Source: Acidaminococcales bacterium
GTDB lineage: Bacteria > Bacillota > Negativicutes > Acidaminococcales > JAISLQ01
Assembly (NCBI GenBank): GCA_031552765.1
Contig: JAVBME010000007.1
Location: 143,397-207,396 of the forward strand
DNA: 64,000 nucleotides
Reading direction: 5' to 3'
Part shown: piece after piece, positions 1-64,000 of the stretch
Position numbering within the stretch: position 1 is the first letter of the stretch
How the letters are laid out: every line of letters starts with the position of its first letter
Translations under genes and position numbers: made by a program
Notes under the pieces: generated by a model
The model's database searches: none
Seen by the model: the letters and a program-made list of their open reading frames with translations, nothing else
Told to the model about the DNA's origin: nothing

Positions 1-591
1 AGACAGCGCCACGGCCAAAACACCTGCCAGCATCCCGGCCAGCAGCATCTTTCGTTCATCAAGATAAAAAGACCACAAGCCTATGAACATGGAAGTCAAG
101 GCATAGCCGACCAGTTGCGTATCGACGGCTATAAGCTCGCTGCCGAGGTACCCGGCCACATTGCTCAGCAGCCAGGTGCTGTGGGCTATCACATTTAGGC
201 GCACGGCCTCGCCCGGCGACCAGTCCCCTTTTTCAAAAGCCGACAGGTTCATGGCAAAACTCTCGTCGGTTATCTCGTAACCGTAAAAAGCCAAAAAGAG
301 CGGCGACTTTCCTTTCAAATAGCGCACCAGAGTAGAACTGAATAAAAAATGGCGCAAATTGACCACAAAGATAGTCAGCACTATAGAAATGACAGACGCC
401 GACTGCATGATCATAGCCATACTGATAAACTGGCCGCTGCCGGCATAAAGTATCAGGCACATGCCCGCTACTTCCCAGAGGCCCAGGCCAACTTTTTGCG
501 CGAACATACCGCAGGCCAGCCCCATCGGCAGGTAGCCGAGGCAGACCGGCCAGGCCACTTTTAGTACTTTTATGTTAAAAAGATTTGACAT
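1..591 (-). CDS. azlC: AzlC-family branched-chain amino acid permease component (N-terminal part; C-terminus lies beyond the window edge)
   Basis: Own minus-strand translation from ATG at 591: MSNLFNIKVLKVAWPVCLGYLPMGLACGMFAQKVGL..ILYAGSGQFISMAMI... This is a polytopic membrane protein with AzlC-like motifs. The frame stays open to position 1, so it is absent from the ORF track because it runs off the edge. Confidence 0.7.
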   Translation of the reverse strand, partial: MSNLFNIKVLKVAWPVCLGYLPMGLACGMFAQKVGLGLWEVAGMCLILYAGSGQFISMAMIMQSASVISIVLTIFVVNLRHFLFSSTLVRYLKGKSPLFLAFYGYEITDESFAMNLSAFEKGDWSPGEAVRLNVIAHSTWLLSNVAGYLGSELIAVDTQLVGYALTSMFIGLWSFYLDERKMLLAGMLAGVLAVALS

Positions 592-849
592 GTAAATTGC
601 TCCAAGATTTAAGTAAATTCATATAAACAAGTATACAAATAAATTGTTTTTATCGCAAGGCATTCTATTAATTTACATATACTTAAAATATATGCATTTT
701 AAATCTCATTTTTGTATATTAATAGAATTTTGTATACATTAAATTTAAAATATTGCATTTTATCAGAATATGGTTTACAATGTTTTTGCGCAAATAAATT
801 TTTATGCGGAAATATTCATATTAAAATGCATAAAAGGAGAGTGGCAAAA

Positions 850-1935
850 ATGCTGACAAAAGACGAACGCTACCCGTCAGGTTGTTCTATAGCAGGTTTT
901 ATCAACAAGGACGGCCGGCGCGAAAGCGGCAAACGTATAACAGATTGCATAGAAAATATGCACGAGCGTTCCAACGGCCTGGGCGGCGGCTTTGCCGCCT
1001 ACGGCATATACCCGGAATACAAAGAACATTATGCATTGCACCTGTTTTTTAACGACCGGCAAGCACAAAGGAATACCGAAGACTACCTGCACCGGCACGC
1101 CGACATCTACAAAAGCGAATTTATACCCACCAGACGAGTAGACCAAATCATCAACCCGCCTATCCTCTGGCGCTATTTCGTCGTCCCCCACCGGCCGAAA
1201 AAAGAAGGGATAAGCGAAGAAGAGTACCTTTCGGAAACCATCATCCATATAAATACCAAAATCGACGGCGCCTTTGTCGCCTCCAGCGGCAAAAACATGG
1301 GCGTATTCAAGGCCGTCGGTTACCCCGAAGACGTGGCCCGCTTTTATGACCTTGAACAGTACGAAGGCTACATGTGGACGGCGCACGGCCGCTTCCCTAC
1401 CAACACTCCCGGCTGGTGGGGCGGCGCGCACCCTTTTGGCCTGCTCGACTGGACGGTAGTGCATAACGGCGAGATATCGTCTTACGGCGCCAACTACCGT
1501 TACCTCGAAAGCAAAGGCTACCCCTGCATGCTGATGACTGACACCGAGGTCATACTCTATGCCTGGGACTACCTGGTACGCCGCCACAAGCTGCCCTACG
1601 AGATAGCAGCCGGCGTCCTTGCCGCGCCGTTTTGGCACGAACTTGACGGCATGGCCGACGACGAGCACGAAGTGCTGGGCAGCGCCCGCATCGTCTATGA
1701 GAGCCTGCTGCTCAACGGCCCCTTCTCCATCCTGGTCACCCGCACCGGCACGCTCATCGGCCTGACCGACCGCATCAAACTGCGCCCCATGGTAGCGGCG
1801 GAAAAAGGAGATACCCTTTATATCGCGACCGAAGAAGCCGCCCTGCGCGTCATCTGCCCGCAGCCCGAACACATCTGGACGCCCGGCGCCAGCGAACTGG
1901 TCATCGGCCGCCTGAAAGAAGGTGTAGTGGCATGA
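850..1935 (+). CDS. Class-II (Ntn) glutamine amidotransferase domain protein, glutamate synthase domain-1-like
   Basis: ORF 712..1935. Start moved to ATG 850, which has an AAAAGGAGAG SD just upstream. Motifs PSGCSIAGF, HGRFPTNTPGWWGGAHPF and VHNGEISSYG are typical of GltB/PurF-type amidotransferases. The stop overlaps the next start (ATGA at 1932). Confidence 0.85.
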   Translation: MLTKDERYPSGCSIAGFINKDGRRESGKRITDCIENMHERSNGLGGGFAAYGIYPEYKEHYALHLFFNDRQAQRNTEDYLHRHADIYKSEFIPTRRVDQIINPPILWRYFVVPHRPKKEGISEEEYLSETIIHINTKIDGAFVASSGKNMGVFKAVGYPEDVARFYDLEQYEGYMWTAHGRFPTNTPGWWGGAHPFGLLDWTVVHNGEISSYGANYRYLESKGYPCMLMTDTEVILYAWDYLVRRHKLPYEIAAGVLAAPFWHELDGMADDEHEVLGSARIVYESLLLNGPFSILVTRTGTLIGLTDRIKLRPMVAAEKGDTLYIATEEAALRVICPQPEHIWTPGASELVIGRLKEGVVA

Positions 1936-3437
1936 AACATCAACTGTTGCCGGAATTCCACATTGATATAAATGAAAACTGCATACAATGCAAAAAATGC
2001 GTGGCGGAATGCTGTTTTGAAGCGCTAAGTTTCAAAAATGGTAAAATAACCGGCAGCGACCGCGCCTGCGTGGCCTGCCACCGCTGCACCAGCATCTGCC
2101 CCACCGCTGCCATCAGCGTGGGTAAACACCCCTCCTCTTTTCGCGAAAACCCTTACTGGCAGCCGCATTACATCAGCGGTATCTGCAAGCAGGCCAACAC
2201 CGGCGCCAAACTGCTCGGCTCCTGCGGCTGCGATAAGCCTTACCCTGTCTACTTCGACCACCTGCTGCTTGACGCCTGCCAGGTGACCAATCCTTCGCTC
2301 GACCCTTTGCGCGAGCCGATGGAGATACGCACCCACCTCGGGCAAAGGCCGGAAAGCATCAAACTGGAAGAAAAGCCTGGCGGCGGCTACAAACTAGCGG
2401 AAAAATTGCCGCCGCGCATCCATCTTGATACCCCCATCATGTTCGCCGCCATGAGCTACGGCGCTATCAGCCTCAACGCCCACCGGGCGCTGGCCAAAGC
2501 CGCCGCCCAGTGCGGCACTTTGATGAACGTCGGCGAGGGGGGCCTCCATAAAGACCTTTATCCTTATGGCAAAAATATCGTCGTACAATGCGCCTCCGGT
2601 CGTTTCGGCGTCAGCCTCGACATGCTGGAGACAAGCGCCTTCATCGAAATTAAAATCGGCCAAGGCGCCAAACCGGGCATCGGCGGCCATGTACCGGGTG
2701 AAAAGGTGGACGAGAACGTATCCGCCACCCGCATGATCCCGGTCGGCACGGACGCGCTGTCGCCCGCCCCGCACCACGACATATATTCTATCGAAGACCT
2801 GCGCCAGCTCATCTTTGCTCTTAAAGAAGCGACCAACTACGAAAAACCCGTAGCAGTCAAAGTATCCGCCGTGCACAACATCGCCCCTATCGTAGTCGGC
2901 TCGGTACGGGCCGGGGCGGACATCATCGCCATCGACGGCCTGCGCGGCTCGACCGGCGCCGCGCCTACCATGATAAAAAACAATGTCGGCATCCCTATAG
3001 AGATAGCCATTGCTACAGTGGACGAGCGGCTGCGCAAGGAAAACATCCGCCACCGCGCTTCCATCGTCGCCGCCGGCGGCATCAGAAACAGCGCCGACAC
3101 TTTAAAAGCTATCGCGCTTGGCGCGGACGCCGTATACATAGGACAGGCCGCCCTCATCGCCATGGGCTGCCGCATCTGCCAGCAATGCCACACCGGAAAA
3201 TGCGCCTGGGGCATTGCCACGCAACGGCCGGAGCTCACCTCACGCCTCGACCCGGACGAAACCGCGCAGTTTTTGTCCAACCTGGTACGCGGCTGGAGCC
3301 TCGAGATAAAAGAAATGCTCGGCGCCATGGGCGTCAACGCCCTAGAATCCGTCCGCGGCAGCCGTGAACGCCTGCGCGGCATCGGCCTTACGCAGAACGA
3401 ACTGGAAATACTCGGCGTCAAGCCGGCGGGGAGGTAA
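1932..3437 (+). CDS. Glutamate synthase FMN-binding (domain-2-like) protein with N-terminal 2x[4Fe-4S] ferredoxin module
   Basis: CIQCKKCVAEC and CVACHRCTSICP ferredoxin motifs. These are followed by GltS signatures VGEGG, KIGQGAKPGIGGHVPGEKV, SPAPHHDIYSIEDL and GLRGSTGAAP. Confidence 0.9.
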   Translation: MKHQLLPEFHIDINENCIQCKKCVAECCFEALSFKNGKITGSDRACVACHRCTSICPTAAISVGKHPSSFRENPYWQPHYISGICKQANTGAKLLGSCGCDKPYPVYFDHLLLDACQVTNPSLDPLREPMEIRTHLGQRPESIKLEEKPGGGYKLAEKLPPRIHLDTPIMFAAMSYGAISLNAHRALAKAAAQCGTLMNVGEGGLHKDLYPYGKNIVVQCASGRFGVSLDMLETSAFIEIKIGQGAKPGIGGHVPGEKVDENVSATRMIPVGTDALSPAPHHDIYSIEDLRQLIFALKEATNYEKPVAVKVSAVHNIAPIVVGSVRAGADIIAIDGLRGSTGAAPTMIKNNVGIPIEIAIATVDERLRKENIRHRASIVAAGGIRNSADTLKAIALGADAVYIGQAALIAMGCRICQQCHTGKCAWGIATQRPELTSRLDPDETAQFLSNLVRGWSLEIKEMLGAMGVNALESVRGSRERLRGIGLTQNELEILGVKPAGR

Positions 3438-3442
3438 ATGAT

Positions 3443-4189
3443 ATGAAAAAAGTGACTATAGACGCCAGCGGCCTCTCCTATCACGACCTCAACCAACTGA
3501 TCAAAAACGCCGCAAAGGGCGGCGCGGACGACATAGAAGTGGCCAACCTCAGCGGCCAGCGTTATATCGGCAGCGGCATCAAAAAAGAAGTCGCCCTCAA
3601 ACTGCACGGCACGCCTGGCTCAGATCTCGCCGCCTTCAATTACGGCCCGCGCATCGAAGTGTTCGGCTGCGGGCAAGAAGCGGTGGGCAACACCATGAAC
3701 AGCGGCGATATCACCATCCACGGCCACTGCAACGACGTGCTTGGCATATCCATGCGCGGCGGCAGTATTTTCGTGCGCGACTACGCCGGCTACCGCGTCG
3801 GCCTGCACATGAAAGAATACCAGGACATCGTCCCGACCATCGTCATCGGCGGCCCGGTCGGCCACTTTCTCGGCGAATATATGGCCGGCGGCGTCATTCT
3901 CGTCCTTGGCCTCAATTCGCGCAACGGCGGCTCGCCTATCGCCGGTAATTTCATAGGTACCGGCATGCACGGCGGCGTCATTTACCTGAGGGGCGAAGTA
4001 CAGCCAGGCCAACTAGGCAAAGAAGTCAGCGTCACACCCATGGAAGAAGCCGACCGGCAAACCGTGCGCCAGCTAGTCAGCCAATACTGCCAGCGCTTTG
4101 GCGACAACGAAACAGAAATACTGGCCGCGGAATTCACCAAACTCAAGCCGATATCCTCACGCCCCTACGGGCAACTCTACGTATCGTAA
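3443..4189 (+). CDS. GXGXG-motif protein (glutamate synthase domain-3-like beta-helix)
   Basis: Repeated GxxGxxG motifs (GQRYIGSG, GCGQEAVGNTMNSGDITIHG, GGVILVLG, GTGMHGGVIYLRG). Lies 5 nt after the previous gene. Confidence 0.85.
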   Translation: MKKVTIDASGLSYHDLNQLIKNAAKGGADDIEVANLSGQRYIGSGIKKEVALKLHGTPGSDLAAFNYGPRIEVFGCGQEAVGNTMNSGDITIHGHCNDVLGISMRGGSIFVRDYAGYRVGLHMKEYQDIVPTIVIGGPVGHFLGEYMAGGVILVLGLNSRNGGSPIAGNFIGTGMHGGVIYLRGEVQPGQLGKEVSVTPMEEADRQTVRQLVSQYCQRFGDNETEILAAEFTKLKPISSRPYGQLYVS

Positions 4190-4305
4190 AAAACATTATA
4201 CGGCTTACCAAAAGGTATGCCGACAAAACGTTTTATGTTATAATTTAGGCAAATACAGAAAGGAGGTAGAGAGCAAGCCAAAAAAATCGAAAAGAGGTGT
4301 CAGAT

Positions 4306-4533
4306 ATGTCCGGCTGCACAAAAGGCGGCCCTGGCGAATATAGCAGCCTCAGCGACAGCAAGGCCTACAAACCCGCGGACTTGAAACTACCCGTCCGCCA
4401 CGACAACGCCGACAGCATAGCAAACAAGTCGGATAACCTTAAAATACAGGCCAGACGTAGCGTAGCAAAAGCAAAAGAAGCTGTGTCCGACGCCTTCAAA
4501 GAAGTCAAGGAAAAAGCTGATAAACATACTTAA
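4306..4533 (+). CDS. Small hypothetical protein (75 aa), Lys/Ala-rich C-terminus
   Basis: ORF 4297..4533. ATG 4306 is preceded by AGAGGTG, with an extended -10-like TGTTATAAT upstream. No recognisable domain. Confidence 0.35.
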   Translation: MSGCTKGGPGEYSSLSDSKAYKPADLKLPVRHDNADSIANKSDNLKIQARRSVAKAKEAVSDAFKEVKEKADKHT

Positions 4534-4612
4534 CACCAGCCCTATAAGGGCATGTTACCGTCCTATGCCTAAAGTCATTCTGAAAGATTTGCCAACCGCA
4601 CCACATTTTCTG

Positions 4613-4643
4613 GCAGCCCCTGCATAAGGGGCTGCTATTTTCG
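4613..4643 (+). terminator. Rho-independent terminator after the glutamate synthase/small ORF unit
   Basis: GCAGCCCC-TGCATAA-GGGGCTGC stem-loop followed by TATTTTCG. Confidence 0.6.
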
Positions 4644-4649
4644 TTACAC

Positions 4650-4682
4650 AAGAAAAAAGACAAAGGGCAATCCCTTGTCTTT
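4650..4682 (-). terminator. Terminator after the response-regulator gene
   Basis: GACAAGGG-ATTG-CCCTTTGTC hairpin (one bulge) followed by a T-run on the minus strand. Lies immediately after the stop at 4687. Confidence 0.55.
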
Positions 4683-4686
4683 TACC

Positions 4687-6015
4687 CTACTTCTTATTCT
4701 TCAAAATCCCATACCGCTGCATCTTGTTGCGCAGCGTCGTCCTGGTTATGCCCAGCTCGTCCGCCGCCCGGGAAATATTGTAGTTATACTTTTCCAGGCA
4801 GTCCATTATCGCCTTGCGCTCGCTCTCCTCCAGCGTCCAGGCTATCGGCTCGTCGCTCCTACTGCTCTTTATCTCGTCCGGCAGGTCGCAAACCTCTATA
4901 GAACTCTTTTGCGACAATATTATTATCCGCTCTATCGTGTTCTTCAGCTCACGCACATTGCCCAGCCACTCGTAATTTACCAAAAGCTGCATCGCGTCTT
5001 CTTCGACGCCGGTTATCGGCGACTCTATACGCTCTTTATAAAAGCGGAGAAAATAATCCACCAGCGGCCTTATATCCTCCCGCCGCTCGCGCAGCGGCGG
5101 CAACCGCACCGGGATGATATTCAGCCGGAAAAACAGGTCCATCCTAAAAGCCCCCCTGGCCATCTGGGCCTGCAAATCCTTATTGGTCGCCGCTATCACC
5201 AGCGCGTCAAAATCCAGCTCCTCTGTCCCGCCCACCTTGCGGTACTTCTTGCTCTCCAAAACGCGCAGCAGCTTGGCCTGCAGCTCCAGATCCATATCGC
5301 CGACCTCGTCCAGGAACAGTATCCCGTTATGCGCCTTATCCAGCAGCCCGGCCTTGTCCTGCTTGGCCTCGCTGAACGCCCCCTTCTCGTAGCCAAACAG
5401 CTCGCTCTCCTGCAAGGTTTTAGGTATCGCCGCGCAGTTTAGCGCCACAAAATTCTTGCCCGCGCCAAAACTCTTCCATATATAATTGGCCACCACTTCC
5501 TTGCCCGTACCGCTCTCGCCCTGGATGAGGATATTGGTATTATGCCGGCTCTTAGCTATTTGCGCCACCGTATCCTTGATAAACCCCACAGCTTTACTTG
5601 ATCCGGTAAAAGGGTTCGTCCCCTCGTCAAAAGTGCTGATAGGCGCGCGTTTTTTTATAAAACTCAACGCCTCGGCGATAGACGCCGACACCTCTTTTAA
5701 AGAAAACGGCTTGGTAAAATAATCATACGCCCCCAGCTTCATCGCCTTGACCGCCAATTTCGCCTCATTCATGAAAGTTATCATGATGACCACCGTCTTT
5801 ATCTTGGCCTCATTTACCTTATTTAAAACATCCAGGCCGCTGATGCCCGGCAGCTGGATATCCACTATCGCCAGGTCGATATCGCCGCCGCGCAGCGCCT
5901 CCATCCCCTTCTCGCCCGACTCGGCCGCAAGCACCTCTACCCCCTCCAGCTTCGAGAGCTGTATCCTGAGCGAATGCCTTATGCTCATCTCGTCGTCTAT
6001 TATCAGTATCTTCAC
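4687..6015 (-). CDS. Sigma-54-dependent response regulator (REC-AAA+-HTH, NtrC family)
   Basis: Receiver DIDLAIVDIQLPG, Walker A GESGTGKE, ESELFGYEKGAFSEA loop, C-terminal Fis-type HTH (ISRAADELGITRTTLRNKMQRYG). Confidence 0.9.
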   Translation of the reverse strand: MKILIIDDEMSIRHSLRIQLSKLEGVEVLAAESGEKGMEALRGGDIDLAIVDIQLPGISGLDVLNKVNEAKIKTVVIMITFMNEAKLAVKAMKLGAYDYFTKPFSLKEVSASIAEALSFIKKRAPISTFDEGTNPFTGSSKAVGFIKDTVAQIAKSRHNTNILIQGESGTGKEVVANYIWKSFGAGKNFVALNCAAIPKTLQESELFGYEKGAFSEAKQDKAGLLDKAHNGILFLDEVGDMDLELQAKLLRVLESKKYRKVGGTEELDFDALVIAATNKDLQAQMARGAFRMDLFFRLNIIPVRLPPLRERREDIRPLVDYFLRFYKERIESPITGVEEDAMQLLVNYEWLGNVRELKNTIERIIILSQKSSIEVCDLPDEIKSSRSDEPIAWTLEESERKAIMDCLEKYNYNISRAADELGITRTTLRNKMQRYGILKNKK

Positions 6016-6033
6016 CCTATCACCCTTTCCGCC

Positions 6034-8187
6034 TCAAAGCGGCAGCGAAATTATAAAGCAACTGCCCCCGCCCGGGCGGCTCTCCACACTTATGCCACCC
6101 CCGTGGTCGCGTATTATCTTATAAGCTATCGACAGCCCGAGGCCTGTCCCCGCCTCTTTGGTCGAATAAAACAAGTCGAAGATCTTCTCCCTGTCCTCTT
6201 CCGGTATCCCCTCGCCGTCGTCGGCAAACGCCACCAATATCCGCTCGTCCTTCTGGCATATCCCGATGCTTATCTCCCCGTCCCTTTCTATCGCCTGCAC
6301 CGAATTGCTCAAAATATTGATAAACGCCTGCTTTATCCCGCGCCGGTCCACCCTGGCGAACGGGTGCGGCATCTGGCAATCGAACACCACCCTGATATTC
6401 TTTTTCTCTATCTCCGCCTTCAATATCGCCAATATCTCATAAATAATCTGCTGCACATTGGACACCGCGTAAATAGGCGAATTCTGCCCGGCAAAATGCA
6501 GGTAATTTATCACTATCTCATTAAGGTCTTTTATCTCCTTGCTTACCAGTGCTATTATCTCCGCCCGCTCCGCCTCGTCCGCCTCCTCATAAGCCTCCAG
6601 GAGGTTCGCCAGCCCGGCCAGCGGGTTGCCTATCTCATGGATGACCGACGAAGTGAACCTCCCCAGCGTGCTTATCCGGTCGTCGCGCTTCAAGCGCTCT
6701 TCCATCACCCGCTCATTCTCCACATTTTTAAAGAAAAACACAAAACCGTTCTGGCTGCCGTCCGCATCGCGCAGAGCGGAAATATTCACCAGACAGCGTA
6801 TCCGCTTGCCATTGCTGCGGCATATCCGCTGCTCAAAGTCGCTCACATTCCTCCCCGTCTCGGTTATCTCATCGATAACCCGCGGAAAATCCACATCCAG
6901 CGCCTGGTATAACAAATCCACCGGCTCGCCCAAAAACCGGCCTTTCGCATAGCCCGTGATATTCTCCAAAGCATTGTTGAAAATTATCACCCGCCCCTCC
7001 CGGCTGGCCACCAGTATGCCGCTGCCCGCGCTCATGATGATATTGTTCAAAAACTGCTGCAAACGGCTCTCGCGCAGTAGCGCCCCCTCCAGTTGCACCA
7101 TCTTGTCGTCCAGCCGGCCGGCCATCTCCTTAAACGCCCTGTACAAATCCCCTATCTCGTTTTGGTATTCATCCTTAAAATCGCTGTTGTCAAACTCGCC
7201 CCGACCCAGCCTCTCCACACTGCTCACCAGCTTCTTCACCGGCTCGGTTATCCGCCGCACCAACAGCAAACCTATAACAAGGCCCACCCCCAAAGTACCG
7301 AAAATCATGCCGCGCAGGCGGTCGGTCAGGGCGTACACCTCCTCGAGGATCACATCCTCGCTCTGCTCGAGCATGATCATCCAGCCAAGATTGCCCACAT
7401 AAGTTATCACATCATAATACACCTTGCCGCCGCGCGTCATAATGCCCGCGCCCTCCGCTTTCTCCGCCAAAAGCGTGTACAGGCCGGTACTGCGGCCGTT
7501 CATCTTGACCGCAAAATCCTCCACCAGCACCACCTCATTGCTCAGGTTGCGCTCCGGGTCGGCCATCAGCGCCCCCGCCGCGTCCACTATGCGTATGCCG
7601 CCGTTGAAAGGCTTCTTATTGTCCCGCGCTACCCGGTGTATATTGCTTAAAGATATCCCCGCGCCCAAAACCCCTATCACCTTTCTATCCTCGTCCAGCA
7701 CCGGCGCCGCCACCACAAAATGCGGCACTTTCAGCACCCGGCTCGTGTACATGCGGCTCACATACACCTCGCCCGTCGCCATCACATGCTGGAAATAATC
7801 GCGGTCGGTATAAGTATAATTCGCCTGCGCCTGCGGGTTGGCCGGGTTGGAATAAAGTAGCCGCCCGCTTTGGTCATGGAAAAACACCAAATCAAACTGC
7901 GCGTAATTCTCATACAACCGGTCTATCTCATAACGAAGCCTCTCCATATCGCGCGGGTTTTTATTTATCTCGCGCGTCGAAGCCCGCATCACCCGTACCG
8001 CATCCTCCATATAAAGAGACAGCTTGTCGCCAATAGCCCCCGCTATAACCAGGTTCTTGTCCAGCGCCTCGTTCATCGCGTGGTTTCTCACGATATTCGT
8101 GATAACCACCGCGTTCAAAATATTCACCGACAACACAAATACTATTATCACCGCCGGTATCATAAACTTAAAACTGCGTATCCGCAT
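6034..8187 (-). CDS. Sensor histidine kinase (TM-Cache-like-TM-HAMP-PAS-HisKA-HATPase)
   Basis: N-terminal TM segment, about 270-aa extracytoplasmic region and second TM segment. HAMP-like linker, PAS-like segment, H-box SSVIHEIGNPL, G-box GTGLGLSIAYKII. Lies 18 nt upstream of the regulator gene. Confidence 0.9.
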   Translation of the reverse strand: MRIRSFKFMIPAVIIVFVLSVNILNAVVITNIVRNHAMNEALDKNLVIAGAIGDKLSLYMEDAVRVMRASTREINKNPRDMERLRYEIDRLYENYAQFDLVFFHDQSGRLLYSNPANPQAQANYTYTDRDYFQHVMATGEVYVSRMYTSRVLKVPHFVVAAPVLDEDRKVIGVLGAGISLSNIHRVARDNKKPFNGGIRIVDAAGALMADPERNLSNEVVLVEDFAVKMNGRSTGLYTLLAEKAEGAGIMTRGGKVYYDVITYVGNLGWMIMLEQSEDVILEEVYALTDRLRGMIFGTLGVGLVIGLLLVRRITEPVKKLVSSVERLGRGEFDNSDFKDEYQNEIGDLYRAFKEMAGRLDDKMVQLEGALLRESRLQQFLNNIIMSAGSGILVASREGRVIIFNNALENITGYAKGRFLGEPVDLLYQALDVDFPRVIDEITETGRNVSDFEQRICRSNGKRIRCLVNISALRDADGSQNGFVFFFKNVENERVMEERLKRDDRISTLGRFTSSVIHEIGNPLAGLANLLEAYEEADEAERAEIIALVSKEIKDLNEIVINYLHFAGQNSPIYAVSNVQQIIYEILAILKAEIEKKNIRVVFDCQMPHPFARVDRRGIKQAFINILSNSVQAIERDGEISIGICQKDERILVAFADDGEGIPEEDREKIFDLFYSTKEAGTGLGLSIAYKIIRDHGGGISVESRPGGGSCFIISLPL

Positions 8188-8490
8188 GCCCTACCGCCTT
8201 TTGACCCGCCGCCGCGCCGGGCGGCCTTTATTACACCTTTATTTTAACATAGCCCCGTAAGGGCGGGCAATGAAAGCACTCCAATGACATAACAGCCTCT
8301 GCCCCCGTAGGGGCTGGCGCCCCTCTCAGGCGAGATGCTCTCGCCCATCCGAGGACTAGCCCCGACAGCCCGCAAAACACAAATAATTTTGCCGCAAAAA
8401 CACACCAACCCCGTGCTCATCTTCGCCCCGCTAGTCCTTGGGAAGGAATGCACAGCATTCCAGAAAGGAGCGTCCCGCAATACTTATCTT

Positions 8491-8522
8491 ATAAAAAATG
8501 CCCGGGAATAAATTCCCGGGCG
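8491..8522 (-). terminator. Rho-independent terminator after the permease gene
   Basis: Minus strand reads GCCCGGGAATTTATTCCCGGGC followed by ATTTTTT. Lies 14 nt after the stop at 8536. Confidence 0.7.
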
Positions 8523-8535
8523 CTTTACTTGCCAC

Positions 8536-9771
8536 TTAGCCTGCCATGTTATAGTATCCTATAAACCCAAGCACAGCGGCAAACAGCACATTGCCTATCT
8601 CCAGCATGATAAGCTGCAAGAACAGCTTCTCCTTATCCATATTGTCAGTAGCCGCCGCCAAAGACAGCGCCCCCAGCGTGGAAAACGGGCTGTATGTGAC
8701 CGCGTGCGCCCCTACCACTATCGCCGCCACGATGGCCGCCGCCGGCACCGAGCCCATATTCTGCGCGATGCCCGCCGCCGTAGGTATCAGCGTCGGCATA
8801 ACCACGCCCGAGGCGCTCGACACCGTCGACATCAAACCCGCGATAGTCGCCATGATGCCAGTCGACAGCCCGGGCGTCATGATCGACGACAAAAACTTTA
8901 TCAAAGCCGTGATACCGCCGGCCTTCGAGATGACATTTATCAGCACGGCCACGCCGCTGATGAGCAGCAGCGTATCCCAGGCCGTATTGGCTATAGCCTC
9001 CTTCTGCCGCTGCGGATTGAACAGCAAAAGCGCCGCGCCGCCGGCAAACCCCGTCAAGCCGATATCTGTTTTAAAGACCAGTATCCCCAGCACCACCAGC
9101 GTGACCACGGCCATAGTCGCCTTCTGCTCCTGGTTGAACGCCACATCCACCCCATTCGTCCCACCCTTGCCCGAAAGCCTGAGCCCGCCAAACGCCAGGT
9201 AAAAAGCTATCCCCTGCAAAGTCGATGCTATCGCCACAGACAGGAAAATCGGCGTATAGTTAGTCACCCCGATACTTGCCGATAAATTGTCCGCGATGAT
9301 ACCAGACGGCGACAGGGGCGACAGCCCCCCGGCTAAGCTGCCGGACACCACCATGCAGGCCATGAGGATCGGCCGTATATTTTCCCGCTCCGCGATACTC
9401 ATCGCCACCGGCGCCATCAAAGCCGTCATAACTATCGGGCCGGGGCCGATAGCCGATGTGATCGCGCACACGATAAAAAAGATTATCGGCAAAAGCTTTA
9501 CATTGCCTTTCGCCAGCCCGGCCACCTTCTCCGCCAGAATGTTGAGCGTGCCGTTGACCTTGGCTATGGCAAACAAAAAAGTCATGCCCATCAATGTAAT
9601 AAATAATGAGGTCGGAAAACCGGCTATAACAGCCTTAACAGGCATACCTACTATATAAACGCCCACAATGAACGCAAAAAACAGCGATACCACACCGGTA
9701 TTCACCTTGCGCCTAAAACCGATGAAAATAGCCAAAACCAGTACCAATAAGGTAAAAACCTGCATTGTCAT
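8536..9771 (-). CDS. Ion-transporter-superfamily anion permease (CitMHS/ArsB-NhaD-like), substrate unknown
   Basis: 411-aa protein with about 11-12 predicted TM segments and Gly/Pro-rich re-entrant-like segments (SAIGPGPIVMTALMAP, SGSLAGGLSPLSPSG). Family assignment made by eye only. Confidence 0.7.
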   Translation of the reverse strand: MTMQVFTLLVLVLAIFIGFRRKVNTGVVSLFFAFIVGVYIVGMPVKAVIAGFPTSLFITLMGMTFLFAIAKVNGTLNILAEKVAGLAKGNVKLLPIIFFIVCAITSAIGPGPIVMTALMAPVAMSIAERENIRPILMACMVVSGSLAGGLSPLSPSGIIADNLSASIGVTNYTPIFLSVAIASTLQGIAFYLAFGGLRLSGKGGTNGVDVAFNQEQKATMAVVTLVVLGILVFKTDIGLTGFAGGAALLLFNPQRQKEAIANTAWDTLLLISGVAVLINVISKAGGITALIKFLSSIMTPGLSTGIMATIAGLMSTVSSASGVVMPTLIPTAAGIAQNMGSVPAAAIVAAIVVGAHAVTYSPFSTLGALSLAAATDNMDKEKLFLQLIMLEIGNVLFAAVLGFIGYYNMAG

Positions 9772-9817
9772 TGCTAATCCCCCTTAAATTACGCCGCCTC
9801 CGGCCACTTCATACTAT

Positions 9818-9840
9818 CCGGGGCGGCTAGTCCGCCCCGG
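9818..9840 (-). other. Intercistronic GC stem-loop between the CoA-transferase and permease genes
   Basis: CCGGGGCGG-ACTAG-CCGCCCCGG, a perfect 9-bp stem with no following T-run. Confidence 0.4.
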
Positions 9841-9903
9841 TAAATAGCGCGCCTTGATCGGCAAGATTTTTTATAGCAGAGCAAAAAACAAACCCCATAC
9901 CCC

Positions 9904-11094
9904 TTAAATCGCCCCCTCGGCAGCCAGCGCCTTGATATCCGCTTCGCTGCAGCCAAGCTCTTTAAGCACCCTTTCGGTATCCGCGCCCAGCACCGGCGCC
10001 GCTTTTTCCACATAGCCCGGCGTTTTCGACAGCTTTATCGGTATCCCTGGCAGCTTCATCGCCCCGGCCACCGGGTGCGCCACTTCTACTACCATCTCGC
10101 GCGCCAGTATCTGCGGGTCGTTCGCCACCTTGTCGATGGTATTTATCGGCGTGAAAGGTATCGCATTCTCGTCAAACAGCCTGCTCCACTCGGCCGACGT
10201 CTTTTTCACCATCATTTCGTCCACCAGCGGCTTTATTTCCTTATGGTTGGCCGTCCGCAGATCGTTTGTCACAAACCGCGGGTCTTCTATCAGCTCCGGC
10301 CGCCCGCCCAGCTTGCAAAAACTCGACCACAGGTTATTGTTGCCGATAGCCACCACCAGGTAGACCCCGTCCGCGCACCTGAAACCCTCAAACGGCGTCA
10401 CCGACGGGTGCCGGTTGCCCACCGGCTGGGGCGCCTTGCCTGTAGCGAAATAACGCGCCAAAGCGTTCTCCAGCACCGCCACCTGGCAGTCCAGCATGGC
10501 CACATCCACAAACTGCCCCTCGCCCGTCTTATTGCGGTGGTGCAGCGCCGTCAATATGCCCACAGCCGTGAACACGCCCGCGAACACGTCGCCGATAGAC
10601 GCGCCCACCCGCGTTGGCTCGCCCCCTTCCGTCGCCGAAGTGATGCTCATGATGCCGCCCATCGCCTGCACGATAGAATCATACGCCGGCCGCTTGGAAT
10701 AAGGCCCGCTGTGCCCAAAGCCCGAACAGGCCGCGTAAATGATATCCGGCTTGACCTTCGCCACCGCCTCATAACCAAACCCCAGCTTATCCATAGTGCC
10801 CGGCTTGAAATTCTCCACCAGCACGTCCGCCTTTTCTATAAGCTGCCACAGCACCTTCTTGCCGCCCTCTTTTTTCATATCGAGCGTGATGCCTTCCTTA
10901 TTGCGGTTGATGCTCATGAAATAACCGCTCTCGCCGTTGGTATAAGGGCCAAACCCGCGCGAATCGTCGCCCGTCCCCGGCATCTCCACATGGATGACCC
11001 GCGCGCCGAAATCCGCCAGCAGCATCGCCGCGAACGGCCCGGACAGCACCCGCGTCAAATCCACCACCACCAGATCGCCCAAAGCCTTTGCCAT
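9904..11094 (-). CDS. Class III CoA-transferase (CaiB/BaiF family)
   Basis: MAKALGDLVVVDLTRVLSGPFAAMLLADFGARVIHVE.. is the characteristic family III N-terminus. Start moved from TTG 11115 to ATG 11094, which has an AAGGGGG SD. Confidence 0.9.
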   Translation of the reverse strand: MAKALGDLVVVDLTRVLSGPFAAMLLADFGARVIHVEMPGTGDDSRGFGPYTNGESGYFMSINRNKEGITLDMKKEGGKKVLWQLIEKADVLVENFKPGTMDKLGFGYEAVAKVKPDIIYAACSGFGHSGPYSKRPAYDSIVQAMGGIMSITSATEGGEPTRVGASIGDVFAGVFTAVGILTALHHRNKTGEGQFVDVAMLDCQVAVLENALARYFATGKAPQPVGNRHPSVTPFEGFRCADGVYLVVAIGNNNLWSSFCKLGGRPELIEDPRFVTNDLRTANHKEIKPLVDEMMVKKTSAEWSRLFDENAIPFTPINTIDKVANDPQILAREMVVEVAHPVAGAMKLPGIPIKLSKTPGYVEKAAPVLGADTERVLKELGCSEADIKALAAEGAI

Positions 11095-11135
11095 CAAAAC
11101 AACCCCCTTTGCCAATAGTAATTTGCAAATAATAT

Positions 11136-11151
11136 CGCAAATACCGTGCCA
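11136..11151 (-). promoter_or_regulatory. Sigma-54 (-24/-12) promoter
   Basis: Minus strand reads TGGCACGGTATTTGCG. It matches TGGCACG-N4-TTGC with correct GG/GC spacing and lies about 40 nt upstream of the CoA-transferase ATG. Confidence 0.75.
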
Positions 11152-11233
11152 ACCCTAGCTATCCAGCCAAAAGGCAAAAACACACCGCTTCGCTTATATA
11201 AATTAAAAAACACTTAAAAAACAAATAAAATTA

Positions 11234-11284
11234 GTGGTCAATATATGGCCATTTCACCCCGCCAACCAGTCAAATATTGACCAC
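11234..11284. promoter_or_regulatory. Inverted repeat, candidate enhancer (UAS) for the sigma-54 activator
   Basis: GTGGTCAATAT (11234-11244) and its exact reverse complement ATATTGACCAC (11274-11284), 29 bp apart. Lies about 85-135 bp upstream of the -24/-12 element. Confidence 0.4.
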
Positions 11285-11499
11285 TCCTTGAAAAAACCTT
11301 TTAAAAACCTATCCGCTGCATAAACGACAAAAAAACCTGCGCCATTTTTCCCGCTGCGAATAGTCTTTTTTGCATTTTCAAATTTAAATACTTTCGCCAC
11401 CGAAGAACAATCAGCCTCCATGAAATAAATAATCTCCGTCAGCCACCCCCTGCCAAAATGGCCCAGGAAATGCAGGAATCCGTAGTCATCTTCAAAGCA

Positions 11500-11540
11500 T
11501 AAAAAAACAAACCCCCTGCCCGCTAAAAGCGGGCAGGGGC
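11500..11540 (-). terminator. Rho-independent terminator after the CHAD gene
   Basis: CCCCTGCCCGC-TTTTA-GCGGGCAGGGG followed by a T-run on the minus strand. Lies 4 nt after the stop. Confidence 0.8.
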
Positions 11541-11543
11541 TGT

Positions 11544-12830
11544 TTATCCGTAACACTTTTCCCATTCGTCGATAAATTTCTCCCACAGGCCGGGCAGCAG
11601 GCGGCGCACAGCCATCGTCTGCGCCCGTTCGCTCCCGGCAAACATGCCGGCCTGGTAAGCTAAAACATTGTCGGTCTGCTTTTTCAAAGCTATGCTTCTA
11701 GCCAGCTCTTCATTGATATAATTGTCATGCAAAACGCCCAAAGCATCCTGCAAACGCTTAAGGTGGCGCAATACCTTGCTGTCGTCGCCATAGGCCTGAC
11801 CGGAAATACTCTGCAGCACGTAGCGGATCGCTTTGGCTTTTATCCTAACTTCATGCGCTTTTTCGTCATTAGCAAAGTCGGGGTGCTCTCTGACCAGCTT
11901 GGTCATTTTTTTATACCAGCGCCAGATCCTGCGGTCTATCACTTTTTCCAGCAACAGGTCTTCCTGGTCTTCTTTCACCGGATCGGACAATATCCACAGC
12001 ATGAACTCCAACAAAAAAGGCGTAAAATTCTTCAGTTTGAACACCGGCTCAATCTTTTCTATCTCGCTGCCCCGCTCCTTGCGCATGAAAGACATCAGCC
12101 CGTCATTGTCGCGGTTGTATCTTCTGCGCTGGCTGCCCGTACGCCGCCAGTTGCTCAAAGCGACGTCCAGTTCACGGGAACGGGCCAGTTTTATCGTCAA
12201 AGAACGCAGCTTTTCCTGCCACTTGCCGGCCTCGGCCACAAGCACTTCATCCAGCACGGTCATCATCGCCCTAAGTTTTCTGATCTCCACCCTGAGCCTT
12301 CTCAGGGGCAGGCGCTCGTCCGGCCGCAGGACAAATTCCCCACCGGCCTGGCTAATGCCGCACAGATGCCACCACATGAGGTCATATAAGGCGTCGCCCA
12401 CTCTTTGCGGGGCAAAACTCTTCATATGGGCGCGCCCGAACTCTATGCCGCTGGAAAGGTCGGCCGCCCGCTGCTCATGGGTACGGCTCTCAAGGATTAT
12501 GTCATACTTTTTCGCCAGCTTCACAGCCAGTTTTATACAGTCGATATGACGGCCGGAAAAACGGCTGATGTGCATCTCGCAGATTTTGGTCTCCTGCCCG
12601 CCCGCCGTCATGATACCCTCATCATAAACTATGCGGATGCGGTTGTTGCCGTTGACCACCAATCCCGCCTGCCGGTACACATTGATATGGCAATCGCCTT
12701 TTTCCCCGCCCGCATCAAGCATTATGTCTTCACGCGAATTTTCAAGCGGTACAAAGTCCTTGCCCAAATATTTAATTATAGCGCCCCAGTCGGCGTTTTC
12801 TTTAAACAGCAGCACATATTCGCGTATCAT
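11544..12830 (-). CDS. CHAD domain-containing protein
   Basis: Long helical C-terminal region with conserved His spacing (HEVRIKAKAIRYVLQ, LQDALGVLHDNYI) typical of CHAD. The N-terminal 130 aa is unassigned. Confidence 0.7.
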   Translation of the reverse strand: MIREYVLLFKENADWGAIIKYLGKDFVPLENSREDIMLDAGGEKGDCHINVYRQAGLVVNGNNRIRIVYDEGIMTAGGQETKICEMHISRFSGRHIDCIKLAVKLAKKYDIILESRTHEQRAADLSSGIEFGRAHMKSFAPQRVGDALYDLMWWHLCGISQAGGEFVLRPDERLPLRRLRVEIRKLRAMMTVLDEVLVAEAGKWQEKLRSLTIKLARSRELDVALSNWRRTGSQRRRYNRDNDGLMSFMRKERGSEIEKIEPVFKLKNFTPFLLEFMLWILSDPVKEDQEDLLLEKVIDRRIWRWYKKMTKLVREHPDFANDEKAHEVRIKAKAIRYVLQSISGQAYGDDSKVLRHLKRLQDALGVLHDNYINEELARSIALKKQTDNVLAYQAGMFAGSERAQTMAVRRLLPGLWEKFIDEWEKCYG

Positions 12831-12859
12831 AATTTACTCTTCTCTTCCAGCCTGTTTTT

Positions 12860-13834
12860 TCAGCCGCCCGACTTGAGCGCGGCTTCATTCACACAGGCCG
12901 GCATAGGATGGCCTTCCAGCGCGGCTATGATGTTGTCGAGCGTCATCATGGACATGCTGTCGCGCGTCTCCTCCGTCAAAGTGCCTATATGCGGCAGTAC
13001 CAGGATGTTGTCCAAAGTCAAAAGCGGATGGTCGGCCGGCAGCGGCTCCGGGTCGGTCACATCCATAGCCGCGTAAGCAATGCGCTTTTCTTTCAAAGCT
13101 TCATACAGCGCGTCCGTATCCACTATGGCGCCCCGCGCCGCGTTGATAAGGCGGGCGGTTGGCTTCATCAAAGCAAACTCCTTGCGGCTGATCATTTTTT
13201 TAGTTTCTGCGGACAGCGGCAGCATGACCAGAATGAAATCGGCCTCTTTCAGCAGTTCCTCCTGCGAAAGGTATACCGCTCCCACCTCGCCGGCGCTGAC
13301 GGCCGGACGGCGGTTGTGGTAGACTATTTTCATACCGCTGGCCAGAGCCCGTCTGGCTACGGCCATACCGATAGCGCCGAGGCCCAGGATGCCGAGGGTC
13401 TTGCCGTAAAGGTCTACGCCCATGCCAAAAGTCCTGTGGCGGCCCCATTCGCCGCTTTTAACATGCAGCCAGGCGGCTGGCAGATAGCGCGCGCTGCACA
13501 GGATGAGGCCGTAAGCGATATCCGCCGTTGCTTCGGTCACCGCGCCCGGCGTATTGCCTACTTTTATGCCGCGCGCCGTACAGGCGGCTATGTCTATATT
13601 GTCGTAACCGACCGATACTTGCGCCACCACCTTGAGGTTAGGCGCTTTGTCGAGCAACGCCGCGTCTATTTTCACATTGCCAAGAGAATAGAGCGCGTCG
13701 GCGTTTTTCAATATATCCGCCCATTCTTCCGGCGTGGTGTCCTTGTTTTTTGTTTTAAACTCAAACGCTTTTTCTATCCGCGCCTGCACTACCGGGCGGG
13801 CCCGCCCGGTCATAGCCAGTGTGTATCTTTTCAT
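12860..13834 (-). CDS. D-isomer-specific 2-hydroxyacid dehydrogenase (glyoxylate/hydroxypyruvate reductase-like)
   Basis: NAD fold GILGLGAIGMAVARR, catalytic-region motifs NAARG..VD and PHIGTLT. Confidence 0.9.
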   Translation of the reverse strand: MKRYTLAMTGRARPVVQARIEKAFEFKTKNKDTTPEEWADILKNADALYSLGNVKIDAALLDKAPNLKVVAQVSVGYDNIDIAACTARGIKVGNTPGAVTEATADIAYGLILCSARYLPAAWLHVKSGEWGRHRTFGMGVDLYGKTLGILGLGAIGMAVARRALASGMKIVYHNRRPAVSAGEVGAVYLSQEELLKEADFILVMLPLSAETKKMISRKEFALMKPTARLINAARGAIVDTDALYEALKEKRIAYAAMDVTDPEPLPADHPLLTLDNILVLPHIGTLTEETRDSMSMMTLDNIIAALEGHPMPACVNEAALKSGG

Positions 13835-13847
13835 TTTCCCGCCACTC

Positions 13848-14225
13848 CTATCTTTTCTCCGGTACTATTTCCAACCAGTAGCCGTCCGGATCACTGATAA
13901 AATATATGCCCATACCCGGGTTTTCATAGCAAATGCAGTCCATAGCCTTGTGTTTTTCATGCGCCGCCTGGTAGTCGTCGGTGGCAAAAGCCAGGTGGAA
14001 TTCGTTGTCGCCGAGGTTGTACGGCCGGTCCCAGTCGCGCAGCCAGGTCAACTCCAACAGATGAGGCATACTGCCGTCAGTCAGGTAGACAAGTATGAAG
14101 CTGCCGTCAGCCGCTTCCTTACGCCGCGCTTCTGTCAGGCCCAGCGCCTCTTTGTAAAAAGCGAGGCTTTTATCAAGATCCTTCACGTTGATGTTATTGT
14201 GTACCATTTTAAAATTCATGACCAT
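13848..14225 (-). CDS. VOC-family protein, glyoxalase I (lactoylglutathione lyase)-like
   Basis: HNNINVKDLDKSLAFYKEALGL..LELTW..GDNEFHLAF..YFISDPDGYWLEIV pattern. Confidence 0.8.
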   Translation of the reverse strand: MVMNFKMVHNNINVKDLDKSLAFYKEALGLTEARRKEAADGSFILVYLTDGSMPHLLELTWLRDWDRPYNLGDNEFHLAFATDDYQAAHEKHKAMDCICYENPGMGIYFISDPDGYWLEIVPEKR

Positions 14226-14268
14226 GCCCCTTTCAAGTTATTTGATTATGCAAACAGCGGCAGACGTT

Positions 14269-15036
14269 TTAACTGCCCAGCCAAAATTTCCAAATCAATG
14301 ATATAAACAATAAGAAAAGCGATACTGTCAACACGCGCCGGACAAAATCCGGCCCAATGCGTATGGCCAGCCTGCTGCCCAGCATATTGCCGCATATACT
14401 GGCCGCCGACAGTGGCAGCGCTAAAAGGTAACCGACCTTACCGTACCACATGAACACAAAAAGCCCGCTCAGCCCGGCCGACAGGTTGAGCAGCTTGGTA
14501 GTGGCCGCGGCGGCCAGCAGCTCAAAACCTAACAGAAAATACAGCGCCAGGACAAAAAAACTGCCTGCTCCCGGCCCGAAAAATCCATCGTAAAAACCTA
14601 TACTCAAACATACTAGTGGCAGATATACCTTCATATCTTTTTCCGTCATTTCCCTGCTTGCCGAACGCTTGTTGCGCGGCATCAAGGTAGCCAGCATCCC
14701 CAAAGGCAAGAGCAGCACTACAATCTTGCCAATAGTGGCGCTGTCAAAAAACAATACCGCCCGCGCGCCCAACATGGCGCCCAGCAGCACTGCCGGCACG
14801 CCTACTTTAGCGCTTTTCCAGACTACCAGACCGCTGCGGGTATAGTTACCGAGAGCCGCCGCCATGCCGCAGCTGCTGGCCAGCTTATTCGTCCCCAGCA
14901 CCAGGTCGGCCGGCACGCCGGTGAGTAAAAAAGCTGGCAGGGTTATCAAACCGCCCCCGCCGGCAATACTGTCGATAAAGCCGCCGGCAAAATAGGCGCC
15001 GCACAACAATATAGCCATACCTAAATCTATATCCAT
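14269..15036 (-). CDS. TauE/SafE family sulfite/anion exporter
   Basis: GGFIDSIAGGGGLITLPAFL..GTNKL motif. Protein has 7-8 TM segments. Confidence 0.85.
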   Translation of the reverse strand: MDIDLGMAILLCGAYFAGGFIDSIAGGGGLITLPAFLLTGVPADLVLGTNKLASSCGMAAALGNYTRSGLVVWKSAKVGVPAVLLGAMLGARAVLFFDSATIGKIVVLLLPLGMLATLMPRNKRSASREMTEKDMKVYLPLVCLSIGFYDGFFGPGAGSFFVLALYFLLGFELLAAAATTKLLNLSAGLSGLFVFMWYGKVGYLLALPLSAASICGNMLGSRLAIRIGPDFVRRVLTVSLFLLFISLIWKFWLGS

Positions 15037-15096
15037 AATAGAAAAAACTTACCTGCTACGCGCGGCAAAGCACGCGCGCCCTTTCCAACCTCAGAA

Positions 15097-15600
15097 CTAG
15101 GAGAAAAGCGCTCTGATGATAATTATCGCCATAGTAACGCCAGCCGCCAGTTTGCCCAAAAGTCCGAAACAATGGTTGCGGGCGGCCACCCAGGCGACCC
15201 GCGCGGCGCGGCTTTTATCCTGTCCCCAAAAATACTCTACAATAAACGCGGTTATGAAAGCCCCGGCCATCGCCCCCAGCAAAGACCCCAGCACCGGCAT
15301 GGCCGCCGTTCCTAAAAGAGCGCCCAGAGTGGTTCCTATACCGATGAACAACACCGACCACCAGGAAACTTTTTCCTTTTTTATGCCCAAATAACCAACG
15401 ATAAATTCCCACAATTCACCGGCCAAATAAATGGCCGCCACTATACCCAGCTGCTCCAGGCTGAAAGAAGTAAAATTCACATACCATGCATAGCCCAGCG
15501 CCAAAAACAGCATCACGGTGTTGCCGGACAGGCCCAGCATAGTAAGCAGTACACTCAATACCGTCATGGCAGTAAGGGCGATCTTTATTATAAAAGCCAT
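15097..15600 (-). CDS. DUF456-family membrane protein
   Basis: Four-TM small protein with LGLSGNTVML and GELWEF motifs. Confidence 0.65.
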   Translation of the reverse strand: MAFIIKIALTAMTVLSVLLTMLGLSGNTVMLFLALGYAWYVNFTSFSLEQLGIVAAIYLAGELWEFIVGYLGIKKEKVSWWSVLFIGIGTTLGALLGTAAMPVLGSLLGAMAGAFITAFIVEYFWGQDKSRAARVAWVAARNHCFGLLGKLAAGVTMAIIIIRALFS

Positions 15601-15609
15601 CCGACCCTC

Positions 15610-16362
15610 CTAACTTACTCGATTGCGCAGCCGGCCTATGCCTTCTATCTCCACTTCTATCACGTCGCCCGGCTTCATGCTGCCCACGCCGGAAGAAGTA
15701 CCGGTCAAAATGACATCGCCCGGCAATAGTGTCATCACGCGACTCACCGCCTCGATAAGCTGCGGCACTTTGAAAATAAGCTGCCCGGTATCTGAATCCT
15801 GCCTGGTCTCACCGTTCAAAAAGGCCTTTATGGAAGCGCCGTCCGGGTGAAAATCCGTCTCAATATGCGGCCCCAGCGGACAGAAAGTATCGAATGACTT
15901 GCCCCGCGTCCACTGCCCGTCTTTTTTTTGCAGATCGCGCGCCGTCACGTCGTTGGCGCAGGTATAGCCGAAAATATAGTCTGCGGCGTCTTTGGCCTTT
16001 ACGTTTTTGGCTTCTTTACTTATCACCACCGCCAGTTCCGCCTCATAGTGGACGTTTTGGCTAAGTGCGGGATATTCTATCTCTTCTTCCGGGCCGATGA
16101 CCGCGGTCGAAGGTTTGAGGAAAATAAGCGGCTCGGCCGGCAGCTGACTGCCCATCTCCTTGGCATGGTCATGGTAATTGAGGCCTATACAGACCACTTT
16201 GCTCGGCTCGCAGGGCGGCAGCAGGCAAACGGAAGAAAGCTCCAGCGGCGCTCCTGACTTGGGAAAATCTTCATAGGGAAGGCCCTCTACAGGCATGACC
16301 AGATTGCCCATCACAAAACCGTAGGAAATACTCTCGCCCAACTGGTAACGTATCCATTTCAT
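15610..16362 (-). CDS. Fumarylacetoacetate hydrolase (FAH) family protein
   Basis: KVVCIGLNYHDHAKE, YEAELAVVI, GYTCANDVTARDLQ, GDVILTGTSSGVG. Confidence 0.9.
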   Translation of the reverse strand: MKWIRYQLGESISYGFVMGNLVMPVEGLPYEDFPKSGAPLELSSVCLLPPCEPSKVVCIGLNYHDHAKEMGSQLPAEPLIFLKPSTAVIGPEEEIEYPALSQNVHYEAELAVVISKEAKNVKAKDAADYIFGYTCANDVTARDLQKKDGQWTRGKSFDTFCPLGPHIETDFHPDGASIKAFLNGETRQDSDTGQLIFKVPQLIEAVSRVMTLLPGDVILTGTSSGVGSMKPGDVIEVEIEGIGRLRNRVS

Positions 16363-16499
16363 TTCAGCATCACCTTTTCCCAGAAATTTTTATCTCGCTA
16401 AACGCCGGCTAATACTCCCGCAGAAAAGCGGCGCTAAGTTCGAAATAAGTGCGGCTGAGGTTCACCTGGGGCAAAAGCCCCCAACTGAACCAGCCTTCT

Positions 16500-17738
16500 T
16501 TATAGCGAATAAGAGTCTATATTAAGGCCGAGCGCTTTGTTAAGGTCGATGATATCACCGTCACTGGTCCTTATCACAGGCTCTTTGAAAGCATAGTGGC
16601 TCCATATGATCTCCGCGCGCCGACCGTCGCCCAAAGTGACCCGGTTGCTCAAAATAAAATCTTTGAGGTACTCCCGGAAGACAAGGCACATATTGGAATC
16701 GAACAACTTGCTCCAAAACGGTAACTCATCGATGATCGCCGGCAGTTTTTTCCCTTCCTCTTCCGGCGCGAAGGGATACATGGCATTGTCCACCGCGTTG
16801 GCCAAGCCAAGTATGCGGGCATAGACGTGTATCTTTTCCGCCTTGATTTTGAGTGGGTAGCCGCTGCCGTCCATATGCTCGTGGTGGCCGCCCACGGCCA
16901 GCAGCACTTCCCGCGGGAAATAACGTTTGTCTTTGAGCATTTCTATGCCCTTCAAGACATGGCCTTGATATATAGCCGTTTCTTCGGCACTAAACACTTT
17001 CTTTCTCTTTCTTATCTCTTCAGGCAAGAACAGGCATCCTACATCGTGCAAAAGCGCGCTGACTATCACTATCTTGACGTCTTTTTCCGAAAGCCCCAGT
17101 AGTTTTGCCAGCTTGCCGGCCAAGACAGCCGTACGCACAGTATGCGCCGCCAAAGGGTCGGCCTGCATTTTATGTGGGTACAGACAATATCCTACGACCG
17201 CCACAGTCTTCGTCACATAATCGTTCAGCCTTACGGCCAAAAGGTTACAGTCGCGCAAGAACAAATCGCGCTCCCGCACATCGCCGCCAAAGAGCTTGTC
17301 CACTTCCGCCATTATGCCTACATAGGTATCGAGCGCCTCGACATTGAGTATGCTGCCTATCTTTACTGCTTTACCGGACAAAGCGGTCTCCCGCCCGTCG
17401 GAATATAAATGCTTGTCCCCGTTGCCGGACATCATGGAAACGATGTTATCCATGGTGATACCCAAATCAGCTCTAATAGAAACCCGTTTTTCTTTAAGCT
17501 TCTCTTTGCTCTGCTCCTCCTCAGCCTGGCGGTCTGCTTTCAGTTGCTCACGCAAAGACTGGTCGGTATCGCTCTCTTCGCGCACCCTGATAAACTCGAT
17601 GTTCCAGGTACGCAGAATCCCGGCATGGCTTGGCGTTATCTCCATATTCGCTTCTAAAAGGACATTGTGCCTGGCATCCGTGATGCGTTCGGCGGTAATC
17701 ATCCCAGCCGCTATATCATCGCGCCTAACCCTCTTCAT
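16500..17738 (-). CDS. HD-GYP domain protein (putative c-di-GMP phosphodiesterase), DUF3391-like N-terminus
   Basis: LLHDVGC..GGHHEHMDGSGYP motifs. ORF track start is TTG 17756; ATG 17738 downstream of GGAGG is preferred. Confidence 0.85.
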   Translation of the reverse strand: MKRVRRDDIAAGMITAERITDARHNVLLEANMEITPSHAGILRTWNIEFIRVREESDTDQSLREQLKADRQAEEEQSKEKLKEKRVSIRADLGITMDNIVSMMSGNGDKHLYSDGRETALSGKAVKIGSILNVEALDTYVGIMAEVDKLFGGDVRERDLFLRDCNLLAVRLNDYVTKTVAVVGYCLYPHKMQADPLAAHTVRTAVLAGKLAKLLGLSEKDVKIVIVSALLHDVGCLFLPEEIRKRKKVFSAEETAIYQGHVLKGIEMLKDKRYFPREVLLAVGGHHEHMDGSGYPLKIKAEKIHVYARILGLANAVDNAMYPFAPEEEGKKLPAIIDELPFWSKLFDSNMCLVFREYLKDFILSNRVTLGDGRRAEIIWSHYAFKEPVIRTSDGDIIDLNKALGLNIDSYSL

Positions 17739-17858
17739 AGCCCAAATCGCCTCCAAAAAATATTAACCTGCCCAATATAACCATACCATTAAAATATTAA
17801 TATTCTCCTGTAAACGCTCAAATCCTCTTTTCTAACCGGCAAAGATTTATATAAATAT

Positions 17859-17888
17859 CCCCCGGCCTAGCCGGGGGTATTTCTTTAG
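17859..17888. terminator. GC hairpin, possible bidirectional terminator
   Basis: CCCCCGG-CCTAG-CCGGGGG with T-rich sequence on both sides. Confidence 0.45.
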
Positions 17889-17907
17889 CGGACATAGCCA
17901 TTTTCTA

Positions 17908-18063
17908 CTAGCAACGTCTAAATGGGGTATATACGCTCTGCCACACGCGAAAAAGATTTGCGTAATCCATACATATACCTTCACATACCAAACACCCGCT
18001 ATAATGCCTAGTGTTCCTCTCGCAAACTACTTTTGTATATGATAAGCTATGTTTGTCATTCAC
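17908..18063 (-). CDS. Possible 51-aa Cys-rich small protein (GTG start)
   Basis: Own translation: (M)NDKHSLSYTKVVCERNTRHYSGCLVCEGICMDYANLFRVWQSVYTPFRRC. An AAGGAGG SD lies 9 nt upstream of the GTG. It falls below the ORF-track size cutoff, and coding status is unproven. Confidence 0.3.
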   Translation of the reverse strand: MNDKHSLSYTKVVCERNTRHYSGCLVCEGICMDYANLFRVWQSVYTPFRRC

Positions 18064-18191
18064 ATTGGATGACCTCCTTTTGATTTTTACTTGCAGTTGA
18101 CAGACCGCAAATTTATATTATCAAAAGGAGTTTTAATATTGTTACTCACCGCTGTAAGCTTTTTTGAACCGCACGTCTAACGTGGGGTTTT

Positions 18192-18323
18192 CTATGCAAC
18201 AAGAAAGGGTACTGTGAGAGCAATCTTTCTTTCCAAAAATGCTTTCAAAAGATTTCTTTGGTTGTATAATGTCAGCTCTTCGTTATCGTTAATTATTAAT
18301 TGTTCTTGTGTATTTTTACTCAT
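18192..18323 (-). CDS. Possible 43-aa small protein
   Basis: Own translation: MSKNTQEQLIINDNEELTLYNQRNLLKAFLERKIALTVPFLVA. A GAGGGA SD is present. It lies 22 nt downstream of the PH-domain gene. Confidence 0.3.
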   Translation of the reverse strand: MSKNTQEQLIINDNEELTLYNQRNLLKAFLERKIALTVPFLVA

Positions 18324-18345
18324 ACATTTTCCCTCGTAATTATCT

Positions 18346-18852
18346 TCATAATTTTTCTTTTTTGTCATTTAATGCTTTAGCAAGATTACTGCTATTCGGT
18401 GTATTAATAATGTAATATTCATTTGCATAATTTATAACTATATCTTCTTTACCGCCTCTATACATAAAAACAACTGCCTCTTTGCCATTTCTCAATTTAA
18501 AAAGTCCTGTTTTTAGTTCATTAGTTCCTAAACCATTTATGCGTGTGCTGATTTTCCACTGCCCATCGTCTGTTGTAAAAACTTTAGCACCACTTAGATC
18601 AATTGCTTTCTTGTATGAACCTGATTGTATATATAAAATATCCTTATCAATACTATACCCAGAGCCGGCTGAACTAAAGCCTATATACAGAAGCACTAAT
18701 ACTGGAATTATTGGCCCCACCAAAGCCACTTTTGAATTGTTATGCACATAAAAATATATACCCATAACAAATGGAACAACAATAAATATCGCGCCTGTTA
18801 TGTTAAACAGCGCCGCTTTTATTACCATATCAAAAGTCACTTTAAACTCCAT
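18346..18852 (-). CDS. Membrane protein with bacterial PH-like domain
   Basis: Two N-terminal TM helices followed by a beta-rich about 100-aa domain resembling bPH (YdbS/YdbT-like). Low GC relative to its neighbours. Domain call made by eye. Confidence 0.55.
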   Translation of the reverse strand: MEFKVTFDMVIKAALFNITGAIFIVVPFVMGIYFYVHNNSKVALVGPIIPVLVLLYIGFSSAGSGYSIDKDILYIQSGSYKKAIDLSGAKVFTTDDGQWKISTRINGLGTNELKTGLFKLRNGKEAVVFMYRGGKEDIVINYANEYYIINTPNSSNLAKALNDKKEKL

Positions 18853-18897
18853 TTAATGCCTCCTTAAATTAATGTTGGTACTGTCAAGTTTTATGCG

Positions 18898-18935
18898 CAA
18901 AAAGAAAAAGGCTTGCATCTCTGCAAACCTTGAGT
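18898..18935 (-). terminator. Terminator after tRNA-Ala
   Basis: Minus strand reads GGTTTGCA-GAGA-TGCAAGCC followed by TTTTTCTTTTT. Confidence 0.5.
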
Positions 18936-18940
18936 TTACT

Positions 18941-19016
<76 letters not shown>

Positions 19017-19117
19017 ACGTACTGCGCCGGCTGCTGCCGACGTTTTTTATTATAAGCGATAGGCATGTTTGTTGTCAATGCTTATTTGGTTATTTTAGCA
19101 TTTCGGCCGACCGCCTC

Positions 19118-20227
19118 TTAGACCATGTATTTTGCTATTTCCTTGCTATAATTTCTTTTGCCGATATTAATGAATTTTCCCCGTTCGGTTTTTACTACCA
19201 GGTCGTCTGTGCCGTGTTTTCCGATATAGAATATGACTGCTTTTTCGCCATTTTTGAGGATGACTTGTTTGCCTTTTAGAGAGTCGCGTATCTGCACGAG
19301 CATGGACAGGCAGCTTCTGGCGTCCATCTTTTTAAACATTTCGTCGTCGAGTATCTCCATGACGGCCAGCGGCGCCCGCCGCGGCTGGTAGACCCGGTCG
19401 GTGGTGACAGCGTCATAGGTATCGGCGACGGCTATTATTTTGGAAAAGTCATGTATCCTTTCAGCTGTCAGCCCAAAGGGATAGCCGCTGCCGTCGATGC
19501 GTTCGTGGTGTTGCAGACAGGATTGTACTACTTCATCGGGCACGCCTTTGATTTGTTTTAGCATATCATAGCCGAGTACTGTATGCTTTTTCATGATTTC
19601 AAATTCTTCCGGGGTAAGTTTACCGGGTTTGTTCAATATTTCGAGCGGGATCTGCGCTTTGCCTATGTCATGCAACATGCCTGCCAGCACCAGTATTTGC
19701 AGGCGTTCTTCATCCACCTTGAGCCAGCGGCCGATTATCCCGGCCAGGATCCCGACGTTGACCGAGTGCTGGTATGTATAGTCATCACTGCCCCTGAGGT
19801 TTTTGACCACATGGACTAGTGTATAGTTTTCCATCAGTCCTTCTACAGTGTCTTTGGTAGTGTCCATCATTTGTTCGAAGGAAATGCTTTTAAATTGCCG
19901 TGCTACATCGAACACGTTTTTCACATAGGAAACTGTGCCGACGTACTTTTCGACAACGACTTTCTTTTCTTCCTGAGTATAGTCCTCGAGTTTTCGGCTG
20001 GCCAGAGAAAAGTCTACGAGCTTTTCCTCTTCTTCCGACTCGTCCTTACTCTCTTCGAAAAGAAAGATATTTACAGTGAAAATCTCACCGTAGCTAGATA
20101 TTTGGCGCAAAGCTTCTTCCGTCAGCAGCTCGCCGCTGTTTAAAATGACATGGTTTCTTATAACGACAGGTTCAGCTAACAGCATACCTGGTTTAAGTTC
20201 TTCCACCATGAGCCGTTTTGTTGCCAC
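19118..20227 (-). CDS. HD-GYP domain protein (putative c-di-GMP phosphodiesterase), DUF3391-like N-terminus
   Basis: MLHDIGKAQIP..QHHERIDGSGYP..ADTYDAVTTDRVY. Start moved to GTG 20227, 5 nt after an AAGGAGGTG SD. Confidence 0.85.
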   Translation of the reverse strand: MATKRLMVEELKPGMLLAEPVVIRNHVILNSGELLTEEALRQISSYGEIFTVNIFLFEESKDESEEEEKLVDFSLASRKLEDYTQEEKKVVVEKYVGTVSYVKNVFDVARQFKSISFEQMMDTTKDTVEGLMENYTLVHVVKNLRGSDDYTYQHSVNVGILAGIIGRWLKVDEERLQILVLAGMLHDIGKAQIPLEILNKPGKLTPEEFEIMKKHTVLGYDMLKQIKGVPDEVVQSCLQHHERIDGSGYPFGLTAERIHDFSKIIAVADTYDAVTTDRVYQPRRAPLAVMEILDDEMFKKMDARSCLSMLVQIRDSLKGKQVILKNGEKAVIFYIGKHGTDDLVVKTERGKFINIGKRNYSKEIAKYMV

Positions 20228-20340
20228 AGACTCACCTCCTTTTTTGCATATGGATTTGATTAGATTTAAATGCACTTTCTAGAATATATTATGTATAGTA
20301 TATCCTAAAAAGCTCTTTTTTTCTTTACAAATTTTATTCA

Positions 20341-23300
20341 CTATGTAGCCGCGGGCAGTTGCTCGTATACTTTTTCAAAAACATCTACCAGCACAGGGTC
20401 AAAGTGCCTGCCTTTGTCGGCAACGATGATTTTCCTGGCTTCTTCTTTGCTCATAGCCTCTTTATAGGGGCGCTTGCTTATGAGTGCGTCATAAACGTCC
20501 GCTATGGCCATCAGGCGGGCAACAAAGGGTATCTCTTTTTCTCTGAGCGCTTGCGGATAACCGCTGCCGTCCCATTTTTCATGGTGGTACATAGCTATTT
20601 CACGGGCTATATAGAGCATGTCGTCAGATTCTAGTTCTGAGAGGGCATCGTCTAAAAGCTTCGCTCCTTTGGTAGTGTGGGCGCGCATTATGGCCCATTC
20701 AGCGTTGCTCAGTTTGCCTGGTTTTAAGAGGACATTGTCAGGAATGGCCACTTTACCGATGTCATGCAGTTGCGAGGCGCGTATGATATTTTTCTTGCGC
20801 TCTTCGTCCAGTTTTTGTTCGGCAGCTACTTCTTCCGGTATATTGTTGAGCAAGATGCCGACAAGCTCCTGGGTACGCTCGATATGGTTGCCGGTGGCGC
20901 CGTCGCGGTATTCTGTAGCAGTGGCCAACATGCCAACTGTTACTTCTTGCAGCCTGAGGATGGTCGCCGTTTTCTCGTCCACCAGGCGGCTCAGGTGGCG
21001 CCGGTAAGCTTGCAGCTCTATGTGCGTTTTTATCCTGGCTAAAACCAATTGCGGCTGCACGGGTTTATGTATGTAGTCAACCGCGCCCATCTCCAGGCAC
21101 TTTATCTCCCGGTCATAGCCCTGTGTACCGGTGAGGAAAATGACAGGTATCTCCCTGCAATCAGGCCGCGCCTTCAGTTCGGCAAGAAGCTCGAAGCCGT
21201 CCATCTCCGGCATTTCGATGTCGAGAATGATAAGGTCGGGTTTTTTGTTATCAAGCATTTTAAGCGCTTGCTTGCCCGAGTTTATGGGTACGGCTTTATA
21301 TATCTCACCCAATATTTTTTGTAGCAGTTTAAGGTTTGTAATGTCGTCGTCGACAATAAAAACCGTATTTTTGCGGTAATAGTTGTAATCGAGTTTATCG
21401 AGCAGGACTTTCACCAATTTGCCGAGGTTTTCTATGCTGCCATTTTCCAGAAGGACAAGAGCGCTTTGGGCAAAACTGCCTATCCGCTCGTCACCCATAC
21501 TGTCTATTTCCGTTATGACGTCTCTCGCCTTTTCCAATTCACCCAGCAGCAGGGACTGCTGCAAAGCCTGAAAAAGTTGTTTTAGATCATAATGAGCGCT
21601 TTCCTGGCTGGAGAGCGCGGGTTTTTCCTCTCGCCGCTCAAACAGGCCGGCCAAATCCCTCTGAAGCTTTTCCAAAGACGTGATAAAATGCGGCATTCTA
21701 GCTACGGCCGCGGTATTAGCGTCATTTACCAGGTCTTTTTCTATACCGGCCGCTTCTTGTGAGATGACATTCGCGCCAATATTGGCCAAAGCGCTTTTCA
21801 TGCCGTGCACTTCTATTTTCAGGCGGTTGTAGTCGCCGTTTTCCTGTACTTCGAGCATGAAAGGTATCTTCTTTTCCAGTTGTTCGCTGCACGCTTTGAG
21901 AACAGTGATATAGATGGCCGGATTATTGAGGGTGTGTTTAAGGCCTATGTCAACATCTACCTCTTGAATACCGGACATTACTTTTTTCAGTTCTTCCAGA
22001 CCGGTTGAAGGCGATAAAGAAAGCGCGGCCGTTGCAACAGCGCCAAACTCAGCTGCCGGTGCAGTCATTTTTTCCTGCGGCAACCATTTTTTTAGCATGG
22101 CGCTCAGTTTATTGAGCTCGATGGGCTTACTCAAAAAATCATTCATACCGGCGCTGGTAAATTCCCGCCGCGCTTCGTCAAGGACGTTGGCCGACAAGGC
22201 CACGATAGGAACATTAAGGTATTTGCCGCCAAGCTTTCTTATGGCGCGCGCCGCCTCTACACCGGTCATCTCCGGCATCATATGATCCATGAAAATGATG
22301 TCGTAGTCGGCTTTGCCGAGAGTTGCCAGGGCCAGTTTGCCGCTGGATGCCGTCTCTACATCGATATTGAACTGTTTCAATAGATACGATGCTACATGGA
22401 GATTTACTTCGTTGTCGTCTACTACCAACACACGGGCGTTTTTCGTACAAAATAACAGCGCACGGGTATTTTCTACCGCCTGGTTGGCGCTTTGCGCTCC
22501 TTTGTCGTTGAGCATGTCGGCAAGCGATCTTACCTGCAAGGGCTTAAACATGATGATATCGCCGTAGTTTGACGTTAGCGAAGTTACCGCTTCCGGGCTG
22601 GTCAATACACCTATTTTCTGGTTTTCTACCCGAGTTATTTTGCGCTCCTGGTCTTTCGGCGAATAGTCTATGATGATATGCGTATATTTCGACAGATCGT
22701 ATTTCTCACCGCCGCTGCCCGGCTTAGGCAGTACGGCCGAGGCCACGCCCAGTTTTTTCGCCATACAAGATACGTTGTCCGCCAAAAGGGCGTTGTCTGT
22801 GCATATGGCCAGTTTGGTCGAATCGGCGTTTAATAGCATAGCCATAGGCTGCTGGACAGCTATGGTCTGCTTAAGCGCAAAGGAAAAGGTGGAACCTTCG
22901 CCGTAAATGCTGTCTATGTAGAGCTCTCCGCCCATGAGTTCGACCAGGCGTTTTACTATGGGCAGGCCGAGGCCGGTACCTGGGCAGTCTTTTTTGTCAG
23001 CAGCGTCAAAAGGTTGGAAGGCGCGGAAAAGATTGGTCATATCGCTTTGCGCTATGCCCCGCCCGGAGTCTTTTACAGAAAAAACGACCGTTATCTCTTT
23101 GTCCGTGCGGCTTTTTATCTCAAGGGATAGCTTTATATAGCCGGAGTCGGTAAATTTTACAGCATTGGACAAAAGGTTGAGCAGGGTTTGCCTGATACGG
23201 CCGCCGTCGCCGCACAGCGAGTGCGGGATGAACGGATCGATGTCTACTAAAAATTCCAGATTTTTTTCTGAAGCGCGGAAATTTATTATGTTGATGACAT

Positions 23301-24093
23301 CGGTCAAAATAGATAAAATATCGTAGTCTTTTTCACAGATGTTTAGGTTATTGCTTTCTATCTGGTTAAAGTCCAAAATATCGTTTATTATATCAAGAAG
23401 CGAACTTGAGGCTTTTTTGATATTGACGACATGGGCGGCGTCGGTCTGGTTAAGCTGTGACAATAAGAGAAGGTCGGCCATACCTAGTACGGCGTTCATC
23501 GGCGTCCTTATCTCATGGCTCATCTTAGCCAGAAAATCGCTTTTGACCTTAGCGGCCGCTTCGGCTTTTTCCTTGGCTTCGGTCAATTCGGTGATGTTGT
23601 GCTGCACTACGACAACGCCGAGGCATTCGCCCTGCTGGCCGGTCACCGGCGCTACCAGCATGTTTACGTGTACCCGGGAGCCGTCAGCTTTGAGTATTTT
23701 TTCGGTATATTGGGCGTTGCACTGACTGGCTATGACATGTTCAAAGCATTGTGTGATATTGTTTATCCATTTTGGATCCACTATGTCTTCACAGGCAACA
23801 GCAAAATCCATGCCATCGAGTTCTGCCGCGCTTTTGCCGAAGAACTCCCTGTTAGCTATGGTGGAGCCAAGGACGTATTTTAAGTCGCGATTGAGGACAT
23901 AAAAAACATCCGGGCAGTTTTCTAGAAAAAGCCGGTTGTATAAATGCTGCAATTCCCGTTCGCGTTCGTTTTGGTCGCGCAGTTGCTCGGCCTGCTCAAA
24001 AGCAATGGAAAGATGGCGGAAATCCGCCTGCATACGCTTTAGTTTGCGCTGTAAAATGGTATTTTCTTGTTGCGCCTTTTTGATTTCTTCCAT
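20341..24093 (-). CDS. Cytoplasmic hybrid histidine kinase fused to a full phosphorelay and an HD-GYP output (coiled coil-PAS-HisKA-HATPase-REC-HPt-REC-HD-GYP)
   Basis: H-box MSHEIRTPMN and G-box GTGLGLPIVKRL. REC1 is VLVVDDNEVN..IIFMDHMMPEMTG and HPt is VHGMKSALANIGA. REC2 is VFIVDDDITN..LIILDIEMPEMDG. HD-GYP is QLHDIGKVAIP..YHHEKWDGSGYP..ADVYDALISKRPY. No TM segment seen. Confidence 0.9.
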   Translation of the reverse strand: MEEIKKAQQENTILQRKLKRMQADFRHLSIAFEQAEQLRDQNERERELQHLYNRLFLENCPDVFYVLNRDLKYVLGSTIANREFFGKSAAELDGMDFAVACEDIVDPKWINNITQCFEHVIASQCNAQYTEKILKADGSRVHVNMLVAPVTGQQGECLGVVVVQHNITELTEAKEKAEAAAKVKSDFLAKMSHEIRTPMNAVLGMADLLLLSQLNQTDAAHVVNIKKASSSLLDIINDILDFNQIESNNLNICEKDYDILSILTDVINIINFRASEKNLEFLVDIDPFIPHSLCGDGGRIRQTLLNLLSNAVKFTDSGYIKLSLEIKSRTDKEITVVFSVKDSGRGIAQSDMTNLFRAFQPFDAADKKDCPGTGLGLPIVKRLVELMGGELYIDSIYGEGSTFSFALKQTIAVQQPMAMLLNADSTKLAICTDNALLADNVSCMAKKLGVASAVLPKPGSGGEKYDLSKYTHIIIDYSPKDQERKITRVENQKIGVLTSPEAVTSLTSNYGDIIMFKPLQVRSLADMLNDKGAQSANQAVENTRALLFCTKNARVLVVDDNEVNLHVASYLLKQFNIDVETASSGKLALATLGKADYDIIFMDHMMPEMTGVEAARAIRKLGGKYLNVPIVALSANVLDEARREFTSAGMNDFLSKPIELNKLSAMLKKWLPQEKMTAPAAEFGAVATAALSLSPSTGLEELKKVMSGIQEVDVDIGLKHTLNNPAIYITVLKACSEQLEKKIPFMLEVQENGDYNRLKIEVHGMKSALANIGANVISQEAAGIEKDLVNDANTAAVARMPHFITSLEKLQRDLAGLFERREEKPALSSQESAHYDLKQLFQALQQSLLLGELEKARDVITEIDSMGDERIGSFAQSALVLLENGSIENLGKLVKVLLDKLDYNYYRKNTVFIVDDDITNLKLLQKILGEIYKAVPINSGKQALKMLDNKKPDLIILDIEMPEMDGFELLAELKARPDCREIPVIFLTGTQGYDREIKCLEMGAVDYIHKPVQPQLVLARIKTHIELQAYRRHLSRLVDEKTATILRLQEVTVGMLATATEYRDGATGNHIERTQELVGILLNNIPEEVAAEQKLDEERKKNIIRASQLHDIGKVAIPDNVLLKPGKLSNAEWAIMRAHTTKGAKLLDDALSELESDDMLYIAREIAMYHHEKWDGSGYPQALREKEIPFVARLMAIADVYDALISKRPYKEAMSKEEARKIIVADKGRHFDPVLVDVFEKVYEQLPAAT

Positions 24094-24284
24094 TGTTAGG
24101 CGGCTCCTTAAATTAAGGTTGTTTTTTATTTTACCATATTTCTTATATAAAATTACACAGCAAAATGCAGAAAATCTAATATGGGAAAGCAGATAATTTT
24201 TATTAATTAGTATTGATTAATTTTATATTTTACCATTTATATTGTAAAAATTCAAAACTTTTTAAAAAACGGCCAAATAAATAG

Positions 24285-24322
24285 ATAAAAAAATAGCCAC
24301 CGTATGTAGTGGCTATTTTTAT
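24285..24322. terminator. Bidirectional terminator between the hydrogenase-like gene and the hybrid kinase gene
   Basis: ATAGCCAC-CGTATGT-AGTGGCTAT hairpin flanked by an A-run upstream and a T-run downstream. Starts 2 nt after the stop at 24324. Confidence 0.7.
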
Positions 24323-24323
24323 C

Positions 24324-25424
24324 TTAGAATCTACGTGTAAAAAACTTATTGTCTTCAATAAGGCTGTCGGTCGTTTCAAAACCCAGGCGCATCAGGAGAG
24401 CTATGACGTAAGGATTATCGATAGGCGTTGGATAGAGGGCCTCTTCACCATATTCGTCCACTTTCACTGTGGCGTCGTCTTTATTGATGATGGATTTGGG
24501 ACCGCCGACACAGCCGCCGACACAGCCCATGCCTTCATAAAAGTTCGCTTCTATTTTACCTGCTGACAGCTCTTCCATCATAGCGCGGCAGGCGGCCACG
24601 CCATCCGCCTGTTTGGCGCGGATGGGAATTTTCCTTGTCGGATGGAGACGCACCAGAGTGGCTCTCACCGCCTCGCTGACTCCACCCGTATGGGCGTATA
24701 TACGCCCGGCGCGCGAGGAGAATTCTTTCTCGTTCTCCTGCATTATTTTAGGGTTTATCTTCATGGCCTGAAAAAGCTCTACTGTTTCCTGGAAGGTCAG
24801 GACATGGTCTATAGCGCCCTTGAGGTCCGGCTCTTTGGCTTCGGCCTTTTTAGCAAGACAGGGGCCGACAAATACTGTCATAGCCTCTGGGTGCAGTATT
24901 TTTACCGTGCGACCGGCCGCAATCATCGGCGACACAGTCGCCGGTACATGCGGCATCAGCTGGCCGTAGATCTTTCTTATCATGGCCAGCCACATCGGGC
25001 AACAGCAGCTGGTCAGCTGGTAGTCTGTTTCGGTATTGATATTTTGGTCAAATTCAAGCGCTTCCTTTAAAGTAAGGATATCGGCAAAGACCGCTACTTC
25101 CAGCATGCCGTCAAAGCCCAGTTTTTTAAAGGCGCTTCTTAACATGCCGGGCGTAACGCCAGCGCCGAACTGGCCGAGAAAGGCCGGCGCGACGAGCGCA
25201 TAGCTGTATTTAGGCTTTGCGCACAAGCCGTTTAGTACTGCGGCTACGTCGCGGCTGGCTGTCTCAGCAGCCTTGCAGGCGGCCTCGTTATCTATCGGCG
25301 GTTGCTTTTTGGGTGAAAAAAGACAGTTGAGCTGGCTGCGGTCAAATTCTTCAAAGTAATCGTCTCCCGTCTGCCGTTTGCCAGTGAGTACGATGCGTTC
25401 GTAAAGTTCTTTGAATGTCAACAT
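24324..25424 (-). CDS. [FeFe]-hydrogenase H-cluster-domain protein without accessory Fe-S domains
   Basis: Three H-cluster motifs are present in variant form: TSCCCPMW (L1), GPCLAKKAE (L2) and EGMGCVGGCVGGP (L3). The N-terminal 75 aa has no ferredoxin-type Cys clusters. Confidence 0.8.
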   Translation of the reverse strand: MLTFKELYERIVLTGKRQTGDDYFEEFDRSQLNCLFSPKKQPPIDNEAACKAAETASRDVAAVLNGLCAKPKYSYALVAPAFLGQFGAGVTPGMLRSAFKKLGFDGMLEVAVFADILTLKEALEFDQNINTETDYQLTSCCCPMWLAMIRKIYGQLMPHVPATVSPMIAAGRTVKILHPEAMTVFVGPCLAKKAEAKEPDLKGAIDHVLTFQETVELFQAMKINPKIMQENEKEFSSRAGRIYAHTGGVSEAVRATLVRLHPTRKIPIRAKQADGVAACRAMMEELSAGKIEANFYEGMGCVGGCVGGPKSIINKDDATVKVDEYGEEALYPTPIDNPYVIALLMRLGFETTDSLIEDNKFFTRRF

Positions 25425-25800
25425 TGGTATTTCCTCCTAATTTTTATAGTTCAAAAATATTAAAGCGGTTTCGCATTTTCTATATGTAAAATGACAACAA
25501 AATCAGCCGCCGGCATTGAGCAGCTGAAACACAATATTTTTGCTGGCAATCATTTTGTAAATATTATAACATAAATATTTGCTTTTTGGCCTGGTTTAAC
25601 TATCTAATTTATTTATGATAAAAGATAAAAAAATAAACATAGGTTAACGAAATATATGAATTTTCATGCTATTTTCGCGTTTATTATTTCTAAGTATAAA
25701 GTCATGCCTATACAGCAAAACAAATATAAAAATTGCCATATTAACAAAAGCATAATATACTAAAATGACTGAATATCATGAAAATGGGAGCGATATCGCA

Positions 25801-26595
25801 ATGAAAGTTGTTATATTAGCAGGAGGCCTTGGCACAAGGCTGGCTGAAGAGACGGATGTCAGGCCAAAGCCGATGGTGGAGATCGGCGGCCGGCCGGTAC
25901 TTTGGCACATAATGAAAATATATTCTTATTGGGGCTTTAATGAATTTGTCGTCCTTACAGGCTATAAGTCCCATATGATAAAAGATTATTTTATTAATTA
26001 TTACACCAGATATTCCGATATAACTGTTGATATGGCAAATAACTCGGTCGAAATACACAACCACCGCAACGAGCAGTGGAAGGTAAGCATGCTCTACACC
26101 GGGCCTGATACCATGACCGGCGGTCGGTTGCTCCGGGCCAGGGATTTTATCGGCAACGAGCGTTTTATGCTCACCTACGGCGACGGCGTCAGTGATGTTA
26201 ATATCCCTAAAGTTTTGCAGCAGCATGAAAAAATGGGCAAAATAGGTACTCTCACTTCAGTACAGCAGGGCGGAAAGTTTGGCGTACTGTCGATAGACAA
26301 CGACGGCTGCATATCATCTTTTGCCGAAAAACCAAAAGACGACTCTTCTTGGATCAATGGCGGCTTTTTTGTTTTTGAACCGAAAATATTTGATTATCTA
26401 AAGAACGGCGATGCCACAATTTTAGAGCGCGACCCGCTGGAAAATCTGGCTAAAGACAACCAACTGTGCGCCTATAAGCATGATGGCTTCTGGAAGGCCA
26501 TGGACACTTTAAGCGATAAAATACAGCTTACAAACATGTGGACAGGCGGCTACGCACCGTGGGCGCTGTGGCAGAAAAGGATAAACCATGTTTGA
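25801..26595 (+). CDS. rfbF: Glucose-1-phosphate cytidylyltransferase
   Basis: MKVVILAGGLGTRLAEETDVRPKPMVEIGGRPVLWHIMKIY is the canonical RfbF/DdhA N-terminus. Start moved to ATG 25801. Confidence 0.9.
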   Translation: MKVVILAGGLGTRLAEETDVRPKPMVEIGGRPVLWHIMKIYSYWGFNEFVVLTGYKSHMIKDYFINYYTRYSDITVDMANNSVEIHNHRNEQWKVSMLYTGPDTMTGGRLLRARDFIGNERFMLTYGDGVSDVNIPKVLQQHEKMGKIGTLTSVQQGGKFGVLSIDNDGCISSFAEKPKDDSSWINGGFFVFEPKIFDYLKNGDATILERDPLENLAKDNQLCAYKHDGFWKAMDTLSDKIQLTNMWTGGYAPWALWQKRINHV

Positions 26596-27655
26596 CATTT
26601 ATAACAAAAAAAAAGTCTTTATAACAGGACATAGCGGTTTTAAAGGCAGTTGGCTGACTTTTTGGCTAAAGTCATTGGGAGCCGATATTTTGGGCTATTC
26701 CCTGCCGCCTGTAACCCAGCCTAACCTTTATAGCGCAATAGGTATAGAAAACTGCTGCAACAGCGTTTTTGGCGATATACTGGATAAAGACAAACTAGCC
26801 GAAGCAATGCTAAGCTTCTCCCCTGATATAGTATTTCACCTGGCGGCGCAGCCGCTGGTCAGGCTGTCTTATAAAGAGCCTTTCCTGACTTACCAAACAA
26901 ACATCATCGGCACTTTGAATGTATTGGAAGCGGCCAGAAACTGCGCTTCCGTCAAGGCGCTGGTCAATATAACAACCGACAAATGCTATGAAAATATAGA
27001 AACAAATCACGGCTACAAAGAAGACGACCCTCTGGGCGGTTATGACATGTATTCTTCCTCCAAAGCCTGCGTAGAAATCATGTCCTCTTCCTATCGCCGC
27101 TCTTTTCTCAATAATGGCCAGCCCTATGCTCTCGCTACTGCACGCGCCGGTAACGTTATCGGCGGCGGCGACTGGGCTGAAGACCGTCTGATACCCGACT
27201 GCGTCCGCGCTATACAAAACAAAGAAAAAATACTCATACGCAATCCCCAGGCTGTCCGCCCCTGGCAACATGTCCTGGAACCGCTTTTCGGTTATCTGCT
27301 GCTAGGCAAAAAATTGCTAATAGAAGGCGAAAAATATGCCCAGGCCTTTAATTTCGGCCCAAATAAAGACAGTGTATTAAAAGTCACCGATATAGTCGAA
27401 GCTTTTATAAATGCCTATGGCCGCGGGCAAATGGTGATAGATAAAACTAATGGTCCGCACGAAGCAAACCTTTTGCTACTGGATATCGAAAAAGCGGAAA
27501 AAATATTGGGCTGGGCGCCCCAATACAGCGCCCTGGAAGCCATAGAAAAAACCTCCGCCTGGTATAAACATTTTTATAATGGCGACGATATGGCCGCCTT
27601 TACCCTAGCGCAAATAAAAGAGTTCGAGGGGAAACATGCTTGTAAACAGCACTGA
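26588..27655 (+). CDS. rfbG: CDP-glucose 4,6-dehydratase
   Basis: VFITGHSGFKGSWLTFWL, YSSSKAC catalytic YxxxK, RAGNVIGGGDW. Overlaps rfbF by 8 nt. Confidence 0.9.
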   Translation: MFDIYNKKKVFITGHSGFKGSWLTFWLKSLGADILGYSLPPVTQPNLYSAIGIENCCNSVFGDILDKDKLAEAMLSFSPDIVFHLAAQPLVRLSYKEPFLTYQTNIIGTLNVLEAARNCASVKALVNITTDKCYENIETNHGYKEDDPLGGYDMYSSSKACVEIMSSSYRRSFLNNGQPYALATARAGNVIGGGDWAEDRLIPDCVRAIQNKEKILIRNPQAVRPWQHVLEPLFGYLLLGKKLLIEGEKYAQAFNFGPNKDSVLKVTDIVEAFINAYGRGQMVIDKTNGPHEANLLLLDIEKAEKILGWAPQYSALEAIEKTSAWYKHFYNGDDMAAFTLAQIKEFEGKHACKQH

Positions 27656-28187
27656 TATTTTAGGACTTAACATAATAACAGCCACACCCAATCGTGATGA
27701 GCGGGGCTATTTCGTGCGCGAATTTTGCAGGCAGGAGCTATCCATAATACGTCCTGACCTTGTCATTGAACAGATAAATCACTCCCTGACCAGGCAAAAA
27801 GGCACTGTGCGCGGCCTGCATTTTCAATACCCTCCGCATGCCGAATTAAAAATAATCCGCTGCACAAAAGGCGGCATTTTTGACGTTGCGGTCGATTTGA
27901 GAAAAGACTCGCCTACCTTTTTAAAATGGCATGGCGAAATATTGACTGCCGAAAACATGAAAATGCTGGCCGTTCCTGAAGGCTTTGCTCATGGCTTTCA
28001 GGCATTGGAAGACGATGTCGAAATGTTTTATTACAATACACAGCCTTACTGCAAAGAAGCCGAAGGCGCTATCCGCTACGACGAACCGCTGGCCGCTGTA
28101 AAATGGCCGCTGGCTGTCACAGTAGTTTCGCAAAAAGACGGCGCCACGCCTTATATAAATGAAAAATTTAAAGGTATAGAACTGTGA
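27636..28187 (+). CDS. NDP-4-keto-6-deoxyhexose 3,5-epimerase (RmlC family)
   Basis: DERGYFVREF, VRGLHFQ, KIIRCTKGGIFDVAVDLR, PEGFAHGF. Confidence 0.8.
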   Translation: MLVNSTDILGLNIITATPNRDERGYFVREFCRQELSIIRPDLVIEQINHSLTRQKGTVRGLHFQYPPHAELKIIRCTKGGIFDVAVDLRKDSPTFLKWHGEILTAENMKMLAVPEGFAHGFQALEDDVEMFYYNTQPYCKEAEGAIRYDEPLAAVKWPLAVTVVSQKDGATPYINEKFKGIEL

Positions 28188-29068
28188 AAAAGGTTATTTT
28201 GACCGGCGCAACAGGGCTTATCGGCAAAGAAACCGTACAGCCTTTATTGGACAGCGGTTTTGAGATATATGCCTTTACTACTGGCAAGAAATATAACGAT
28301 GCACGAGTAAACTGGCTGCAAGCCGATATCCTTGACTACACAAAGATCCAAATGCTTTTATCTCAGATCAAAGCCGACTATCTCTTGCACTTTGCCTGGT
28401 TTACCGGCGAAGACTATCTGTCCTCTCCTATCAATTATAAGTTGCGTGATGCCAGCCTAAATTTATTGACCGAATTTAAAGAATACGGCGGTAAGCGGGC
28501 GGTCTTTGCCGGAACTTGTTTTGAGTACCAATTTAAAGATACGCCTCTAAAAGAAACAGACACGCTAAATCCCACAACAATCTATGCCCAATGTAAAAAC
28601 CAGCTGCGCGAACAAGCACAGGACTATGCTGAAAAAAACGCCCTTTCCTTTGGCTGGGGACGCATCTTCTACGTATACGGCCATGGCGAAAACGAAAAAC
28701 GACTTGTGCCATATATCATCAACTCTTTGAAAAACAATCAAAAAACCATTATAAATAGCGGCCCTTTATTGCGCGACTATATGTACAGCAAAGATATCGC
28801 CGCCGCTTTTGCAAAATTCTTGGATAGCAATGTAACTGGCTGTGTAAACATAGCCGCCGGCCAAGGTATATATATAAAAGACATTGCCCTTGAAATAGCA
28901 AAGCAACTAGATAAAACACACCTTTTGGAATTTATTGATAACGTCGGCAACCAGCCGCTGGTTATTGTTGGTGATGTTGGCAGACTAAATTCCGAAGTAG
29001 ATTATAAAATACAATATAAACTTGAACAGGCATTGGAAAAAATACTGGAGGAAAATGTCCTAATATGA
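28184..29068 (+). CDS. NAD-dependent epimerase/reductase (extended SDR), probable 4-ketoreductase
   Basis: ILTGATGLIGKE Rossmann motif and YAQCK (YxxxK). GTG start overlaps the upstream stop (GTGA). Confidence 0.75.
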   Translation: MKKVILTGATGLIGKETVQPLLDSGFEIYAFTTGKKYNDARVNWLQADILDYTKIQMLLSQIKADYLLHFAWFTGEDYLSSPINYKLRDASLNLLTEFKEYGGKRAVFAGTCFEYQFKDTPLKETDTLNPTTIYAQCKNQLREQAQDYAEKNALSFGWGRIFYVYGHGENEKRLVPYIINSLKNNQKTIINSGPLLRDYMYSKDIAAAFAKFLDSNVTGCVNIAAGQGIYIKDIALEIAKQLDKTHLLEFIDNVGNQPLVIVGDVGRLNSEVDYKIQYKLEQALEKILEENVLI

Positions 29069-30075
29069 AAGCAGAATTTAAGCCCAGGATAGATTTGAAA
29101 AACCGGACGCGACTCGAAACCGTAATACCGCTAAGAACACCCTTCATTATAAACATAGACCCGTCCGACGCCTGCAATTTCCAGTGCAAGTTCTGTCCTA
29201 CCGGCGACCGTGAGTTAATGAAAAAAACACCCGGCCGCAACCATGGCATAATGGATTATGATCTTTATAAAAAAATAATTGGCGACATCTGCCAATTCGA
29301 AGACAAAGTAAAGGTCATCCGCCTTTACAAAGACGGCGAACCGCTTTTGAACCCGCACTTTTCCGACATGGTCGCTTATGCCAAACAATCAGGCTGTTGC
29401 GACCGGGTAGATACCACCACAAACGCCGCACTTTTAACTCCTGAACTTAGCCTCAAAATAATCGAGGCTGGCCTCGACCGCATAAACATTTCCGTAGAAG
29501 GCGTCAATGAAGAACAATACCTTGATTTTTCCCGTTATAAAATAGACTTTGCCAAATTCGTTGATAACATCAGATTTTTTTACGAACACCGCAAACAATG
29601 TGAAATGATCGTCAAAATAAACGGCGATATCCTCAATGAACAGCAAAAACAGGAATTTCTCGATATCTTTGGTGATATCTCCGACGGCATCTTCATTGAA
29701 AGCATCATGGAGTGCTGGCCTACCTACGAAATGGAAAAAGTAACCGCCAATAAAGAACGCGGCATATACGGACAGCAAATCAAAGAAGTGCTTGTCTGCC
29801 CTTATGTATTTTATTCTTTTCCTATAAATTCCGACGGTACATACAGCCTGTGTTTTCTCGACTGGTCACGAAAGCTATTGATGGGCAATGCAAGAGACAC
29901 CACCGCAAAAGAACTATGGAACAGCCGTGAAATGAAAGACTATCAACTGATGTTTCTTAAAGGCGAAAGAAAAAAACACCCTATTTGCAGTGAATGCGGC
30001 CAATTAAGACAGGGACAGCCTGATGATATTGATGGTTTTGCTAGCAATTTATTAAAAACCTTTAGTAATTTATAA
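29065..30075 (+). CDS. Radical SAM protein with C-terminal SPASM/twitch-like Cys motifs (paralog 1)
   Basis: CNFQCKFCPTG (CxxxCxxC), GEPLLNP, and C-terminal Cys set CPY..LCFLDW..CSECG. Confidence 0.85.
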   Translation: MKAEFKPRIDLKNRTRLETVIPLRTPFIINIDPSDACNFQCKFCPTGDRELMKKTPGRNHGIMDYDLYKKIIGDICQFEDKVKVIRLYKDGEPLLNPHFSDMVAYAKQSGCCDRVDTTTNAALLTPELSLKIIEAGLDRINISVEGVNEEQYLDFSRYKIDFAKFVDNIRFFYEHRKQCEMIVKINGDILNEQQKQEFLDIFGDISDGIFIESIMECWPTYEMEKVTANKERGIYGQQIKEVLVCPYVFYSFPINSDGTYSLCFLDWSRKLLMGNARDTTAKELWNSREMKDYQLMFLKGERKKHPICSECGQLRQGQPDDIDGFASNLLKTFSNL

Positions 30076-30091
30076 TGGAGTGTAAATTTAT

Positions 30092-31099
30092 ATGAAAGCA
30101 TCTGTTAAATACCGAGTAAATATGGAAGAACATTCGGTACTTGGAGAAGTAGCGCCACTATCCGCCCCATATGTACTTCTTGTTGATCCTTCAAATCTTT
30201 GCAATTTCAGGTGTAAGTTTTGCCCCACGGGAAACGACCAGCTTATTCGCTCAACAAACAGATATAATGGCCTTTTGGATTTTGATTTATTTAAAAAAAT
30301 AATAAATGATTTAAATGAATTTGATGAACCTGTACGTGTGCTTCGCTTGTATAAAGAAGGCGAACCTTTAATACACCCTAAATTCCCCGATATGGTAAAG
30401 TACGCAAAAGATTCTGGCTTTATACAAAAAGTAGATACAACAACTAATGGCGCACTCTTAAATCCTGAGTTAAACAGGAAAATTATCCAAGCCGGGTTAG
30501 GACAAATAAATATTTCTGTTAACGGCATAAACTCTGAACAGATTTATCATTATACTAAGGCGAAAATAAATTTTGACACATATGTCAACAATATAAAAAA
30601 CTTATATGAAAATCGCGGCAATTGTGAAATTTCTATAAAAGCAATTAAAGAAAACTTAAGTGATGATGAACAAAAAAAATTCTTTGATATATTCGGCAAT
30701 ATTTGTAATCGTATTGTTTTAGAACATCTGTCTCCTGCTTGGCCAAAATTTGAATTTGCCAATGATATTCAAAAGGAATTTCCTTGTGGGAATTATGGGC
30801 AAGAAATATTGGAAAGAAATATTTGTCCGTATATTTTTTATATAATGGTAATAAATTCAAGCGGAAAAGCAAGTACCTGTGTTGGCGACTGGCCAAATAA
30901 ACTTATTGTAGGCGACTTGAAAACTGAATCGGTAAAAAAAGTATGGCAAGGCGAACTTTTAAACAAACATCGCATTGCGCATCTTAAAGGCCGCCGAAAC
31001 GATAATGATTTTTGTGGCGCCTGTCAGGTTGTATCACATGGGACGCTTGATAATTTAGATGAATATGCTGAAAATATTTTAAAGAGGATGCAGGCATGA
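30092..31099 (+). CDS. Radical SAM protein with C-terminal SPASM/twitch-like Cys motifs (paralog 2)
   Basis: CNFRCKFCPTG, GEPLIHP, CPY..TCVGDW..CGACQ. Collinear with paralog 1 over its full length by eye. Confidence 0.85.
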   Translation: MKASVKYRVNMEEHSVLGEVAPLSAPYVLLVDPSNLCNFRCKFCPTGNDQLIRSTNRYNGLLDFDLFKKIINDLNEFDEPVRVLRLYKEGEPLIHPKFPDMVKYAKDSGFIQKVDTTTNGALLNPELNRKIIQAGLGQINISVNGINSEQIYHYTKAKINFDTYVNNIKNLYENRGNCEISIKAIKENLSDDEQKKFFDIFGNICNRIVLEHLSPAWPKFEFANDIQKEFPCGNYGQEILERNICPYIFYIMVINSSGKASTCVGDWPNKLIVGDLKTESVKKVWQGELLNKHRIAHLKGRRNDNDFCGACQVVSHGTLDNLDEYAENILKRMQA

Positions 31100-32106
31100 A
31101 AGTTCTATTCATTGGCGGAAATGGCAATATAAGTTGGTATTGTACAAAAAAATCCATAGAAAAAGGGCATGAAGTCTATGCCTTAAACCGTGAAGTAACT
31201 GTCAGTACGCGCAGAAATTTTCCTGCTGAGGTTATTAAACTAAAAGGCGATATTCGAAATGCATCTGAAATAAAAGACTTGCTTAAATCTTTCACTTTCG
31301 ATGTAATATGCGATTTTATTTGTTTTAACCAAGAACATGCACAAACTGCCATAGATATTTTTCAAGCGAAAACAAATCAATATGTTTTTGTAAGTTCAGA
31401 AGCTGTTTATCAGAGAAAATCAAAATATCTACCCTTTAAAGAAAATTGTCCCAAATATGATGCCGACTCTTCATGTGAATATATAAAAGGCAAAATAAAA
31501 GCAGAAGAAACTTTTTTAAAAGCATATTATCATCACGACTTTCCTGTAACAATAGTAAGACCTGGATATACCTATGATACTATAATGCCCGTATCTATTG
31601 GACAAAATTGTTTCACAGCGCCTAGCAGATTTTTAAATGGTAAACCAATATTGATAGCAGGCGATGGCAACAATCTGTGGACTTTTACACATTCAAATGA
31701 TTTTGCCAATGCTTTTGTGGAATTAATTGGCAATAAAGATGCCATTGGTGATGATTTTCATATAACATCTGATGAATGGCTAACTTGGAATGAAGCAACA
31801 GAGATATTATTACAGGAACTTGGAGTAAAAAACCATAAATTTATTCATATTCCTTTTGATGAGGCCATGAAAACTGAATTCGCCGCACAAAAAGAAATGA
31901 TGTTCCAAAAAATGTGGCACAATATTTACGACAATTCGAAAATAAAAAAGATCTCGCCAAATTGGCAAGCAAAAACTTCTTTTGCTGAAGGCATAAAGCA
32001 AACAATAATCTGGCTATACGAAAATGACGCGCACCGCCGCATAGATAAACAACTCGATGAAAAATTGGAAAAACTAACCCAAAAATATATTGAGAGGATT
32101 ATATAA
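31096..32106 (+). CDS. NAD-dependent epimerase/dehydratase family protein (SDR)
   Basis: VLFIGGNGNISWY Rossmann motif and YIKGK (YxxxK). Overlaps the upstream stop. Confidence 0.75.
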   Translation: MKVLFIGGNGNISWYCTKKSIEKGHEVYALNREVTVSTRRNFPAEVIKLKGDIRNASEIKDLLKSFTFDVICDFICFNQEHAQTAIDIFQAKTNQYVFVSSEAVYQRKSKYLPFKENCPKYDADSSCEYIKGKIKAEETFLKAYYHHDFPVTIVRPGYTYDTIMPVSIGQNCFTAPSRFLNGKPILIAGDGNNLWTFTHSNDFANAFVELIGNKDAIGDDFHITSDEWLTWNEATEILLQELGVKNHKFIHIPFDEAMKTEFAAQKEMMFQKMWHNIYDNSKIKKISPNWQAKTSFAEGIKQTIIWLYENDAHRRIDKQLDEKLEKLTQKYIERII

Positions 32107-32107
32107 A

Positions 32108-33271
32108 ATGCCCCAAAAATGTCCTATATGCCAATCTGAAAAGAAAGAATTTATATCTGAATTATGCGGCAATATGTCTATAATGGGTAGTAGTTTCCCA
32201 GCATGCAGCAGCCACAATGTCGTTTGCATGGATTGTGGCTGTGTTTATGTTGATATAAACACAACACAGAATGCATTTGACAAATATTACAATTCCGAAA
32301 TGAGCAAAGGTATTGCTTATTTTGACTTATTTGGTATAAAACAAACCTTGGACTACTATCAACACATACATGAATCCATTAAAAAGCATGTAACACTTGA
32401 CAGCCAAATTCTTGATATGGGCTGCGGTTTGGGGGATTTCCCAAGATATCTTATGGATTTGGGTTATAAAAATATCCTTGCTGTTGAACCATCATCAATA
32501 AATGTACAACTTGCAAAAGAAAAAGGTGTTAGTTGCATTCAGGATGATAGTTTTTCTATAAATCAAATGCTTACCGGTAAATTTGATATTATAATATTAA
32601 GCCATGTCCACGAGCATATTTTTGACGCTGCCTTGGCAATGGAAAATATAAAAACCATGCTAAAACCTGCCGGTATAATATATTTTGAAGTTCCGGATGC
32701 TGTCAGATATTGTGATGTTGATTTTTCGCCGTATTTCTTTTTTACATATGAGCATGTCATCCATTATACAAAAAACACTTTGTCTAATATTGCCAAATCT
32801 TTTGGTTTGGAATTAATTGAAACTGACCAATACCTCAAATGCGAAAGTTACTATGTTTTATATGGATTATTTAAAAATAATGGCAAGTTCGCAAATACTG
32901 AATATAGTGACGAAACTAAATCTGCTGTACAAAAATATTTAGATTTTAGTATATTGAATTTGAGAAACTTTGTTGAAAAACTTGAGAGAAGCCAAGAAGA
33001 AATCATCTTATGGGGTATAGGCGCCTCAACAGCCCAGCTCTTAAGCGGAACATTCGATAAATGCAATGTGATACAACTCATTGACAGTAATCCATCAAGG
33101 CAGGGACTCAAATTTAAAATAGGCAATTCTTGTCTTTGCATAGAATCACCTGAAAAAATTGTAAGCAGTAACTCAACCATAGTTGTATTGCCTGTTATGT
33201 ACAAAAAATCTATTATAAGTCAAATACGGGCAATGGGTTTTAAAAATAAGATACTTGCTTTAAAAGACTGA
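32108..33271 (+). CDS. SAM-dependent methyltransferase with N-terminal Zn-ribbon and C-terminal C-methyltransferase-type domain (TylCIII-like NDP-hexose C-methyltransferase architecture)
   Basis: CPICQS..CMDCGCVY Zn-ribbon, ILDMGCGLGDF SAM motif I, and a C-terminal Rossmann-like module ILWGIGAS..LIDSNPSRQG. Start moved to ATG 32108 (GAGAGGA SD). Confidence 0.65.
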   Translation: MPQKCPICQSEKKEFISELCGNMSIMGSSFPACSSHNVVCMDCGCVYVDINTTQNAFDKYYNSEMSKGIAYFDLFGIKQTLDYYQHIHESIKKHVTLDSQILDMGCGLGDFPRYLMDLGYKNILAVEPSSINVQLAKEKGVSCIQDDSFSINQMLTGKFDIIILSHVHEHIFDAALAMENIKTMLKPAGIIYFEVPDAVRYCDVDFSPYFFFTYEHVIHYTKNTLSNIAKSFGLELIETDQYLKCESYYVLYGLFKNNGKFANTEYSDETKSAVQKYLDFSILNLRNFVEKLERSQEEIILWGIGASTAQLLSGTFDKCNVIQLIDSNPSRQGLKFKIGNSCLCIESPEKIVSSNSTIVVLPVMYKKSIISQIRAMGFKNKILALKD

Positions 33272-33293
33272 ATTTATAGAAAGAAGGCTAAAA

Positions 33294-33872
33294 ATGCAAG
33301 TTACTTGGAATAATCTCTTAGAAGAAGTTAAACTACTTAAACCTCAGTTTGATGCAATAGAGGAAAAAATACAAGACGGCATTTTCCTTTTCGGCGCCGG
33401 ACAATTTGGTCAAACTTCTTTAGAATATTTACAGGAAAAAAATTATAATGTTGCTTCTTTTATTGACAATTCTATTCAAAAACACGGCAAAGACGTCAAT
33501 GGAATAAATGTTATACCCCTTTCACATTTGCGTATACAGATACAATCATTAACTTTACTCAACAACAAGCAAAACACCAGGGACAATGGGAAAATCGCAA
33601 CATACAGTATTGATTGTTTCTTCGATAATATTCCTGTAACATTTTTTAAAGTAGACATTGAAGGTTTTGAAATGAGGCTCTTGTATAGTGCCAAAAAGAC
33701 AATTTTGAAAAACAATCCCAAAATTGCAATATGCACTTATCATAAATCGAGCGATATATTTGATTTTATAGACTTTATCAAACAATTAGTGCCTGAATAT
33801 CGGTTTGCCTTGCGACATCATTCTTATAGTTTATTGGAAACAGTATTATACTGCTGGTGTGAAGATGAGTAA
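33294..33872 (+). pseudogene. Truncated FkbM-type methyltransferase paralog (SAM-binding core missing)
   Basis: Its N-terminal module (FLFGAGQFG..FIDNSIQKHGKDVNGINV) and C-terminal end (FFKVDIEGFEMRLL..ICTYHKSSDIFDF) align with the ends of the 414-aa FkbM protein at 35150. About 200 central residues, including motif I, are absent. Confidence 0.5.
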
Positions 33873-35133
33873 AACTCGTATCCTCCATATAACCCCCCAT
33901 CTAGGTGGTGGCGTTGGTCAGGTATTATTAAATTATCTGTCTTTCGATAAAATAAACTGTCACAGCATAGCTACACTTGAACATGCCAATGAAAAAGCAT
34001 TAAAAATTGCGCAAAAAGAAAGCATAGCAATATATTCTTCCATAAGTCAAAAACTACATGATTTATTGCTTTTAATCAAAAATACAGATATTGTTATTGT
34101 GCACTTTTGGAATCACCCGCTTTTGTATTCTTTTCTGTTAAAAAATCCTCTTCCACCTGCAAGAGTTATTTTTTGGTCGCATATTTCCGGTTTTGATCCT
34201 CCTTATGTTTTTCCACCTAAAATATTAGATTATCCGGATAAATTTGTTTTTACCACTCCCCTTAGCTTCAATACCCAAGAAATTCGGGAGTTTTATGATA
34301 AAAACAAACTCGCAGTAGTTTTTTCTACTGGCGGCATAAATCACGTGAAAGATATTTCACCACAGCCACATACTTCTTTTAATATAGGTTATATTGGAAC
34401 AGTAGACTACGCAAAAATGCATCCTGATTTCATAAATGTGCATAAAAAAACAAATATCCCTAATGTAAAATTTATCATCGTTGGCGGCGACAATGAAAAA
34501 GAAATCGCCCAAGCTGCCGATGAACGCTTTGAATTTACCGGAAAGGTCCCAGATATTCGTCCTTACTTATCCAAGATGGATGTTTTTGGTTACTTGCTGA
34601 GTGAAAAGCATTATGGCACAGGCGAACAAGTATTGCAAGAAGCAATGTCAGTTGGAGTTGTACCGGTTGTTCTCAATAACCCAATAGAAAGTCTTATAGT
34701 AAAGCATGGTGAGACCGGACTAGTAGCGAAGAATACTGACGAATATATAAAATATATAGAATTACTGTATTTTGATGACATTCTAAGAAAAAATTTATCA
34801 CAAAATGCAAAGGCCTATGCAAACACTAATTTTTCTTTAAATATTCTCTGCAGTAAATGGAATGCTATATATAATGAAATTATAAAAATGCCTAAAAAAG
34901 AACGGCAATATAGCAAAAAAACCGACTATAGGCCTGCGGAAATATTCTTAGAATCACTGGGAAAATATCACGAACCTTTCTCATTGTATTTGGAAAAGGG
35001 CGACGTTTCCTTACTAGAAGGTATTTTGAAACAGCCACAATGGAGTTCAGAAACCAAAGGTACGCCCAAACACTATTACCAATTTTTTAATGATGACTTA
35101 CAGCTAAAGAAAATTATTGACTTATATAGATAA
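33865..35133 (+). CDS. GT-B glycosyltransferase (family 4/1-like)
   Basis: MSKTRILHITPHLGGGVGQ N-terminus and C-terminal GTGEQVLQEAMSVGVVPVV..GETG (EX7E-type). Start moved to ATG 33865, overlapping the upstream stop (ATGAGTAA). Confidence 0.8.
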   Translation: MSKTRILHITPHLGGGVGQVLLNYLSFDKINCHSIATLEHANEKALKIAQKESIAIYSSISQKLHDLLLLIKNTDIVIVHFWNHPLLYSFLLKNPLPPARVIFWSHISGFDPPYVFPPKILDYPDKFVFTTPLSFNTQEIREFYDKNKLAVVFSTGGINHVKDISPQPHTSFNIGYIGTVDYAKMHPDFINVHKKTNIPNVKFIIVGGDNEKEIAQAADERFEFTGKVPDIRPYLSKMDVFGYLLSEKHYGTGEQVLQEAMSVGVVPVVLNNPIESLIVKHGETGLVAKNTDEYIKYIELLYFDDILRKNLSQNAKAYANTNFSLNILCSKWNAIYNEIIKMPKKERQYSKKTDYRPAEIFLESLGKYHEPFSLYLEKGDVSLLEGILKQPQWSSETKGTPKHYYQFFNDDLQLKKIIDLYR

Positions 35134-35149
35134 TAAAAGGAGTTAATAG

Positions 35150-36394
35150 ATGGATATCAAACAATTATTAAGCCCGGATTATAAAATAAATATTGAACAA
35201 ATGCACAATCTACATCACTACATATCTAAACCAATCGTCATATTCTCTGCTTCCTCTGGCGGCAAAGCTATAACTGATTACTTAAAAGATACTTACAATA
35301 AATATCCAATAGCTTTTGCTGATAATAGCAAAGAAAAACAGGGCACATTATTTGAAGGTATACCTATCTACTCGTTTGATGAAATACGCCATAAATATGA
35401 CTTTTCAGAAATAACTGTAATAAATGCCTCAGATTCATTTCGCAATGAAATTTATATCCAACTAAAGACTGCCGGGTTACCAGATGATTCATATATGGAT
35501 ATACAATTTCTAGCCGCTTTTGATGAAAATTTTTTGCAACATAAAAACTTTATAACACAAAACACCCAATCTATGCTATTGGATTATGTTTCAGATGTAT
35601 GGACAAAAAGCAGTCAATTTCATAATCTTGGTAAAAGAGCAGTCGATAACATAAGATATGACGATTACCTTATGCAAAACGCTGCTAAACTGGAAGCTGT
35701 TTATGATATACTGGCTGATAGCAAATCTAAAGATATATATGAGAAATATATCCACGGCGCTGGCAATAGTCATATCAACACCAAATATAAATATACCATC
35801 CTTGATAGTGTCCGCGATGGTAATTATTACCTTGGCGGCGATATCATAAAACTTGACGAAAATGAAGTGTTTGTCATGGCCGGAGCATATGGTGGTATTG
35901 ATAGCATTAAATTTGCTGAACAAACAAAAGGCAAATACTCTCATATAGTCACTTTCGAACCCGACAAAGAAAACTTTCTCAAAGCTAAAGAAAACTTAGA
36001 GAGTTATGGTTTGCAAAGATATCATATATTTAACGAAGCCTTGTATAGCAAAGATTGCACACTGTATTTTGCAGCGGATGGAGATATGGGTTCCAAGATA
36101 GAAAATACCGGTACGATAGAAGTAAAAGCTGTTACACTTGACGGTTGCATGGAAAGGCTTGGTATTTGGCCCTCTTATATACGCCTGGATGTGGAAGGCG
36201 CTGAAGCCGAGGCCTTGCTCGGTACTAAAAAGATTATAGAAAATCATCAACCAAAACTACAAATCAGTATCTACCACAAAAAAGAAGATATTTTTGAACT
36301 GCCTCTTCTTATAAAAAAACTGAATCCCAAATATGATATATATATACGTGCTCATGCCGATTTGTTGTGTAGTATGGTTTGTTACGCTATTTAG
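35150..36394 (+). CDS. FkbM-family methyltransferase with N-terminal Rossmann-like module
   Basis: VFVMAGAYGGIDS (motif I), VTFEPDKENF, IRLDVEGAEAEAL, ISIYHKKEDIF. Confidence 0.8.
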   Translation: MDIKQLLSPDYKINIEQMHNLHHYISKPIVIFSASSGGKAITDYLKDTYNKYPIAFADNSKEKQGTLFEGIPIYSFDEIRHKYDFSEITVINASDSFRNEIYIQLKTAGLPDDSYMDIQFLAAFDENFLQHKNFITQNTQSMLLDYVSDVWTKSSQFHNLGKRAVDNIRYDDYLMQNAAKLEAVYDILADSKSKDIYEKYIHGAGNSHINTKYKYTILDSVRDGNYYLGGDIIKLDENEVFVMAGAYGGIDSIKFAEQTKGKYSHIVTFEPDKENFLKAKENLESYGLQRYHIFNEALYSKDCTLYFAADGDMGSKIENTGTIEVKAVTLDGCMERLGIWPSYIRLDVEGAEAEALLGTKKIIENHQPKLQISIYHKKEDIFELPLLIKKLNPKYDIYIRAHADLLCSMVCYAI

Positions 36395-36396
36395 AT

Positions 36397-36440
36397 AAAA
36401 AAAGACTCAAGGTTAAAAAAACAACCTTGAGTTTTTTTCT
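36397..36440. terminator. Bidirectional terminator where the two glycan operons converge
   Basis: GACTCAAGGTT-AAAAAAAC-AACCTTGAGT with an A-run before and a T-run after. Confidence 0.75.
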
Positions 36441-37538
36441 TTAAAGAGTAAAATCTTCCTCTCTCAAAGGTATATACCCGCACGGCGGCACAAATGGTTT
36501 TTGGGTACCTGGCGGAGAAGACTCTTCCAGCTGTTTTATCTCATCCAAACAAATTTTTGCGTCAAAGCGTTCCTGGTAAACATGCTTTTGCAACAATTTA
36601 AAGGTTGGATTGTTTGCTATCTCCAAATCAAAACCTTGAATTAAAAATAGATATTTTTTGAAAAGAACAATATTGTCCTCTGCAAACTCTTCGCCTTTGA
36701 GTAAAGGCGCTTTCAATAACCAATAAATCGCGTAATTGAGAATATAGTTGCTGACTTTTTTCTCCATTTCTTCGCGCCTTTGTAAAACATTTTCCAATTT
36801 ATTTTGTTCCGCTAGTTCCAGCATATCCAAATATAGAAGATAACGGTCTATTGCCATAGTCATACGTTTAATATGATTAGCGCCTAAAGCTCCTGAATGG
36901 ATTCTTTGTCCCATCAGTTTTTCATTTATATATCCCATATCTGAATACATGCTATATTTAAAACATCCCTCCCAATCCATAAAATTGCTTTCTCGGCCAG
37001 TATTATATATATTAATTTTTTCAAGTAATTCTTTGCGTATAGCTGTTTGCGGAAAACCACCCAAAGACGCCACAGCCCAAACGGGGAGTTGCTTCTCCTT
37101 AGGCACTATACAACTGCGATCGTAAAAAGGTTTTATTATATTAGCCGCTTCTCCATGTTCATCAATAACATCATAATCTACCATTACAAAGCCGACGTTT
37201 TTGTTTTTATTCATAATGACAGCAGCTTTTTCAGCAATTGTCGGCCTTAGTACATCATCAGCAGCTAAAAGTATAACATATTTGCCACTAGCTAATCGGC
37301 AAACTCTATCAAAATTTTTTCCTGCCCCTATATTTGTGTCATTCTGATATATCTTTATTCTATCCTTATATTTATTTGCTATTTCCATAGAATTATCAGT
37401 TGAACAATTATCGCTGAATATTACCTCGATATTCGGATAAGTCTGGTTTATCGCGCTTTGAATACAGCCATCTAAATAACGGCCATAGTTATAGTTTGGT
37501 ATGCAGATACTGACTAAAGGATACTTTTTTTTTGACAT
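36441..37538 (-). CDS. Family 2 glycosyltransferase
   Basis: VSICIPNYNYGRYLDGCIQSAINQTYPNIEVIFSDNCSTDNS and LLAADD (DxD-type). Confidence 0.85.
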   Translation of the reverse strand: MSKKKYPLVSICIPNYNYGRYLDGCIQSAINQTYPNIEVIFSDNCSTDNSMEIANKYKDRIKIYQNDTNIGAGKNFDRVCRLASGKYVILLAADDVLRPTIAEKAAVIMNKNKNVGFVMVDYDVIDEHGEAANIIKPFYDRSCIVPKEKQLPVWAVASLGGFPQTAIRKELLEKINIYNTGRESNFMDWEGCFKYSMYSDMGYINEKLMGQRIHSGALGANHIKRMTMAIDRYLLYLDMLELAEQNKLENVLQRREEMEKKVSNYILNYAIYWLLKAPLLKGEEFAEDNIVLFKKYLFLIQGFDLEIANNPTFKLLQKHVYQERFDAKICLDEIKQLEESSPPGTQKPFVPPCGYIPLREEDFTL

Positions 37539-37611
37539 CGGGAGTACACATCCTTAATAGTATTTTCTTGCAATCTATTAAATGTTTTATTGATTTTACA
37601 AAACTTATTGA

Positions 37612-38903
37612 CTACAAGCATGTACACAAGTTGTTCATACGATGACAGTCGGACATTGAAAAACATTCGCTTGAATAACCGACTGTTAGACCATTTTTCT
37701 TGCACTGAGCCACAAAATATACATAAATGTCAAATTGTTGTTCAGTGATGTTTGGCAATGGGCTGCCAATTTTTTTTGCTTCTAAAATGCTACTTAAATC
37801 ATTCGATAATATAACCAGGTCCGCTTTCAACCTTTGCGCAATATCAATAAACCCATTTATATCGTCAAAGTTGTCATTTATTCCCGGTATCAAAATATAT
37901 TTTAATTCAATACGACAATTGGTTTGGGCATATCTTTCAATGTTTGAAACTACCTTATAAAAAGTATCAGGTCCTTTTATCCTTTTATATGTTGCAGAAG
38001 TCCCCGCATCCAGGCTAACATTTAGGCAAGAAAGAGGTCTACTTAATATTTCCGCTAAACTATCATTATATATCGCTGCATTAGTACATACCCTGGCAAA
38101 CCAATTCCTGTCTTTTATCAATTTAAGAAGTTTGTCTCTATGGGGTAAAACGGTAATCTCCCCATCAACAAGACACACTGATTTTATTGAATCACCAAAT
38201 TCATCAGCTAAAATAAGGTGTATATCATATCCGTCTAAAACTTGATCGCTTCCAGAAAAAGCCGTATCTGACTGATTACAGTAAATACAGCGGAATTACA
38301 AGTAGTATTGGCAAAACCGGCACCGGCAGACAGCCATCTTATTTCAACATCTCTCGGCCAATAATCCCATTTTAGCAATGAGCAGCCATCACAGTCGGTC
38401 GGAACATCTGTTTTCATTCGTTCAAGCGTATCTTTCAGCCACAAACGAAAATCACCAATAGCGGACCTGACACTCTGCTCTGTAGGCATTTTTTCATTAT
38501 AACTAATCAGTTTACTATATGGAGTACAACATGCTGTAATTCCATACTTGCTAACAACCATTTCGCCCGACAATTGGCGGCACCCGCGCCTATATACTAC
38601 CTCTTCACAATACCGTATTCTTTCTTTCGGGATACTTTGCTCCAATAAGTAATTTGTGATGCTTTGCAAATTACCTGGCTGAGCGGTTACATAAATAATA
38701 TAATCAGGATATTTGGTTATTGCGTCAGCAAGAGAGTATATTGGGTATCCCTCACTTGAATCTTTAGATCCAAGTGAAAACAATTTATCGTGTTTTTTGC
38801 TGTCAATATCTGCAAAACAAACCGGTTCGCCGATCTTTTCTAGCCAACGGCTGAAATTTTGTATGGCATATCCTCCGGCGCCGTAAAAAATTTTTGCTTC
38901 CAT
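37612..38903 (-). pseudogene. Radical SAM enzyme with N-terminal Rossmann-like module, split by a 1-nt frameshift inside the CxxxCxxC motif
   Basis: ORFs 38235..38918 and 37612..38178 are two pieces of one gene. Shifting frame at 38290/38291 gives ..FANTTCNS(A)CIYCNQSDTAFSGSDQVLDGYDIHLILADEFGDSIKSVCLVDGEITVLP..NVSLDAGT... The DNA reads TGT AAT TCC GC- TGT ATT TAC TGT. Confidence 0.7.
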
Positions 38904-38946
38904 GCTTAAAACCTCCACGATATAGTTATCAAGTGTATTAACTCTT

Positions 38947-41097
38947 TCATTTAGTAGCGTTTATCGAGATAAACCCACACTCCGGCAAAGGCTGGCTAAG
39001 GTCAAATACATACTTCATTTCTTCGCTTTCGTGTTTAACAAAGCCCATGCGCGGCAGTAAATCTTTTACAAGAACATTCTTCGCTGTGGCGATATATTCG
39101 CCGCTTACAGTGCTTACGCCGGCCTGTTTGGCCGAGCGCAAAATGTCGGCAAATATAAATTCCTCCATCTGCCGCCCCAACACGCGGCAGCTCATTAAGA
39201 GTGTATCTATATGCCAATTGCCAGTTTCTTTTTTTACAATTACGACGCCGATCAGCCCCTGATCGCCAAAGCGGTCTTTGAGCCTGTACCATTTTGTCCA
39301 ATAACCCTCGCTGTTCTGGCAGATTTTCCTGACCTGTTCTTGCGTGTAGCGCCTGGTGGTCAAGTTGAACTGATTGGTTTTATTAATAAGCTGGGTGACG
39401 CGCGTGAGGGTCTTTTCATCCACGGCGCCGCATTCAGCCACCATATCGAGGCCCTGCAAAAAATCTTCTAAAGAATCGCCTGTGTTGGCGGTTTTTTCAA
39501 ATTCCTGCCGGGCCATGTTTTGCTTGTAACTGTCCTGGCGCACTTTATCCTCTTCTGTCAGCGCTATGCTGTCAAAATACTGCCCATTGCGCAATGCCGC
39601 CAGCATCTCCCAAGAACTGCTTCCCCCTTCAGGCACAGTCACTTCCGGCAGGGCTTTTCGCACTAGCGCCCGCTCCAGCGGATTGTCATCCAAAAAGACA
39701 AAACTGTCCAGTCCCAATGACAATGTTTGCGCAATATTTTTGATATTCTCCGCTTTATCTTGCCAATTAGCTTCAAACATGACAAAGTCGTCCAGTTTAA
39801 GCAGCATCTCCGGCCGTTCTTTAAAGGGCGTCTTTGCGTCTTCTTTATTGTTTTTCGAGCAAACGGCCAGCAGCACGCCTTTTTGCGCCAGTTCTTTCAT
39901 GTACTTCTGCAAGTCAAGGTGCGCCTCGCCCACTGGGCTGCCCTGGCCTATTTCCACCCCGTCCGCGCCCTCTTCACCGACTACGCCGCCCCATAGGGTA
40001 TTATCAAGGTCGGTCACCAGCACTTTGGCCGCCAGGCCAAAGGCCGCTCTGATGTGCGCTGACATATAGCGCGCAGTAAGTGGTAAGCACTCTAAAGCTG
40101 GGTACTGCTCCACATTATGCCATTCTTGGGCGGAGTAAAACCCTTCGCCCGCCCGGCGCTGCACTTTTGCCATATCGAGAAAAGATACGCCTGCCGGCAG
40201 TCCTTCGGCCAAGCGACTGTTGATTTTTGTTATGGTATGATTGCGCCCGCCGCCGAGCTCTTCCAGCAGTCCCCAGGCGCCGTCCGGCGGATAAGAAAAG
40301 CCAGCCTGCACAATATGGCAAGAGTGGCTGCCCTGCAATCTAGTCCACAGCGCTTTTAGTTCTTTCGGCGCTTCTTCGGCTTTTTGCAGCGTATTTTCCG
40401 GCCCCAGGCCCAAATCATGATGATTTAAAAGTATTATCACCACATCCGGCTTAAAAGCGTATAAAGAAGATCTATCGTCTAATACCTCCTGCCGCCAGTT
40501 CCCGTAAGCGCCTTCATACACTTCAGCCGCAATGCCGCTCAAAAAACTCTCCGCCCTGATTACCGGAGCCAAAAAAGCTGTGGTAGAGCTGCCCAAAAGA
40601 GCTATTTTTACTTTGCGGCGCACGGTGAAAGCTTCTTTATTTATTATCTTATCAATAGTTTTTTCCGCGTTTACATAAAAAGAATAGGCGGGCGATAAAG
40701 ACAAAGCCGTTTTAAGATCGGCGGCGGCCAGCCTGTATTTTTCCATCCGGGTATAAAGCTTTGCCCTTTCCAGCAAGAGTCCAATATCCGGCTTGGGTAA
40801 AAGTTCCAATGCCTCACTCAGTTTGCCGCAGGCCGCTTGCCGGTCTTGGCCCAGTATCATGCCGTATTGCAAAAACAAAGACAGCGGGCTTTTATATTTA
40901 GGCAGCTCTTCAGCCAGTCCGGCAAAGGCGCTGCTTTTTATTTCCAGTTTGTATTCCAAAAAAGCGGCCAAAGCCTTGGCCGCATCATAATCAAAACCAG
41001 TTGCTCGGTCATTGGCCAGGCAGCCTTTTAGCCATTCTTTAACAGTATTTTCCTCAGAAAACCCGGTCATATACTTTACCACTTCTTTTGTCAGCAC
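38947..41097 (-). CDS. FkbH-like HAD-IIIC protein (glyceryl-ACP-forming enzyme family) with N-terminal TPR-like region
   Basis: VLVTDLDNTLWGGVVGEEG (HAD motif I of the FkbH type), LAVCSKNN, FLDDNP, and a C-terminal acyltransferase-like domain. GTG start has a GAGGTG SD. Confidence 0.8.
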   Translation of the reverse strand: MLTKEVVKYMTGFSEENTVKEWLKGCLANDRATGFDYDAAKALAAFLEYKLEIKSSAFAGLAEELPKYKSPLSLFLQYGMILGQDRQAACGKLSEALELLPKPDIGLLLERAKLYTRMEKYRLAAADLKTALSLSPAYSFYVNAEKTIDKIINKEAFTVRRKVKIALLGSSTTAFLAPVIRAESFLSGIAAEVYEGAYGNWRQEVLDDRSSLYAFKPDVVIILLNHHDLGLGPENTLQKAEEAPKELKALWTRLQGSHSCHIVQAGFSYPPDGAWGLLEELGGGRNHTITKINSRLAEGLPAGVSFLDMAKVQRRAGEGFYSAQEWHNVEQYPALECLPLTARYMSAHIRAAFGLAAKVLVTDLDNTLWGGVVGEEGADGVEIGQGSPVGEAHLDLQKYMKELAQKGVLLAVCSKNNKEDAKTPFKERPEMLLKLDDFVMFEANWQDKAENIKNIAQTLSLGLDSFVFLDDNPLERALVRKALPEVTVPEGGSSSWEMLAALRNGQYFDSIALTEEDKVRQDSYKQNMARQEFEKTANTGDSLEDFLQGLDMVAECGAVDEKTLTRVTQLINKTNQFNLTTRRYTQEQVRKICQNSEGYWTKWYRLKDRFGDQGLIGVVIVKKETGNWHIDTLLMSCRVLGRQMEEFIFADILRSAKQAGVSTVSGEYIATAKNVLVKDLLPRMGFVKHESEEMKYVFDLSQPLPECGFISINATK

Positions 41098-41114
41098 AGG
41101 TAAACACCTCTATT

Positions 41115-41357
41115 TTACGGCAAATGCCTGTTTATAGCCTCTATAAAATCCGCCACGCATTTTATTTTGCTCACTTCGCCCAGTTCCAGCGTTATATCGA
41201 ACTCTTCCTCCGCCATAATGACCAGCTTCACCTGGGCGACCGAGTCCCACTCAAGCAAAGTTTCCGGTGAAGTTTCATCAGATATTGCCATCGAGGGGTC
41301 GTCGAAAACTTCCCGGAAGATATTGCGCAGCCTTATACGCAGGGCGGCTTTGTCCAT
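41115..41357 (-). CDS. Acyl carrier protein (ACP-2)
   Basis: 80 aa with a LEWDSVAQVKL phosphopantetheine-site-like DSx motif. GAGGTG SD. Confidence 0.75.
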   Translation of the reverse strand: MDKAALRIRLRNIFREVFDDPSMAISDETSPETLLEWDSVAQVKLVIMAEEEFDITLELGEVSKIKCVADFIEAINRHLP

Positions 41358-41417
41358 GTTTTAACACCTCTTCTTGTAATTTCTGCCATATATTTGGCAA
41401 TAAACGCCTTATCGGAT

Positions 41418-42491
41418 TTACCCTATTTCACAACCTTGTTCATAAATAACAGGCGGTAAAACAAGTGTCTTGGATAAATCTGCTATAACAGAAGCAACAG
41501 TAAGACCTGAGCCAAAACCGCTCGACAGCACTTTTGCCAGTTTATTGTCCTTGGCCAGTTGATCCCAGCTCAGACAAAGGGCCAGAGGGATCGACACCGG
41601 GCCAGTATTTCCGGTATTTTCCAGCAGTATCGGCAGGCTTTCCCGAGGTATTTTCAGCTTTTTTTGCAAATATTCAAGAATAAGCCTGTTGGGCTGATGA
41701 AACAAAAAAGTATCTATATCCTGCTTTGTCAGCTCAGCCTCAGCCAGCGCCTCTTTTACAGAGTCTGGCACATGCTTTAGCGCAAAGTGCATTACTTCCA
41801 TACCATCCATATAAAAATCGTTGGGCGCTCTTGTATTTCCGTTGCCATCCACTTCTTCACGGCAGGTACCCATGCAGTAAGGCATACGTTGAGCTCCCGC
41901 CGGAATACAAAGATATTTGACCCCCCCGCCATTAGTGTAAACATGAAAAGGCATACTGCCCGCGCCTTTTTCTACCAAAACAGCGGCGCCTGCGTCGCCC
42001 ATCAAGACTCTGGTCGAACGGTCTTTGGGATTGATAAACTTGGAAAGTGTATCGCCCAAACATAGCAGCACTTTTTCCGCCATACCGGATGAAATGAGCA
42101 TCCCTGCCTGCAATAAGCCGTAAATATAGCCTGAGCAGCCATAATTGATATCAAATGCGGTTATATCTTTGCGTAAAGACAGTCTATCTTGCATTACAGC
42201 GCTGGTGGCCGGCAGTTTATAGTCCGGAGTCTGGGTAATAAAAACCAGCGCGTCGATCGCAGAAGGCTCTATAGCCATTTTATCCAGCAGATGTTTGGCC
42301 GCGTGCACACATAAATCAGATGCGCAGGTTTCGTCTCCCGCAATGTGCACTCTTTTCACGCCGCTACTGGAGATTATGCGGCTCATATCCGCATCGCTGA
42401 ACTCTTTTCCCATGTCCGCCACTTCAACTATACGCGCCGGCAATGATGACGCCACACCTGTCAATGCTACCCCGTTTATTGTACATTTCAT
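41418..42491 (-). CDS. KAS III (FabH-like) condensing enzyme, copy 2
   Basis: NYGCSGYIYGL (Cys), FHQPNRLIL (His), NTGNTGPVSIP (Asn). Confidence 0.85.
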   Translation of the reverse strand: MKCTINGVALTGVASSLPARIVEVADMGKEFSDADMSRIISSSGVKRVHIAGDETCASDLCVHAAKHLLDKMAIEPSAIDALVFITQTPDYKLPATSAVMQDRLSLRKDITAFDINYGCSGYIYGLLQAGMLISSGMAEKVLLCLGDTLSKFINPKDRSTRVLMGDAGAAVLVEKGAGSMPFHVYTNGGGVKYLCIPAGAQRMPYCMGTCREEVDGNGNTRAPNDFYMDGMEVMHFALKHVPDSVKEALAEAELTKQDIDTFLFHQPNRLILEYLQKKLKIPRESLPILLENTGNTGPVSIPLALCLSWDQLAKDNKLAKVLSSGFGSGLTVASVIADLSKTLVLPPVIYEQGCEIG

Positions 42492-42517
42492 AATAGCTTT
42501 TCCTCTTGACTATAAAT

Positions 42518-43276
42518 CTATGCTAAAAATCCGCCATCTACAACCACATCGGTGCCTGTGATCCAACCCGAGCGGCTGCTAAGCAAAAACAGCGCAACTC
42601 CGCTAACATCACAAGTCGTTCCCGTGCCGATCAAATGCTGGTCAATATAGCTCTGATCGCGCACCAGTTCATATTTTGTCGTCATTTTGGTATCGACAAC
42701 ACCCGGGCTTATAGAGTTTACTCTATGCTGCTTGGCCGATATTTCCTTGGCGGCAGATTGCACGGCCACTTTCACGGCGGCCTTTGCCGCGCTGTAGGCA
42801 AAAAAACCCTTTTGTCCGCGGCTTGCGCTGGCGGAAGCAAACAACACATTCGAAGTGCCGCGGTTGGCATAAGAGACCTTGGTAACCAACTGCAAAAGCT
42901 TCATGCCCGCCCAAAAGCTGACGTCCATTATAGCTTTTGCCGAAGCTTCGTCATAACTTTTTAAAGGAGTTATATCAATAATCCCTGCTACATGGACACA
43001 GCCGTCCAGTTTGCCGCAAGCGGTCACAAACGCCTTTATACATTCTTCGAGTTTGTCATATTGCCTTACATCACATATTCCGGTTACGATATTGTCTTTA
43101 TACTGCTTTTGCAATTCTCCCAGCTCTTCTTCACGCCTGGCGATAGCCAAGACCTTGGCGTTGGCCGCTGCCAGGTCCGCAGCTATTTGCCTGCCGATAC
43201 CGGACGAAGCCCCGGTCACAACAAAGTTTTTACCTGTAAAATCATAGCTTATATCATTAGATTGCATACTCTTCAC
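42518..43276 (-). CDS. Short-chain dehydrogenase/reductase (FabG-like ketoreductase)
   Basis: VVTGASSGIGRQ and YSAAKAAV. Start is uncertain: GTG 43276 or ATG 43267. Confidence 0.8.
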   Translation of the reverse strand: MKSMQSNDISYDFTGKNFVVTGASSGIGRQIAADLAAANAKVLAIARREEELGELQKQYKDNIVTGICDVRQYDKLEECIKAFVTACGKLDGCVHVAGIIDITPLKSYDEASAKAIMDVSFWAGMKLLQLVTKVSYANRGTSNVLFASASASRGQKGFFAYSAAKAAVKVAVQSAAKEISAKQHRVNSISPGVVDTKMTTKYELVRDQSYIDQHLIGTGTTCDVSGVALFLLSSRSGWITGTDVVVDGGFLA

Positions 43277-43334
43277 TCGTTTCGCAAAGATTTGCCAGGT
43301 TTACTTTATAAATCCATAGCCTGGCAAAAGTTTT

Positions 43335-43544
43335 TTATTTAACCAGCAAATATAAGTCCTGTACAGTCTGGGCTTTTTTGATATCGGCAAAAACCATTGT
43401 TTTACCGTATTCAGAGTCAACCATAGCAACAAAGCTCACCAAACCAAGAGAATCCCACTCCTCTACCTCCGCAAGCTTAGTTTCCATGGTAAGAGTGATT
43501 TCCGGCTCCAATATCTCCGTCATTTTTTCCAAAAATTCATCCAT
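43335..43544 (-). CDS. Acyl carrier protein (ACP-1)
   Basis: 69 aa with an EEWDSLGLVSF DSL motif. GAGGAGG SD. Confidence 0.75.
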   Translation of the reverse strand: MDEFLEKMTEILEPEITLTMETKLAEVEEWDSLGLVSFVAMVDSEYGKTMVFADIKKAQTVQDLYLLVK

Positions 43545-43571
43545 GTTTAAACAACCTCCTCTTTTTTTATA

Positions 43572-44624
43572 TCATGCCGTGTAATCAAAAGGCGGCAAAA
43601 TAACAGTTTCCGACAAATCTGCGATAGTTGAGGCGATAGACAGCCCCACGCCAAACCCACAGCACAGCACTTTAGACATACTGCCCTGTACCCGTAAACT
43701 ATCCACTGCCAAAGTTAAAGCCAGCGGAATGGAGGCCGAGCTGGTATTGCCAGTATCTTGCAACATTATGGGCAAACGCTCTGCGGGTATTTTCATTTTT
43801 TTACGCAAGTGGTTGAGCATAAATTCATTTGCCTGATGCAAAGCAAAAACATCTATATCATCCTTGCTGAGGACTGCTTCTTTTAGCACTCCATCGATAG
43901 ATTTAGGCACTTCTTTTATAGCAAAATTGAGTATTTCAAAACCATTCATATAAGTATGGTTTTTTGTCCTGGTATTGCCCTCTTCGTCCGTGTATTCCCT
44001 GGCCGTTTCAGCGCTGTAAGGCATCCGGCAACCGCCGGCCGGGACAATAATATGCCCAGAGCCCGAGCCATCTGTGAAAAAATGAAAAGGCATTGATCCC
44101 GCACCTTTTTCTATGATGGTGGCTGTTCCGGCATCGCCGAATAGCACCCGGGTAGAGCGGTCTTTCGGATAGGCAAAGTGTGTGCTTATTTCTCCCGCGC
44201 ATAGCAGCACTTTTTGGCAAACACCTGTAGAAATAAGCATGGCAGCCTGCAAAAGGCCATAAACATACCCTGAACAGCCATAAGCTATATCAAAGGCTAC
44301 CACGTCGGTCGACAAGCCCAGCCGGTCTTGTATGATACAACTGGTCGCCGGGAGCTTGTAGTCAAAAGTTTGCGAAACAAATACTACTGCATCGACAGTG
44401 CTTCTGTCGATATTGCCGGCAGCAAAAAGTTTTTCTGCGGCAAATACACACAAATCAGACGTACAGGTATTTTCACCGGCAATACGAATGTTTCTCACTC
44501 CACTGCTGGCAATTATGCGCTCAACTTCGGCAGCGCCAAAACCCATATCTTTTACCGCCAGTATATTTTGCGGCAGCGCTGACGCAATCGCTGTTATAGC
44601 AATATTATTTATAGTATGGCTCAT
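43572..44624 (-). CDS. KAS III (FabH-like) condensing enzyme, copy 1
   Basis: AYGCSGYVYGL, LHQANEFML, DTGNTSSASIP. Start chosen at ATG 44624 (MSHTINNIAI), which aligns with MKCTINGVAL of copy 2. Confidence 0.85.
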   Translation of the reverse strand: MSHTINNIAITAIASALPQNILAVKDMGFGAAEVERIIASSGVRNIRIAGENTCTSDLCVFAAEKLFAAGNIDRSTVDAVVFVSQTFDYKLPATSCIIQDRLGLSTDVVAFDIAYGCSGYVYGLLQAAMLISTGVCQKVLLCAGEISTHFAYPKDRSTRVLFGDAGTATIIEKGAGSMPFHFFTDGSGSGHIIVPAGGCRMPYSAETAREYTDEEGNTRTKNHTYMNGFEILNFAIKEVPKSIDGVLKEAVLSKDDIDVFALHQANEFMLNHLRKKMKIPAERLPIMLQDTGNTSSASIPLALTLAVDSLRVQGSMSKVLCCGFGVGLSIASTIADLSETVILPPFDYTA

Positions 44625-44638
44625 TTTCATACACACCT

Positions 44639-45229
44639 TTACTCCAAAAGACTTTTAGCAAAACCGGCTATAGATGATTTTTTTCCCCGAAACAGCAAAA
44701 ACTCGATTTTATCCTTACTTTGCAGCCAGGCATCTTTAAATAACGCCATTCTTACTATATCCTGGTATTCACCATTTTTAAGCTTGTGTTTCACAAAATA
44801 ACCCTCTTGCACAAAACCAAGTTTTTTCTGGTAAGTTATGGCGGCTTTGTTAAAAGCGAATACCTCAATAGACACTTTGCGCATATTTTCAACTTCAAAA
44901 ATGTAGCTGGTACAAAAAAAAGACATTAGCACACCGGCGCCCGGCAGAATTTGCTCTTCTCCGATATAGGCGCCGGAAAAGCATGTACCGTCACACTCGT
45001 TTATGTCAACATAAGAAGTAAAGCCTATCGGCTGGCCATGATACTCAAATATAAGGTATATCGCATCCTGGCGCGTAACAGCCTTCTCCAGCCAAGCCTG
45101 GTGCTCTTCTTTTTTGATGATATGGTCGCTATACATATTGGCCCGTACACGCTCGCTATTGCGCCAGGCAAAGAGCGTTTCCAAGTCGCTCCTGTCGATC
45201 CCTCTGATTTTAAAAACACTATCTGCCAT
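44639..45229 (-). CDS. GNAT N-acyltransferase, PseH-like
   Basis: IRGIDRSDLETLFAWRNSERVRANMYSDHIIKKEEHQAWLEK.. resembles PseH/FlmH-type acetyltransferases. GNAT core is KKLGFVQEG. Confidence 0.7.
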   Translation of the reverse strand: MADSVFKIRGIDRSDLETLFAWRNSERVRANMYSDHIIKKEEHQAWLEKAVTRQDAIYLIFEYHGQPIGFTSYVDINECDGTCFSGAYIGEEQILPGAGVLMSFFCTSYIFEVENMRKVSIEVFAFNKAAITYQKKLGFVQEGYFVKHKLKNGEYQDIVRMALFKDAWLQSKDKIEFLLFRGKKSSIAGFAKSLLE

Positions 45230-45250
45230 GCCTATCCTCCTAAAGACCGC

Positions 45251-45613
45251 TTATAGAGAGTGTATATCCCTGTCTTTAGCCTCCGGGGCCATGGCTTCAG
45301 ACAAAGCATTCAGCCAGGTACAATCCGAAAGCGCTGTAAAAGTATGCGCCTCGTAGGGTTCTATAATAAAAATATCTCCTTGATGTGCGGTAAATTCACA
45401 GATAACCTTGCCATGCATATCTACGATTACGACCTTTATCTCACCGCCTAATATATAAAAAAGCTCCTCGGTGGTTTTATGGTAGTGTCCGCCGCGCACC
45501 GCGCCTTTCTTGCTTTCGATGAGATTGATCTCCCGCCAGCAGCCGCTGTTTATGATACCGTTGATCTTGCCGCGTTCGTCTTCAAATAACTGATAAGAAG
45601 ATACTTTCTTCAC
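45251..45613 (-). CDS. Cupin-fold protein (sugar ketoisomerase/WxcM-like)
   Basis: 120 aa with DERGKI..VRGGHYHK..EPYEAHTF cupin motifs. Confidence 0.65.
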   Translation of the reverse strand: MKKVSSYQLFEDERGKINGIINSGCWREINLIESKKGAVRGGHYHKTTEELFYILGGEIKVVIVDMHGKVICEFTAHQGDIFIIEPYEAHTFTALSDCTWLNALSEAMAPEAKDRDIHSL

Positions 45614-46467
45614 AAGCCAGCCAACTCCTCTTTTATCGCGTTAAGGCTCTCAGACAGGGAGCTTTTTTTCACGCCCAAAACAGTCCTGCTCCAGTCGTCG
45701 TCAAGTGAAAGGTCAGGAAAAATAAAGGGCGCCGTCCCGCGTAAAGAAGCCAAGACCAACTCTTTGGGATAACCGAAAACTTTCGCCACCGTCTGGGCAA
45801 ATTCGTAGCGGGACACTCTTTCTCCCGCGCAATGAAACACCCGCCCGGCAACTCCTTTTTCCAGTAAAGTCGCTGTAAAAGCACAAAAATCCCCGCAATA
45901 TACCGGTGAATAAAAAGCGTCAGAAAAACAGTCAGCAGCTTCTCCTTCTTTAAAACAGCCTAAGATGTATTGCAAGAAAGCCGCTTGCGAGCTGTATAAA
46001 GCACTTATACGCACGACACAGAATCTATCTGAAGAGGCTAATCCTATCTGCTCGCCTAGCAGTTTACTCTCGCCGTACACTGTGGCCGGATCTGGCTGGT
46101 CTGTCTCTTTGTAGCCACCGCTCAAACCGGCAAATACATAGTCACTTGACAAGTAGATGACCGGCGTAGTTGGAAAAGCGGAAAACAGGTATCTCAAGCT
46201 GTTGCCGTTAGCTAAAAACGCTTCATTTGGGTGTTGCTGACAATATTTTATATCCTTGCTGCCATTAGCCAGGATTATATGGTCGGGCACGACCTTTTGC
46301 GCCAGGCGTTTTACATCATCTTCTTGGGTAAAATCACAAGTAAAGTTCTGCCCATCCTCCCTAGCGCTCCTGCTGGCACCGTGTACCTCATATTCCTTTT
46401 GCAAAAAAGCGCTTAGTTGGCGGCCGATATAACCGGTATGACCGGCCAGGAGTATCTTTTTTGCCAT
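45610..46467 (-). CDS. RmlD-like NAD(P)-dependent sugar reductase (SDR)
   Basis: ILLAGHTGYIGRQL and YGESK (YxxxK). Start moved to ATG 46467, 5 nt after a GGAGG SD. Confidence 0.75.
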   Translation of the reverse strand: MAKKILLAGHTGYIGRQLSAFLQKEYEVHGASRSAREDGQNFTCDFTQEDDVKRLAQKVVPDHIILANGSKDIKYCQQHPNEAFLANGNSLRYLFSAFPTTPVIYLSSDYVFAGLSGGYKETDQPDPATVYGESKLLGEQIGLASSDRFCVVRISALYSSQAAFLQYILGCFKEGEAADCFSDAFYSPVYCGDFCAFTATLLEKGVAGRVFHCAGERVSRYEFAQTVAKVFGYPKELVLASLRGTAPFIFPDLSLDDDWSRTVLGVKKSSLSESLNAIKEELAGL

Positions 46468-46468
46468 A

Positions 46469-48418
46469 TCAGCCTCCACTCTGCATGCTGGTTATAGGCA
46501 ACGCCGTTTGCCAGACTGGATGAGACAGGTCGTAGAGCGGAAGTATGCGCGCGCGCGGCTGGAATTTTTCCAGATTTTTGTATATATCCGATCCGGATGC
46601 TGCGGCGGCGATAATGATAGTTGAAACGCCTTCTTCTTCGATCAAGCGGCCCACATCCTCATAGCTGAATACCTGCCAATTCGGCAAAGGCGGCTCCGCG
46701 AGCGCCGCGTCCACAACACCGGCAAAACAAATTTCCGGATAACCTTTCAGTAAACGGAAAATATCTTCGGCCATCAGCCCACGTCCGCCATAGAGCAAGA
46801 ACTTTTCTTGCACATATCTGTCATTATCAAATAGCTGGCGTAAAAAAGCGATAAACTGCGGCGCTTTTACCTCTTCCGGGCAATCGCCTACTACTTTGTA
46901 ATCGCCTGTAAGCACCCCGCTATGATAATAAGGTAAATTCAGTACTGCTTTCCTATCTTGCAAAGCAGTGTAAACCTTTTCCAGTAAACACCCCGGAATA
47001 AAAACATTATCCAAAAGCGCCATTTTACCTTTGCCAATATCTACGGTGAAAAGGTTTTCCCTGATGTAAGAAATCACCCAGGGATGATAGCAACTGGCGT
47101 CTACTATCTCAGGCAGAACGACGCCGCTGATATTTTGCCGGTATCTGATAAGCGGCTCATCATGCAGTGTAGCTGTTTGCAAAAAAGTGCGTCCCCAGAT
47201 TAGAGGTTTTCCGGTCTGAAATCTGCTCAAACCCAAAAGATCATATTGGGTGTTAACTACTAGTTTTTTGTTGCTGATAAAGTGTACCCAGTCCGGTTTT
47301 TTCTGCGTTTGGCAAAGTTTTTTCAATTCATAGAATAAATCTGATGGCCGTTCTAAAACAATCTGCTCGACCTGGCAGGCTGTTTTTTCCAGGCTATTTT
47401 TAGGCGGCCAAAGAGTGGCCGCTTTAACCAAAAGCTCTTTTACCCGCATAGACATCGTATGTTTGCTATGCGCGGCCTCGCAAGCCTTTTGCGCTATATA
47501 GAGGCGCTTTTCATCATGCTTAAGATAATAAGCTATCTTTTCTCTCAATTCATCAGCGTCACGGAAAAATACTATCTCTTGGTCTTCTTTAAATATTTCG
47601 GCAAGTTCCGGGTTATAGTTAGTCATCTGAAAAGCGCCCGCGCCGGCAACCTCAAAATGGCGCAACTTGGTCTGGTAGCCCCCGGCCTTGCCATCAGCGG
47701 AAAAGCCTGGGTTGACTACGATCTTGGCCTGATGGTAAATGTTTACCATCTCTTGAGTGCTCCGCCGCCCGCGGGCATATGCATGGAGCGTAGGATGCCG
47801 ATCCCACCAGCCGCCAAATAAGTCAAATCTACAACCTATATCCCGGCAGATCTCACTTACTTTTACCAACACCTGCTGGCGGATAAAGCCGTCTCTTATG
47901 TACAGGTTGGGGTTTTCCGGACTGGCTGAATTGACGCCGAAATAAATGACATCATAGTTTTTCTTAGTGTTGCCGCCAGGTTTGAATATGCGCTGATTAA
48001 AACCCCAGGGAAGAAACATTATTTCCCCGGTATATCCTGCGTTTATCCGACGCTCCAGGCCTTTTTTCGATTGGGTAGCGATAAGAGAAAAGCGGTGGTC
48101 GTATTTTTCATTCAGTGAAAACCAGATCTCCGGCTCATCGTCAGCATAAAAGGTTAACACCGGTATATTATATTCGCGTAACCGCTCGAAAAAAGTATCG
48201 GAAAAGTCATAGTTGACCGACTCCGGGTAAAAAAACACGTAGTCGTAGCTATTTTGCCGTAAAATATTGAAGATATATTGCTGGCAAAAATCCTTACCAT
48301 ATGCTTTTACCAGAAGGGAAACATCCACAAGATGCGTCTCGGCCAGTTCTTTTAGTGGCTCGACCCAATTTTCTACTATGTACTGTATGGATACCGCCCC
48401 GATCATCAGGATACGCAT
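46469..48418 (-). CDS. CgeB-family glycosyltransferase-like protein with about 300-aa C-terminal extension
   Basis: KLRHFEVAGAGAFQMTNYNPELAEIFKEDQEIVFFRDADELREKIAYYLKHDEKR matches the CgeB/Glyco_trans_1_2 pattern. The C-terminal half is unassigned and ends in a Rossmann-like module. Confidence 0.65.
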   Translation of the reverse strand: MRILMIGAVSIQYIVENWVEPLKELAETHLVDVSLLVKAYGKDFCQQYIFNILRQNSYDYVFFYPESVNYDFSDTFFERLREYNIPVLTFYADDEPEIWFSLNEKYDHRFSLIATQSKKGLERRINAGYTGEIMFLPWGFNQRIFKPGGNTKKNYDVIYFGVNSASPENPNLYIRDGFIRQQVLVKVSEICRDIGCRFDLFGGWWDRHPTLHAYARGRRSTQEMVNIYHQAKIVVNPGFSADGKAGGYQTKLRHFEVAGAGAFQMTNYNPELAEIFKEDQEIVFFRDADELREKIAYYLKHDEKRLYIAQKACEAAHSKHTMSMRVKELLVKAATLWPPKNSLEKTACQVEQIVLERPSDLFYELKKLCQTQKKPDWVHFISNKKLVVNTQYDLLGLSRFQTGKPLIWGRTFLQTATLHDEPLIRYRQNISGVVLPEIVDASCYHPWVISYIRENLFTVDIGKGKMALLDNVFIPGCLLEKVYTALQDRKAVLNLPYYHSGVLTGDYKVVGDCPEEVKAPQFIAFLRQLFDNDRYVQEKFLLYGGRGLMAEDIFRLLKGYPEICFAGVVDAALAEPPLPNWQVFSYEDVGRLIEEEGVSTIIIAAAASGSDIYKNLEKFQPRARILPLYDLSHPVWQTALPITSMQSGG

Positions 48419-50238
48419 GGACTGCCCCCAGGATAAATATGCCCATTGCTGGCTATCCCAGCCAGGATACGCCCGCCGATATCCTCTGCGACCTTGTGGG
48501 CCTGGCCGTATTGCACTCCGGTAAGATTGCTGTACGGCACTATCGCCCCGGAAAAACCATGTTTTTCTTTCAATGCCGCGGCTTTTTGCTTAAGCATTGC
48601 CTGGTCAAAGTTTCCAGCTTCGTTAAAAATATGTATATTTTCCTGACCTAAAACCTCTTTGAATTCCCCGGCAAAACGCTCATGCGAAAAAAGGTGGATA
48701 TCATAGCCGGTTTTCAATAACGTTTTTACTATTTCACGCGTAAAAGCAAACATGGCCGATTGCAACACTACCACTCTTGAGCCTTGCGGCAATTCTCCCA
48801 AAGTGTTTTTCAAATCAGCGGCAAATTGCGCGCTGTTGACAGACCTAATGGCTATGCTCTGCCGCCAGCGACGCATGGCTTCAAGGCGCAACTCTTCAAG
48901 ATCTTCCCCCGTCAAAGTCTCTGTGCGGATGACCGCAGACGAAAAGCCGTTATAGGCGTCCCAGCCCTTGCCGGTCAACCAGCCTTTTTCTTTATATATC
49001 TCATACATTTTGGTGCCGGGAAAAGGAGTGGCGATGGAAAACTGCGCCGAATGAGCGGGCAGCTCACAGGCCAGCCTGATGGTATCTTCTATGGTTTCGC
49101 GCGTATCGCCCGGGTGGCCAATGGTAAAAGTCAAATGTATCTTTATACCTAAGTCGTATGTCAGTTTGATCATTTTCACAGCTTGTTCGACATTCATGCC
49201 TTTTTCTATATTTTTTAAAATATTGGTACTAGCCGATTCCAAGCCATAGTTCATGCTGTATATATTCGCCGCTTTCAACTCATGCAGCAGTTCTTCCGTC
49301 ATCAAGTCCGGTCGGCTCATCGTTCCCCACATCAAAGAACTGAAACCGTTTTCTTTCATCATTTTAGCGACTTTTTTTACATGGTCGGGCCGCACATTGA
49401 AAGTATCGTCATCGATAAAGATGCTTTTATAATCATGTTTTGCCAGTTGGTCTTTTATTTCCGCCGCAATATCATCTACATCACGTAGCCGGTGTTTGCC
49501 GTTTTTATAAAGCACCTGCGGCCACACGCAAAATATACAGCCAAACGGGCAACCCCGGCTGGAGTGTATTTGCAGCTGCGGTTTGGCCAGACCGCAAAAA
49601 TCAGCGTAATAACTTTCGTTGGGCAGGGTATCGCGCAGCGGCCAGGGCAGTTTTGCCATATCCAAAGGCTCGCCGATGGCATTTTTTATTACTTGCCCAT
49701 TGTGCCGGTAAATCAAATTAGGTATGCCGGCCAAATCTTTTCCGTCTCGCAAAGTTACGAGCAAATCAGTTACAGCTTGTTCATATTCGCCATATACAAT
49801 ATAATCAACGACCGTTTGTTCCTGCAAAAAAGCTATATCTTCCAGTTCGGAATGTATGCCTGTCAAAATTATGGTGATACCGGGTTTTATCTTTTTTAGC
49901 TGTTTACATATATCTAAATCATTACCCAAACAGGGCGTAGCTGTTTCCATGACATAAAAATCCGGACTGTAATCTTTAAAAGCAGCATAAAAATCATCAT
50001 ATGTCTCGCCTAGAACAATGGAATCACGAACGCATACCTCTAGCCCTTCGTTTTTTGCCATCGCTCCCGCAATGGCCAGGAAAAAGGGAAAAGGCAAAGC
50101 TGTGGCCACCAGCGAACTGCCGAAGGTTTCTTTCATGTAGGCCCACCGCGATCCCGCCCTTATGCCCAGCCAGCCGGGCTCTCCACCTTTAGCCGCTTTA
50201 TACCACGGCGGGTTTGCAAACAGTACTTTCTCGGTCAT
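48406..50238 (-). CDS. B12-binding-domain radical SAM enzyme (class B) with C-terminal extension
   Basis: N-terminal cobalamin-binding-like domain. SSRGCPFGCIFCVWP (CxxxCxxC). About 150-aa C-terminal Rossmann-like extension. Confidence 0.85.
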   Translation of the reverse strand: MTEKVLFANPPWYKAAKGGEPGWLGIRAGSRWAYMKETFGSSLVATALPFPFFLAIAGAMAKNEGLEVCVRDSIVLGETYDDFYAAFKDYSPDFYVMETATPCLGNDLDICKQLKKIKPGITIILTGIHSELEDIAFLQEQTVVDYIVYGEYEQAVTDLLVTLRDGKDLAGIPNLIYRHNGQVIKNAIGEPLDMAKLPWPLRDTLPNESYYADFCGLAKPQLQIHSSRGCPFGCIFCVWPQVLYKNGKHRLRDVDDIAAEIKDQLAKHDYKSIFIDDDTFNVRPDHVKKVAKMMKENGFSSLMWGTMSRPDLMTEELLHELKAANIYSMNYGLESASTNILKNIEKGMNVEQAVKMIKLTYDLGIKIHLTFTIGHPGDTRETIEDTIRLACELPAHSAQFSIATPFPGTKMYEIYKEKGWLTGKGWDAYNGFSSAVIRTETLTGEDLEELRLEAMRRWRQSIAIRSVNSAQFAADLKNTLGELPQGSRVVVLQSAMFAFTREIVKTLLKTGYDIHLFSHERFAGEFKEVLGQENIHIFNEAGNFDQAMLKQKAAALKEKHGFSGAIVPYSNLTGVQYGQAHKVAEDIGGRILAGIASNGHIYPGGSPCVS

Positions 50239-50396
50239 CGTTTCGCGTCTCCTCGTCTAAGCTTTATTATTTATAAAACATTATGCATTTTCACACAACG
50301 CTGTGCCACTCCAGGCATAAAATAAAAAGTGCTGTTCAAATATGGAAAAAAGCTTTATAGTAAGTTATATAAAACCACGAAAGGATGCTACTCGAC

Positions 50397-51482
50397 ATGC
50401 CCAAAACAGCTCTTATCACAGGCGTCACAGGCCAAGACGGCGCATATCTGTCCGAATTTTTACTCGGTAAAGGGTATCAGGTACATGGCATAAAGCGGCG
50501 CTCTTCACTTTTTAACACTACCAGAGTAGATCATCTGTATAAAGACCGGCACGAAGACGATCTTAATTTTTTCCTGCATTTCGGCGATATGACAGACGCC
50601 ACCAACCTCATCAGGATCATCCAGCAGGTGCAGCCGGACGAAATATATAACCTAGCAGCGCAAAGCCATGTACAGGTGTCATTCGACACGCCGGAATATA
50701 CCGCAAATGCCGATGGCTTGGGTACTTTGAGGATACTCGAAGCGATAAGGCTGCTCGGCCTGCAAAACAAGACCCGCTTTTACCAAGCTTCGACCAGTGA
50801 GCTATTTGGCCTGGTGCAAGAGACGCCGCAAAAAGAAACTACGCCTTTTTACCCGCGCAGCCCGTATGCCGTCGCCAAGCTTTACGGCTACTGGATAACG
50901 GTCAATTACCGTGAAGCTTATGACATATATGCCTGCAACGGCATACTCTTCAACCATGAATCGCCGCTCAGGGGCGAAACTTTCGTCACCAGGAAAATAA
51001 CCCGCGCGGTCGCCCGCATCAAGCTGGGCCTAGAGAAAAAGTTCTATCTGGGAAATCTTTCGGCTAAGCGCGACTGGGGTTATGCGAAAGATTATGTAGA
51101 AGCCATGTGGCTAATGCTCCAACAGGAAAAACCGGAAGACTTCGTCATCGCCACAGGACGCACCCATACAGTACGCGATTTTGTTGAACTATCCTTTAAA
51201 GAAATCGGTATAGACATATGCTGGCAAGGCCAGGGGCTTGATGAAAAAGGTATAAACAAATCGACCGGTCAAATACTTGTAGAGGTGGACCCCTTTTATT
51301 TCCGGCCGACCGAAGTAGACCTTCTTTTAGGCGATGCCAGCCGCGCCAAAGAAAAATTGGGCTGGCAGGCTAAAACAACCTTGGAAGAGCTCTGCGCCAT
51401 GATGGTCAAAGCCGACCTTGAAGAAGCTGAGCGCGACCTTTTGTGCAAACAGCAAGGCTACAGCATCCGCAATAATGAATAA
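50397..51482 (+). CDS. gmd: GDP-mannose 4,6-dehydratase
   Basis: [61 protein letters not shown]. Start is ATG 50397, with ATG 50385 as an alternative. Confidence 0.9.
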
Positions 51483-51490
51483 TATATTTT

Positions 51491-51525
51491 AAGAGCCTGC
51501 GCCAGATTGAAGCAGGCTCTTTTAT
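51491..51525. terminator. Bidirectional terminator between gmd and pseG
   Basis: AAGAGCCTGC-N11-GCAGGCTCTT hairpin between convergent stops. Confidence 0.6.
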
Positions 51526-51539
51526 ATCCAGGCCCTTAA

Positions 51540-52607
51540 TCACGACAAAATACTATTTACCAGCTCTTTTTGCCCCTCCCGGCCAAAATTTGAAGCCCTG
51601 AGGCATTTGTCGCCCATTGCTTTTAGTTTTTCCGGCGCGGCCAGGTAGCGTTCAAGCGTAGCCTTGATAGTTATTTCCGTAACGTCCTTGGCTTCGCCCA
51701 GGTAGTCTAGCCAGCCTGCTTTGTCGGCTTCTATGCAGCCGCCGGTCTGGTTGTCGGCGATAGATACCACCAATGCCGGCAAACCGAGAAACCGGCGCTC
51801 CCAGCCGGTCGTACCGCCGGCGCCTATCGCGATATCGGCTTGCTGCATCAGCTTTGGCATATAATCTATCTGGCAGTGGAATGCCATGCCCTCTTTTTGG
51901 CAAAATGCCCTTATATTATCTTTATCGAAATTACTGGCGCCGACCACTACATTTACTTGTATATTTTTTTTGCCCAGGCTGCTTATCGCCCTGAGCGCTT
52001 TCATGGTCTCGCCCCCGGCGTCGCCGCCGCCAAAAAAGACCAGTATATTATTTATCGAGCCGTCGCGCCGCCGCAGGTTTTCCCGCGCCTGGTAAAATTC
52101 TTCCCGCAGCAGGAGGTATTTTGTGCCGAGAAAAAGTTTGCAGCCTGCGGTAACCAGCTTTTCATAGCGCGCTTTTATGTCACAATTTTGATCCAAAAGC
52201 ATGTCGCAATCATGAGGGCGGTCGGCCAGGTCGTCTATCACCATTATTTTTTTCACATAAGGCCGCATAGCCTTTTCCCAAGTCCCGTCCAAAGCGTAAT
52301 GGTCAACTATCAAGCAATCCGCCCGAGGCATTTGTGCCAATAAATCCGCCGTTTCCTGCGCATCAAAAGCGGCGCTCACACCCAGGAGTTTTTCATAACC
52401 GCTAAGCGGGGCGTCATCTTTATTATTCAGCATAAGTACTGTAAAACCGGCCTTTGCGGCAATGCCGGACAGATTCCCCGGCAGGTCCCGGCAGACAAAG
52501 AAAATAGCCGCCTGTTCTTTGAGCGCGTCCGCCAAAGTCAAGCAGCGCATCAGATGTCCCGAGCCTATTTGCCTTGACGAATCCGCACGAAAGATTACAT
52601 TTCCCAT
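51540..52607 (-). CDS. pseG: UDP-2,4-diacetamido-2,4,6-trideoxy-beta-L-altropyranose hydrolase (PseG family)
   Basis: VIFRADSSRQIGSGHLMRCLTLADAL is the characteristic PseG N-terminus. GT-B fold length fits. Confidence 0.8.
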   Translation of the reverse strand: MGNVIFRADSSRQIGSGHLMRCLTLADALKEQAAIFFVCRDLPGNLSGIAAKAGFTVLMLNNKDDAPLSGYEKLLGVSAAFDAQETADLLAQMPRADCLIVDHYALDGTWEKAMRPYVKKIMVIDDLADRPHDCDMLLDQNCDIKARYEKLVTAGCKLFLGTKYLLLREEFYQARENLRRRDGSINNILVFFGGGDAGGETMKALRAISSLGKKNIQVNVVVGASNFDKDNIRAFCQKEGMAFHCQIDYMPKLMQQADIAIGAGGTTGWERRFLGLPALVVSIADNQTGGCIEADKAGWLDYLGEAKDVTEITIKATLERYLAAPEKLKAMGDKCLRASNFGREGQKELVNSILS

Positions 52608-52676
52608 AATCGAAATCCCGGCTCCAATATAGTCTTTTCCTATGCTTTAATACTTTGTTATTATACCATTTTACCT

Positions 52677-52718
52677 ATATAAAAGCAAAACCACCGGCAG
52701 ATTCGCCTGTGGTTTTGC
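52677..52718 (-). terminator. Terminator after the DUF190 gene
   Basis: GCAAAACCAC-N14-GTGGTTTTGC followed by TTTTAT on the minus strand. Confidence 0.55.
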
Positions 52719-52737
52719 ATATTCACTCTTTTCAGGT

Positions 52738-53103
52738 TTACTCTTCCCCGTCTTCACCCGGCAGAGAAAAGTCAGCGCTGTAGGCCAACACATTTACTTC
52801 CTCAGAAGTCAGCAATCCTTTTTTAAGGTTTTCTTTTAAAAAACCGCGCAACAATTCAAGTTTTTCTTTTTTATCGATTAGTTCCACTACTACCGGCAAA
52901 TCAGATGACAGGTCGAGGAATTTCGAAGCGCGTATCTGCCTGGTATTGGCGCCGTAGCCTTCCATACAGCGAAACACCGTGCCGCCGGCGATATCCAGCT
53001 TGCGCGCTTTTTCGAGGATAGCCCGGTACATAGGCTTTTTGTTGTAGTACTCTTCTTCGCCGATATAAATACGCAATCTTACCGCTTTTCCCGTGAGCGC
53101 CAT
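52738..53103 (-). CDS. DUF190 (PII-like fold) protein
   Basis: LRIYIGEEEYYNKKPMYRAILEKARKLDIAGGTVFRCMEGYG pattern typical of DUF190. Confidence 0.75.
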   Translation of the reverse strand: MALTGKAVRLRIYIGEEEYYNKKPMYRAILEKARKLDIAGGTVFRCMEGYGANTRQIRASKFLDLSSDLPVVVELIDKKEKLELLRGFLKENLKKGLLTSEEVNVLAYSADFSLPGEDGEE

Positions 53104-53252
53104 AAAACACCACCCCTACCCGCATAATATTATTTCATATTCATAATATAACATATTTACGGATTTTACGCAAAGGCGGGAAAGCCCCTGTTTGCAGCGC
53201 CGCCTTTTTTTTGCTAAAATAATATTATCAACAAGTGAGGAAGTGATCTTTC

Positions 53253-53375
53253 ATGAAAAAGACCGTTATCGTATTAATATTGCTGCTTAGCGCATCTTTA
53301 TTGGCCGCTCCATTGGCCGGCGCTCACCGCAACAGCCATTGCAGAGAAGGCGGCGGCTATTGCGATAGATATTGA
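53253..53375 (+). CDS. Possible 40-aa secreted peptide precursor
   Basis: Own translation: MKKTVIVLILLLSASLLAAPLAGA/HRNSHCREGGGYCDRY. It has a signal-peptide-like N-region and H-region and an AGA cleavage context. SD is GAGGAAG. The stop overlaps the next start (TGATG). Confidence 0.35.
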   Translation: MKKTVIVLILLLSASLLAAPLAGAHRNSHCREGGGYCDRY

Positions 53376-53722
53376 TGATGGATTATATTATCAATATTGC
53401 CGCGCCCTTTATCGCTTTTCTTTTTCTCATGCTGCTCTCTTTGGCAGCCAGCAGTTTTTGGCTGGCGCTGGCTTTAAACGCCGCCCTGTTTTCTTTTTGT
53501 CTTTACCGGCCGGACTTGCCGGCCCTCTTGCCCAGCGTCACGGTCTGGGCGGCGGTCATTATCGCCTACTTTACGGCGCACTGTTTTGACAAAGATGTGC
53601 GTATCCTCAAAGGACCGGAGGGACGAAAAACATCTTGGCGGAAAATGCTCATTTCAGAGTATGGCTCATTCCGCGCCTGGTCCAAAAGCAAGTTTGGTTT
53701 AACAAAAACAGGCGCATTGTAA
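53375..53722 (+). CDS. Small membrane protein (about 115 aa, 3 TM), unknown function
   Basis: ORF 53372..53722. ATG 53375 is coupled to the upstream stop. Hydrophobic N-terminal two thirds. Confidence 0.5.
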   Translation: MMDYIINIAAPFIAFLFLMLLSLAASSFWLALALNAALFSFCLYRPDLPALLPSVTVWAAVIIAYFTAHCFDKDVRILKGPEGRKTSWRKMLISEYGSFRAWSKSKFGLTKTGAL

Positions 53723-53758
53723 GAAATGCAGCCATTACCAGTTTAATATTTTTCAGTT

Positions 53759-53787
53759 ACAGCCGGCAAATTGCCGGCTGTTTTTTC
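53759..53787 (+). terminator. Rho-independent terminator
   Basis: CAGCCGGCAA-A-TTGCCGGCTG followed by TTTTTT. Confidence 0.8.
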
Positions 53788-53868
53788 ATCATATGAATAT
53801 ACCTGGCTGTATGAGAATTTTGCTTCCTGCAAAATTCTCTACAGCCTTTGTTGTGTCCCCGCAGTATA

Positions 53869-53897
53869 TTGACAAAGGAAAAACTCAATGCTAGTAT
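53869..53897 (+). promoter_or_regulatory. Candidate sigma-A promoter of the HMGL-like operon
   Basis: TTGACA (53869-53874), a 17-nt spacer, then TAGTAT (53892-53897). An overlapping TATAAT lies at 53895-53900. Confidence 0.45.
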
Positions 53898-53898
53898 A

Positions 53899-53917
53899 AT
53901 GATATATGATATATCAT
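53899..53917. promoter_or_regulatory. Perfect 19-bp palindrome, candidate operator
   Basis: ATGATATAT-G-ATATATCAT immediately downstream of, and overlapping, the -10 element. Confidence 0.45.
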
Positions 53918-53947
53918 TTATTATTATATAAAAAGGGATGTGGATGC

Positions 53948-55150
53948 ATGGCAAACAATCATTACAAAGAGGGCTGTTGGTGGGCCAGCCCTTACAACGA
54001 CTATGACGAGGTAGTCAAAGAGTTCAAACTGCCGCCCAAAGTAGAGATACACGACGCTACTTTGCGCGACGGCGAACAAACGCCGGGCGTGGTTTTCTCC
54101 GTAGACGACAAGGTCCGTATAGCGGAAAAACTAGACGAAATAGGCGTCGAGCGTATCGAAGCCGGCATGCCGGCGGTCTCCAACGATGATTTTCTTGCTA
54201 TAAAAGCAATTTCCAAGCGCAATTTGAAGGCCAAGATATTCACCTTTGCGCGGGCGATGCGCGAAGATATCGACAAGGCGGCCGACTGCGGCGCCCACGG
54301 CGTGGTCATAGAAGTGCCTATCGGTTATCCGAAACTGAAGTACCAATTCAAATGGACATGGGAAAATGTACTGGAAAAGAGCATGGACTGCATCAACTAC
54401 GCCAGAAGTCAGGGGCTTTCCACCCTCTACTTCCCTTACGACACGACGCGCGCCCGAGAAGAAGACCTCGAACAGCTTATGGCCGGCATCATGAAAAACT
54501 CCCCGCCTGATTCGGTCGGCGTGGTAGATACTATGGGCTGTGCACTGCCAGAGAGCATCCAGTACCTAGTACGCAAAATGAAAGCCCTGACCGGCGGCCT
54601 GCCGGTAGAAGTACACACCCACAACGACTTTGGCATGGGCGTGGCGACCGAGCTGGCAGGAGTGGCTGCCGGCGCCGATGTTATCCATTCTTGCATGAAC
54701 GGTTTGGGTGAGCGTACAGGTAATGCCGCCACCGAAGAGCTGATGGTAGCTTTGAAAGTGCTTTACGGCACAGCCAACGATTACAAGCTCGATAAATTGC
54801 TGGAAACCTGCCAGATGATAGAAAAAATCTCCGGCGTAAAACTTGCGGAAAACAAACCGATCGCCGGCAGCCGCAACTATACCCGTGAATCCGGCATCGG
54901 CGTCGACCTGGTACTCAAAGAGCCTTTGGCCATGTTTGCTACCGACCCGCGTTATTTTGGCCGTACCGGCGATATTGTACTGGGCAAAAAAAGCGGCAAG
55001 GCTTCAGTCGAATACTTTTTAGCAAAGAATAATATAGAAATTCCGGACGCAAAAATAAATAACGTACTGGAAAAAGTGAAGGAAACTGGGGCAAAAAAGA
55101 AGGGGTTGTTGACGGACGCTGAGTTCGTGGAGATCGTTAAGAGCATTTGA
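53948..55150 (+). CDS. HMGL-like (pyruvate carboxyltransferase) family protein, isopropylmalate/homocitrate/citramalate synthase-like
   Basis: VEIHDATLRDGEQTPGVVFS, IEAGMPA, VHTHNDFGMGVA. About 400 aa with no LeuA-type regulatory domain. Confidence 0.8.
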   Translation: MANNHYKEGCWWASPYNDYDEVVKEFKLPPKVEIHDATLRDGEQTPGVVFSVDDKVRIAEKLDEIGVERIEAGMPAVSNDDFLAIKAISKRNLKAKIFTFARAMREDIDKAADCGAHGVVIEVPIGYPKLKYQFKWTWENVLEKSMDCINYARSQGLSTLYFPYDTTRAREEDLEQLMAGIMKNSPPDSVGVVDTMGCALPESIQYLVRKMKALTGGLPVEVHTHNDFGMGVATELAGVAAGADVIHSCMNGLGERTGNAATEELMVALKVLYGTANDYKLDKLLETCQMIEKISGVKLAENKPIAGSRNYTRESGIGVDLVLKEPLAMFATDPRYFGRTGDIVLGKKSGKASVEYFLAKNNIEIPDAKINNVLEKVKETGAKKKGLLTDAEFVEIVKSI

Positions 55151-55177
55151 TAACGAGAAGTAAAAGGAGAGATGATT

Positions 55178-55945
55178 ATGGCAAAGTTGATCGATTTGAG
55201 TGTTTCTCATTACACGGGGGCGACCGAACCGTTCGGCCCCACTATTGAGCATTCCGGCCACGCGGCCGGCGCTTCCCGCCTGGCCAAGATGGCGGGGATA
55301 GAGCCGACTGATTTCCCCGATACCATGGCTTTAGCTACGGATTTTATCTCCGGCTCCACGCACGCCGGCACGCATATCGACGCGCCTTTTCATTACGGGC
55401 CTAACAGTGAAGGCAAACCGGCTAAGACTATAGACCAAATACCGCTCGAGTGGTGTTACGGCCCCGGTGTTGTACTGGATATGCGCCATAAAGAAGCCGG
55501 TTCGGAAATTACCGCGGCGGACATGCAAGAAGCGTTCGACAAGATGGGTTATGATCTAAAACCCGGCGACATCGTTATGCTGCATACCGGCTGCGACAAA
55601 TACTGGGGCACAGATACAAAAACTTATCTTGCCATGCAATCTGGCCTTGGCATAGAAGGCTTAGACTGGCTGCTCGACCAGGGCATCCGCTGCATCGGCA
55701 TCGATGCCTGGACACTTGACCGCCCTGTCCCGGCCATGGTGGAATCTTACAAAAAGACAGGTGATAAAGGCCAACTTTGGCCTACCCATATGCATGGCAG
55801 AAAACGCGAATACATACAAATAGAAAAATTGGCCCACCTCGAGACGCTTCCCCGTCCTTACGGTTTTACTTTAAGCGTGTTCCCGGTCAAGTTTGAAGGC
55901 TGTACCGCCGGCTGGTGTAGGGCCGTAGCTATTTTTGATCGATAA
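55178..55945 (+). CDS. Cyclase-family protein (kynurenine formamidase-like metal hydrolase)
   Basis: GSTHAGTHIDAPFHY motif and the DxW..D region. Confidence 0.8.
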   Translation: MAKLIDLSVSHYTGATEPFGPTIEHSGHAAGASRLAKMAGIEPTDFPDTMALATDFISGSTHAGTHIDAPFHYGPNSEGKPAKTIDQIPLEWCYGPGVVLDMRHKEAGSEITAADMQEAFDKMGYDLKPGDIVMLHTGCDKYWGTDTKTYLAMQSGLGIEGLDWLLDQGIRCIGIDAWTLDRPVPAMVESYKKTGDKGQLWPTHMHGRKREYIQIEKLAHLETLPRPYGFTLSVFPVKFEGCTAGWCRAVAIFDR

Positions 55946-55971
55946 TTTGCTAATGTTTGGAGGGTTTGACC

Positions 55972-57420
55972 ATGTCTGAAGTTACTATCAGCAAAAACAA
56001 CTCCCTGCCGCCGCAAACCATAAAAAAACTCCTATGGCTGGCCGTCGGCGTAGCAGTACTGGCCGCGTCCTTTTTTGCACCGGCCTTCGCCGGGCTTACC
56101 AAGGCGAGCGTCCGATCGCTGGGCGTTACTTTTGTAACGGTGTTCTGGTGGATAACCGAAGCGCTGCCTATACCGGTCACCGGCCTTTTTGTCTTTCCTT
56201 TGATGAGCATCATGGGCGTCGTCCCTTTTAAAAAACTATTTGCGCAAACCTTTGGCGATCCTTTCGTTCCTTTTATGATCGGCTGTCTGGCGCTGTCTGT
56301 CGCTTTTACCAAATCCGGCCTCGGCAGGCGCATCACCTATATCATGCTCAGCATGTCCGGCACGAAAGTAAGCCGCATACTTGACGCTTTTTTCTGGATA
56401 CCTTTCGTTATATCGGCTTTTATCACAGATCTGGCTGTAGTCGCCCTGATGTATCCGATTGCTCTTAGTTTGGCGAGAGCCGCCAAAGCCGAACCGGGCA
56501 AAAGCAATTTTGGCCTGTGCCTGATGTTCGCCATCACTTTCGGCGGCGTTATCGGCGGACTGTGCACCCCATCCGGCGTCCCATCCAACATCATCACGAT
56601 AAGCTTCCTGGAAAAAAACGCCCGCCTCACTGTCGGCTTTCTGGAATGGACAATGATCGCCACCCCTATTGCGATGCTGCTTGGCATAAGTTCGCAATGG
56701 CTGACGAAAAAAATGTACAAACCGGAAATGGACTACCTGCCCTTTGGCCCGGAAGTCATAACCCAAGAATTAAAGAATATGGGACCATGGACACAGCAGG
56801 AAAAAACTACGCTGCTCGTTTTTCTAGCAGCTGTATCGCTTTGGCTGACCGGTGATTTTACCAAACTTCCTATCTCTATCGTATCGCTCACCATCATCGC
56901 CCTTATGTGCATACCCGGTTTTAGCGCGGTAAAAGGCTGGCGCGATATCGAAACAGAGCTGGAGTGGGGCTCGCTGATGCTTATGGCCGGCGGCTTTGCG
57001 CTGGGAGTAGCTACTTTCGAAAGCGGGCTCGCCAAATGGCTGGCGCAGCACGCTATACAGCCCCTGGCCGCTCTGCCATTTTATATGCAACCGTTTGCCG
57101 TAACCATCATGGTCGCCATTGACTCTTTAGGTTTTTCTTCCTTTACCGCGGCGGCGGCCGTCAATGTCCCTTTGATCATAGCTTATGCGCAACAAAACGG
57201 CTTCCCTGTAGCCTCTTTGGCTATGAGCGCCGGTCTGGCCAGCTCTACCCACTTCATCCTGGTAACGGAAAGCCTGTGTTTTGTTTTGACCTATGCCGCC
57301 GGCTACTATACCTTTAAAGACCTGTTTAAAGTCGGCTCCATCCTTACTGTGATAAGCGCGATTGTCATTGCTCTTGGCATGATTGTTGCCGGCATGCCGG
57401 CAGGCACGCCGCTGCACTGA
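55972..57420 (+). CDS. DASS/SLC13-family anion:sodium symporter
   Basis: About 480-aa polytopic protein with FWWITEALPIPVTGL and TPSGVPSNII hairpin-like motifs. GGAGGG SD. Confidence 0.8.
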   Translation: MSEVTISKNNSLPPQTIKKLLWLAVGVAVLAASFFAPAFAGLTKASVRSLGVTFVTVFWWITEALPIPVTGLFVFPLMSIMGVVPFKKLFAQTFGDPFVPFMIGCLALSVAFTKSGLGRRITYIMLSMSGTKVSRILDAFFWIPFVISAFITDLAVVALMYPIALSLARAAKAEPGKSNFGLCLMFAITFGGVIGGLCTPSGVPSNIITISFLEKNARLTVGFLEWTMIATPIAMLLGISSQWLTKKMYKPEMDYLPFGPEVITQELKNMGPWTQQEKTTLLVFLAAVSLWLTGDFTKLPISIVSLTIIALMCIPGFSAVKGWRDIETELEWGSLMLMAGGFALGVATFESGLAKWLAQHAIQPLAALPFYMQPFAVTIMVAIDSLGFSSFTAAAAVNVPLIIAYAQQNGFPVASLAMSAGLASSTHFILVTESLCFVLTYAAGYYTFKDLFKVGSILTVISAIVIALGMIVAGMPAGTPLH

Positions 57421-57443
57421 TCGACTAAAATGTTTGGTATACG

Positions 57444-57472
57444 AAACAGCCCGGTAGCCCGGGCTGTTTTTA
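57444..57472 (+). terminator. Rho-independent terminator
   Basis: CAGCCCGG-TAGC-CCGGGCTG followed by TTTTT. Confidence 0.85.
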
Positions 57473-57617
57473 TCTTAAAAAGTATTGACTAACGATTTTT
57501 ATTGTTATAGGATAAATTATATATGGTATATCTGTGTATAATGTATTGTGTATCCATTAATTTTGATTGGGGTTGTTTAAAATTTCCGGCTTGATCAAAG
57601 GCTACGGTTTGGAGCAT

Positions 57618-58289
57618 ATGGTAACAACCAAACTTGAGGCCGTCTACAACATACTTAAAGAAAATATCGTTAACGGCAATTTAAAACCCGGCGACCGCCT
57701 GATCATCAGGAAGATCGCGCAAGAACTGGGCGTATCTGAGATACCTGTGCGCGAGGCTATCCGTTCTCTCGAGGCGCAGGGGCTGGTGACCATGATACCG
57801 CACGCCGGCGCGCATGTATCCATGCTGGACAAAAACAATATAAAGGAAATAATAGAAACGAGAAGCATCCTCGAGGGCTATGCCGCCAGCTCCGCCATCC
57901 CGCTCAGCAAAACTACAGCGGCTGAATTTAGAGCATGTATCGAAGAAATGCGCGAATGCGTGCAAAGCGACGACTTTGTTCGTTTTGGCGCGCTCAACGC
58001 CCGCTTTCACCGCATGCTCTGTGAGCAGACCGACAATACGCGCATACAAAAGATAATCAGCTCCCTGATCGGCGAGTACGAAAGGACAAGAGCGGTATTT
58101 GCCTTGTCAAAAGAGCGTCTGAAAAAATCTTTTAAGGAGCACGAAGCCATATTGGCCGCTATGCTGGCTGAAGACAGGGAAAAAACCGAGCGTTTGGTGC
58201 GGGAACACCGGATGAACGCCGGCGCCGCCCTCTTGGCAACGCTGGAAAATAACGGCCGGCAGAAACGCTCTGCCAGCGGCAAATACTAA
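57618..58289 (+). CDS. GntR-family transcriptional regulator (FadR/FCD subfamily)
   Basis: KPGDRLIIRKIAQELGVSEIPVREAIRSLEAQGLV winged HTH and a helical FCD-like C-terminus. The ATG 57618 start is tentative. Confidence 0.8.
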   Translation: MVTTKLEAVYNILKENIVNGNLKPGDRLIIRKIAQELGVSEIPVREAIRSLEAQGLVTMIPHAGAHVSMLDKNNIKEIIETRSILEGYAASSAIPLSKTTAAEFRACIEEMRECVQSDDFVRFGALNARFHRMLCEQTDNTRIQKIISSLIGEYERTRAVFALSKERLKKSFKEHEAILAAMLAEDREKTERLVREHRMNAGAALLATLENNGRQKRSASGKY

Positions 58290-58301
58290 ATAGAACACGC
58301 G

Positions 58302-58346
58302 CAAAAAACCCGGCGCCACTGTTTGAAAGTGGCGCCGGGTTTTGTA
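58302..58346. terminator. Bidirectional terminator
   Basis: AACCCGGCGCCACT-GTTTGAA-AGTGGCGCCGGGTT between convergent genes. Confidence 0.8.
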
Positions 58347-58363
58347 TTGTATGTTTTTATTCA

Positions 58364-61123
58364 TTACATACTAAATAAGTGCTGCTTGCTTTTCAGTTCA
58401 TCAAGCGGTATGGGTTTGCTAAAGAGATAGCCCTGCACGAGGTCGACGCCTTCGGTGGCAACGATCTGGTACTGTTCCCTGGTCTCCACCCCTTCGGCGA
58501 CAAAAGATATGCCGGCGGCGTGCGACAGGCTGACCATGGTAGTAAAAAACTTCCGAAGATAGCTGTTGCTTTCTATGCCCCAGACGAAAGACCGGTCGGT
58601 TTTTATTATATTTACCGGCAGTTTATAAAGATTGTAGAGCGAAGAGTAACCTGTGCCGAAATCATCAAGGGCTATCTTGACACCGATTTTTTTCAGTTCG
58701 GCCAACCGTTCTATGATGATATCAGTTATAAATAGTTCGATGCTTTCGGTGATCTCAAGCGTCAGCATTTGCGGGGGAAAACCATGACGTGAGAGTATGC
58801 CCATAGTCTTGGCGACGAAGTTTTCATCGTAAAGAAGTGAAGCCGGTATGTTTACGGCGGCCCGGAAATTTGGATAGAGCGTAAAGCCGTTGACTGTCAT
58901 TTCTTTAGCCACATTTTCTAGTATCCAATAAGTGATATCGTCGATAAGACTGGTCTGTTCAGCCATCGGAATGAATACGGCGGGAGAGACACTGCCCAGT
59001 TCCTTGCTGTTCCAGCGGCATAGAGCTTCGACTGTCCGCCAGGCGCCGTTTTGCGCGAACACCAAAGGTTGGTAGTGTATGGAAAAACCGTTGAATTCCT
59101 CATGCACCGCACTGCGCAGAAGGTTTTCCATATATTGCCGTTTACTGATGTTCTCTTCCAGGGCATGGGAAAAATGCAATTGGCGCATGTTTTCATGCTT
59201 CTGGACCGAAGCGAGCGTTATTTCCGCTTTGCGCAAAAGCTCAGACACATATGTGCCGTTCTCCGGGAAAGACACTATGCCAAGGCAGGCCTGCGCGTAT
59301 ATATTGCGGCCATCCACCGTCCAGGCTTTATTAAAACGTAAAGTGACCTGCCGGCAGATGTCGTCTAGTACGGACAGGCTGTCATTTTTCAACAGCAGTA
59401 AAAACTCATCGCCGGCAAACCTGTATACACAGTCTACCAAAGCCGGCATGCCGCATAAAAAATCGCGCATATGCCATAGTACGGCATCGCCGACCGCATA
59501 ACCGTAGGCTTCATTTATTTTCCTCAAGTCGTCCACGCCCAATAATACGATGGCGCCTTTATGGCCGGCGGCGATAATTTTGTGCAGGTCTTCTTCCAGC
59601 TTGTAGCGGTTGGGTATATCCAGCAAGCGATCGTAGTAGGCTATATGTTCGGCTTTTATTTTAGATATTTTCTGTTCGGTAATGTCGGAAAAAGTGTACA
59701 GTTCCACCGGCCGGCCGTCGAGCCATTTAACCTTAGAGCAGTTGCCCTGGTACCAGCGGTTTTCCCCGGCGTTGTACTTTTCCCAGTATGTTGTTTTCTC
59801 CAGCAGGGAAAAAACCGGATGCTGCAATCTTTCTTCCGCCTGGCCGATAAGCGCGTTGCCGTTTTTGCCGTCCGGCTGGCAGTTGTCATTGGCAAAAAGA
59901 ACCGTCCTGGTATCCGGGTCGAGCACGAGTATGCCAAACTTCATGGTGTTGAGCACCCGCATGGCATGGTCACTGCTTGATTGCAGCTGCATTTGGGCGT
60001 TTTTTTGCAGCAGCACATTGCCGATTATTTGGCAAAAGTATTTAAGTGTATTGTGTTCGCTGGGGTTGTTTTCAAACCTGTCCAGTTGGGCGTTTTCCAG
60101 TGTAAGAACCCCGTACAGCTCTTGGCCGCGTTTTATCGCCCCCTGCACGATCGTGCGCGTGCCTTTGCTGGCATTTTGAACCATTATCTTGTCCACGTTT
60201 TGATATACCGGATGTGAGCTCGTTCTAATGTTTTTGATGTATATCGTATGTACTTGGTAATAATCCCGGATAATGTTCCACTCTTCCGGCCGCATATTAT
60301 AAAATATGCAAAAAGGCCTTTGTGTATCGCCAGTCTCCTGGTACCAGCAATGTACAGGATAATCCATATGGCTTTCGCCGATATAGGCGCGGTCTGCGCC
60401 GTAATATTGCGCCAGTACAATAAGCATCTTGTTTATGCCTGTGTGAAGGTCGGTGGAGTTTGCGGCATCCAGCATGGAAACCAGGACCTCGCGCCGGCCT
60501 GTGATAATAGACAATGCCCCTTCGCTGATAGTGAGTTGACGCGTTTTATCGGACAATTCCGCTTCCAGGTTCCCCAACCGCATGATGCAGGCAGCCATGT
60601 TTTCCAAAAAATAGCTGAGAAAACGAAGCCTATGCGCCGGTATGGCCGGCAGTTCTTCTATGATGGCGCGAGCCGCCGTATAGGGCAAGCGCGCTTGCAT
60701 GGCCTTTTTTTCTATCAGAGAAAAGTCCATGTCATCAAGCCTTATCTGATCAAGCACCAGGCTGGCAAGGTAACGTCCGTTCAAAAAAAGAGGCGCAACG
60801 CAAATTTTCAGGCCGGTATGTGGGCATGTGTATATGCCGCTCTTTTTTTCCCCTTCCCGTCCGCCAAGTATCGCATTGTAATAATCTTTTTCCGTATCGC
60901 CGACGCCTGCCAGGCGTTTGGTCAAATAGGAACAGCCGTTATGCCGGTTGCTGGGGCGGGTGACAGCATAACCGGTCGTATTTACTGTGACTGCGGCGCA
61001 GCCGAGGGCTTTTGCGAAAGAATCCTGCAAATGCTGGATATAATCGATGTCCAGTTTGATTTTTTGCAGAGTTGATAAGGGAGTCTTTTGCTGGTATGTA
61101 GAAACATCAAACAATTGTAGCAC
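58364..61123 (-). CDS. PocR-GAF-PAS-GGDEF-EAL c-di-GMP turnover protein
   Basis: N-terminal PocR-like sensory domain. GGDEF domain carries RFAGDEF. EAL domain carries VEALCRW, DDFGTGYSS and EGVETREQ. Confidence 0.9.
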   Translation of the reverse strand: MLQLFDVSTYQQKTPLSTLQKIKLDIDYIQHLQDSFAKALGCAAVTVNTTGYAVTRPSNRHNGCSYLTKRLAGVGDTEKDYYNAILGGREGEKKSGIYTCPHTGLKICVAPLFLNGRYLASLVLDQIRLDDMDFSLIEKKAMQARLPYTAARAIIEELPAIPAHRLRFLSYFLENMAACIMRLGNLEAELSDKTRQLTISEGALSIITGRREVLVSMLDAANSTDLHTGINKMLIVLAQYYGADRAYIGESHMDYPVHCWYQETGDTQRPFCIFYNMRPEEWNIIRDYYQVHTIYIKNIRTSSHPVYQNVDKIMVQNASKGTRTIVQGAIKRGQELYGVLTLENAQLDRFENNPSEHNTLKYFCQIIGNVLLQKNAQMQLQSSSDHAMRVLNTMKFGILVLDPDTRTVLFANDNCQPDGKNGNALIGQAEERLQHPVFSLLEKTTYWEKYNAGENRWYQGNCSKVKWLDGRPVELYTFSDITEQKISKIKAEHIAYYDRLLDIPNRYKLEEDLHKIIAAGHKGAIVLLGVDDLRKINEAYGYAVGDAVLWHMRDFLCGMPALVDCVYRFAGDEFLLLLKNDSLSVLDDICRQVTLRFNKAWTVDGRNIYAQACLGIVSFPENGTYVSELLRKAEITLASVQKHENMRQLHFSHALEENISKRQYMENLLRSAVHEEFNGFSIHYQPLVFAQNGAWRTVEALCRWNSKELGSVSPAVFIPMAEQTSLIDDITYWILENVAKEMTVNGFTLYPNFRAAVNIPASLLYDENFVAKTMGILSRHGFPPQMLTLEITESIELFITDIIIERLAELKKIGVKIALDDFGTGYSSLYNLYKLPVNIIKTDRSFVWGIESNSYLRKFFTTMVSLSHAAGISFVAEGVETREQYQIVATEGVDLVQGYLFSKPIPLDELKSKQHLFSM

Positions 61124-61452
61124 TTCCTTTTGTTTTTAGTATCGCCAGGTATTATTCCGTCCCGGAAACGTTGTCTAAAAACTCGAAGCCCCTCAAACAA
61201 AAAATTAGCATTATCTTTGATAAGGAAGTAATATACTATCCTTTATTTTTTGTATAAAAATCTCATTATCGCATTATAAAACAAAACAAACAATAATTAG
61301 AATATTTTACTTTTTTTACACATATCATATTGTATTCTATATATTACTAACAAGATTATCGGAAAGCAATAGCTTTTTTCCAGGAAGAACCACTCTTTTA
61401 GTACAAAAAAAGACAAAAGACGACAGAAATAAAGCTGTCATCTCTTCATATA

Positions 61453-62772
61453 TTATTTCGTGCATGTCATTTTAAAAATACACAAAAACAAATGACATGC
61501 GGGTATAAGCCACAGATAGAGGGCATACGGTATAAAACCGCTGTCTGCCGCCATAGCCGCGGCCAGGGCCGCGCCGGCTATGTTCCACGGCACGAGCGGC
61601 GAAATGACGATGACGCTGTTTTCTATATCGAGCGCCAGTTTATAGCTATCGAGACGCTCTTTGCGATATATCTTATAAAAAAGCTGGTAAGTGAGCATGG
61701 CCGCCAGCGTCTGGTTACAGGAGAAAGCGGCCGTGACAAAACTGCCGGCCACAATAGCAGGGTAATTGCCTATCTTTTTTGCCAAGGCGGCGAACATGCG
61801 CTCTATATCACGGAGCAGGCCCGTACCTTCAAATATGCCGGCATAGGTGGATGATATAAGAACAATAAGCGCCACATTGAGCATGGACAGAAGCCCGCCG
61901 CCTTTGATTATGCCGGCCAGAAAACCGCCTTCTTGCATCTTGAAACCGTAAACTATGAATTCCAACATGCGCCCTACCGGCACATGCTGCACAAAAATGG
62001 CAATGAAGAAGCCCGCCGCCAGGCTGAGCAACATAGCCAGCTTGACGTCAACGCGCAAAGTTACCAGCAAAAGGATGATGACAGCCGGGACTGCGGCTAC
62101 CGGGCTGATGTCGAAATAACGCGCTAGCTCTTGGCCCATGGCGCTACCCTGAAAACTCAGGCGGTGCGCCCCGGCCAGATAGGCAAACCCGGCCACAGAC
62201 AAAATAAACGGCACAAGGCCCGACAGGAACATGTTTTTTATGTTTGTATAAAGGTTTGTCCCGGTCAGCGCCGCTACCAGGTTGGCGCTCGAGGACATGG
62301 GCGAGCCCCGGTCGCCGAAATACGCCCCTGCGATGACCGCGCCCGCGGTAACCGCTACGTCTACCCCGCCGCTCTTGGCTAAAACAATGAGCACTACACC
62401 GATGGTACTGGCCGTACCAAGAGAAGTGCCCAACAGGAAAGATACGCCGCACGAGAGCAAAAAGGCGGTGGGGATAAAATATTTGGCGTTCAGAAGGTCT
62501 ATCGCATGGTATACGATGAAGGGTATGGTGCCCGAGGCGCGCCACACGGCTGTTATCGCGCCGATAAGGAGGAATATCTCCAATACCAGCAGGGATTTTT
62601 TCGCGCCTTTGACCGACATGCCAAAGAGAGAAGCCCAGGAATGTCCGCGGCGATGCGCGGCCAGAAGGAAAGCGGCCAGGCCGGCTAAAAGCGCATAAAC
62701 GATCGATATTTTGCTGTATAAACAGAAAACCAGCGACAGGAAAAACGCCGCCAGCGCGATTATAGTGTCCAT
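61453..62772 (-). CDS. NhaC-family Na+/H+ antiporter
   Basis: Polytopic protein with NhaC-like N-terminus (LEIFLLIGAITAVWRASGTIPFIVYH). Start moved to ATG 62772 (AAGGGGA SD). Confidence 0.8.
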   Translation of the reverse strand: MDTIIALAAFFLSLVFCLYSKISIVYALLAGLAAFLLAAHRRGHSWASLFGMSVKGAKKSLLVLEIFLLIGAITAVWRASGTIPFIVYHAIDLLNAKYFIPTAFLLSCGVSFLLGTSLGTASTIGVVLIVLAKSGGVDVAVTAGAVIAGAYFGDRGSPMSSSANLVAALTGTNLYTNIKNMFLSGLVPFILSVAGFAYLAGAHRLSFQGSAMGQELARYFDISPVAAVPAVIILLLVTLRVDVKLAMLLSLAAGFFIAIFVQHVPVGRMLEFIVYGFKMQEGGFLAGIIKGGGLLSMLNVALIVLISSTYAGIFEGTGLLRDIERMFAALAKKIGNYPAIVAGSFVTAAFSCNQTLAAMLTYQLFYKIYRKERLDSYKLALDIENSVIVISPLVPWNIAGAALAAAMAADSGFIPYALYLWLIPACHLFLCIFKMTCTK

Positions 62773-62989
62773 GACTATTCCCCTTGCGCCATGTAGATAT
62801 GGGACCGGTGAAAAATTCACTGGCCGCACTAGAACAAATGGATAAAAATATGGTACTATTCAGTTATAAGTGAGTTAAGGCAGCTCGTGCGTAGCTGGCA
62901 ACCATACTAATAGTATAGGAGTTTTTTGCTTTTTTGGCAAAGATACTTGGCTACAGGCGTAACTTTAAGTACAAGGAGGAAAAAAGACA

Positions 62990-63757
62990 GTGCAAAATAA
63001 AATAAACTCTTTACTGGAAAAGCTGGAAGGCAAGGCCGGTATCATTATAAAAGAGGCCGGCGGCGGTGTGCTTTTTTCTCACAATGCCTCCATGGTCTTT
63101 CCTTCAGCCAGCATCATCAAACAATATATATTGTGGGAGCTATACAGCAAAGCCGCCCGGGGCGAGCTAAGCCTCGACAGCGCGGCCGCCATCGCCCCCG
63201 GGAACCGTGTCGGCGGTTATGGCGTGCTCAAGGACATGGCCGCAGACAGCCTTACCGTAAAGGACTTGTCCCTATTGATGATAGCCTTGAGCGACAATAT
63301 AGCCACAAACACGCTCATCGACTTGGCAGGCATGGACGATGTGAACCGTGCGGCTAAAGCACTGGGCTGTACCAATACGGTATTGCAACGAAAAATGATG
63401 GACCTTGACGCCAAGGCGCGGGGGCTTGATAACTTTACCAGCCCGGAAGACGTTGCGCTCTTGCTTGGCAATTATTTGGAGTCGCCGCTGCTGCCCGCGC
63501 CGCTACGCCAGGAAATGGCCGCTACGCTGAAAAAGCAGATATACCAAAATTTCCTCGCTCATTATATGCCGGAGAGTTTTTCCTTTGCCCACAAAACAGG
63601 CGACCTGCCCGGCGTCCTGCATGACACAGGCATACTCTACACGCCTGGCGGCAAAACTTTGATAGTCGCGGTAATGACCAAAGAACTCAAGAGCAACATT
63701 TCCGGCCTGAAATTCCTCAACGCATTGGGTGAAGTTATATTTGACAGTTACGCGTAA
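62990..63757 (+). CDS. Class-A beta-lactamase-like serine hydrolase
   Basis: SIIK (SxxK), SDN, HKTGD (KTG). GTG start with an AAGGAGG SD. Confidence 0.75.
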   Translation: MQNKINSLLEKLEGKAGIIIKEAGGGVLFSHNASMVFPSASIIKQYILWELYSKAARGELSLDSAAAIAPGNRVGGYGVLKDMAADSLTVKDLSLLMIALSDNIATNTLIDLAGMDDVNRAAKALGCTNTVLQRKMMDLDAKARGLDNFTSPEDVALLLGNYLESPLLPAPLRQEMAATLKKQIYQNFLAHYMPESFSFAHKTGDLPGVLHDTGILYTPGGKTLIVAVMTKELKSNISGLKFLNALGEVIFDSYA

Positions 63758-63785
63758 GTTTCAGAAGGTAAATCTGACCTGCCGA

Positions 63786-63817
63786 CCGGCGCTTGAATAT
63801 AAAGGCGCCGGTTTTTT
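63786..63817 (+). terminator. Rho-independent terminator
   Basis: CCGGCGC-N12-GCGCCGG followed by TTTTTT. Confidence 0.75.
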
Positions 63818-64000
63818 ATTTTGCCGGAAATTCCATGGGTTTTTCTAGCAGGTATAGTATGTGCGGCATTTCTTTTCCCTTATAATACTTTACAAACTGT
63901 TTTTGCGCGGCCATGCCCAGCTTTTCCGCCAGCTGCCGCGAAGGCGCGTTCGCCGGCCGTATTTGCGCAGTCACCTCTTCCATGTTTAAGGTAAAAAAAG
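63816..64000 (-). CDS. GNAT-family N-acetyltransferase (RimJ/RimL-like), C-terminal part only
   Basis: Own minus-strand translation: ..EEVTAQIRPANAPSRQLAEKLGMAAQKQFVKYYKGKEMPHILYLLEKPMEFPAK*. The N..S..L.EKLGM pattern is GNAT-like. The frame is open to the window edge. Confidence 0.45.
   Translation of the reverse strand, partial: FFTLNMEEVTAQIRPANAPSRQLAEKLGMAAQKQFVKYYKGKEMPHILYLLEKPMEFPAK

Follow-up and report, generated by a model that had tools for sequence, protein, structure and literature searches.

Hydrogenase gene and flanking signals

The window, which is the whole 64-kb stretch of DNA analysed, contained a gene for a 366-aa [FeFe]-hydrogenase-like protein on the minus strand. The following features were assigned to this gene and its downstream neighbour.

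24324..25424, minus strand: group B2-type [FeFe]-hydrogenase gene, H-domain only, 366 aa, based on the open reading frame and PF02906
25433..25438, minus strand: ribosome-binding site AGGAGG, 8 nt ahead of the ATG, read directly from the sequence
24289..24320, minus strand: intrinsic terminator of the hydrogenase gene, a 13-bp stem followed by a T-run
24220..24248, minus strand: promoter-like site TTTACA-17-TAAAAT, 10 of 12 consensus positions, serving the downstream kinase gene
20341..24093, minus strand: neighbouring hybrid kinase PAS-HisKA-HATPase-REC-Hpt-REC-HD-GYP, from a domain search and given for context only

Listing of the open reading frame began with the first start codon that follows a stop, and an upstream extension is therefore impossible. 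It did not arise by chance, since 4929 homologs were found with E ≤ 1e-5 and the comparison with a relative of 89% identity gave a pN of 0.077 against a saturated pS of 0.754. The spacer on the 5′ side comprised 340 nt, was AT-rich and led to a divergent gene. No gene for an Fe-S protein flanked the hydrogenase gene on either side, and it held its own ribosome-binding site and terminator. The terminator hairpin, running from 24320 to 24289, showed a folding energy of −18.8 kcal/mol with a z-score of −4.97 relative to shuffled sequences. Folding of a hairpin in the 5′ leader was no better than that of shuffles (z = −0.66), and an Rfam scan of the flanks of the hydrogenase gene yielded sub-threshold noise only. 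In a scan of a genome collection, no locus was identical to that of the window, and the best match reached 67% identity. Because of the promoter-like site at 24220..24248, the kinase gene is regarded as a separate transcription unit.

A sequence-only reading of the locus had described an open reading frame with a 366-aa, H-domain-only product, a terminator between the hydrogenase and kinase genes and a PAS-kinase/HD-GYP fusion as the next gene downstream. All of this was confirmed by the open reading frame listing with PF02906 as the only Pfam domain, by the hairpin with its T-run (z = −5.0, rounded) and by the domain search at 20341..24093 on the minus strand. The accompanying view that the two genes are not obviously co-transcribed also stood, as the terminator and the promoter-like site between them point to probably separate transcripts.

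H-cluster domain and predicted fold

PF02906 was matched at aa 73–309 with an E value of 1.5e-61. The best NCBIfam match was TIGR04105 (FeFe_hydrog_B1, monomeric) with 252.5 bits, compared with 111 bits for the group A model TIGR02512. The TIGR04105 match spanned only model positions 211–461 of 462, corresponding to the H-domain. The cut-off of this model, 450 bits, was missed by the window protein, and long forms of its family also failed with 302–338 bits. Judged by these scores (252–338 bits versus 450), the family is a sister subfamily to the NCBI 'B1' set. The H-domain carried the three H-cluster motifs and was followed by a conserved tail.

24990..25013, minus strand: L1/P1 motif TSCCCPMW, aa 138–145, with supernumerary Cys140, proton-transfer Cys141 and cluster ligand Cys142
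24840..24872, minus strand: L2/P2 motif FVGPCLAKKAE, aa 185–195, with CpIII-type Phe185 and Gly187, ligand Cys189 and conserved Lys192
24498..24536, minus strand: L3/P3 motif EGMGCVGGCVGGP, aa 297–309, with Met299, Cys301 and Cys305
24327..24497, minus strand: C-terminal tail, aa 310–366, conserved and Cys-free, YPTPIDNPYVIALL..RLGF..FTRRF, from the family alignment

The L1 motif TSCCCPMW lay exactly where it had been read before, and this motif type was found in every family member detected. The three H-cluster motifs were present in the ~115 fetched relatives with an intact gene. All four Cys ligands of the [4Fe-4S]H subcluster had been expected from the sequence, and the alignment to CpI agreed, with C142, C189, C301 and C305 corresponding to C300, C355, C499 and C503. 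The catalytic residues were kept as well, namely Cys141 (CpI C299), Glu121 (Glu279), Glu124 (Glu282), Lys192 (Lys358) and Met299 (Met497). Across 46 aligned family members, the four ligands were invariant, as were Cys141, Glu121, Glu124, Lys192, Met299, Pro80 and Pro166. Two relay positions differed from CpI, where Ser319 was replaced by Pro161 and Arg286 by Asn128; MeII resembles the window protein in having Pro and Asn at both positions. Invariant residues of the tail were Y325, T333, P334, N337, P338, L343, L344, R346, L347, F362 and R364. A weaker version of the tail was also present in a CpIII-like representative of 457 aa.

The AF2 model of the window protein, calculated from the 46-sequence alignment, reached a pLDDT of 86.6 and a pTM of 0.89. 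In Foldseek it was matched to CpI, CbA5H, DdH and the HydA of HydABC with a TM of ~0.7 and a probability of 1.00 over ~365 columns. A complete H-domain fold was shown by the predicted structure. Solved structures among the sequence and fold matches were all of group A, with ~22% identity, and none was of group B.

Affiliation with group B2

Among 274 group B sequences, 75 have been reported to contain the TSCCCP motif, whereas it was absent from all 955 sequences of groups A and C; it is the defining mark of subgroup B2/M2a. The L1 motif of CpIII, ITSCCCPMW, is of the same type as that of the window protein. In CpIII, F266 and G268 replace T351 and M353 of CpI, M225 follows the Pro of P1 and A162 replaces S232. 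At these CpIII-type second-sphere positions, the window protein held F185 and G187, M144 and A81, and it thus agreed with CpIII at every one of these residues. Group B enzymes have no proline upstream of P1, and this residue was also absent in the window protein (..TDYQLTSCCC..). For MeII, the residues C182, C183, E163, E166, N170 and P203 corresponded to C140, C141, E121, E124, N128 and P161 of the window protein plus exactly 42. From the residue numbering alone, MeII would belong to the same family as one of its long forms.

CpIII of Clostridium pasteurianum, MeII of Megasphaera elsdenii and ToHydA of Thermosediminibacter oceani have in common with the window protein the TSCCCP(M)W motif with its supernumerary Cys and without Pro upstream, F-x-G-P-C for T-x-M-P-C, Ala for CpI Ser232 and the L3 pattern ExMxCxxGC. 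They are also monomeric and encoded by stand-alone genes, as is predicted for the window protein. All three are active hydrogenases, CpIII with ~305 and ToHydA with ~100 µmol H2 per min per mg; the proton pathway of MeII was termed 'less well defined' by its authors. Since these enzymes are active with the same motifs, the motifs of the window protein argue for catalysis and not against it. The sequence-only reading had taken the altered motifs as marks of a possible sensory or non-hydrogenase protein. This interpretation was not supported, as they are the B2/M2a signature of active enzymes. Motif 'variants' are not readable as sensory signatures before they have been checked against the group B consensus. 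By sequence signature, the window protein is a B2-lineage H-domain.

Loss of the F-domain

Unlike the window protein, CpIII, MeII and ToHydA have two [4Fe-4S] clusters in an F-domain at the N-terminus; the apo form of ToHydA contains ~11 Fe. The corresponding region of the window protein was reduced to a short segment.

25209..25424, minus strand: N-terminal segment, aa 1–72, remnant after F-domain loss, with a gap relative to the long forms and Cys34-Leu35-x-x-Pro38

Three scattered Cys (34, 50 and 68) were present in this segment, and a CxxCxxCxxxC run was absent. Cys50 and Cys68 were not conserved, both being already replaced in the relative of 89% identity. C34, L35 and P38 were invariant in 46 sequences. 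Cys34, within QLNCLF, was invariant in short and long forms alike. The earlier claim that F-clusters are absent was upheld, as neither a Fer4 match nor an N-terminal Fe-S Cys motif was present. When short and long forms were aligned, a gap of ~40–50 aa took out all eight F-cluster Cys. The M2 architecture, in which an F-domain with two [4Fe-4S] clusters precedes the H-domain, is therefore missing, and the window protein is a B2-lineage H-domain yet not an enzyme of M2a architecture.

Long forms of ~410–420 aa were found in Lachnospiraceae, Oscillospiraceae and other Clostridia. They carry C-x-C...C-x3-C and C-x2-C-x2-C-x3-C, a total of nine Cys ahead of the H-domain. The Peptococcia type comprised ~425–440 aa and had a different N-terminus. 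Short forms, with the F-cluster stretch deleted, comprised ~364–376 aa. Besides the window, their carriers were Anaerosinus, Massilibacillus, Sporomusa aerivorans, Anaerospora, Propionispora, Pectinatus (three species) and Megamonas, together with several Selenomonadaceae and Veillonellaceae MAGs. Every sampled relative from the Negativicutes had the short form. The Negativicutes short forms made up one branch when a neighbour-joining tree was calculated, without bootstrapping, from the H-domain sequences. The short form of Anaerosacchariphilus (Lachnospiraceae) was located on a separate branch of this unbootstrapped tree, suggesting an independent loss of the F-domain. Further F-domain-less proteins with TSCCCP or SCCCP were P0122, P0123 and P0129, which were identified in an exhaustive representative search.

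The saturated pS and the low pN indicate that the short form is maintained and functional and is not a decaying fragment. Strong purifying selection on the window gene and the short forms was shown by these substitution values. The real peculiarity of the window protein is its predicted architecture, in which the F-cluster relay domain has been lost. H-domain-only enzymes have been described only from algae and, recently, from DPANN archaea. With the F-cluster-free form of the sampled Negativicutes, which falls into the little-studied B2 lineage, bacteria would join the groups in which the F-domain was lost independently, and the question of the electron route to the H-cluster in these fermenters would arise. 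With ~41 kDa, the window protein represents a small scaffold with a TSCCCP loop, a loop that has been implicated in the O2 protection of ToHydA.

Loss of the F-domain could also mean a relaxed or changed function. This would suit a Nar1/NARF-like H-domain protein, which holds Fe-S clusters only and has no [2Fe] subsite and no H2 chemistry. The generic NCBI family name and the lack of hydE, hydF and hydG within the 64-kb window are compatible with such a protein. It is nevertheless very unlikely, given that the residues Cys141, Lys192, Met299, Pro80, Pro166, Glu121 and Glu124, which serve [2Fe]H chemistry only, were invariant in 46 members and that the family was nested inside group B hydrogenases of demonstrated activity.

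Genetic neighbourhood of the short forms

A separately encoded Fe-S protein might replace the F-domain as relay, and the window protein would then supply the catalytic part of a two-component enzyme. An arrangement of this kind was seen at the Selenomonadaceae-type locus L084, where a short form, a 40-aa ORF, a Fer4_5 polyferredoxin-like gene, a thioredoxin-fold gene and an HD-GYP gene were tightly spaced on the same strand. Genes for a Fer4_19/CDGSH protein or for a Fer4 protein of 438 aa lay close to some long forms, and an archaeal group B enzyme has been modelled as a HydA-HydC heterodimer. However, no neighbour was conserved over ~28 short-form loci, the small ORFs beside other short forms were not ferredoxins, and the solitary window gene with its own signals speaks against a partner. 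A two-component enzyme is thus considered unlikely.

Neighbour clustering was carried out with two independent locus sets, and no conserved partner gene for the short forms was obtained. Synteny of the long forms consisted of housekeeping genes, i.e. GreA, tRNA synthetases, OGG and MatE.

The sequence-only reading had suggested a possible H2 or redox sensor, with the adjacent PAS-kinase/HD-GYP phosphorelay as the recipient of its signal. Conservation of the kinase adjacency was found in one case. The closest relative (L080, 89% identity), a congeneric bacterium from the same sample, kept a kinase homolog of 61% identity directly downstream on the same strand; its upstream flank genes differed from those in the window. 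The adjacency did not extend to ~24 other short-form loci, which were without a signalling neighbour. Unrelated neighbours were present in Anaerosinus, Massilibacillus, Sporomusa, Anaerospora, Propionispora (two species), Megamonas, P. frisingensis and others, and included RecQ, a TonB receptor, LysR, MarR, BioY, a transposase, PFOR, transketolase and sugar genes. Within the window, the terminator and the promoter-like site between the hydrogenase and kinase genes also argue against a sensor coupled to this kinase.

HD-GYP genes recurred at several loci, which would favour a signalling role. They were located within four genes of the hydrogenase in the window, at L039, L084 and L067/L114 and in the Peptococcia type, and in Pectinatus brassicae an HD-GYP gene was at position +2. 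In the first locus set, 7/7 matches of the HD-GYP HMM were within two genes of the hydrogenase. With both sets pooled and de-replicated at 95%, HD-GYP was enriched with 9 near versus 1 far (p = 0.005), but at 80% de-replication the p value was 0.16. The enrichment thus does not hold once shared ancestry is taken into account. The PAS-GGDEF-HD-GYP genes were convergent to the Peptococcia-type forms, and most hydrogenase/HD-GYP pairs of this type were convergent, which does not favour a sensor either. In the window, three HD-GYP genes followed in a row at 20341, 19118 and 16500, and a GGDEF-EAL gene was present at 58364. This density of c-di-GMP genes makes a chance adjacency of hydrogenase and kinase plausible and, in a window so crowded, even likely.

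Protein features also bear on the proposed sensor. The sensory groups C and D, with TmHydS and TamHydS, resemble the window protein in the homology of the H-domain and, in this one genome, in having a signalling gene next door. A further point in favour comes from Thermoanaerobacterium, where the group B hydrogenase HfsD and a sensory hydrogenase are encoded in one gene cluster. The feature common to groups C and D is a C-terminal [4Fe-4S] domain, and group C also has PAS. TmHydS- and TamHydS-type proteins combine N-terminal clusters and a C-terminal [4Fe-4S] cluster, to which PAS may be added, with a changed site of proton transfer, whereas the window protein showed none of these. Its C-terminal 57 aa contained no Cys, so that a sensory-type C-terminal cluster is absent, and no PAS domain was present. 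The proton-transfer Cys141, the absence of which is the cited argument for slow sensory turnover, was kept, and the motifs were those of the active enzymes CpIII, MeII and ToHydA. Nothing solid shows that the window protein is a hydrogen sensor, and a sensor feeding the neighbouring phosphorelay is quite improbable.

An F-domain-less group B hydrogenase could also act as a soluble reporter of H2 or redox state that is read by neighbouring HD-GYP or PAS proteins, but the chance that this applies is very small. Hydrogen metabolism would then be linked to c-di-GMP turnover in Firmicutes, and the recurrence of HD-GYP genes, as in the L084 array and the Peptococcia-type PAS-GGDEF-HD-GYP genes, would be functional and not accidental.

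Proposed function as a stand-alone hydrogenase

The window protein is probably a monomeric, catalytic [FeFe]-hydrogenase of group B2 (M2a lineage); with the F-domain lost, it has the algal 'M1' layout in a bacterium. HydE, HydF and HydG, with genes located in other parts of the genome, would insert its H-cluster. A screen with a HydF-signature regex and for right-sized radical-SAM proteins revealed none of the three genes within 10 kb of ~115 relatives. Reduced ferredoxin or flavodoxin, e.g. from pyruvate:ferredoxin oxidoreductase, may serve as electron donor. In Megamonas, the short form was directly preceded by a PFOR gene in the same orientation. Group B enzymes are known to reoxidise PFOR-reduced ferredoxin in Bacteroides fermentation, and group B hydrogenases have been binned as fermentative in omics surveys of Selenomonadales. 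The donor would dock directly on the H-domain beside the [4Fe-4S]H subcluster, like PetF on algal HydA1, and the fermenting cell would release excess reducing power in the form of H2. A reversible protection of the Hinact type may be possible through the TSCCCP loop. The hydrogenase gene would be transcribed alone, outside the neighbouring c-di-GMP phosphorelay.

H-domain-only hydrogenases are active in algae and DPANN archaea. The algal M1 enzymes, Chlamydomonas HydA1 and Uronema UbHydA1, resemble the window protein in consisting of the H-domain without accessory clusters, and they are the presumed model for direct ferredoxin docking. They differ in being group A enzymes with the motifs TSCCP and MPC, in their eukaryotic origin and link to photosynthesis and in sharing only ~22% identity with the window protein, whose F-domain loss is independent and falls inside group B. 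The ultraminimal group E and A1 enzymes of DPANN archaea, which bind the H-cluster and make H2, are likewise prokaryotic and H-domain only. These archaeal enzymes are affiliated with other phylogenetic groups and have condensed loops, whereas the window protein has full-length loops plus N- and C-terminal extensions.

c-di-GMP genes around the hydrogenase gene and its relatives

The density of c-di-GMP genes around the window hydrogenase is unusually high. Two regions of the window contribute to it:

16500-24093, minus strand: three consecutive HD-GYP-domain genes, downstream of the hydrogenase gene
58364-61123, minus strand: GGDEF-EAL gene with a 919-aa product, farther along the window

The HD-GYP products are a 1250-aa hybrid kinase and proteins of 385 and 418 aa, and a bPH_5 gene is located between the genes of the latter two. 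HD-GYP genes were also detected beside relatives of the hydrogenase. PAS-GGDEF-HD-GYP genes were convergent to group B2 hydrogenases of the Peptococcia type at four loci, and a fifth locus, L084, held an operon-like array that includes a short-form hydrogenase:

L065:11157-12701, PAS-GGDEF-HD-GYP gene
L069:10890-12395, PAS-GGDEF-HD-GYP gene
L072:11143-12666, PAS-GGDEF-HD-GYP gene
L116:2522-4045, PAS-GGDEF-HD-GYP gene
L084:6106-8891, short-form hydrogenase, 40-aa ORF, Fer4_5 protein, thioredoxin-fold protein and HD-GYP

The enrichment of HD-GYP genes near the hydrogenase family was nominally significant (p = 0.005) but was lost after de-replication at 80% (p = 0.16).

Other neighbours of the hydrogenase genes

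Two short forms were immediately preceded by the following genes:

L013:6075-9650, same strand as the hydrogenase: pyruvate:ferredoxin oxidoreductase (PFOR) gene of Megamonas sp. UBA1796 (1191 aa)
L039:9215-9697: ORF of 160 aa in Pectinatus brassicae

The adjacency in Megamonas sp. UBA1796 fits a route from PFOR via ferredoxin to the hydrogenase. Judged by eye, the 160-aa product of P. brassicae looks SufU/IscU-like, and the three preceding ORFs on the same strand (L039, region 5527-9697) may form the remainder of a putative suf Fe-S assembly cluster.

Divergently from the window hydrogenase gene begins a further gene cluster:

25765-52607: large glycan or O-antigen-type cluster

It comprises genes for a nucleotidyltransferase, CDP/dTDP-sugar dehydratases and epimerases, two radical-SAM/SPASM proteins, methyltransferases, glycosyltransferases, FkbH-like and KAS III proteins, a B12-binding radical-SAM protein, PseG and gmd. 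Inside the cluster, a low-GC island at 30-38 kb showed 33-35% GC, compared with 45-55% elsewhere.

5' leader and N-terminal segment

Two elements were located in front of the hydrogenase gene:

25503-25527, minus strand: hairpin and trailing T-run that resemble a terminator, within the putative 5' leader
25533-25561: accompanying promoter-like site

The hairpin lies approximately 80 nt before the start codon and may act as an attenuator or may be fortuitous. It had no match in Rfam, and the whole leader folded no better than shuffled sequences (z = -0.66).

The N-terminal segment of the protein contains a conserved cysteine:

25323-25325, minus strand: codon of Cys34, within the N-terminal segment (25209-25424)

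Cys34-Leu35-x-x-Pro38 was invariant across short and long forms. Besides Cys34, the long forms carry eight Cys for two clusters; the short forms are devoid of any such cluster.

Two further representative proteins came from the exhaustive homolog search. P0129 (321 aa, TSCCCPLW) starts approximately 20 aa ahead of the H-domain, without any N-terminal segment. It may represent a group B2 form reduced even further, or its gene may have been called too short. In P0124 (4122 aa), 14 distinct segments matched the H-domain (33% identity), which leaves two readings: a giant protein with multiple H-domains, or an error of assembly or gene calling.

Follow-up and report, generated by a model that had tools for sequence, protein, structure and literature searches.

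Twitch radical SAM enzymes related to BtrN as probable sugar-tailoring enzymes of a bacterial CDP-6-deoxyhexose operon

Two radical SAM enzymes, rSAM_A and rSAM_B (A and B in the following), are encoded side by side in a CDP-6-deoxyhexose operon of an Acidaminococcales bacterium. As judged from their sequences, they are BtrN-like twitch enzymes, each predicted to coordinate two [4Fe-4S] clusters, one that cleaves SAM and an auxiliary one with cysteine ligands only. Both probably serve the CDP-6-deoxyhexose pathway as carbohydrate-tailoring enzymes. We further propose, with slightly more doubt than belief, that their substrate is the CDP-sugar itself, with A as an epimerase and B as an oxidant. 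To our knowledge, no member of the A/B family has been characterized, and a search of one paper library found no paper joining radical SAM enzymes with CDP-sugars.

Operon layout and front-end enzymes

The window (the whole 64 kb stretch of DNA that was analyzed) harbors a single plus-strand operon at 25765-36394 that runs from RfbF through the FkbM methyltransferases (Table 1). From rfbF to the methyltransferase MT393, the ORF ends overlap or nearly abut throughout. The first-pass annotation had listed rfbF, rfbG, an RmlC-like epimerase gene, and a short-chain dehydrogenase/reductase (SDR) gene, followed by two paralogs of about 335 aa, a second SDR, and a methyltransferase. ORF coordinates and family profiles agree with this order, the last two ORFs lying at 31096-32106 and 32090/32108-33271.

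The proposed pathway would start with the formation of CDP-glucose by RfbF and its conversion to CDP-4-keto-6-deoxyglucose by RfbG, as indicated by equivalog-level HMM matches of both enzymes. Subsequently, the RmlC-like protein would epimerize beside the keto group and SDR1 would reduce C4, yielding a CDP-6-deoxy-L-hexose. This step is suggested by the families of the two proteins, by the order of the genes, and by the precedent of Campylobacter HS:41. The RmlC-like protein scores slightly below the cut-off of TIGR01221 (152.6 versus 155.75 bits), and the second-best PDB match of SDR1 is GDP-6-deoxy-D-lyxo-4-hexulose reductase (2pk3).

Table 1. Features of the operon, with positions in the window.
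Feature	Position	Strand	Basis
rfbF, glucose-1-phosphate cytidylyltransferase (CDP-glucose synthesis)	25765..26595	+	TIGR02623 equivalog, 366.8 bits (cut-off 300)
rfbG, CDP-glucose 4,6-dehydratase	26588..27655	+	TIGR02622 equivalog, 480.3 bits (cut-off 278)
RmlC-like 4-keto-6-deoxyhexose 3,5- (or mono-) epimerase	27636..28187	+	PF00908, 184.7 bits
SDR1, extended SDR, probable C4-ketoreductase	28184..29068	+	PF01370, 115.8 bits
rSAM_A, twitch radical SAM, subfamily A, 336 aa	29065..30075	+	PF04055 and PF13186 above threshold
A: CX3CX2C (C37, C41, C44), predicted radical SAM cluster ligands	29173..29196	+	invariant in 91/91 paralogs
A: Cys217 (motif xCWP), loop after beta-6, candidate H-atom donor	29713..29715	+	clade-specific conservation
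A: twitch Cys set C245, C263, C308, C311, one predicted auxiliary [4Fe-4S]	29797..29997	+	invariant; BtrN alignment
rSAM_B, twitch radical SAM, subfamily B, 335 aa	30092..31099	+	PF04055 and PF13186 above threshold
B: CX3CX2C	30200..30223	+	invariant in 91/91 paralogs
B: twitch Cys set C245, C263, C308, C311	30824..31024	+	invariant among paralogs and homologs
SDR2, divergent extended SDR, partner of B	31096..32106	+	PF01370, 59.2 bits; best PDB match Pal (6bwl)
MT393, divergent NDP-sugar C-methyltransferase-like protein	32108..33271	+	AF2 fold; alternative TTG start at 32090
Small FkbM-related protein, 192 aa	33294..33872	+	PF05050, 32 bits
GT1-like glycosyltransferase	33865..35133	+	PF00534, 65.2 bits
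FkbM-family methyltransferase	35150..36394	+	PF05050, 45 bits

Enzyme class and origin of A and B

An alignment of A with B over 332 aa shows 43% identity (E=5e-108). As first described, their radical SAM motifs read CNFQCKFCPTG and CNFRCKFCPTG, respectively, and both share the C-terminal motifs CPY (C245), C..DW (C263), and CxxC (C308/C311). All 91 paralogs (63 loci) and all 63 database homologs retain these three plus four cysteines; a lack of conservation in the C-terminal set had been named beforehand as a finding that would refute the proposal. The family is large, with 2845 database homologs of rSAM_A at E<=1e-10 and 1316 of rSAM_B.

A matches BtrN best in both sequence and fold, and BtrN is also its closest solved relative (profile E=3e-18). 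The nearest folds of the AF2 model of A (pLDDT 93.8) are BtrN, anSME in second place, DesII, BlsE, SpeY, and EpeE, all of which are sugar-tailoring or twitch/SPASM enzymes. In the alignment, the cluster ligands C187, C232, and C235 of BtrN correspond residue for residue to C263, C308, and C311 of A, and four Cys ligands are predicted for the auxiliary cluster of A and B, as in the dehydrogenase BtrN. Because there are just four C-terminal cysteines and the BtrN ligands align with them, the domain is classified as a one-cluster twitch rather than a two-cluster SPASM domain. The earlier label “radical-SAM/SPASM-like” was thus right about a radical SAM enzyme with an auxiliary-cluster domain and has to be narrowed to twitch.

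It is very unlikely that A and B are protein, peptide, or cofactor maturases (RiPP, anaerobic sulfatase, or metallocofactor) that are merely located in a glycan island. Both match PF13186, anSME ranks high among the folds, and the best NCBIfam E-values belong to a tungsten-cofactor maturase (75 bits), MoaA, NirJ, and ScmF. All of these models, however, stay far under their cut-offs (for example, 75.5 versus 380 and 64 versus 284), and with only four C-terminal cysteines the second SPASM cluster is absent. Additionally, the genes overlap or lie 16 nt apart, which leaves no space for a precursor peptide gene, family profile searches found no sulfatase in the window, and sugar genes surround the family in about three-quarters of the well-flanked loci. 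A and B thus stay outside the peptide- and sulfatase-maturase class, as the original proposal requires.

A and B fall into separate clades that form two old orthologous groups, and the GC content steps exactly at their border, from 41-46% up to A to 32-35% from B onward. This step indicates that A and B were joined by recombination. As members of two old groups, they are not products of a local duplication. “Tandem paralogs” is apt for two collinear, similar genes, but not for the local duplication that it suggests.

Conservation of the cassette

The radical SAM family is found in 59 related loci from many phyla, and neighborhoods were counted in the 40 loci that have 5 kb or more on each side. 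The tie to CDP-hexose genes, first seen in the window, holds far outside of it: rfbF is present in 29/40 and rfbG in 27/40 of these loci, accompanied by rmlC (31/40), an SDR (34/40), a GT1-like gene (35/40), and an FkbM-type gene (29/40). A-orthologs from many phyla share 48-78% identity, and identities of 58-78% across phyla fit a small conserved substrate. In most cassettes, A follows the sugar-nucleotide enzymes and precedes the transferase, and an SDR is immediately 5' of A for 27 of the 50 A-orthologs. Minimal cassettes hold one SDR together with A, which fits a redox-neutral A step. The same core, with an A-ortholog of 66% identity, occurs in the virulence-associated plasmid block of the pig pathogen Brachyspira hyodysenteriae.

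A tblastn search with a bona fide RfbH query found no RfbH/E1 in the 64 kb window, and no unassigned ORF of E1 or E3 size is left in the island. The statement that an E1/E3 pair is missing holds for the window but not system-wide, as at least 13 related loci pair an A-ortholog with RfbH (NF011936, 720 bits). A TylCIII-type C-methyltransferase, which makes C3 quaternary, is encoded in 24 cassettes. This enzyme and RfbH are alternatives that never occur together, and A accompanies either of them, which argues that the radical SAM enzymes are not E1 substitutes and that their target carbon is probably not C3. They supplement CDP-sugar scaffolds of several kinds. In most relatives, the canonical C-methyltransferase gene comes before the SDR and A, suggesting that C-methylation there precedes the radical step.

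Proposed radical steps

In the favored reading, A would take an H atom from a ring carbon beyond keto-enol reach, with C2 as the most likely position rather than C3. Cys217 would quench the substrate radical from the opposite face, resulting in a redox-neutral epimerization. Position 217 is a cysteine in 50/50 cassette-linked A-orthologs and a tyrosine in seven orphans, a subclade whose loci lack nearby sugar genes and that counts against the favored reading. B has Ala/Pro at the matching residue, and most of the other paralogs have Ile/Leu/Val. In the AF2 model, Cys217 is placed on the long loop following beta-6, similar to Cys223, the donor of the twitch epimerase EpeE, which sits on a flexible loop (PMC13012085). 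Cys249 of NeoN likewise serves as H donor (PMC10991966).

B, which is devoid of Cys217, would pass the electron to its auxiliary cluster as BtrN does, generating a keto (or, by elimination, deoxy-keto) sugar. B retains Cys179 in 33/34 sequences, and this residue could be an H donor of its own that makes B an epimerase as well, which counts against the division of labor between A and B. MT393 could C-methylate beside the keto group made by B, followed by reduction of the keto group by SDR2. This order is assumed from the chemistry, as the MT393 gene comes after SDR2.

The earlier assignment of MT393 as a Zn-ribbon/SAM-methyltransferase/C-terminal-domain protein of TylCIII type is borne out by its predicted TylCIII/TcaB9 fold. 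The top 18 PDB folds of the AF2 model (pLDDT 95.4) are all NDP-sugar C3-methyltransferases, namely MtmC, KijD1, and TcaB9 (E 5e-19 to 8e-17). Support for this architecture is strong from the modeled fold and weak from the sequence, where PF08484 is matched below its cut-off (16.3 versus 23.5 bits). The identity to a canonical C-methyltransferase is 24% over 347 aa. The Zn-ribbon cysteines C5, C40, and C43 never vary, nor does the Glu-His pair E215-H216; for C8, conservation is 90% or higher.

Pairing of radical SAM enzymes with SDRs

The start of SDR2 overlaps the stop of B here and in two related loci (L075 and L076), and B is translationally coupled to SDR2 in all three, which fits B as the oxidant. 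In most B loci, an SDR2-type gene lies at most two genes from B. Such arrangements would also suit two pairs, SDR1 with A and B with SDR2, in which radical dehydration or oxidation is followed by NAD(P)H-dependent reduction, so that C2 or C4 would be further deoxygenated or inverted without a true epimerase. This logic resembles AprD4/AprD3, or BtrN followed by a second enzyme. The stop and start codons of SDR1 and A overlap as well, and in the window, which lacks E1/E3, the radical SAM genes and the SDRs number two each. Additionally, the closest solved relatives BtrN, SpeY, and DesII are dehydrogenases or lyases, the first of them with the same four-Cys cluster ligation. We nevertheless consider this pairing unlikely. 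The sole SDR of the minimal cassettes is already required for the 4-keto group made by RfbG, and SDR numbers do not scale with radical SAM numbers (one cassette SDR versus seven radical SAM genes on pBHWA1). RfbH beside A in the loci mentioned above argues against A as a C3-deoxygenation device. The AprD4 family model describes the B12-domain class and matches only an unrelated 610-aa enzyme in the window, and the clade-specific Cys217 is left without explanation. The simple one-epimerase model, in turn, does not explain loci such as pBHWA1, in which five to seven radical SAM genes accompany a single SDR.

Timing relative to sugar transfer

If A and B act on the CDP-sugar, the GT1-like transferase would attach the finished sugar and the FkbM enzymes would O-methylate. 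The small FkbM-related protein recurs in 10 related loci (35-49% identity), often right before the GT1-like gene, which is the most constant partner of A. Alternatively, the GT1-like enzyme could transfer the CDP-derived 6-deoxyhexose first, and A and B would epimerize or oxidize the lipid- or glycan-bound sugar, similar to radical SAM peptide epimerases, whose target is a finished chain. The GT1-like protein is 41-54% identical across phyla, unusually conserved for a glycan transferase, and in P0466, a natural fusion protein, a twitch radical SAM domain is joined to a full-length homolog of the GT1-like enzyme (29% identity over 434 aa, E=2e-54). Several loci hold three to seven radical SAM paralogs, which is easier to accommodate with several glycan sites, and in B. 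hyodysenteriae gain and loss affect the radical SAM, glycosyltransferase, SDR, and RmlC-like genes as a single block (PMC4267127). The prevalence of the GT1-like gene and the fusion, however, fit action on the CDP-sugar as well, the fusion through channeling of a labile donor sugar. The identity of A-orthologs across phyla points to a single small invariant substrate, A is encoded ahead of the transferase in most cassettes, and the characterized sugar-acting relatives BtrN, DesII, SpeY, and BlsE all take small soluble substrates. Action after transfer is accordingly judged improbable.

Remodeling of a sugar by A and B is probable, and if the CDP-sugar itself is their substrate, this radical chemistry would be the first of its kind known on a CDP-sugar.

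An operon with a CDP-sugar front end and two radical SAM genes

The radical SAM paralogs rSAM_A and rSAM_B lie next to each other in an operon that unites a cytidylyltransferase, a CDP-glucose 4,6-dehydratase, an RmlC-type epimerase, and an SDR reductase (SDR1), which together form an HS:41-type front end (see table). Most genes of the operon overlap by 4-20 nt, and 16 nt separate rSAM_A from rSAM_B. The gene order, the collinear paralogs, and the cysteine motifs quoted in the first-pass annotation were all found again. In Campylobacter jejuni HS:41, the same four enzymes occur in identical gene order (HS41.21-HS41.17), likewise without the dehydratase/reductase pair E1 (RfbH/DdhC) and E3 (DdhD/AscD) (PMC12369002). 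There, the cytidylyltransferase, the CDP-glucose 4,6-dehydratase, a 3,5-epimerase, and an NADPH C4-reductase constitute a biochemically proven pathway to CDP-6-deoxy-L-altrose/CDP-D-fucose (PMC12369002). The fifth HS:41 enzyme is an FADH2-dependent pyranose-furanose mutase (PMC12369002), whereas twitch radical SAM enzymes fill that position in the window.

A promoter scan of 25300-36600 gave 33 promoter-like sites compared to 39 expected from shuffled sequences and thus no excess; one of these sites (25733-25761) is located ahead of rfbF. The 192-aa ORF that follows the methyltransferase gene MT393 was initially taken for a truncated FkbM gene and is actually a conserved small protein with a PglD_N-like N-terminus. 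Its homologs (35-49% identical) are found in ten related loci, often immediately 5' of the GT1-like gene.

Features of the operon and of the adjoining sugar island (window coordinates)
Feature	Position	Strand	Remarks
rfbF	25765-26595	+	TIGR02623 equivalog, 366.8 bits (cut-off 300)
rfbG	26588-27655	+	equivalog, 480.3 bits (cut-off 278)
RmlC-like epimerase	27636-28187	+	PF00908, 184.7 bits
SDR1	28184-29068	+	
rSAM_A	29065-30075	+	PF04055 and PF13186 above threshold
rSAM_B	30092-31099	+	PF04055 and PF13186 above threshold
SDR2	31096-32106	+	
MT393 methyltransferase	32108-33271	+	alternative TTG start 32090
Small FkbM-related ORF	33294-33872	+	192 aa
GT1-like transferase	33865-35133	+	
FkbM methyltransferase	35150-36394	+	
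Broken radical SAM gene	37612-38918	-	ORFs 38235-38918 and 37612-38178
FkbH/KASIII gene group	38947-46479	-	
B12-binding class radical SAM gene	48406-50238	-	610 aa
GDP-mannose 4,6-dehydratase	50385-51482		

The island contains further radical SAM and sugar genes. The broken radical SAM gene is a single 430-aa gene that is split into two ORFs by a 1-base frameshift. The frameshift falls inside the gene's own CX3CX2C motif (TGTAATTCCGC^TGTATTTACTGT), where insertion of a single base restores CNSA-CIYC, and it could reflect a pseudogene or a sequencing error. In the repaired protein, which matched no curated family, the N-terminal domain comprises about 195 aa; similar radical SAM genes of 440-450 aa are present in two related loci (L001 and L048). 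The fourth radical SAM gene of the island encodes a B12-binding class enzyme with HpnJ as its best match (235 bits, cut-off 578), while NF033070 (AprD4) reaches 96 bits (cut-off 500). It adjoins a 649-aa glycosyltransferase-like gene and the GDP-mannose 4,6-dehydratase gene. In the related locus L046, a B12 radical SAM gene is located directly 3' of the rSAM_A ortholog. The FkbH/KASIII group comprises an FkbH-domain protein (716 aa; TIGR01686, 309 bits), two KASIII (FabH-like) genes, a FabG-like SDR, a GNAT, and an RmlD-like reductase, and resembles a gene set for making a sugar with an acyl or glyceryl modification.

rSAM_A and rSAM_B as twitch enzymes

The two paralogs share 43% identity across 332 residues (E=5e-108), and both score well above the PF04055 cut-off of the radical SAM superfamily (65.5 bits for rSAM_A and 61.6 bits for rSAM_B, cut-off 29.5). 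The CX3CX2C motif (C37, C41, C44) is invariant in 91/91 paralogs from 63 loci. C-terminal to the radical SAM core, only four cysteines are conserved (C245, C263, C308, C311). The first-pass annotation had made its reading depend on the conservation of these C-terminal residues, and indeed all seven cysteines are kept in the 91 paralogs and additionally in 63/63 database homologs.

PF13186 is likewise above threshold (46.5 and 38.4 bits for rSAM_A and rSAM_B, respectively); the matched stretch is part of the domain that is common to twitch enzymes. The seven-cysteine SPASM set including CX2CX5CX3C is absent from both proteins, and no cysteine follows C311. The Cys count, the alignment with the cluster ligands of BtrN, and the fold matches together place rSAM_A and rSAM_B among the twitch enzymes with one predicted auxiliary [4Fe-4S] cluster, and not among the two-cluster SPASM enzymes. 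The initial label "SPASM-like" therefore holds for a radical SAM core with an auxiliary-cluster domain; the four C-terminal cysteines are those of a twitch enzyme instead of a SPASM set.

BtrN, the butirosin 2-deoxy-scyllo-inosamine dehydrogenase, is the founding twitch radical SAM enzyme. With the family profile, it is by far the best solved relative (E=3e-18), followed by MoaA (6e-12). C263, C308, and C311 align with BtrN C187, C232, and C235, and C245 precedes C263 by 18 residues, which we take to be the spacing of BtrN C169-C187 as well. The AlphaFold model of rSAM_A (pLDDT 93.8) has its nearest folds in BtrN, anSME, DesII, MoaA, BlsE, SpeY, and EpeE at 12-18% identity. BtrN (PDB 4m7t) ranks first in Foldseek and resembles rSAM_A and rSAM_B in its single auxiliary [4Fe-4S] cluster, the three aligned Cys ligands, and a carbohydrate-like carbinol as the site of action. 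It differs in acting on a free aminocyclitol and not on a nucleotide sugar, and in belonging to antibiotic biosynthesis instead of a surface glycan context. Furthermore, rSAM_A and rSAM_B are about 85 residues longer. The sequence alignment with BtrN falls into separate parts, and query residues 140-249 are not covered by it. The low identity (15-18%), the TM scores of 0.50-0.56 (normalized to the query), and the CDP-sugar operon context set both proteins apart from BtrN orthologs.

DesII, the TDP-4-amino-4,6-dideoxyglucose deaminase/dehydrogenase, is not known to have an auxiliary cluster and is, to our knowledge, the only characterized radical SAM enzyme that acts on a nucleotide-linked 6-deoxyhexose. 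It is the third-ranking fold match of rSAM_A, with the sequence match limited to the radical SAM core (residues 26-186). Its substrate is dTDP-linked, in contrast to the CDP-linked pathway in the window, and the DesII model TIGR04426 gives only 26.5 bits for rSAM_A and 27.1 bits for rSAM_B (cut-off 450).

No curated family covers the pair, and even the best NCBIfam scores stay far below their cut-offs. NF033640 (N_Twi_rSAM) reaches 74 bits in rSAM_A and 57 bits in rSAM_B (cut-off 170); both matches begin at about model position 104, and the N-terminal domain is missing. NF033070 (AprD4 diol dehydratases) is not among the best 25 family matches listed for either protein and, in the window, matches the B12-binding class enzyme only. 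A role as RiPP, sulfatase, or cofactor maturase was rejected. In the HMM placement suggested by the first-pass annotation, the best maturase score was 75.5 bits with a cut-off of 380, and no cognate substrate gene lies nearby: the operon has no precursor-sized gap and the island no sulfatase. The Cys count also argues against a maturase.

Two old subfamilies in a mosaic operon

The paralogs had been described as tandem, and a local duplication is not borne out. In a tree of 91 paralogs, rSAM_A and rSAM_B form separate clades that are each present in many genomes, and the GC content drops from 42% to 34% exactly at their border (around 30080); both observations rule out a local tandem duplication. 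At E<=1e-10, rSAM_A has 2845 homologs and rSAM_B 1316, and an exhaustive search with the family profile returned 1,490 clusters (50% identity) at E<=1e-30. The GC content per gene is 41-46% from rfbF through rSAM_A and 32-35% for rSAM_B and the genes after it up to the broken radical SAM gene (about 38 kb), in a flanking genome of about 50%. Because of this decrease from rSAM_B onward, the rSAM_B-SDR2-methyltransferase-GT block looks separately acquired. The operon combines two or more acquired segments in a mosaic.

Distribution and gene neighborhood

With each species represented by one genome, a scan yielded 59 loci with members of the rSAM_A family (48-78% identity). They span Spirochaetota, Clostridia, Melainabacteria (Gastranaerophilales), Bacteroidota, Chlorobiota, Desulfobacterota, Planctomycetota, Chloroflexota, and Alpha-, Beta-, and Gammaproteobacteria. 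The hosts are gut anaerobes, spirochaetes, and sulfate reducers, but also aerobes such as Novosphingobium and Methylotuvimicrobium. The survey of co-occurrence with rfbF and rfbG that the first-pass annotation had called for was performed on the 40 loci that had 5 kb or more of sequence to either side: rfbF is found in 29/40 and rfbG in 27/40, together with rmlC (31/40), an SDR (34/40), a GT1-like gene (35/40), and an FkbM-type gene (29/40). The most common order of this cassette is rfbF-rfbG-rmlC-[C-methyltransferase]-SDR-A-GT1-like-FkbM, in which the C-methyltransferase is of the canonical TylCIII type with PF08421 and PF08484. The gene directly 5' of rSAM_A is an SDR in 27 of 50 orthologs.

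Two database proteins are natural fusions. P0466 (775 aa) joins a full-length homolog of the GT1-like protein of the window to a twitch radical SAM domain, and P0410 (688 aa) joins such a domain to a class I methyltransferase. Taken as Rosetta-stone evidence, the fused sequences indicate that radical SAM, GT1-like, and methyltransferase activities would work together. The GT1-like::twitch fusion, and the GT1-like gene as the tightest partner of rSAM_A, are also what would be expected if rSAM_A and rSAM_B acted after GT1-like transfer and not on the nucleotide sugar, a possibility that is considered unlikely.

Seven loci form an orphan subclade (L031, L032, L035, L039, L042, L044, L045) that has no sugar genes nearby and may have a different substrate. 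Its members are 58-65% identical, carry a tyrosine at position 217, and show CRFDW in place of CFLDW. In L032, the neighbors are an agmatine deiminase, a carbon-nitrogen hydrolase, and transporters. On a Sulfurimonas contig (L076, 4801-7999), GmrSD_N and AAA_15/DUF3696 anti-phage-type genes have been inserted between the cassette's two twitch radical SAM genes.

On the 36-kb plasmid pBHWA1 of Brachyspira hyodysenteriae WA1, the rSAM_A ortholog is 66% identical and is accompanied by homologs of the GT1-like protein (44%), SDR1 (47%), the RmlC-like epimerase (40%), and rfbF (53%). Plasmid genes 13-16 (BHWA1_02678-02681) represent the same core as in the window, with the block assigned by gene order. 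Virulent strains carry this four-gene block, and those with lower pathogenic potential lack it (PMC4267127). In 2025, a survey of 251 genomes still listed its genes only as "radical SAM domain protein" and so on (PMC12131820). The plasmid also harbors an FkbH-like HAD gene, and in the window an FkbH-domain protein is likewise paired with a radical SAM gene. In contrast to the window, pBHWA1 carries four further paralogs resembling rSAM_A and rSAM_B and two other radical SAM genes, and it lacks a member of the rSAM_B clade, an rfbG beside rfbF, and MT393. No clear CDP-glucose 4,6-dehydratase was found on pBHWA1, where no candidate exceeds 25% identity. The slot between rfbF and the RmlC-like gene, which normally holds rfbG, is filled by a 367-aa SPASM-type radical SAM protein (L073, NC_012226.1, 18925-20028); this protein or a chromosomal gene may supply the dehydratase step.

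C3 chemistry probably lies with other enzymes

The first-pass annotation had excluded a classical 3,6-dideoxyhexose route since no E1/E3 pair was seen, and this stands. A tblastn search with a true RfbH (720 bits on NF011936, cut-off 423) gave no match anywhere in the 64-kb window, and no Fer2/FNR-type (E3) ORF is present in its glycan island. The same query matched 15 related loci. A canonical TylCIII-type C-methyltransferase is also missing from the window.

Across the related loci, the canonical C-methyltransferase is found in 24 and true RfbH/E1 in at least 13 others, without overlap between the two sets. A substitution of E1/E3 by a radical SAM enzyme in C3-deoxygenation was considered and rejected, as true RfbH coexists with rSAM_A in those at least 13 loci; rSAM_A is present in C-methyltransferase and RfbH cassettes alike. 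C3 is likewise unlikely to be the carbon attacked by rSAM_A, because the 3-C-methyl cassettes leave it without a hydrogen and the 3-deoxy cassettes turn it into a methylene. True RfbH is part of the cassettes of L001, L011, L016, L046, and L048 and is encoded directly 5' of the rSAM_A ortholog in L001, L003, and L004. Among the neighboring ORFs checked in the RfbH loci, no E3-type (ferredoxin-NADP reductase-like) gene was found.

SDR2 and the methyltransferase MT393

SDR2 starts inside the stop codon of rSAM_B in the window and in two related loci (L075 and L076), and an SDR2-type gene lies at most two genes from rSAM_B in most other rSAM_B loci. The family of MT393 is small (76 sequences) and shares contigs with rSAM_A and rSAM_B. 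The 18 best PDB matches of its model (pLDDT 95.4) are all NDP-sugar C3-methyltransferases (MtmC, KijD1, TcaB9; E 5e-19 to 8e-17), and the next match follows at 9e-11 after a gap of eight orders of magnitude. Within the family, neither C5, C40, and C43 of the Zn ribbon nor the pair E215-H216 ever vary, and C8 is kept by 90% or more of the members; the EH pair aligns with the HEH of a canonical C-methyltransferase.

The TylCIII-like architecture proposed initially is thus partly retained: MT393 shares the full three-domain fold, the four-Cys Zn ribbon, and the catalytic Glu-His pair with TylCIII, TcaB9, KijD1, and MtmC, but the identity is just 13-16%, PF08421 was not detected, and PF08484 remains at 16.3 bits (cut-off 23.5). 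Canonical TylCIII-type members also occupy another slot in related cassettes than MT393.

Residue 217 as a candidate hydrogen donor

Cys217, in the motif xCWP, is present in 50/50 cassette-linked rSAM_A orthologs. The position is occupied by tyrosine in the orphan subclade, by alanine or proline in rSAM_B, and by isoleucine in a third clade. Distant paralogs mostly carry Leu, Val, or Thr, and most of them have a CC pair at 263/264. In the AlphaFold model, residue 217 is located in a long irregular loop, five residues past beta-6, and Cys217 has no counterpart in the aligned regions of BtrN.

HygY and NeoN are twitch radical SAM epimerases of aminoglycoside pathways, to which rSAM_A is likened from their descriptions. 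Their principle, in which a hydrogen is abstracted from a sugar carbon and the radical is quenched by a dedicated cysteine, is proposed for rSAM_A, although their substrates are aminoglycoside pseudo-oligosaccharides and not CDP-sugars. Mutation of the donor cysteine in HygY reportedly turns the epimerase into a dehydrogenase. In NeoN, Cys249 is the H donor, as cited in PMC10991966. EpeE/YydG (PDB 8ai6, fold match rank 33) resembles rSAM_A and rSAM_B in having one auxiliary cluster and an extended twitch domain, but differs in its peptide substrate and is not matched by the family sequence profile. Its H-donor Cys223 is located on a flexible loop across the substrate from SAM (PMC13012085). 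Cys217 may correspond to Cys223 by analogy rather than by alignment. Clade-specific conservation, the placement on the loop, and the EpeE, NeoN, and HygY precedents make Cys217 a good candidate for the H-atom donor and rSAM_A a candidate epimerase.

A second cysteine, Cys179, is found at the N-terminal start of beta-5, as judged from the order of secondary structures in the model. It is kept in 33/34 rSAM_B sequences, where it is a possible H-donor. As a general donor it was set aside for rSAM_A, in which it is present in only 43/58 sequences and replaced by Met or Thr in the rest.

Proposed pathway

According to the equivalog HMMs, RfbF would generate CDP-glucose, which RfbG would convert to CDP-4-keto-6-deoxyglucose. 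Epimerization beside the keto group and reduction at C4 would follow, as suggested by family membership, gene order, and the proven HS:41 pathway with the same four-gene order (PMC12369002). rSAM_A may then act as a Cys217-dependent epimerase at C2 (or C4/C5) and rSAM_B as a BtrN-like oxidant, whose keto product would be methylated by MT393 and subsequently reduced by SDR2. Finally, the GT1-like enzyme would transfer the sugar, and the FkbM enzymes would O-methylate it. A redox-neutral rSAM_A step fits the minimal cassettes, which consist of one SDR and rSAM_A.

Alternatively, the adjoining radical SAM and SDR genes could encode paired devices for oxidation-reduction or deoxygenation, a reading that their adjacency supports. 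Their numbers, however, do not scale, given a single cassette SDR next to seven radical SAM genes on pBHWA1, and such pairing appears unlikely. We tentatively favor, at somewhat less than even confidence, that the family of rSAM_A and rSAM_B comprises the first radical SAM enzymes acting on CDP-activated sugars and that one quenching residue sets the role as epimerase or oxidant.

Significance

Radical SAM tailoring of sugars is known from a handful of antibiotic pathways (BtrN, DesII, NeoN, HygY, SpeY, AprD4, BlsE), and we know of no case for CDP-sugars or cell-surface glycans. A literature search turned up no publication that ties radical SAM enzymes to CDP-sugars, which is weak evidence of absence as most subscription journals were outside the search; a search for vinelose gave no match. 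Compared to known twitch radical SAM sugar tailoring, the proposed novelty lies in the substrate class and the context.

If the proposed reading is true, the family would represent a phylum-spanning radiation in which the quencher is Cys217 in rSAM_A, none or Cys179 in rSAM_B, and a CC pair in others, acting at ring carbons beyond the reach of classical keto-enol sugar chemistry. Together with a dedicated, sometimes fused, glycosyltransferase, it would lead to isomers of 6-deoxy, 3-C-methyl, or 3,6-dideoxy hexoses that are new to bacterial glycans, among them the surface sugar that B. hyodysenteriae would make with its virulence-associated plasmid block. The occurrence of Cys, Tyr, Ala, or Ile at position 217 in nature provides an existing experiment on what tips twitch enzymes toward epimerization or oxidation. 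As the family is large, highly conserved, and widespread, a sizeable part of bacterial surface-sugar chemistry may be unassigned, and the system gives a testable biochemical meaning to a plasmid block that marks pathogenic potential in swine dysentery.

Follow-up and report, generated by a model that had tools for sequence, protein, structure and literature searches.

A seven-gene acyl carrier protein cassette with a probable role in sugar acylation in a glycan operon of an Acidaminococcales bacterium

What does a glycan operon do with acyl carrier proteins (ACPs), condensing enzymes, and an FkbH-family protein? An earlier note on a 64,000-nucleotide stretch of Acidaminococcales DNA (the window) raised this question by describing seven co-directional, tightly spaced genes, for which it offered two readings: an ACP-tethered donor that a GNAT transfers to a sugar, or an acyl-tetronate/butenolide small-molecule pathway. 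Our analysis supports the first reading and not the second, nor the tetronate/polyketide framing that accompanied it. In our best explanation, to which we assign a probability of roughly 0.55, the cassette is a small acyl-chain factory that depends on carrier proteins and decorates a surface sugar, most likely of the pseudaminic acid type, with a hydroxyacyl chain derived from or primed by glycerate; that it supplies acyl-ACP for glycan acylation is, in broader terms, quite probable.

RESULTS

Cassette genes and surrounding operon

An ORF check recovered all seven cassette genes on the minus strand (38947-45229; all other features described here are also on this strand), with the coordinates and every motif previously reported and an intergenic spacing of 2 to 67 nt. 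Gene calls are identical in L006, in which this locus was assembled independently, and the seven ORFs are genuine genes, with chance ORFs excluded. The cassette and its flanking glycan genes form one operon, which opens with a B12-binding, methyltransferase-like radical SAM gene (48406..50238; PF02310 and PF04055) whose HpnJ/PhpK-like NCBIfam matches are all below cutoff; in L046, a complete pseudaminic acid (Pse) locus, a B12-binding radical SAM gene likewise lies directly upstream of FkbH. It is followed by a gene for a 649-amino-acid protein with a Glyco_trans_1_2 glycosyltransferase-like domain (46469..48418; PF13524, 108 bits), which overlaps each neighbor by a few bases, and by genes for an RmlD-like NDP-sugar 4-reductase (45610..46479; PF04321; TIGR01214 at 146 bits, below cutoff) and a small WbuC/RmlC-like cupin (45251..45613; PF07883, PF00908). 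Beyond the cassette lies a radical SAM gene that a frameshift divides into ORFs of 227 and 188 amino acids (37612..38918; PF04055 on the second ORF, starting only at profile position 51). The frameshift falls within the CxxxCxxC motif (frame 0, ...ANTTCNS; frame +2, FRCIYCNQS...), and the split recurs in L006. The last gene encodes a GT2 glycosyltransferase (36441..37538; PF00535, 93 bits), and directly past it is a terminator-like hairpin with an 11-bp stem and a T-run (36405..36432).

The window also encodes PseG, the UDP-sugar hydrolase of pseudaminic acid biosynthesis (51540..52607; TIGR03590, 292 bits against a cutoff of 154), which is 41% identical to PseG of L046 and lies 6 kb from the GNAT gene of the cassette. 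We found no PseB, PseC, PseI, PseF, phosphopantetheinyl transferase (PPTase), or FabD within the window.

FkbH and its carrier protein

The FkbH-family protein (38947..41097; 716 amino acids) scores 309 bits against TIGR01686 (cutoff, 147) and covers profile positions 2-320 of 323. It comprises TPR, SGNH-like FkbH_N, and HAD-IIIC phosphatase domains and a C-terminal GNAT-fold domain bearing Cys637; its AF2 model (pLDDT 85.6) resembles 3SLR, MDP-1, GNATs, and TPR proteins in fold. Residues D363/D365/T367, S414, K448, D470/D471, and S636-C637-R638 are invariant across 20 homologues; the catalytic Cys/HAD residues are thus retained, and the HAD phosphatase site is intact. Candidates for the glyceryl-accepting cysteine are C637, which is invariant, and C413, which is conserved at 90% or more. 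Cys637 immediately precedes the RxxGxx loop of the C-terminal domain, the loop at which GNATs hold pantetheine pyrophosphate.

The neighboring ACP2 (41115..41357; 80 amino acids, DSV serine; PF00550) is 50-51% identical to the FkbH-adjoining ACP of L001, L003, and L005, and an ACP of this type lies next to FkbH in some 70 of the 80 species loci, which points to ACP2 as the dedicated partner of FkbH. FkbH/OzmB-type loaders of methoxymalonyl-ACP, tetronate, and lactate-starter pathways likewise combine a HAD phosphatase, a Cys-bearing transferase domain, and a dedicated ACP, but the window protein has additional N-terminal TPR and SGNH-like domains. Its substrate use is predicted, and its surroundings differ from those polyketide pathways in being a glycan operon that has no PKS, FkbI/FkbK/FkbG, or tetronate tailoring set. 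Our literature search found no paper tying FkbH to glycan acylation.

Condensing enzymes, ACP1, and ketoreductase

KAS III-1 (43572..44636; PF08545 and PF08541) and its paralogue KAS III-2 (41418..42491; both halves of the same Pfam pair) are FabH-like condensing enzymes that are 56% identical to each other. In both, Cys, His, and Asn align with C112, H244, and N274 of E. coli FabH, the triad required for decarboxylative condensation. Neither is a housekeeping FabH: their scores fall short of both FabH cutoffs, and their identity to the E. coli enzyme is 26-27%. The SDR (42518..43276; adh_short_C2, 154 bits, KR domain) carries TGASSGIG and YSAAK and is, judging from these features, a FabG-type ketoreductase. 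ACP1 (43335..43544; 69 amino acids, DSL serine) gave no match in a Pfam search but resembles ACP2 (E=5e-8) and the ACP of L007, a cassette without FkbH.

L007 has the gene set DegT aminotransferase/PglD-like acyltransferase/ACP/KAS/SDR/KAS. Its first synthase, KASa, is 62% identical to KAS III-1, its ACP 61% identical to ACP1, and its SDR 46% identical to the window SDR. KAS III-2 is 54% identical to KASa and 37% identical to KASb.

Related cassettes and precedents

The closest precedent, which the earlier note did not mention, is a type-II-FAS-like cassette of Flavobacterium psychrophilum, wfpC-G. The O-antigen of this organism carries a chemically established 3,5-dihydroxyhexanoyl N-acyl group; wfpC, wfpD, wfpE, wfpF, and wfpG are its predicted makers, with a 4-amino-4,6-dideoxy sugar proposed to receive the hydroxyacyl at its 4-amino group (Cisar et al. 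2019, PMC6519341). Like the window genes, those of wfpC-G are neighbors within a glycan locus and encode a pair of 3-ketoacyl-ACP synthases together with a dedicated ACP, a 3-ketoacyl-ACP reductase, and an N-acyltransferase; in both systems function is a prediction. KAS III-1, ACP1, and SDR have their closest relatives in metagenomic cassettes with the wfpC-G gene set, the likeness to wfpC-G itself being one of gene set. In contrast to the window, wfpC-G has neither FkbH nor a second ACP, its transferase is a PglD-type hexapeptide enzyme rather than a PseH-type GNAT, its acceptor is a bacillosamine-type sugar rather than the proposed Pse precursor, and its two synthases differ in type, whereas KAS III-2 duplicates the first type.

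The closest FkbH relatives are found in Bacillota and Chlorobiaceae MAGs and in an unclassified metagenome contig (L001), in blocks of PglD-like acyltransferase/ACP/KAS III/SDR/ACP/FkbH/PPTase/aminotransferase. L046 has the order FkbH/ACP/ACP/KAS III/GNAT, and its KAS III has lost the Asn for decarboxylation. All related cassettes that we examined have an N-acyltransferase within the same block, mostly directly adjoining an ACP or KAS gene, and amino-sugar genes (aminotransferase) always accompany it. This comparative context, together with the PseH-like GNAT, PseG, and an intact FkbH, is what favors an ACP-tethered donor passed to a sugar.

From these comparisons, the window cassette appears to unite two modules found apart in other glycan loci, KAS III/ACP1/SDR and FkbH/ACP2. 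Because each module occurs alone elsewhere, the two could act independently here: KAS III-1, ACP1, SDR, and KAS III-2 would, in the manner proposed for wfpC-F, build 3-hydroxybutanoyl- or 3,5-dihydroxyhexanoyl-ACP1 out of acetyl and malonyl units, while FkbH and ACP2 would make glyceryl-ACP2, for different positions (e.g., N7 via the GNAT and a hydroxyl or second amine via another transferase). The closeness of KAS III-1, ACP1, and SDR to an FkbH-less cassette fits this arrangement, as does the occurrence of the FkbH-ACP pair with an MBOAT O-acyltransferase and without KAS in about half of FkbH loci; moreover, the glycerate groups actually seen on pseudaminic acid are unextended glyceroyl and di-O-methylglyceroyl. 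However, the operon has only one recognizable acyltransferase, with no MBOAT, PglD-like acyltransferase, or second GNAT found in the window; the closest FkbH relatives pair two ACPs, KAS, and SDR with a single N-acyltransferase; and the synthase beside ACP2 and FkbH is a KASa-type duplicate, unlike the KASb of the acetate-only cassette. We consider two independent donors unlikely.

A compact tetronate/butenolide pathway is very improbable. In such a pathway KAS III-1 would form acetoacetyl-ACP1 and KAS III-2, acting like RkD/Tmn15, would join it to glyceryl-ACP2, giving a free 3-acyl-tetronate. The core of tetronate biosynthesis (RK-682, tetronomycin) is indeed FkbH, a dedicated ACP, and a FabH-like enzyme, all present here with KAS III-2 adjoining ACP2 and FkbH. 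But the cassette is nested in one glycan operon, the scanned locus ORFs include no E2-like acyltransferase, alpha/beta hydrolase, or PKS (the last as the earlier note had stated), and homologous cassettes always occur with an amino-sugar aminotransferase and an N-acyltransferase. Since this conserved N-acyltransferase link calls for a thioester donor, a released tetronate or lactone would not fit, and we rejected a polyketide/tetronate pathway.

The GNAT and its presumed acceptor

The GNAT (44639..45229) belongs to the PseH family (NCBIfam PseH TIGR03585, 124 bits against an equivalog cutoff of 93). PseH is the UDP-4-amino-4,6-dideoxy-N-acetyl-beta-L-altrosamine N-acetyltransferase, and the nearest homologues of the window enzyme, although only 40-42% identical, are PseH genes adjoining PseI, PseG, and PseC in standard Pse loci; PseG is nearby here as well. 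With the other Pse enzymes absent from the window, the acceptor is assigned from family membership alone. Unlike PseH, which uses acetyl-CoA, this GNAT shares an operon with KAS III and ACP genes, and its proposed donor is an acyl-ACP. We know of no PseH-family enzyme demonstrated to use acyl-ACP. On balance, we slightly favor the GNAT as the transferase and N7 of Pse as its target.

Its score above the PseH threshold and its nearest relatives in plain Pse loci would suit an ordinary acetyl-CoA-dependent PseH that merely lies beside the cassette, with the acyl group attached otherwise, for example by a KAS III-like acyltransferase and perhaps to another of the locus's sugars, one derived from a CDP- or GDP-deoxyhexose. 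KAS III-like acyltransferases exist in natural-product pathways (CerJ, ChlB6, DpsC), and the L046 KAS III without its decarboxylation Asn points the same way. Both window KAS IIIs, however, retain Cys-His-Asn and are accompanied by a ketoreductase, only 2 nt separate the GNAT gene from KAS III-1, and the N-acyltransferase stays within the block in all related cassettes, leaving an ordinary PseH quite improbable, more so than two donors.

DISCUSSION

In the acyl-chain route that we propose, FkbH would take the glycolytic intermediate 1,3-bisphosphoglycerate, remove phosphate, and load the glyceryl unit on ACP2. KAS III-2, whose gene adjoins those of ACP2 and FkbH, would condense the glyceryl thioester primer with malonyl-ACP1 to 4,5-dihydroxy-3-oxopentanoyl-ACP1, and the SDR would reduce the keto group to give 3,4,5-trihydroxypentanoyl; KAS III-1 and the SDR could add a second C2 unit to give 3,5,6,7-tetrahydroxyheptanoyl. 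The GNAT would then transfer this ACP-bound acyl group, instead of acetyl, to the 4-amino group of UDP-4-amino-4,6-dideoxy-beta-L-AltNAc, after which PseG, followed by PseI and PseF encoded elsewhere, would yield pseudaminic acid with a hydroxyacyl on N7. Malonyl loading and phosphopantetheinylation would need enzymes from outside the window. That the glyceryl unit primes a KAS III chain, rather than serving alone, is a tentative proposal that we place below even odds. To our knowledge, no glycan bearing trihydroxypentanoyl or tetrahydroxyheptanoyl has been reported.

Glycerate-derived groups are known on pseudaminic acid. C. jejuni NCTC 11168 bears di-O-methylglyceroyl pseudaminic acid on flagellin, in line with the earlier note; the group is linked by experiment to cj1295 only. 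The nonulosonic-acid locus of this strain has an FkbH-domain gene (cj1302) and an ACP gene (acpP3, cj1304), a likeness to the window based on gene descriptions, and presumably also fabH2 (cj1303) and acpP2 (cj1299); we take the cj1298-cj1304 region to have one KAS III and no ketoreductase. Our literature search found no functional study of cj1299-cj1304. The acyltransferase adjoining this region, cj1298, is listed as LegH, the N-acetyltransferase in legionaminic acid biosynthesis, whereas the window has a PseH-family GNAT. The C. jejuni group is an unextended, O-methylated C3 unit, in contrast to the extended chain proposed here, and it counts against chain extension. Tannerella forsythia pseudaminic acid carries an N7-glyceroyl (Pse5Am7Gra), the gene for which is reported as still elusive; as in our proposal, a glycerate-type acyl sits on N7, which is the position determined at the PseH step. 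For sugar decorations that lack known genes, the cassette suggests a route that can be tested.

Gene content and operon structure of the cassette

The earlier note had described seven co-directional, tightly spaced genes encoding a GNAT, KAS III-1, ACP1, an SDR, KAS III-2, ACP2, and a 716-amino-acid FkbH protein, and all seven are present on the minus strand at 38947-45229, with every motif that had been read in them and with intergenic gaps of 2 to 67 nt. Gene calls are identical in L006, an independent assembly of the same locus. The host operon, on the minus strand, starts with a B12-radical SAM gene (50238) and closes with a GT2 gene, behind which lies a strong hairpin (36405-36432); a second hairpin resembling a terminator, which falls inside the coding sequence of FkbH (40964-40983), probably arose by chance and was discounted. 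The gene at the operon head (48406-50238) is B12-binding radical SAM methyltransferase-like, and another lies directly upstream of FkbH in a Coxiellaceae MAG (L046, 8191-9834); this recurrent association points to C-methylation, either of the acyl chain or of the sugar. The operon also encodes a 649-amino-acid protein (46469-48418, minus strand) whose only recognizable part is a glycosyltransferase-like Glyco_trans_1_2 domain, the remainder having no family match; this protein could act as the transferase toward the final target, whether protein or polymer. After FkbH, two ORFs of 227 and 188 amino acids (37612-38918, minus strand) are one radical SAM gene, frameshifted within its CxxxCxxC motif (frame 0, "...ANTTCNS"; frame +2, "FRCIYCNQS..."). 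The same split occurs in L006, whose assembly may share the same sequencing data, so the break reflects a pseudogene or else a sequencing error common to both.

The surrounding glycan locus extends over approximately 25.7 to 52.6 kb of the window and carries CDP-glucose and GDP-mannose dehydratase routes, radical SAM enzymes, methyltransferases, glycosyltransferases, and PseG. Pfam and NCBIfam scans of its ORFs bear out the earlier description of the neighbors as glycosyltransferases, NDP-sugar enzymes, and methyltransferases without a PKS or NRPS, and they detected no E2-like acyltransferase, alpha/beta hydrolase, or acyl-CoA dehydrogenase; aminotransferase, PPTase, and MBOAT genes are likewise absent from the glycan locus. 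On the plus strand at 25765-31099, genes for a CDP-glucose synthase, a 4,6-dehydratase, an RmlC-like epimerase, and a reductase precede two paralogous radical SAM/SPASM enzymes, a set pointing to an unusual CDP-deoxyhexose as part of the same glycan. G+C content is only 33 to 35% at 30000-38000, compared with 45 to 55% elsewhere; this block abuts the cassette operon, and its plus strand carries two radical SAM/SPASM genes, methyltransferases (including an FkbM type), and glycosyltransferases. This part of the glycan locus was probably acquired by horizontal transfer. Second-messenger signaling genes are dense at 16500-24093 and 58364-61123: two HD_5 (HD-GYP-type) domain proteins and a 1,250-amino-acid hybrid histidine kinase with an HD_5 domain adjoin the glycan locus, and a PocR-GGDEF-EAL protein lies further along the window.

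FkbH and its carrier protein

FkbH-family enzymes are glyceryl-ACP loaders that convert 1,3-bisphosphoglycerate to glyceryl-S-ACP. The cassette protein matches the FkbH domain model TIGR01686 (309 bits, cutoff 147; profile positions 2 to 320 of 323) and the HAD-IIIC model TIGR01681 (60 bits, cutoff 36). Its HAD and Cys residues, which the earlier note had left to be checked on alignment, are retained: D363, D365, T367, S414, K448, D470, and D471 are invariant across 20 aligned homologues, as are S636-C637-R638, and C413 is also at least 90% conserved. C637 is the putative catalytic Cys that would form the acyl-enzyme intermediate. An AlphaFold model (pLDDT, 85.6) comprises N-terminal helical repeats, SGNH-like and HAD domains that match PDB 3SLR (an uncharacterized Bacteroides fragilis protein), and a C-terminal GNAT fold, in which Cys637 immediately precedes the RxxGxx loop, the GNAT element that binds pantetheine pyrophosphate. 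The modeled position of Cys637 would thus fit transfer to a carrier-protein arm.

ACP2, which matches PF00550, ends 17 nt upstream of FkbH and is 50 to 51% identical to the small ACP flanking FkbH in other loci; an ACP of this type adjoins FkbH in about 70 of 80 species loci. FkbH homologues number more than 3,000, many of about 710 to 720 amino acids (best identity, 52%; best in the species-genome scan, 49%), and an exact-match sequence look-up of FkbH gave no match. The FkbH-ACP pair occurs in at least ∼600 species genomes, often beside N-acyltransferases or MBOAT O-acyltransferases. Within the 80 species loci, an MBOAT (DltB/AlgI-like) O-acyltransferase lies no more than 10 kb from the pair in about 40 to 45, and in L032 (9779-13200) it is the neighboring gene; this arrangement looks like a Dlt-like carrier-to-MBOAT route by which a glycerate- or lactate-type unit would be attached as an O-acyl group to extracellular glycopolymers. 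A MaoC dehydratase is found in 19 of the 80, in some of them beside an SDR gene (L018).

FkbH also serves polyketide pathways, and two of these were considered. Methoxymalonyl-ACP pathways place an FkbK-type 3-hydroxyacyl-CoA dehydrogenase, an FkbI-type acyl-CoA dehydrogenase, and an FkbG O-methyltransferase beside FkbH and an ACP; with neither an FkbK-type nor an FkbI-type domain in the locus, a methoxymalonyl- or hydroxymalonyl-ACP pathway was rejected. Tetronate biosynthesis uses a beta-ketoacyl thioester supplied by a PKS or FAS, an E2-like acyltransferase, and a hydrolase/eliminase pair, along with FabH-like ring-forming enzymes (RkD, Tmn15, ChlM). The tetronate- or butenolide-like small-molecule pathway that the earlier note had offered as one reading did not hold up, as the ORF scans of the locus (Pfam/NCBIfam) recovered none of its PKS, E2-like acyltransferase, alpha/beta hydrolase, or hydrolase/eliminase partners. 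We give a tetronate pathway a very low probability, and it is the worst fit of the rival explanations since the conserved N-acyltransferase partners cannot use a lactone once it is released.

The KAS III pair and related acyl cassettes

KAS III-1 and KAS III-2 are paralogues (56% identity); each contains the two KAS III Pfam domains and a Cys-His-Asn triad that aligns with C112, H244, and N274 of Escherichia coli FabH, from which both differ by an insertion of about 20 residues (26 to 27% identity). Their best PDB match is the orphan structure 3GWA (263 bits, versus 100 bits for E. coli FabH). Both score below the cutoffs of two FabH models (NF006829, 231 and 234 bits, cutoff 249; TIGR00747, 203 and 202 bits, cutoff 292) and are therefore not housekeeping FabH; with their near relatives all in glycan loci, a role in housekeeping fatty acid synthesis was rejected.

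The closest KAS III relatives with readable neighborhoods lie in glycan loci ordered aminotransferase, PglD-like acyltransferase, ACP, KAS, SDR, KAS, and none of these loci contains FkbH. KAS III-1, ACP1, and the SDR are 62, 61, and 46% identical to proteins of such an FkbH-less cassette (L007), and KAS III-2 is closer to its first KAS (54%) than to its second (37%). ACP1 has no Pfam match and is related to ACP2; the SDR, a classical FabG/KR-type enzyme, is the sole oxidoreductase of the cassette. The Flavobacterium psychrophilum O-antigen locus encodes two synthases (wfpC and wfpE), an ACP (wfpD), a reductase (wfpF), and a PglD homologue (wfpG), proposed to build the 3,5-dihydroxyhexanoyl group whose presence on N4 of Qui2NAc4N is established chemically (Cisar et al. 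2019, PMC6519341). This is the gene set of the FkbH-less cassettes closest to KAS III-1, ACP1, and the SDR, and the window likewise holds two KAS, an ACP, a ketoreductase, and an N-acyltransferase contiguously in a glycan locus, although its acyltransferase has a GNAT fold and is not PglD-like.

The acyltransferase and its likely acceptor

The GNAT (44639-45229, minus strand) matches the NCBI PseH equivalog model (124 bits, cutoff 93), and the PseG of the locus scores 292 bits against a cutoff of 154. The only close GNAT homologues detected (40 to 42% identity) are PseH proteins beside PseI, PseG, PseC, and PseB in plain pseudaminic acid (Pse) loci, a kinship that makes UDP-4-amino-4,6-dideoxy-beta-L-AltNAc, whose 4-amine becomes N7 of pseudaminic acid, the most likely acceptor. 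Searches of the window by tblastn with PseC, PseF, and PseI of L046 and with PseB, PseC, and PseI of a further locus (L090) found no PseB, PseC, PseI, or PseF, returning one weak dehydratase match; these genes may lie elsewhere in the genome. The same kinship would suit a plain PseH, the acyl group of the cassette going elsewhere, which we consider quite improbable; from the fusion of the gene into the cassette and the parallel PglD-type cassettes, we infer that the GNAT would use acyl-ACP instead of acetyl-CoA.

In the literature searched, FkbH in connection with pseudaminic acid, flagellin, or polysaccharide yielded a single relevant paper, with only a passing mention of the FkbH-domain gene cj1302 of Campylobacter jejuni. 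The O-methylglyceroyl groups that the earlier note placed on Campylobacter flagellin nonulosonic acids do exist: di-O-methylglyceroyl pseudaminic acid is present in C. jejuni 11168, and experiments tie it to cj1295 only. The same literature yielded no functional study of cj1299 to cj1304. A published account lists cj1298 as LegH, and it was rejected as a PseH-like parallel. In Tannerella forsythia, the gene that installs the N7-glyceroyl group of Pse5Am7Gra "remains elusive," and the ACP cassettes of other flagellin islands are different (LuxC/LuxE/FabG) and likewise uncharacterized.

A proposed route from glyceryl-ACP to an N-acyl group

The nearest FkbH relatives, from Bacillota and Chlorobiaceae MAGs and one unclassified metagenome contig, combine FkbH and KAS genes in a single block: initiating transferase, PglD-like acyltransferase, ACP, KAS III, SDR, (glyoxalase-like or MaoC-SDR), ACP, FkbH, PPTase, aminotransferase, and 4,6-dehydratase. 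Two ACPs with one N-acyltransferase and one free amine suggest that glyceryl and KAS chemistry converge on one acyl group, which is our main argument; that the cassette instead supplies two independent acyl donors is possible but unlikely. In the Coxiellaceae MAG, a complete Pse locus (PseC, PseF, PseG, and PseI) is followed by B12-radical SAM, FkbH, ACP, ACP, KAS III, and GNAT genes. Its KAS III (12224-13390) has Ser in place of the catalytic decarboxylation Asn274 (E. coli numbering), no SDR gene was found among its neighbors, and this enzyme might shuttle acyl groups instead of condensing them; this one example hints at simple shuttling in that locus and at genuine extension in the window.

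Our most far-reaching joint reading, to which we assign a probability of roughly 0.3, is that FkbH enzymes constitute a widespread, undescribed route from glycolytic 1,3-bisphosphoglycerate to surface-glycan decoration, and that here glyceryl-ACP would prime a FAS-II-like mini-line of two KAS III enzymes and a ketoreductase, yielding a polyhydroxy C5-C7 acyl chain placed on N7 of pseudaminic acid by an acyl-ACP-using PseH-family GNAT. In the mechanism we favor, FkbH would load glyceryl on ACP2, KAS III-2 would prime with glyceryl-ACP2 and extend with malonyl-ACP1, the SDR would reduce the keto group of the extended chain, KAS III-1 may add a second unit, and the GNAT would place the product on the Pse precursor. 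The 2-methoxy-4,5,6-trihydroxyhexanoyl group of Treponema denticola is isomeric (C7H12O5) with the predicted two-extension product, and pseudaminic acid with that tetrahydroxyheptanoyl product on N7 would be isobaric with the 450.2-Da residue of T. denticola; the T. denticola group was rejected as a product of this chemistry because its C4-C6 triol does not fit Claisen extension of a glyceryl primer.

Implications for surface glycans

Where pseudaminic acid, legionaminic acid, or bacillosamine-type sugars bear N-acyl groups other than acetyl, these groups influence flagellar function, antigenicity, and recognition by phages, and to our knowledge most of their biosynthetic genes have yet to be identified. 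Acyl-side-chain cassettes are ordinary in glycan loci; what is undescribed here is the combination of FkbH-ACP and a PseH-type GNAT with a ketoreductase and duplicated KAS III. If the joint reading is true, both the acyl group and the donor specificity would be so far unreported for nonulosonic acids. The cassette offers a concrete, testable route to glycerate-derived N-acyl groups on these sugars, in which FkbH would form glyceryl-ACP, KAS III and the ketoreductase could optionally extend it, and a PseH-type enzyme would act as transferase, and it would alter the annotation of "HAD-IIIC family phosphatase" and "ketoacyl-ACP synthase III" genes in glycan loci. It also points to a broad, unstudied role of FkbH in surface glycans: given the number of species genomes with the FkbH-ACP pair and its frequent acyltransferase neighbors, this chemistry may be general.
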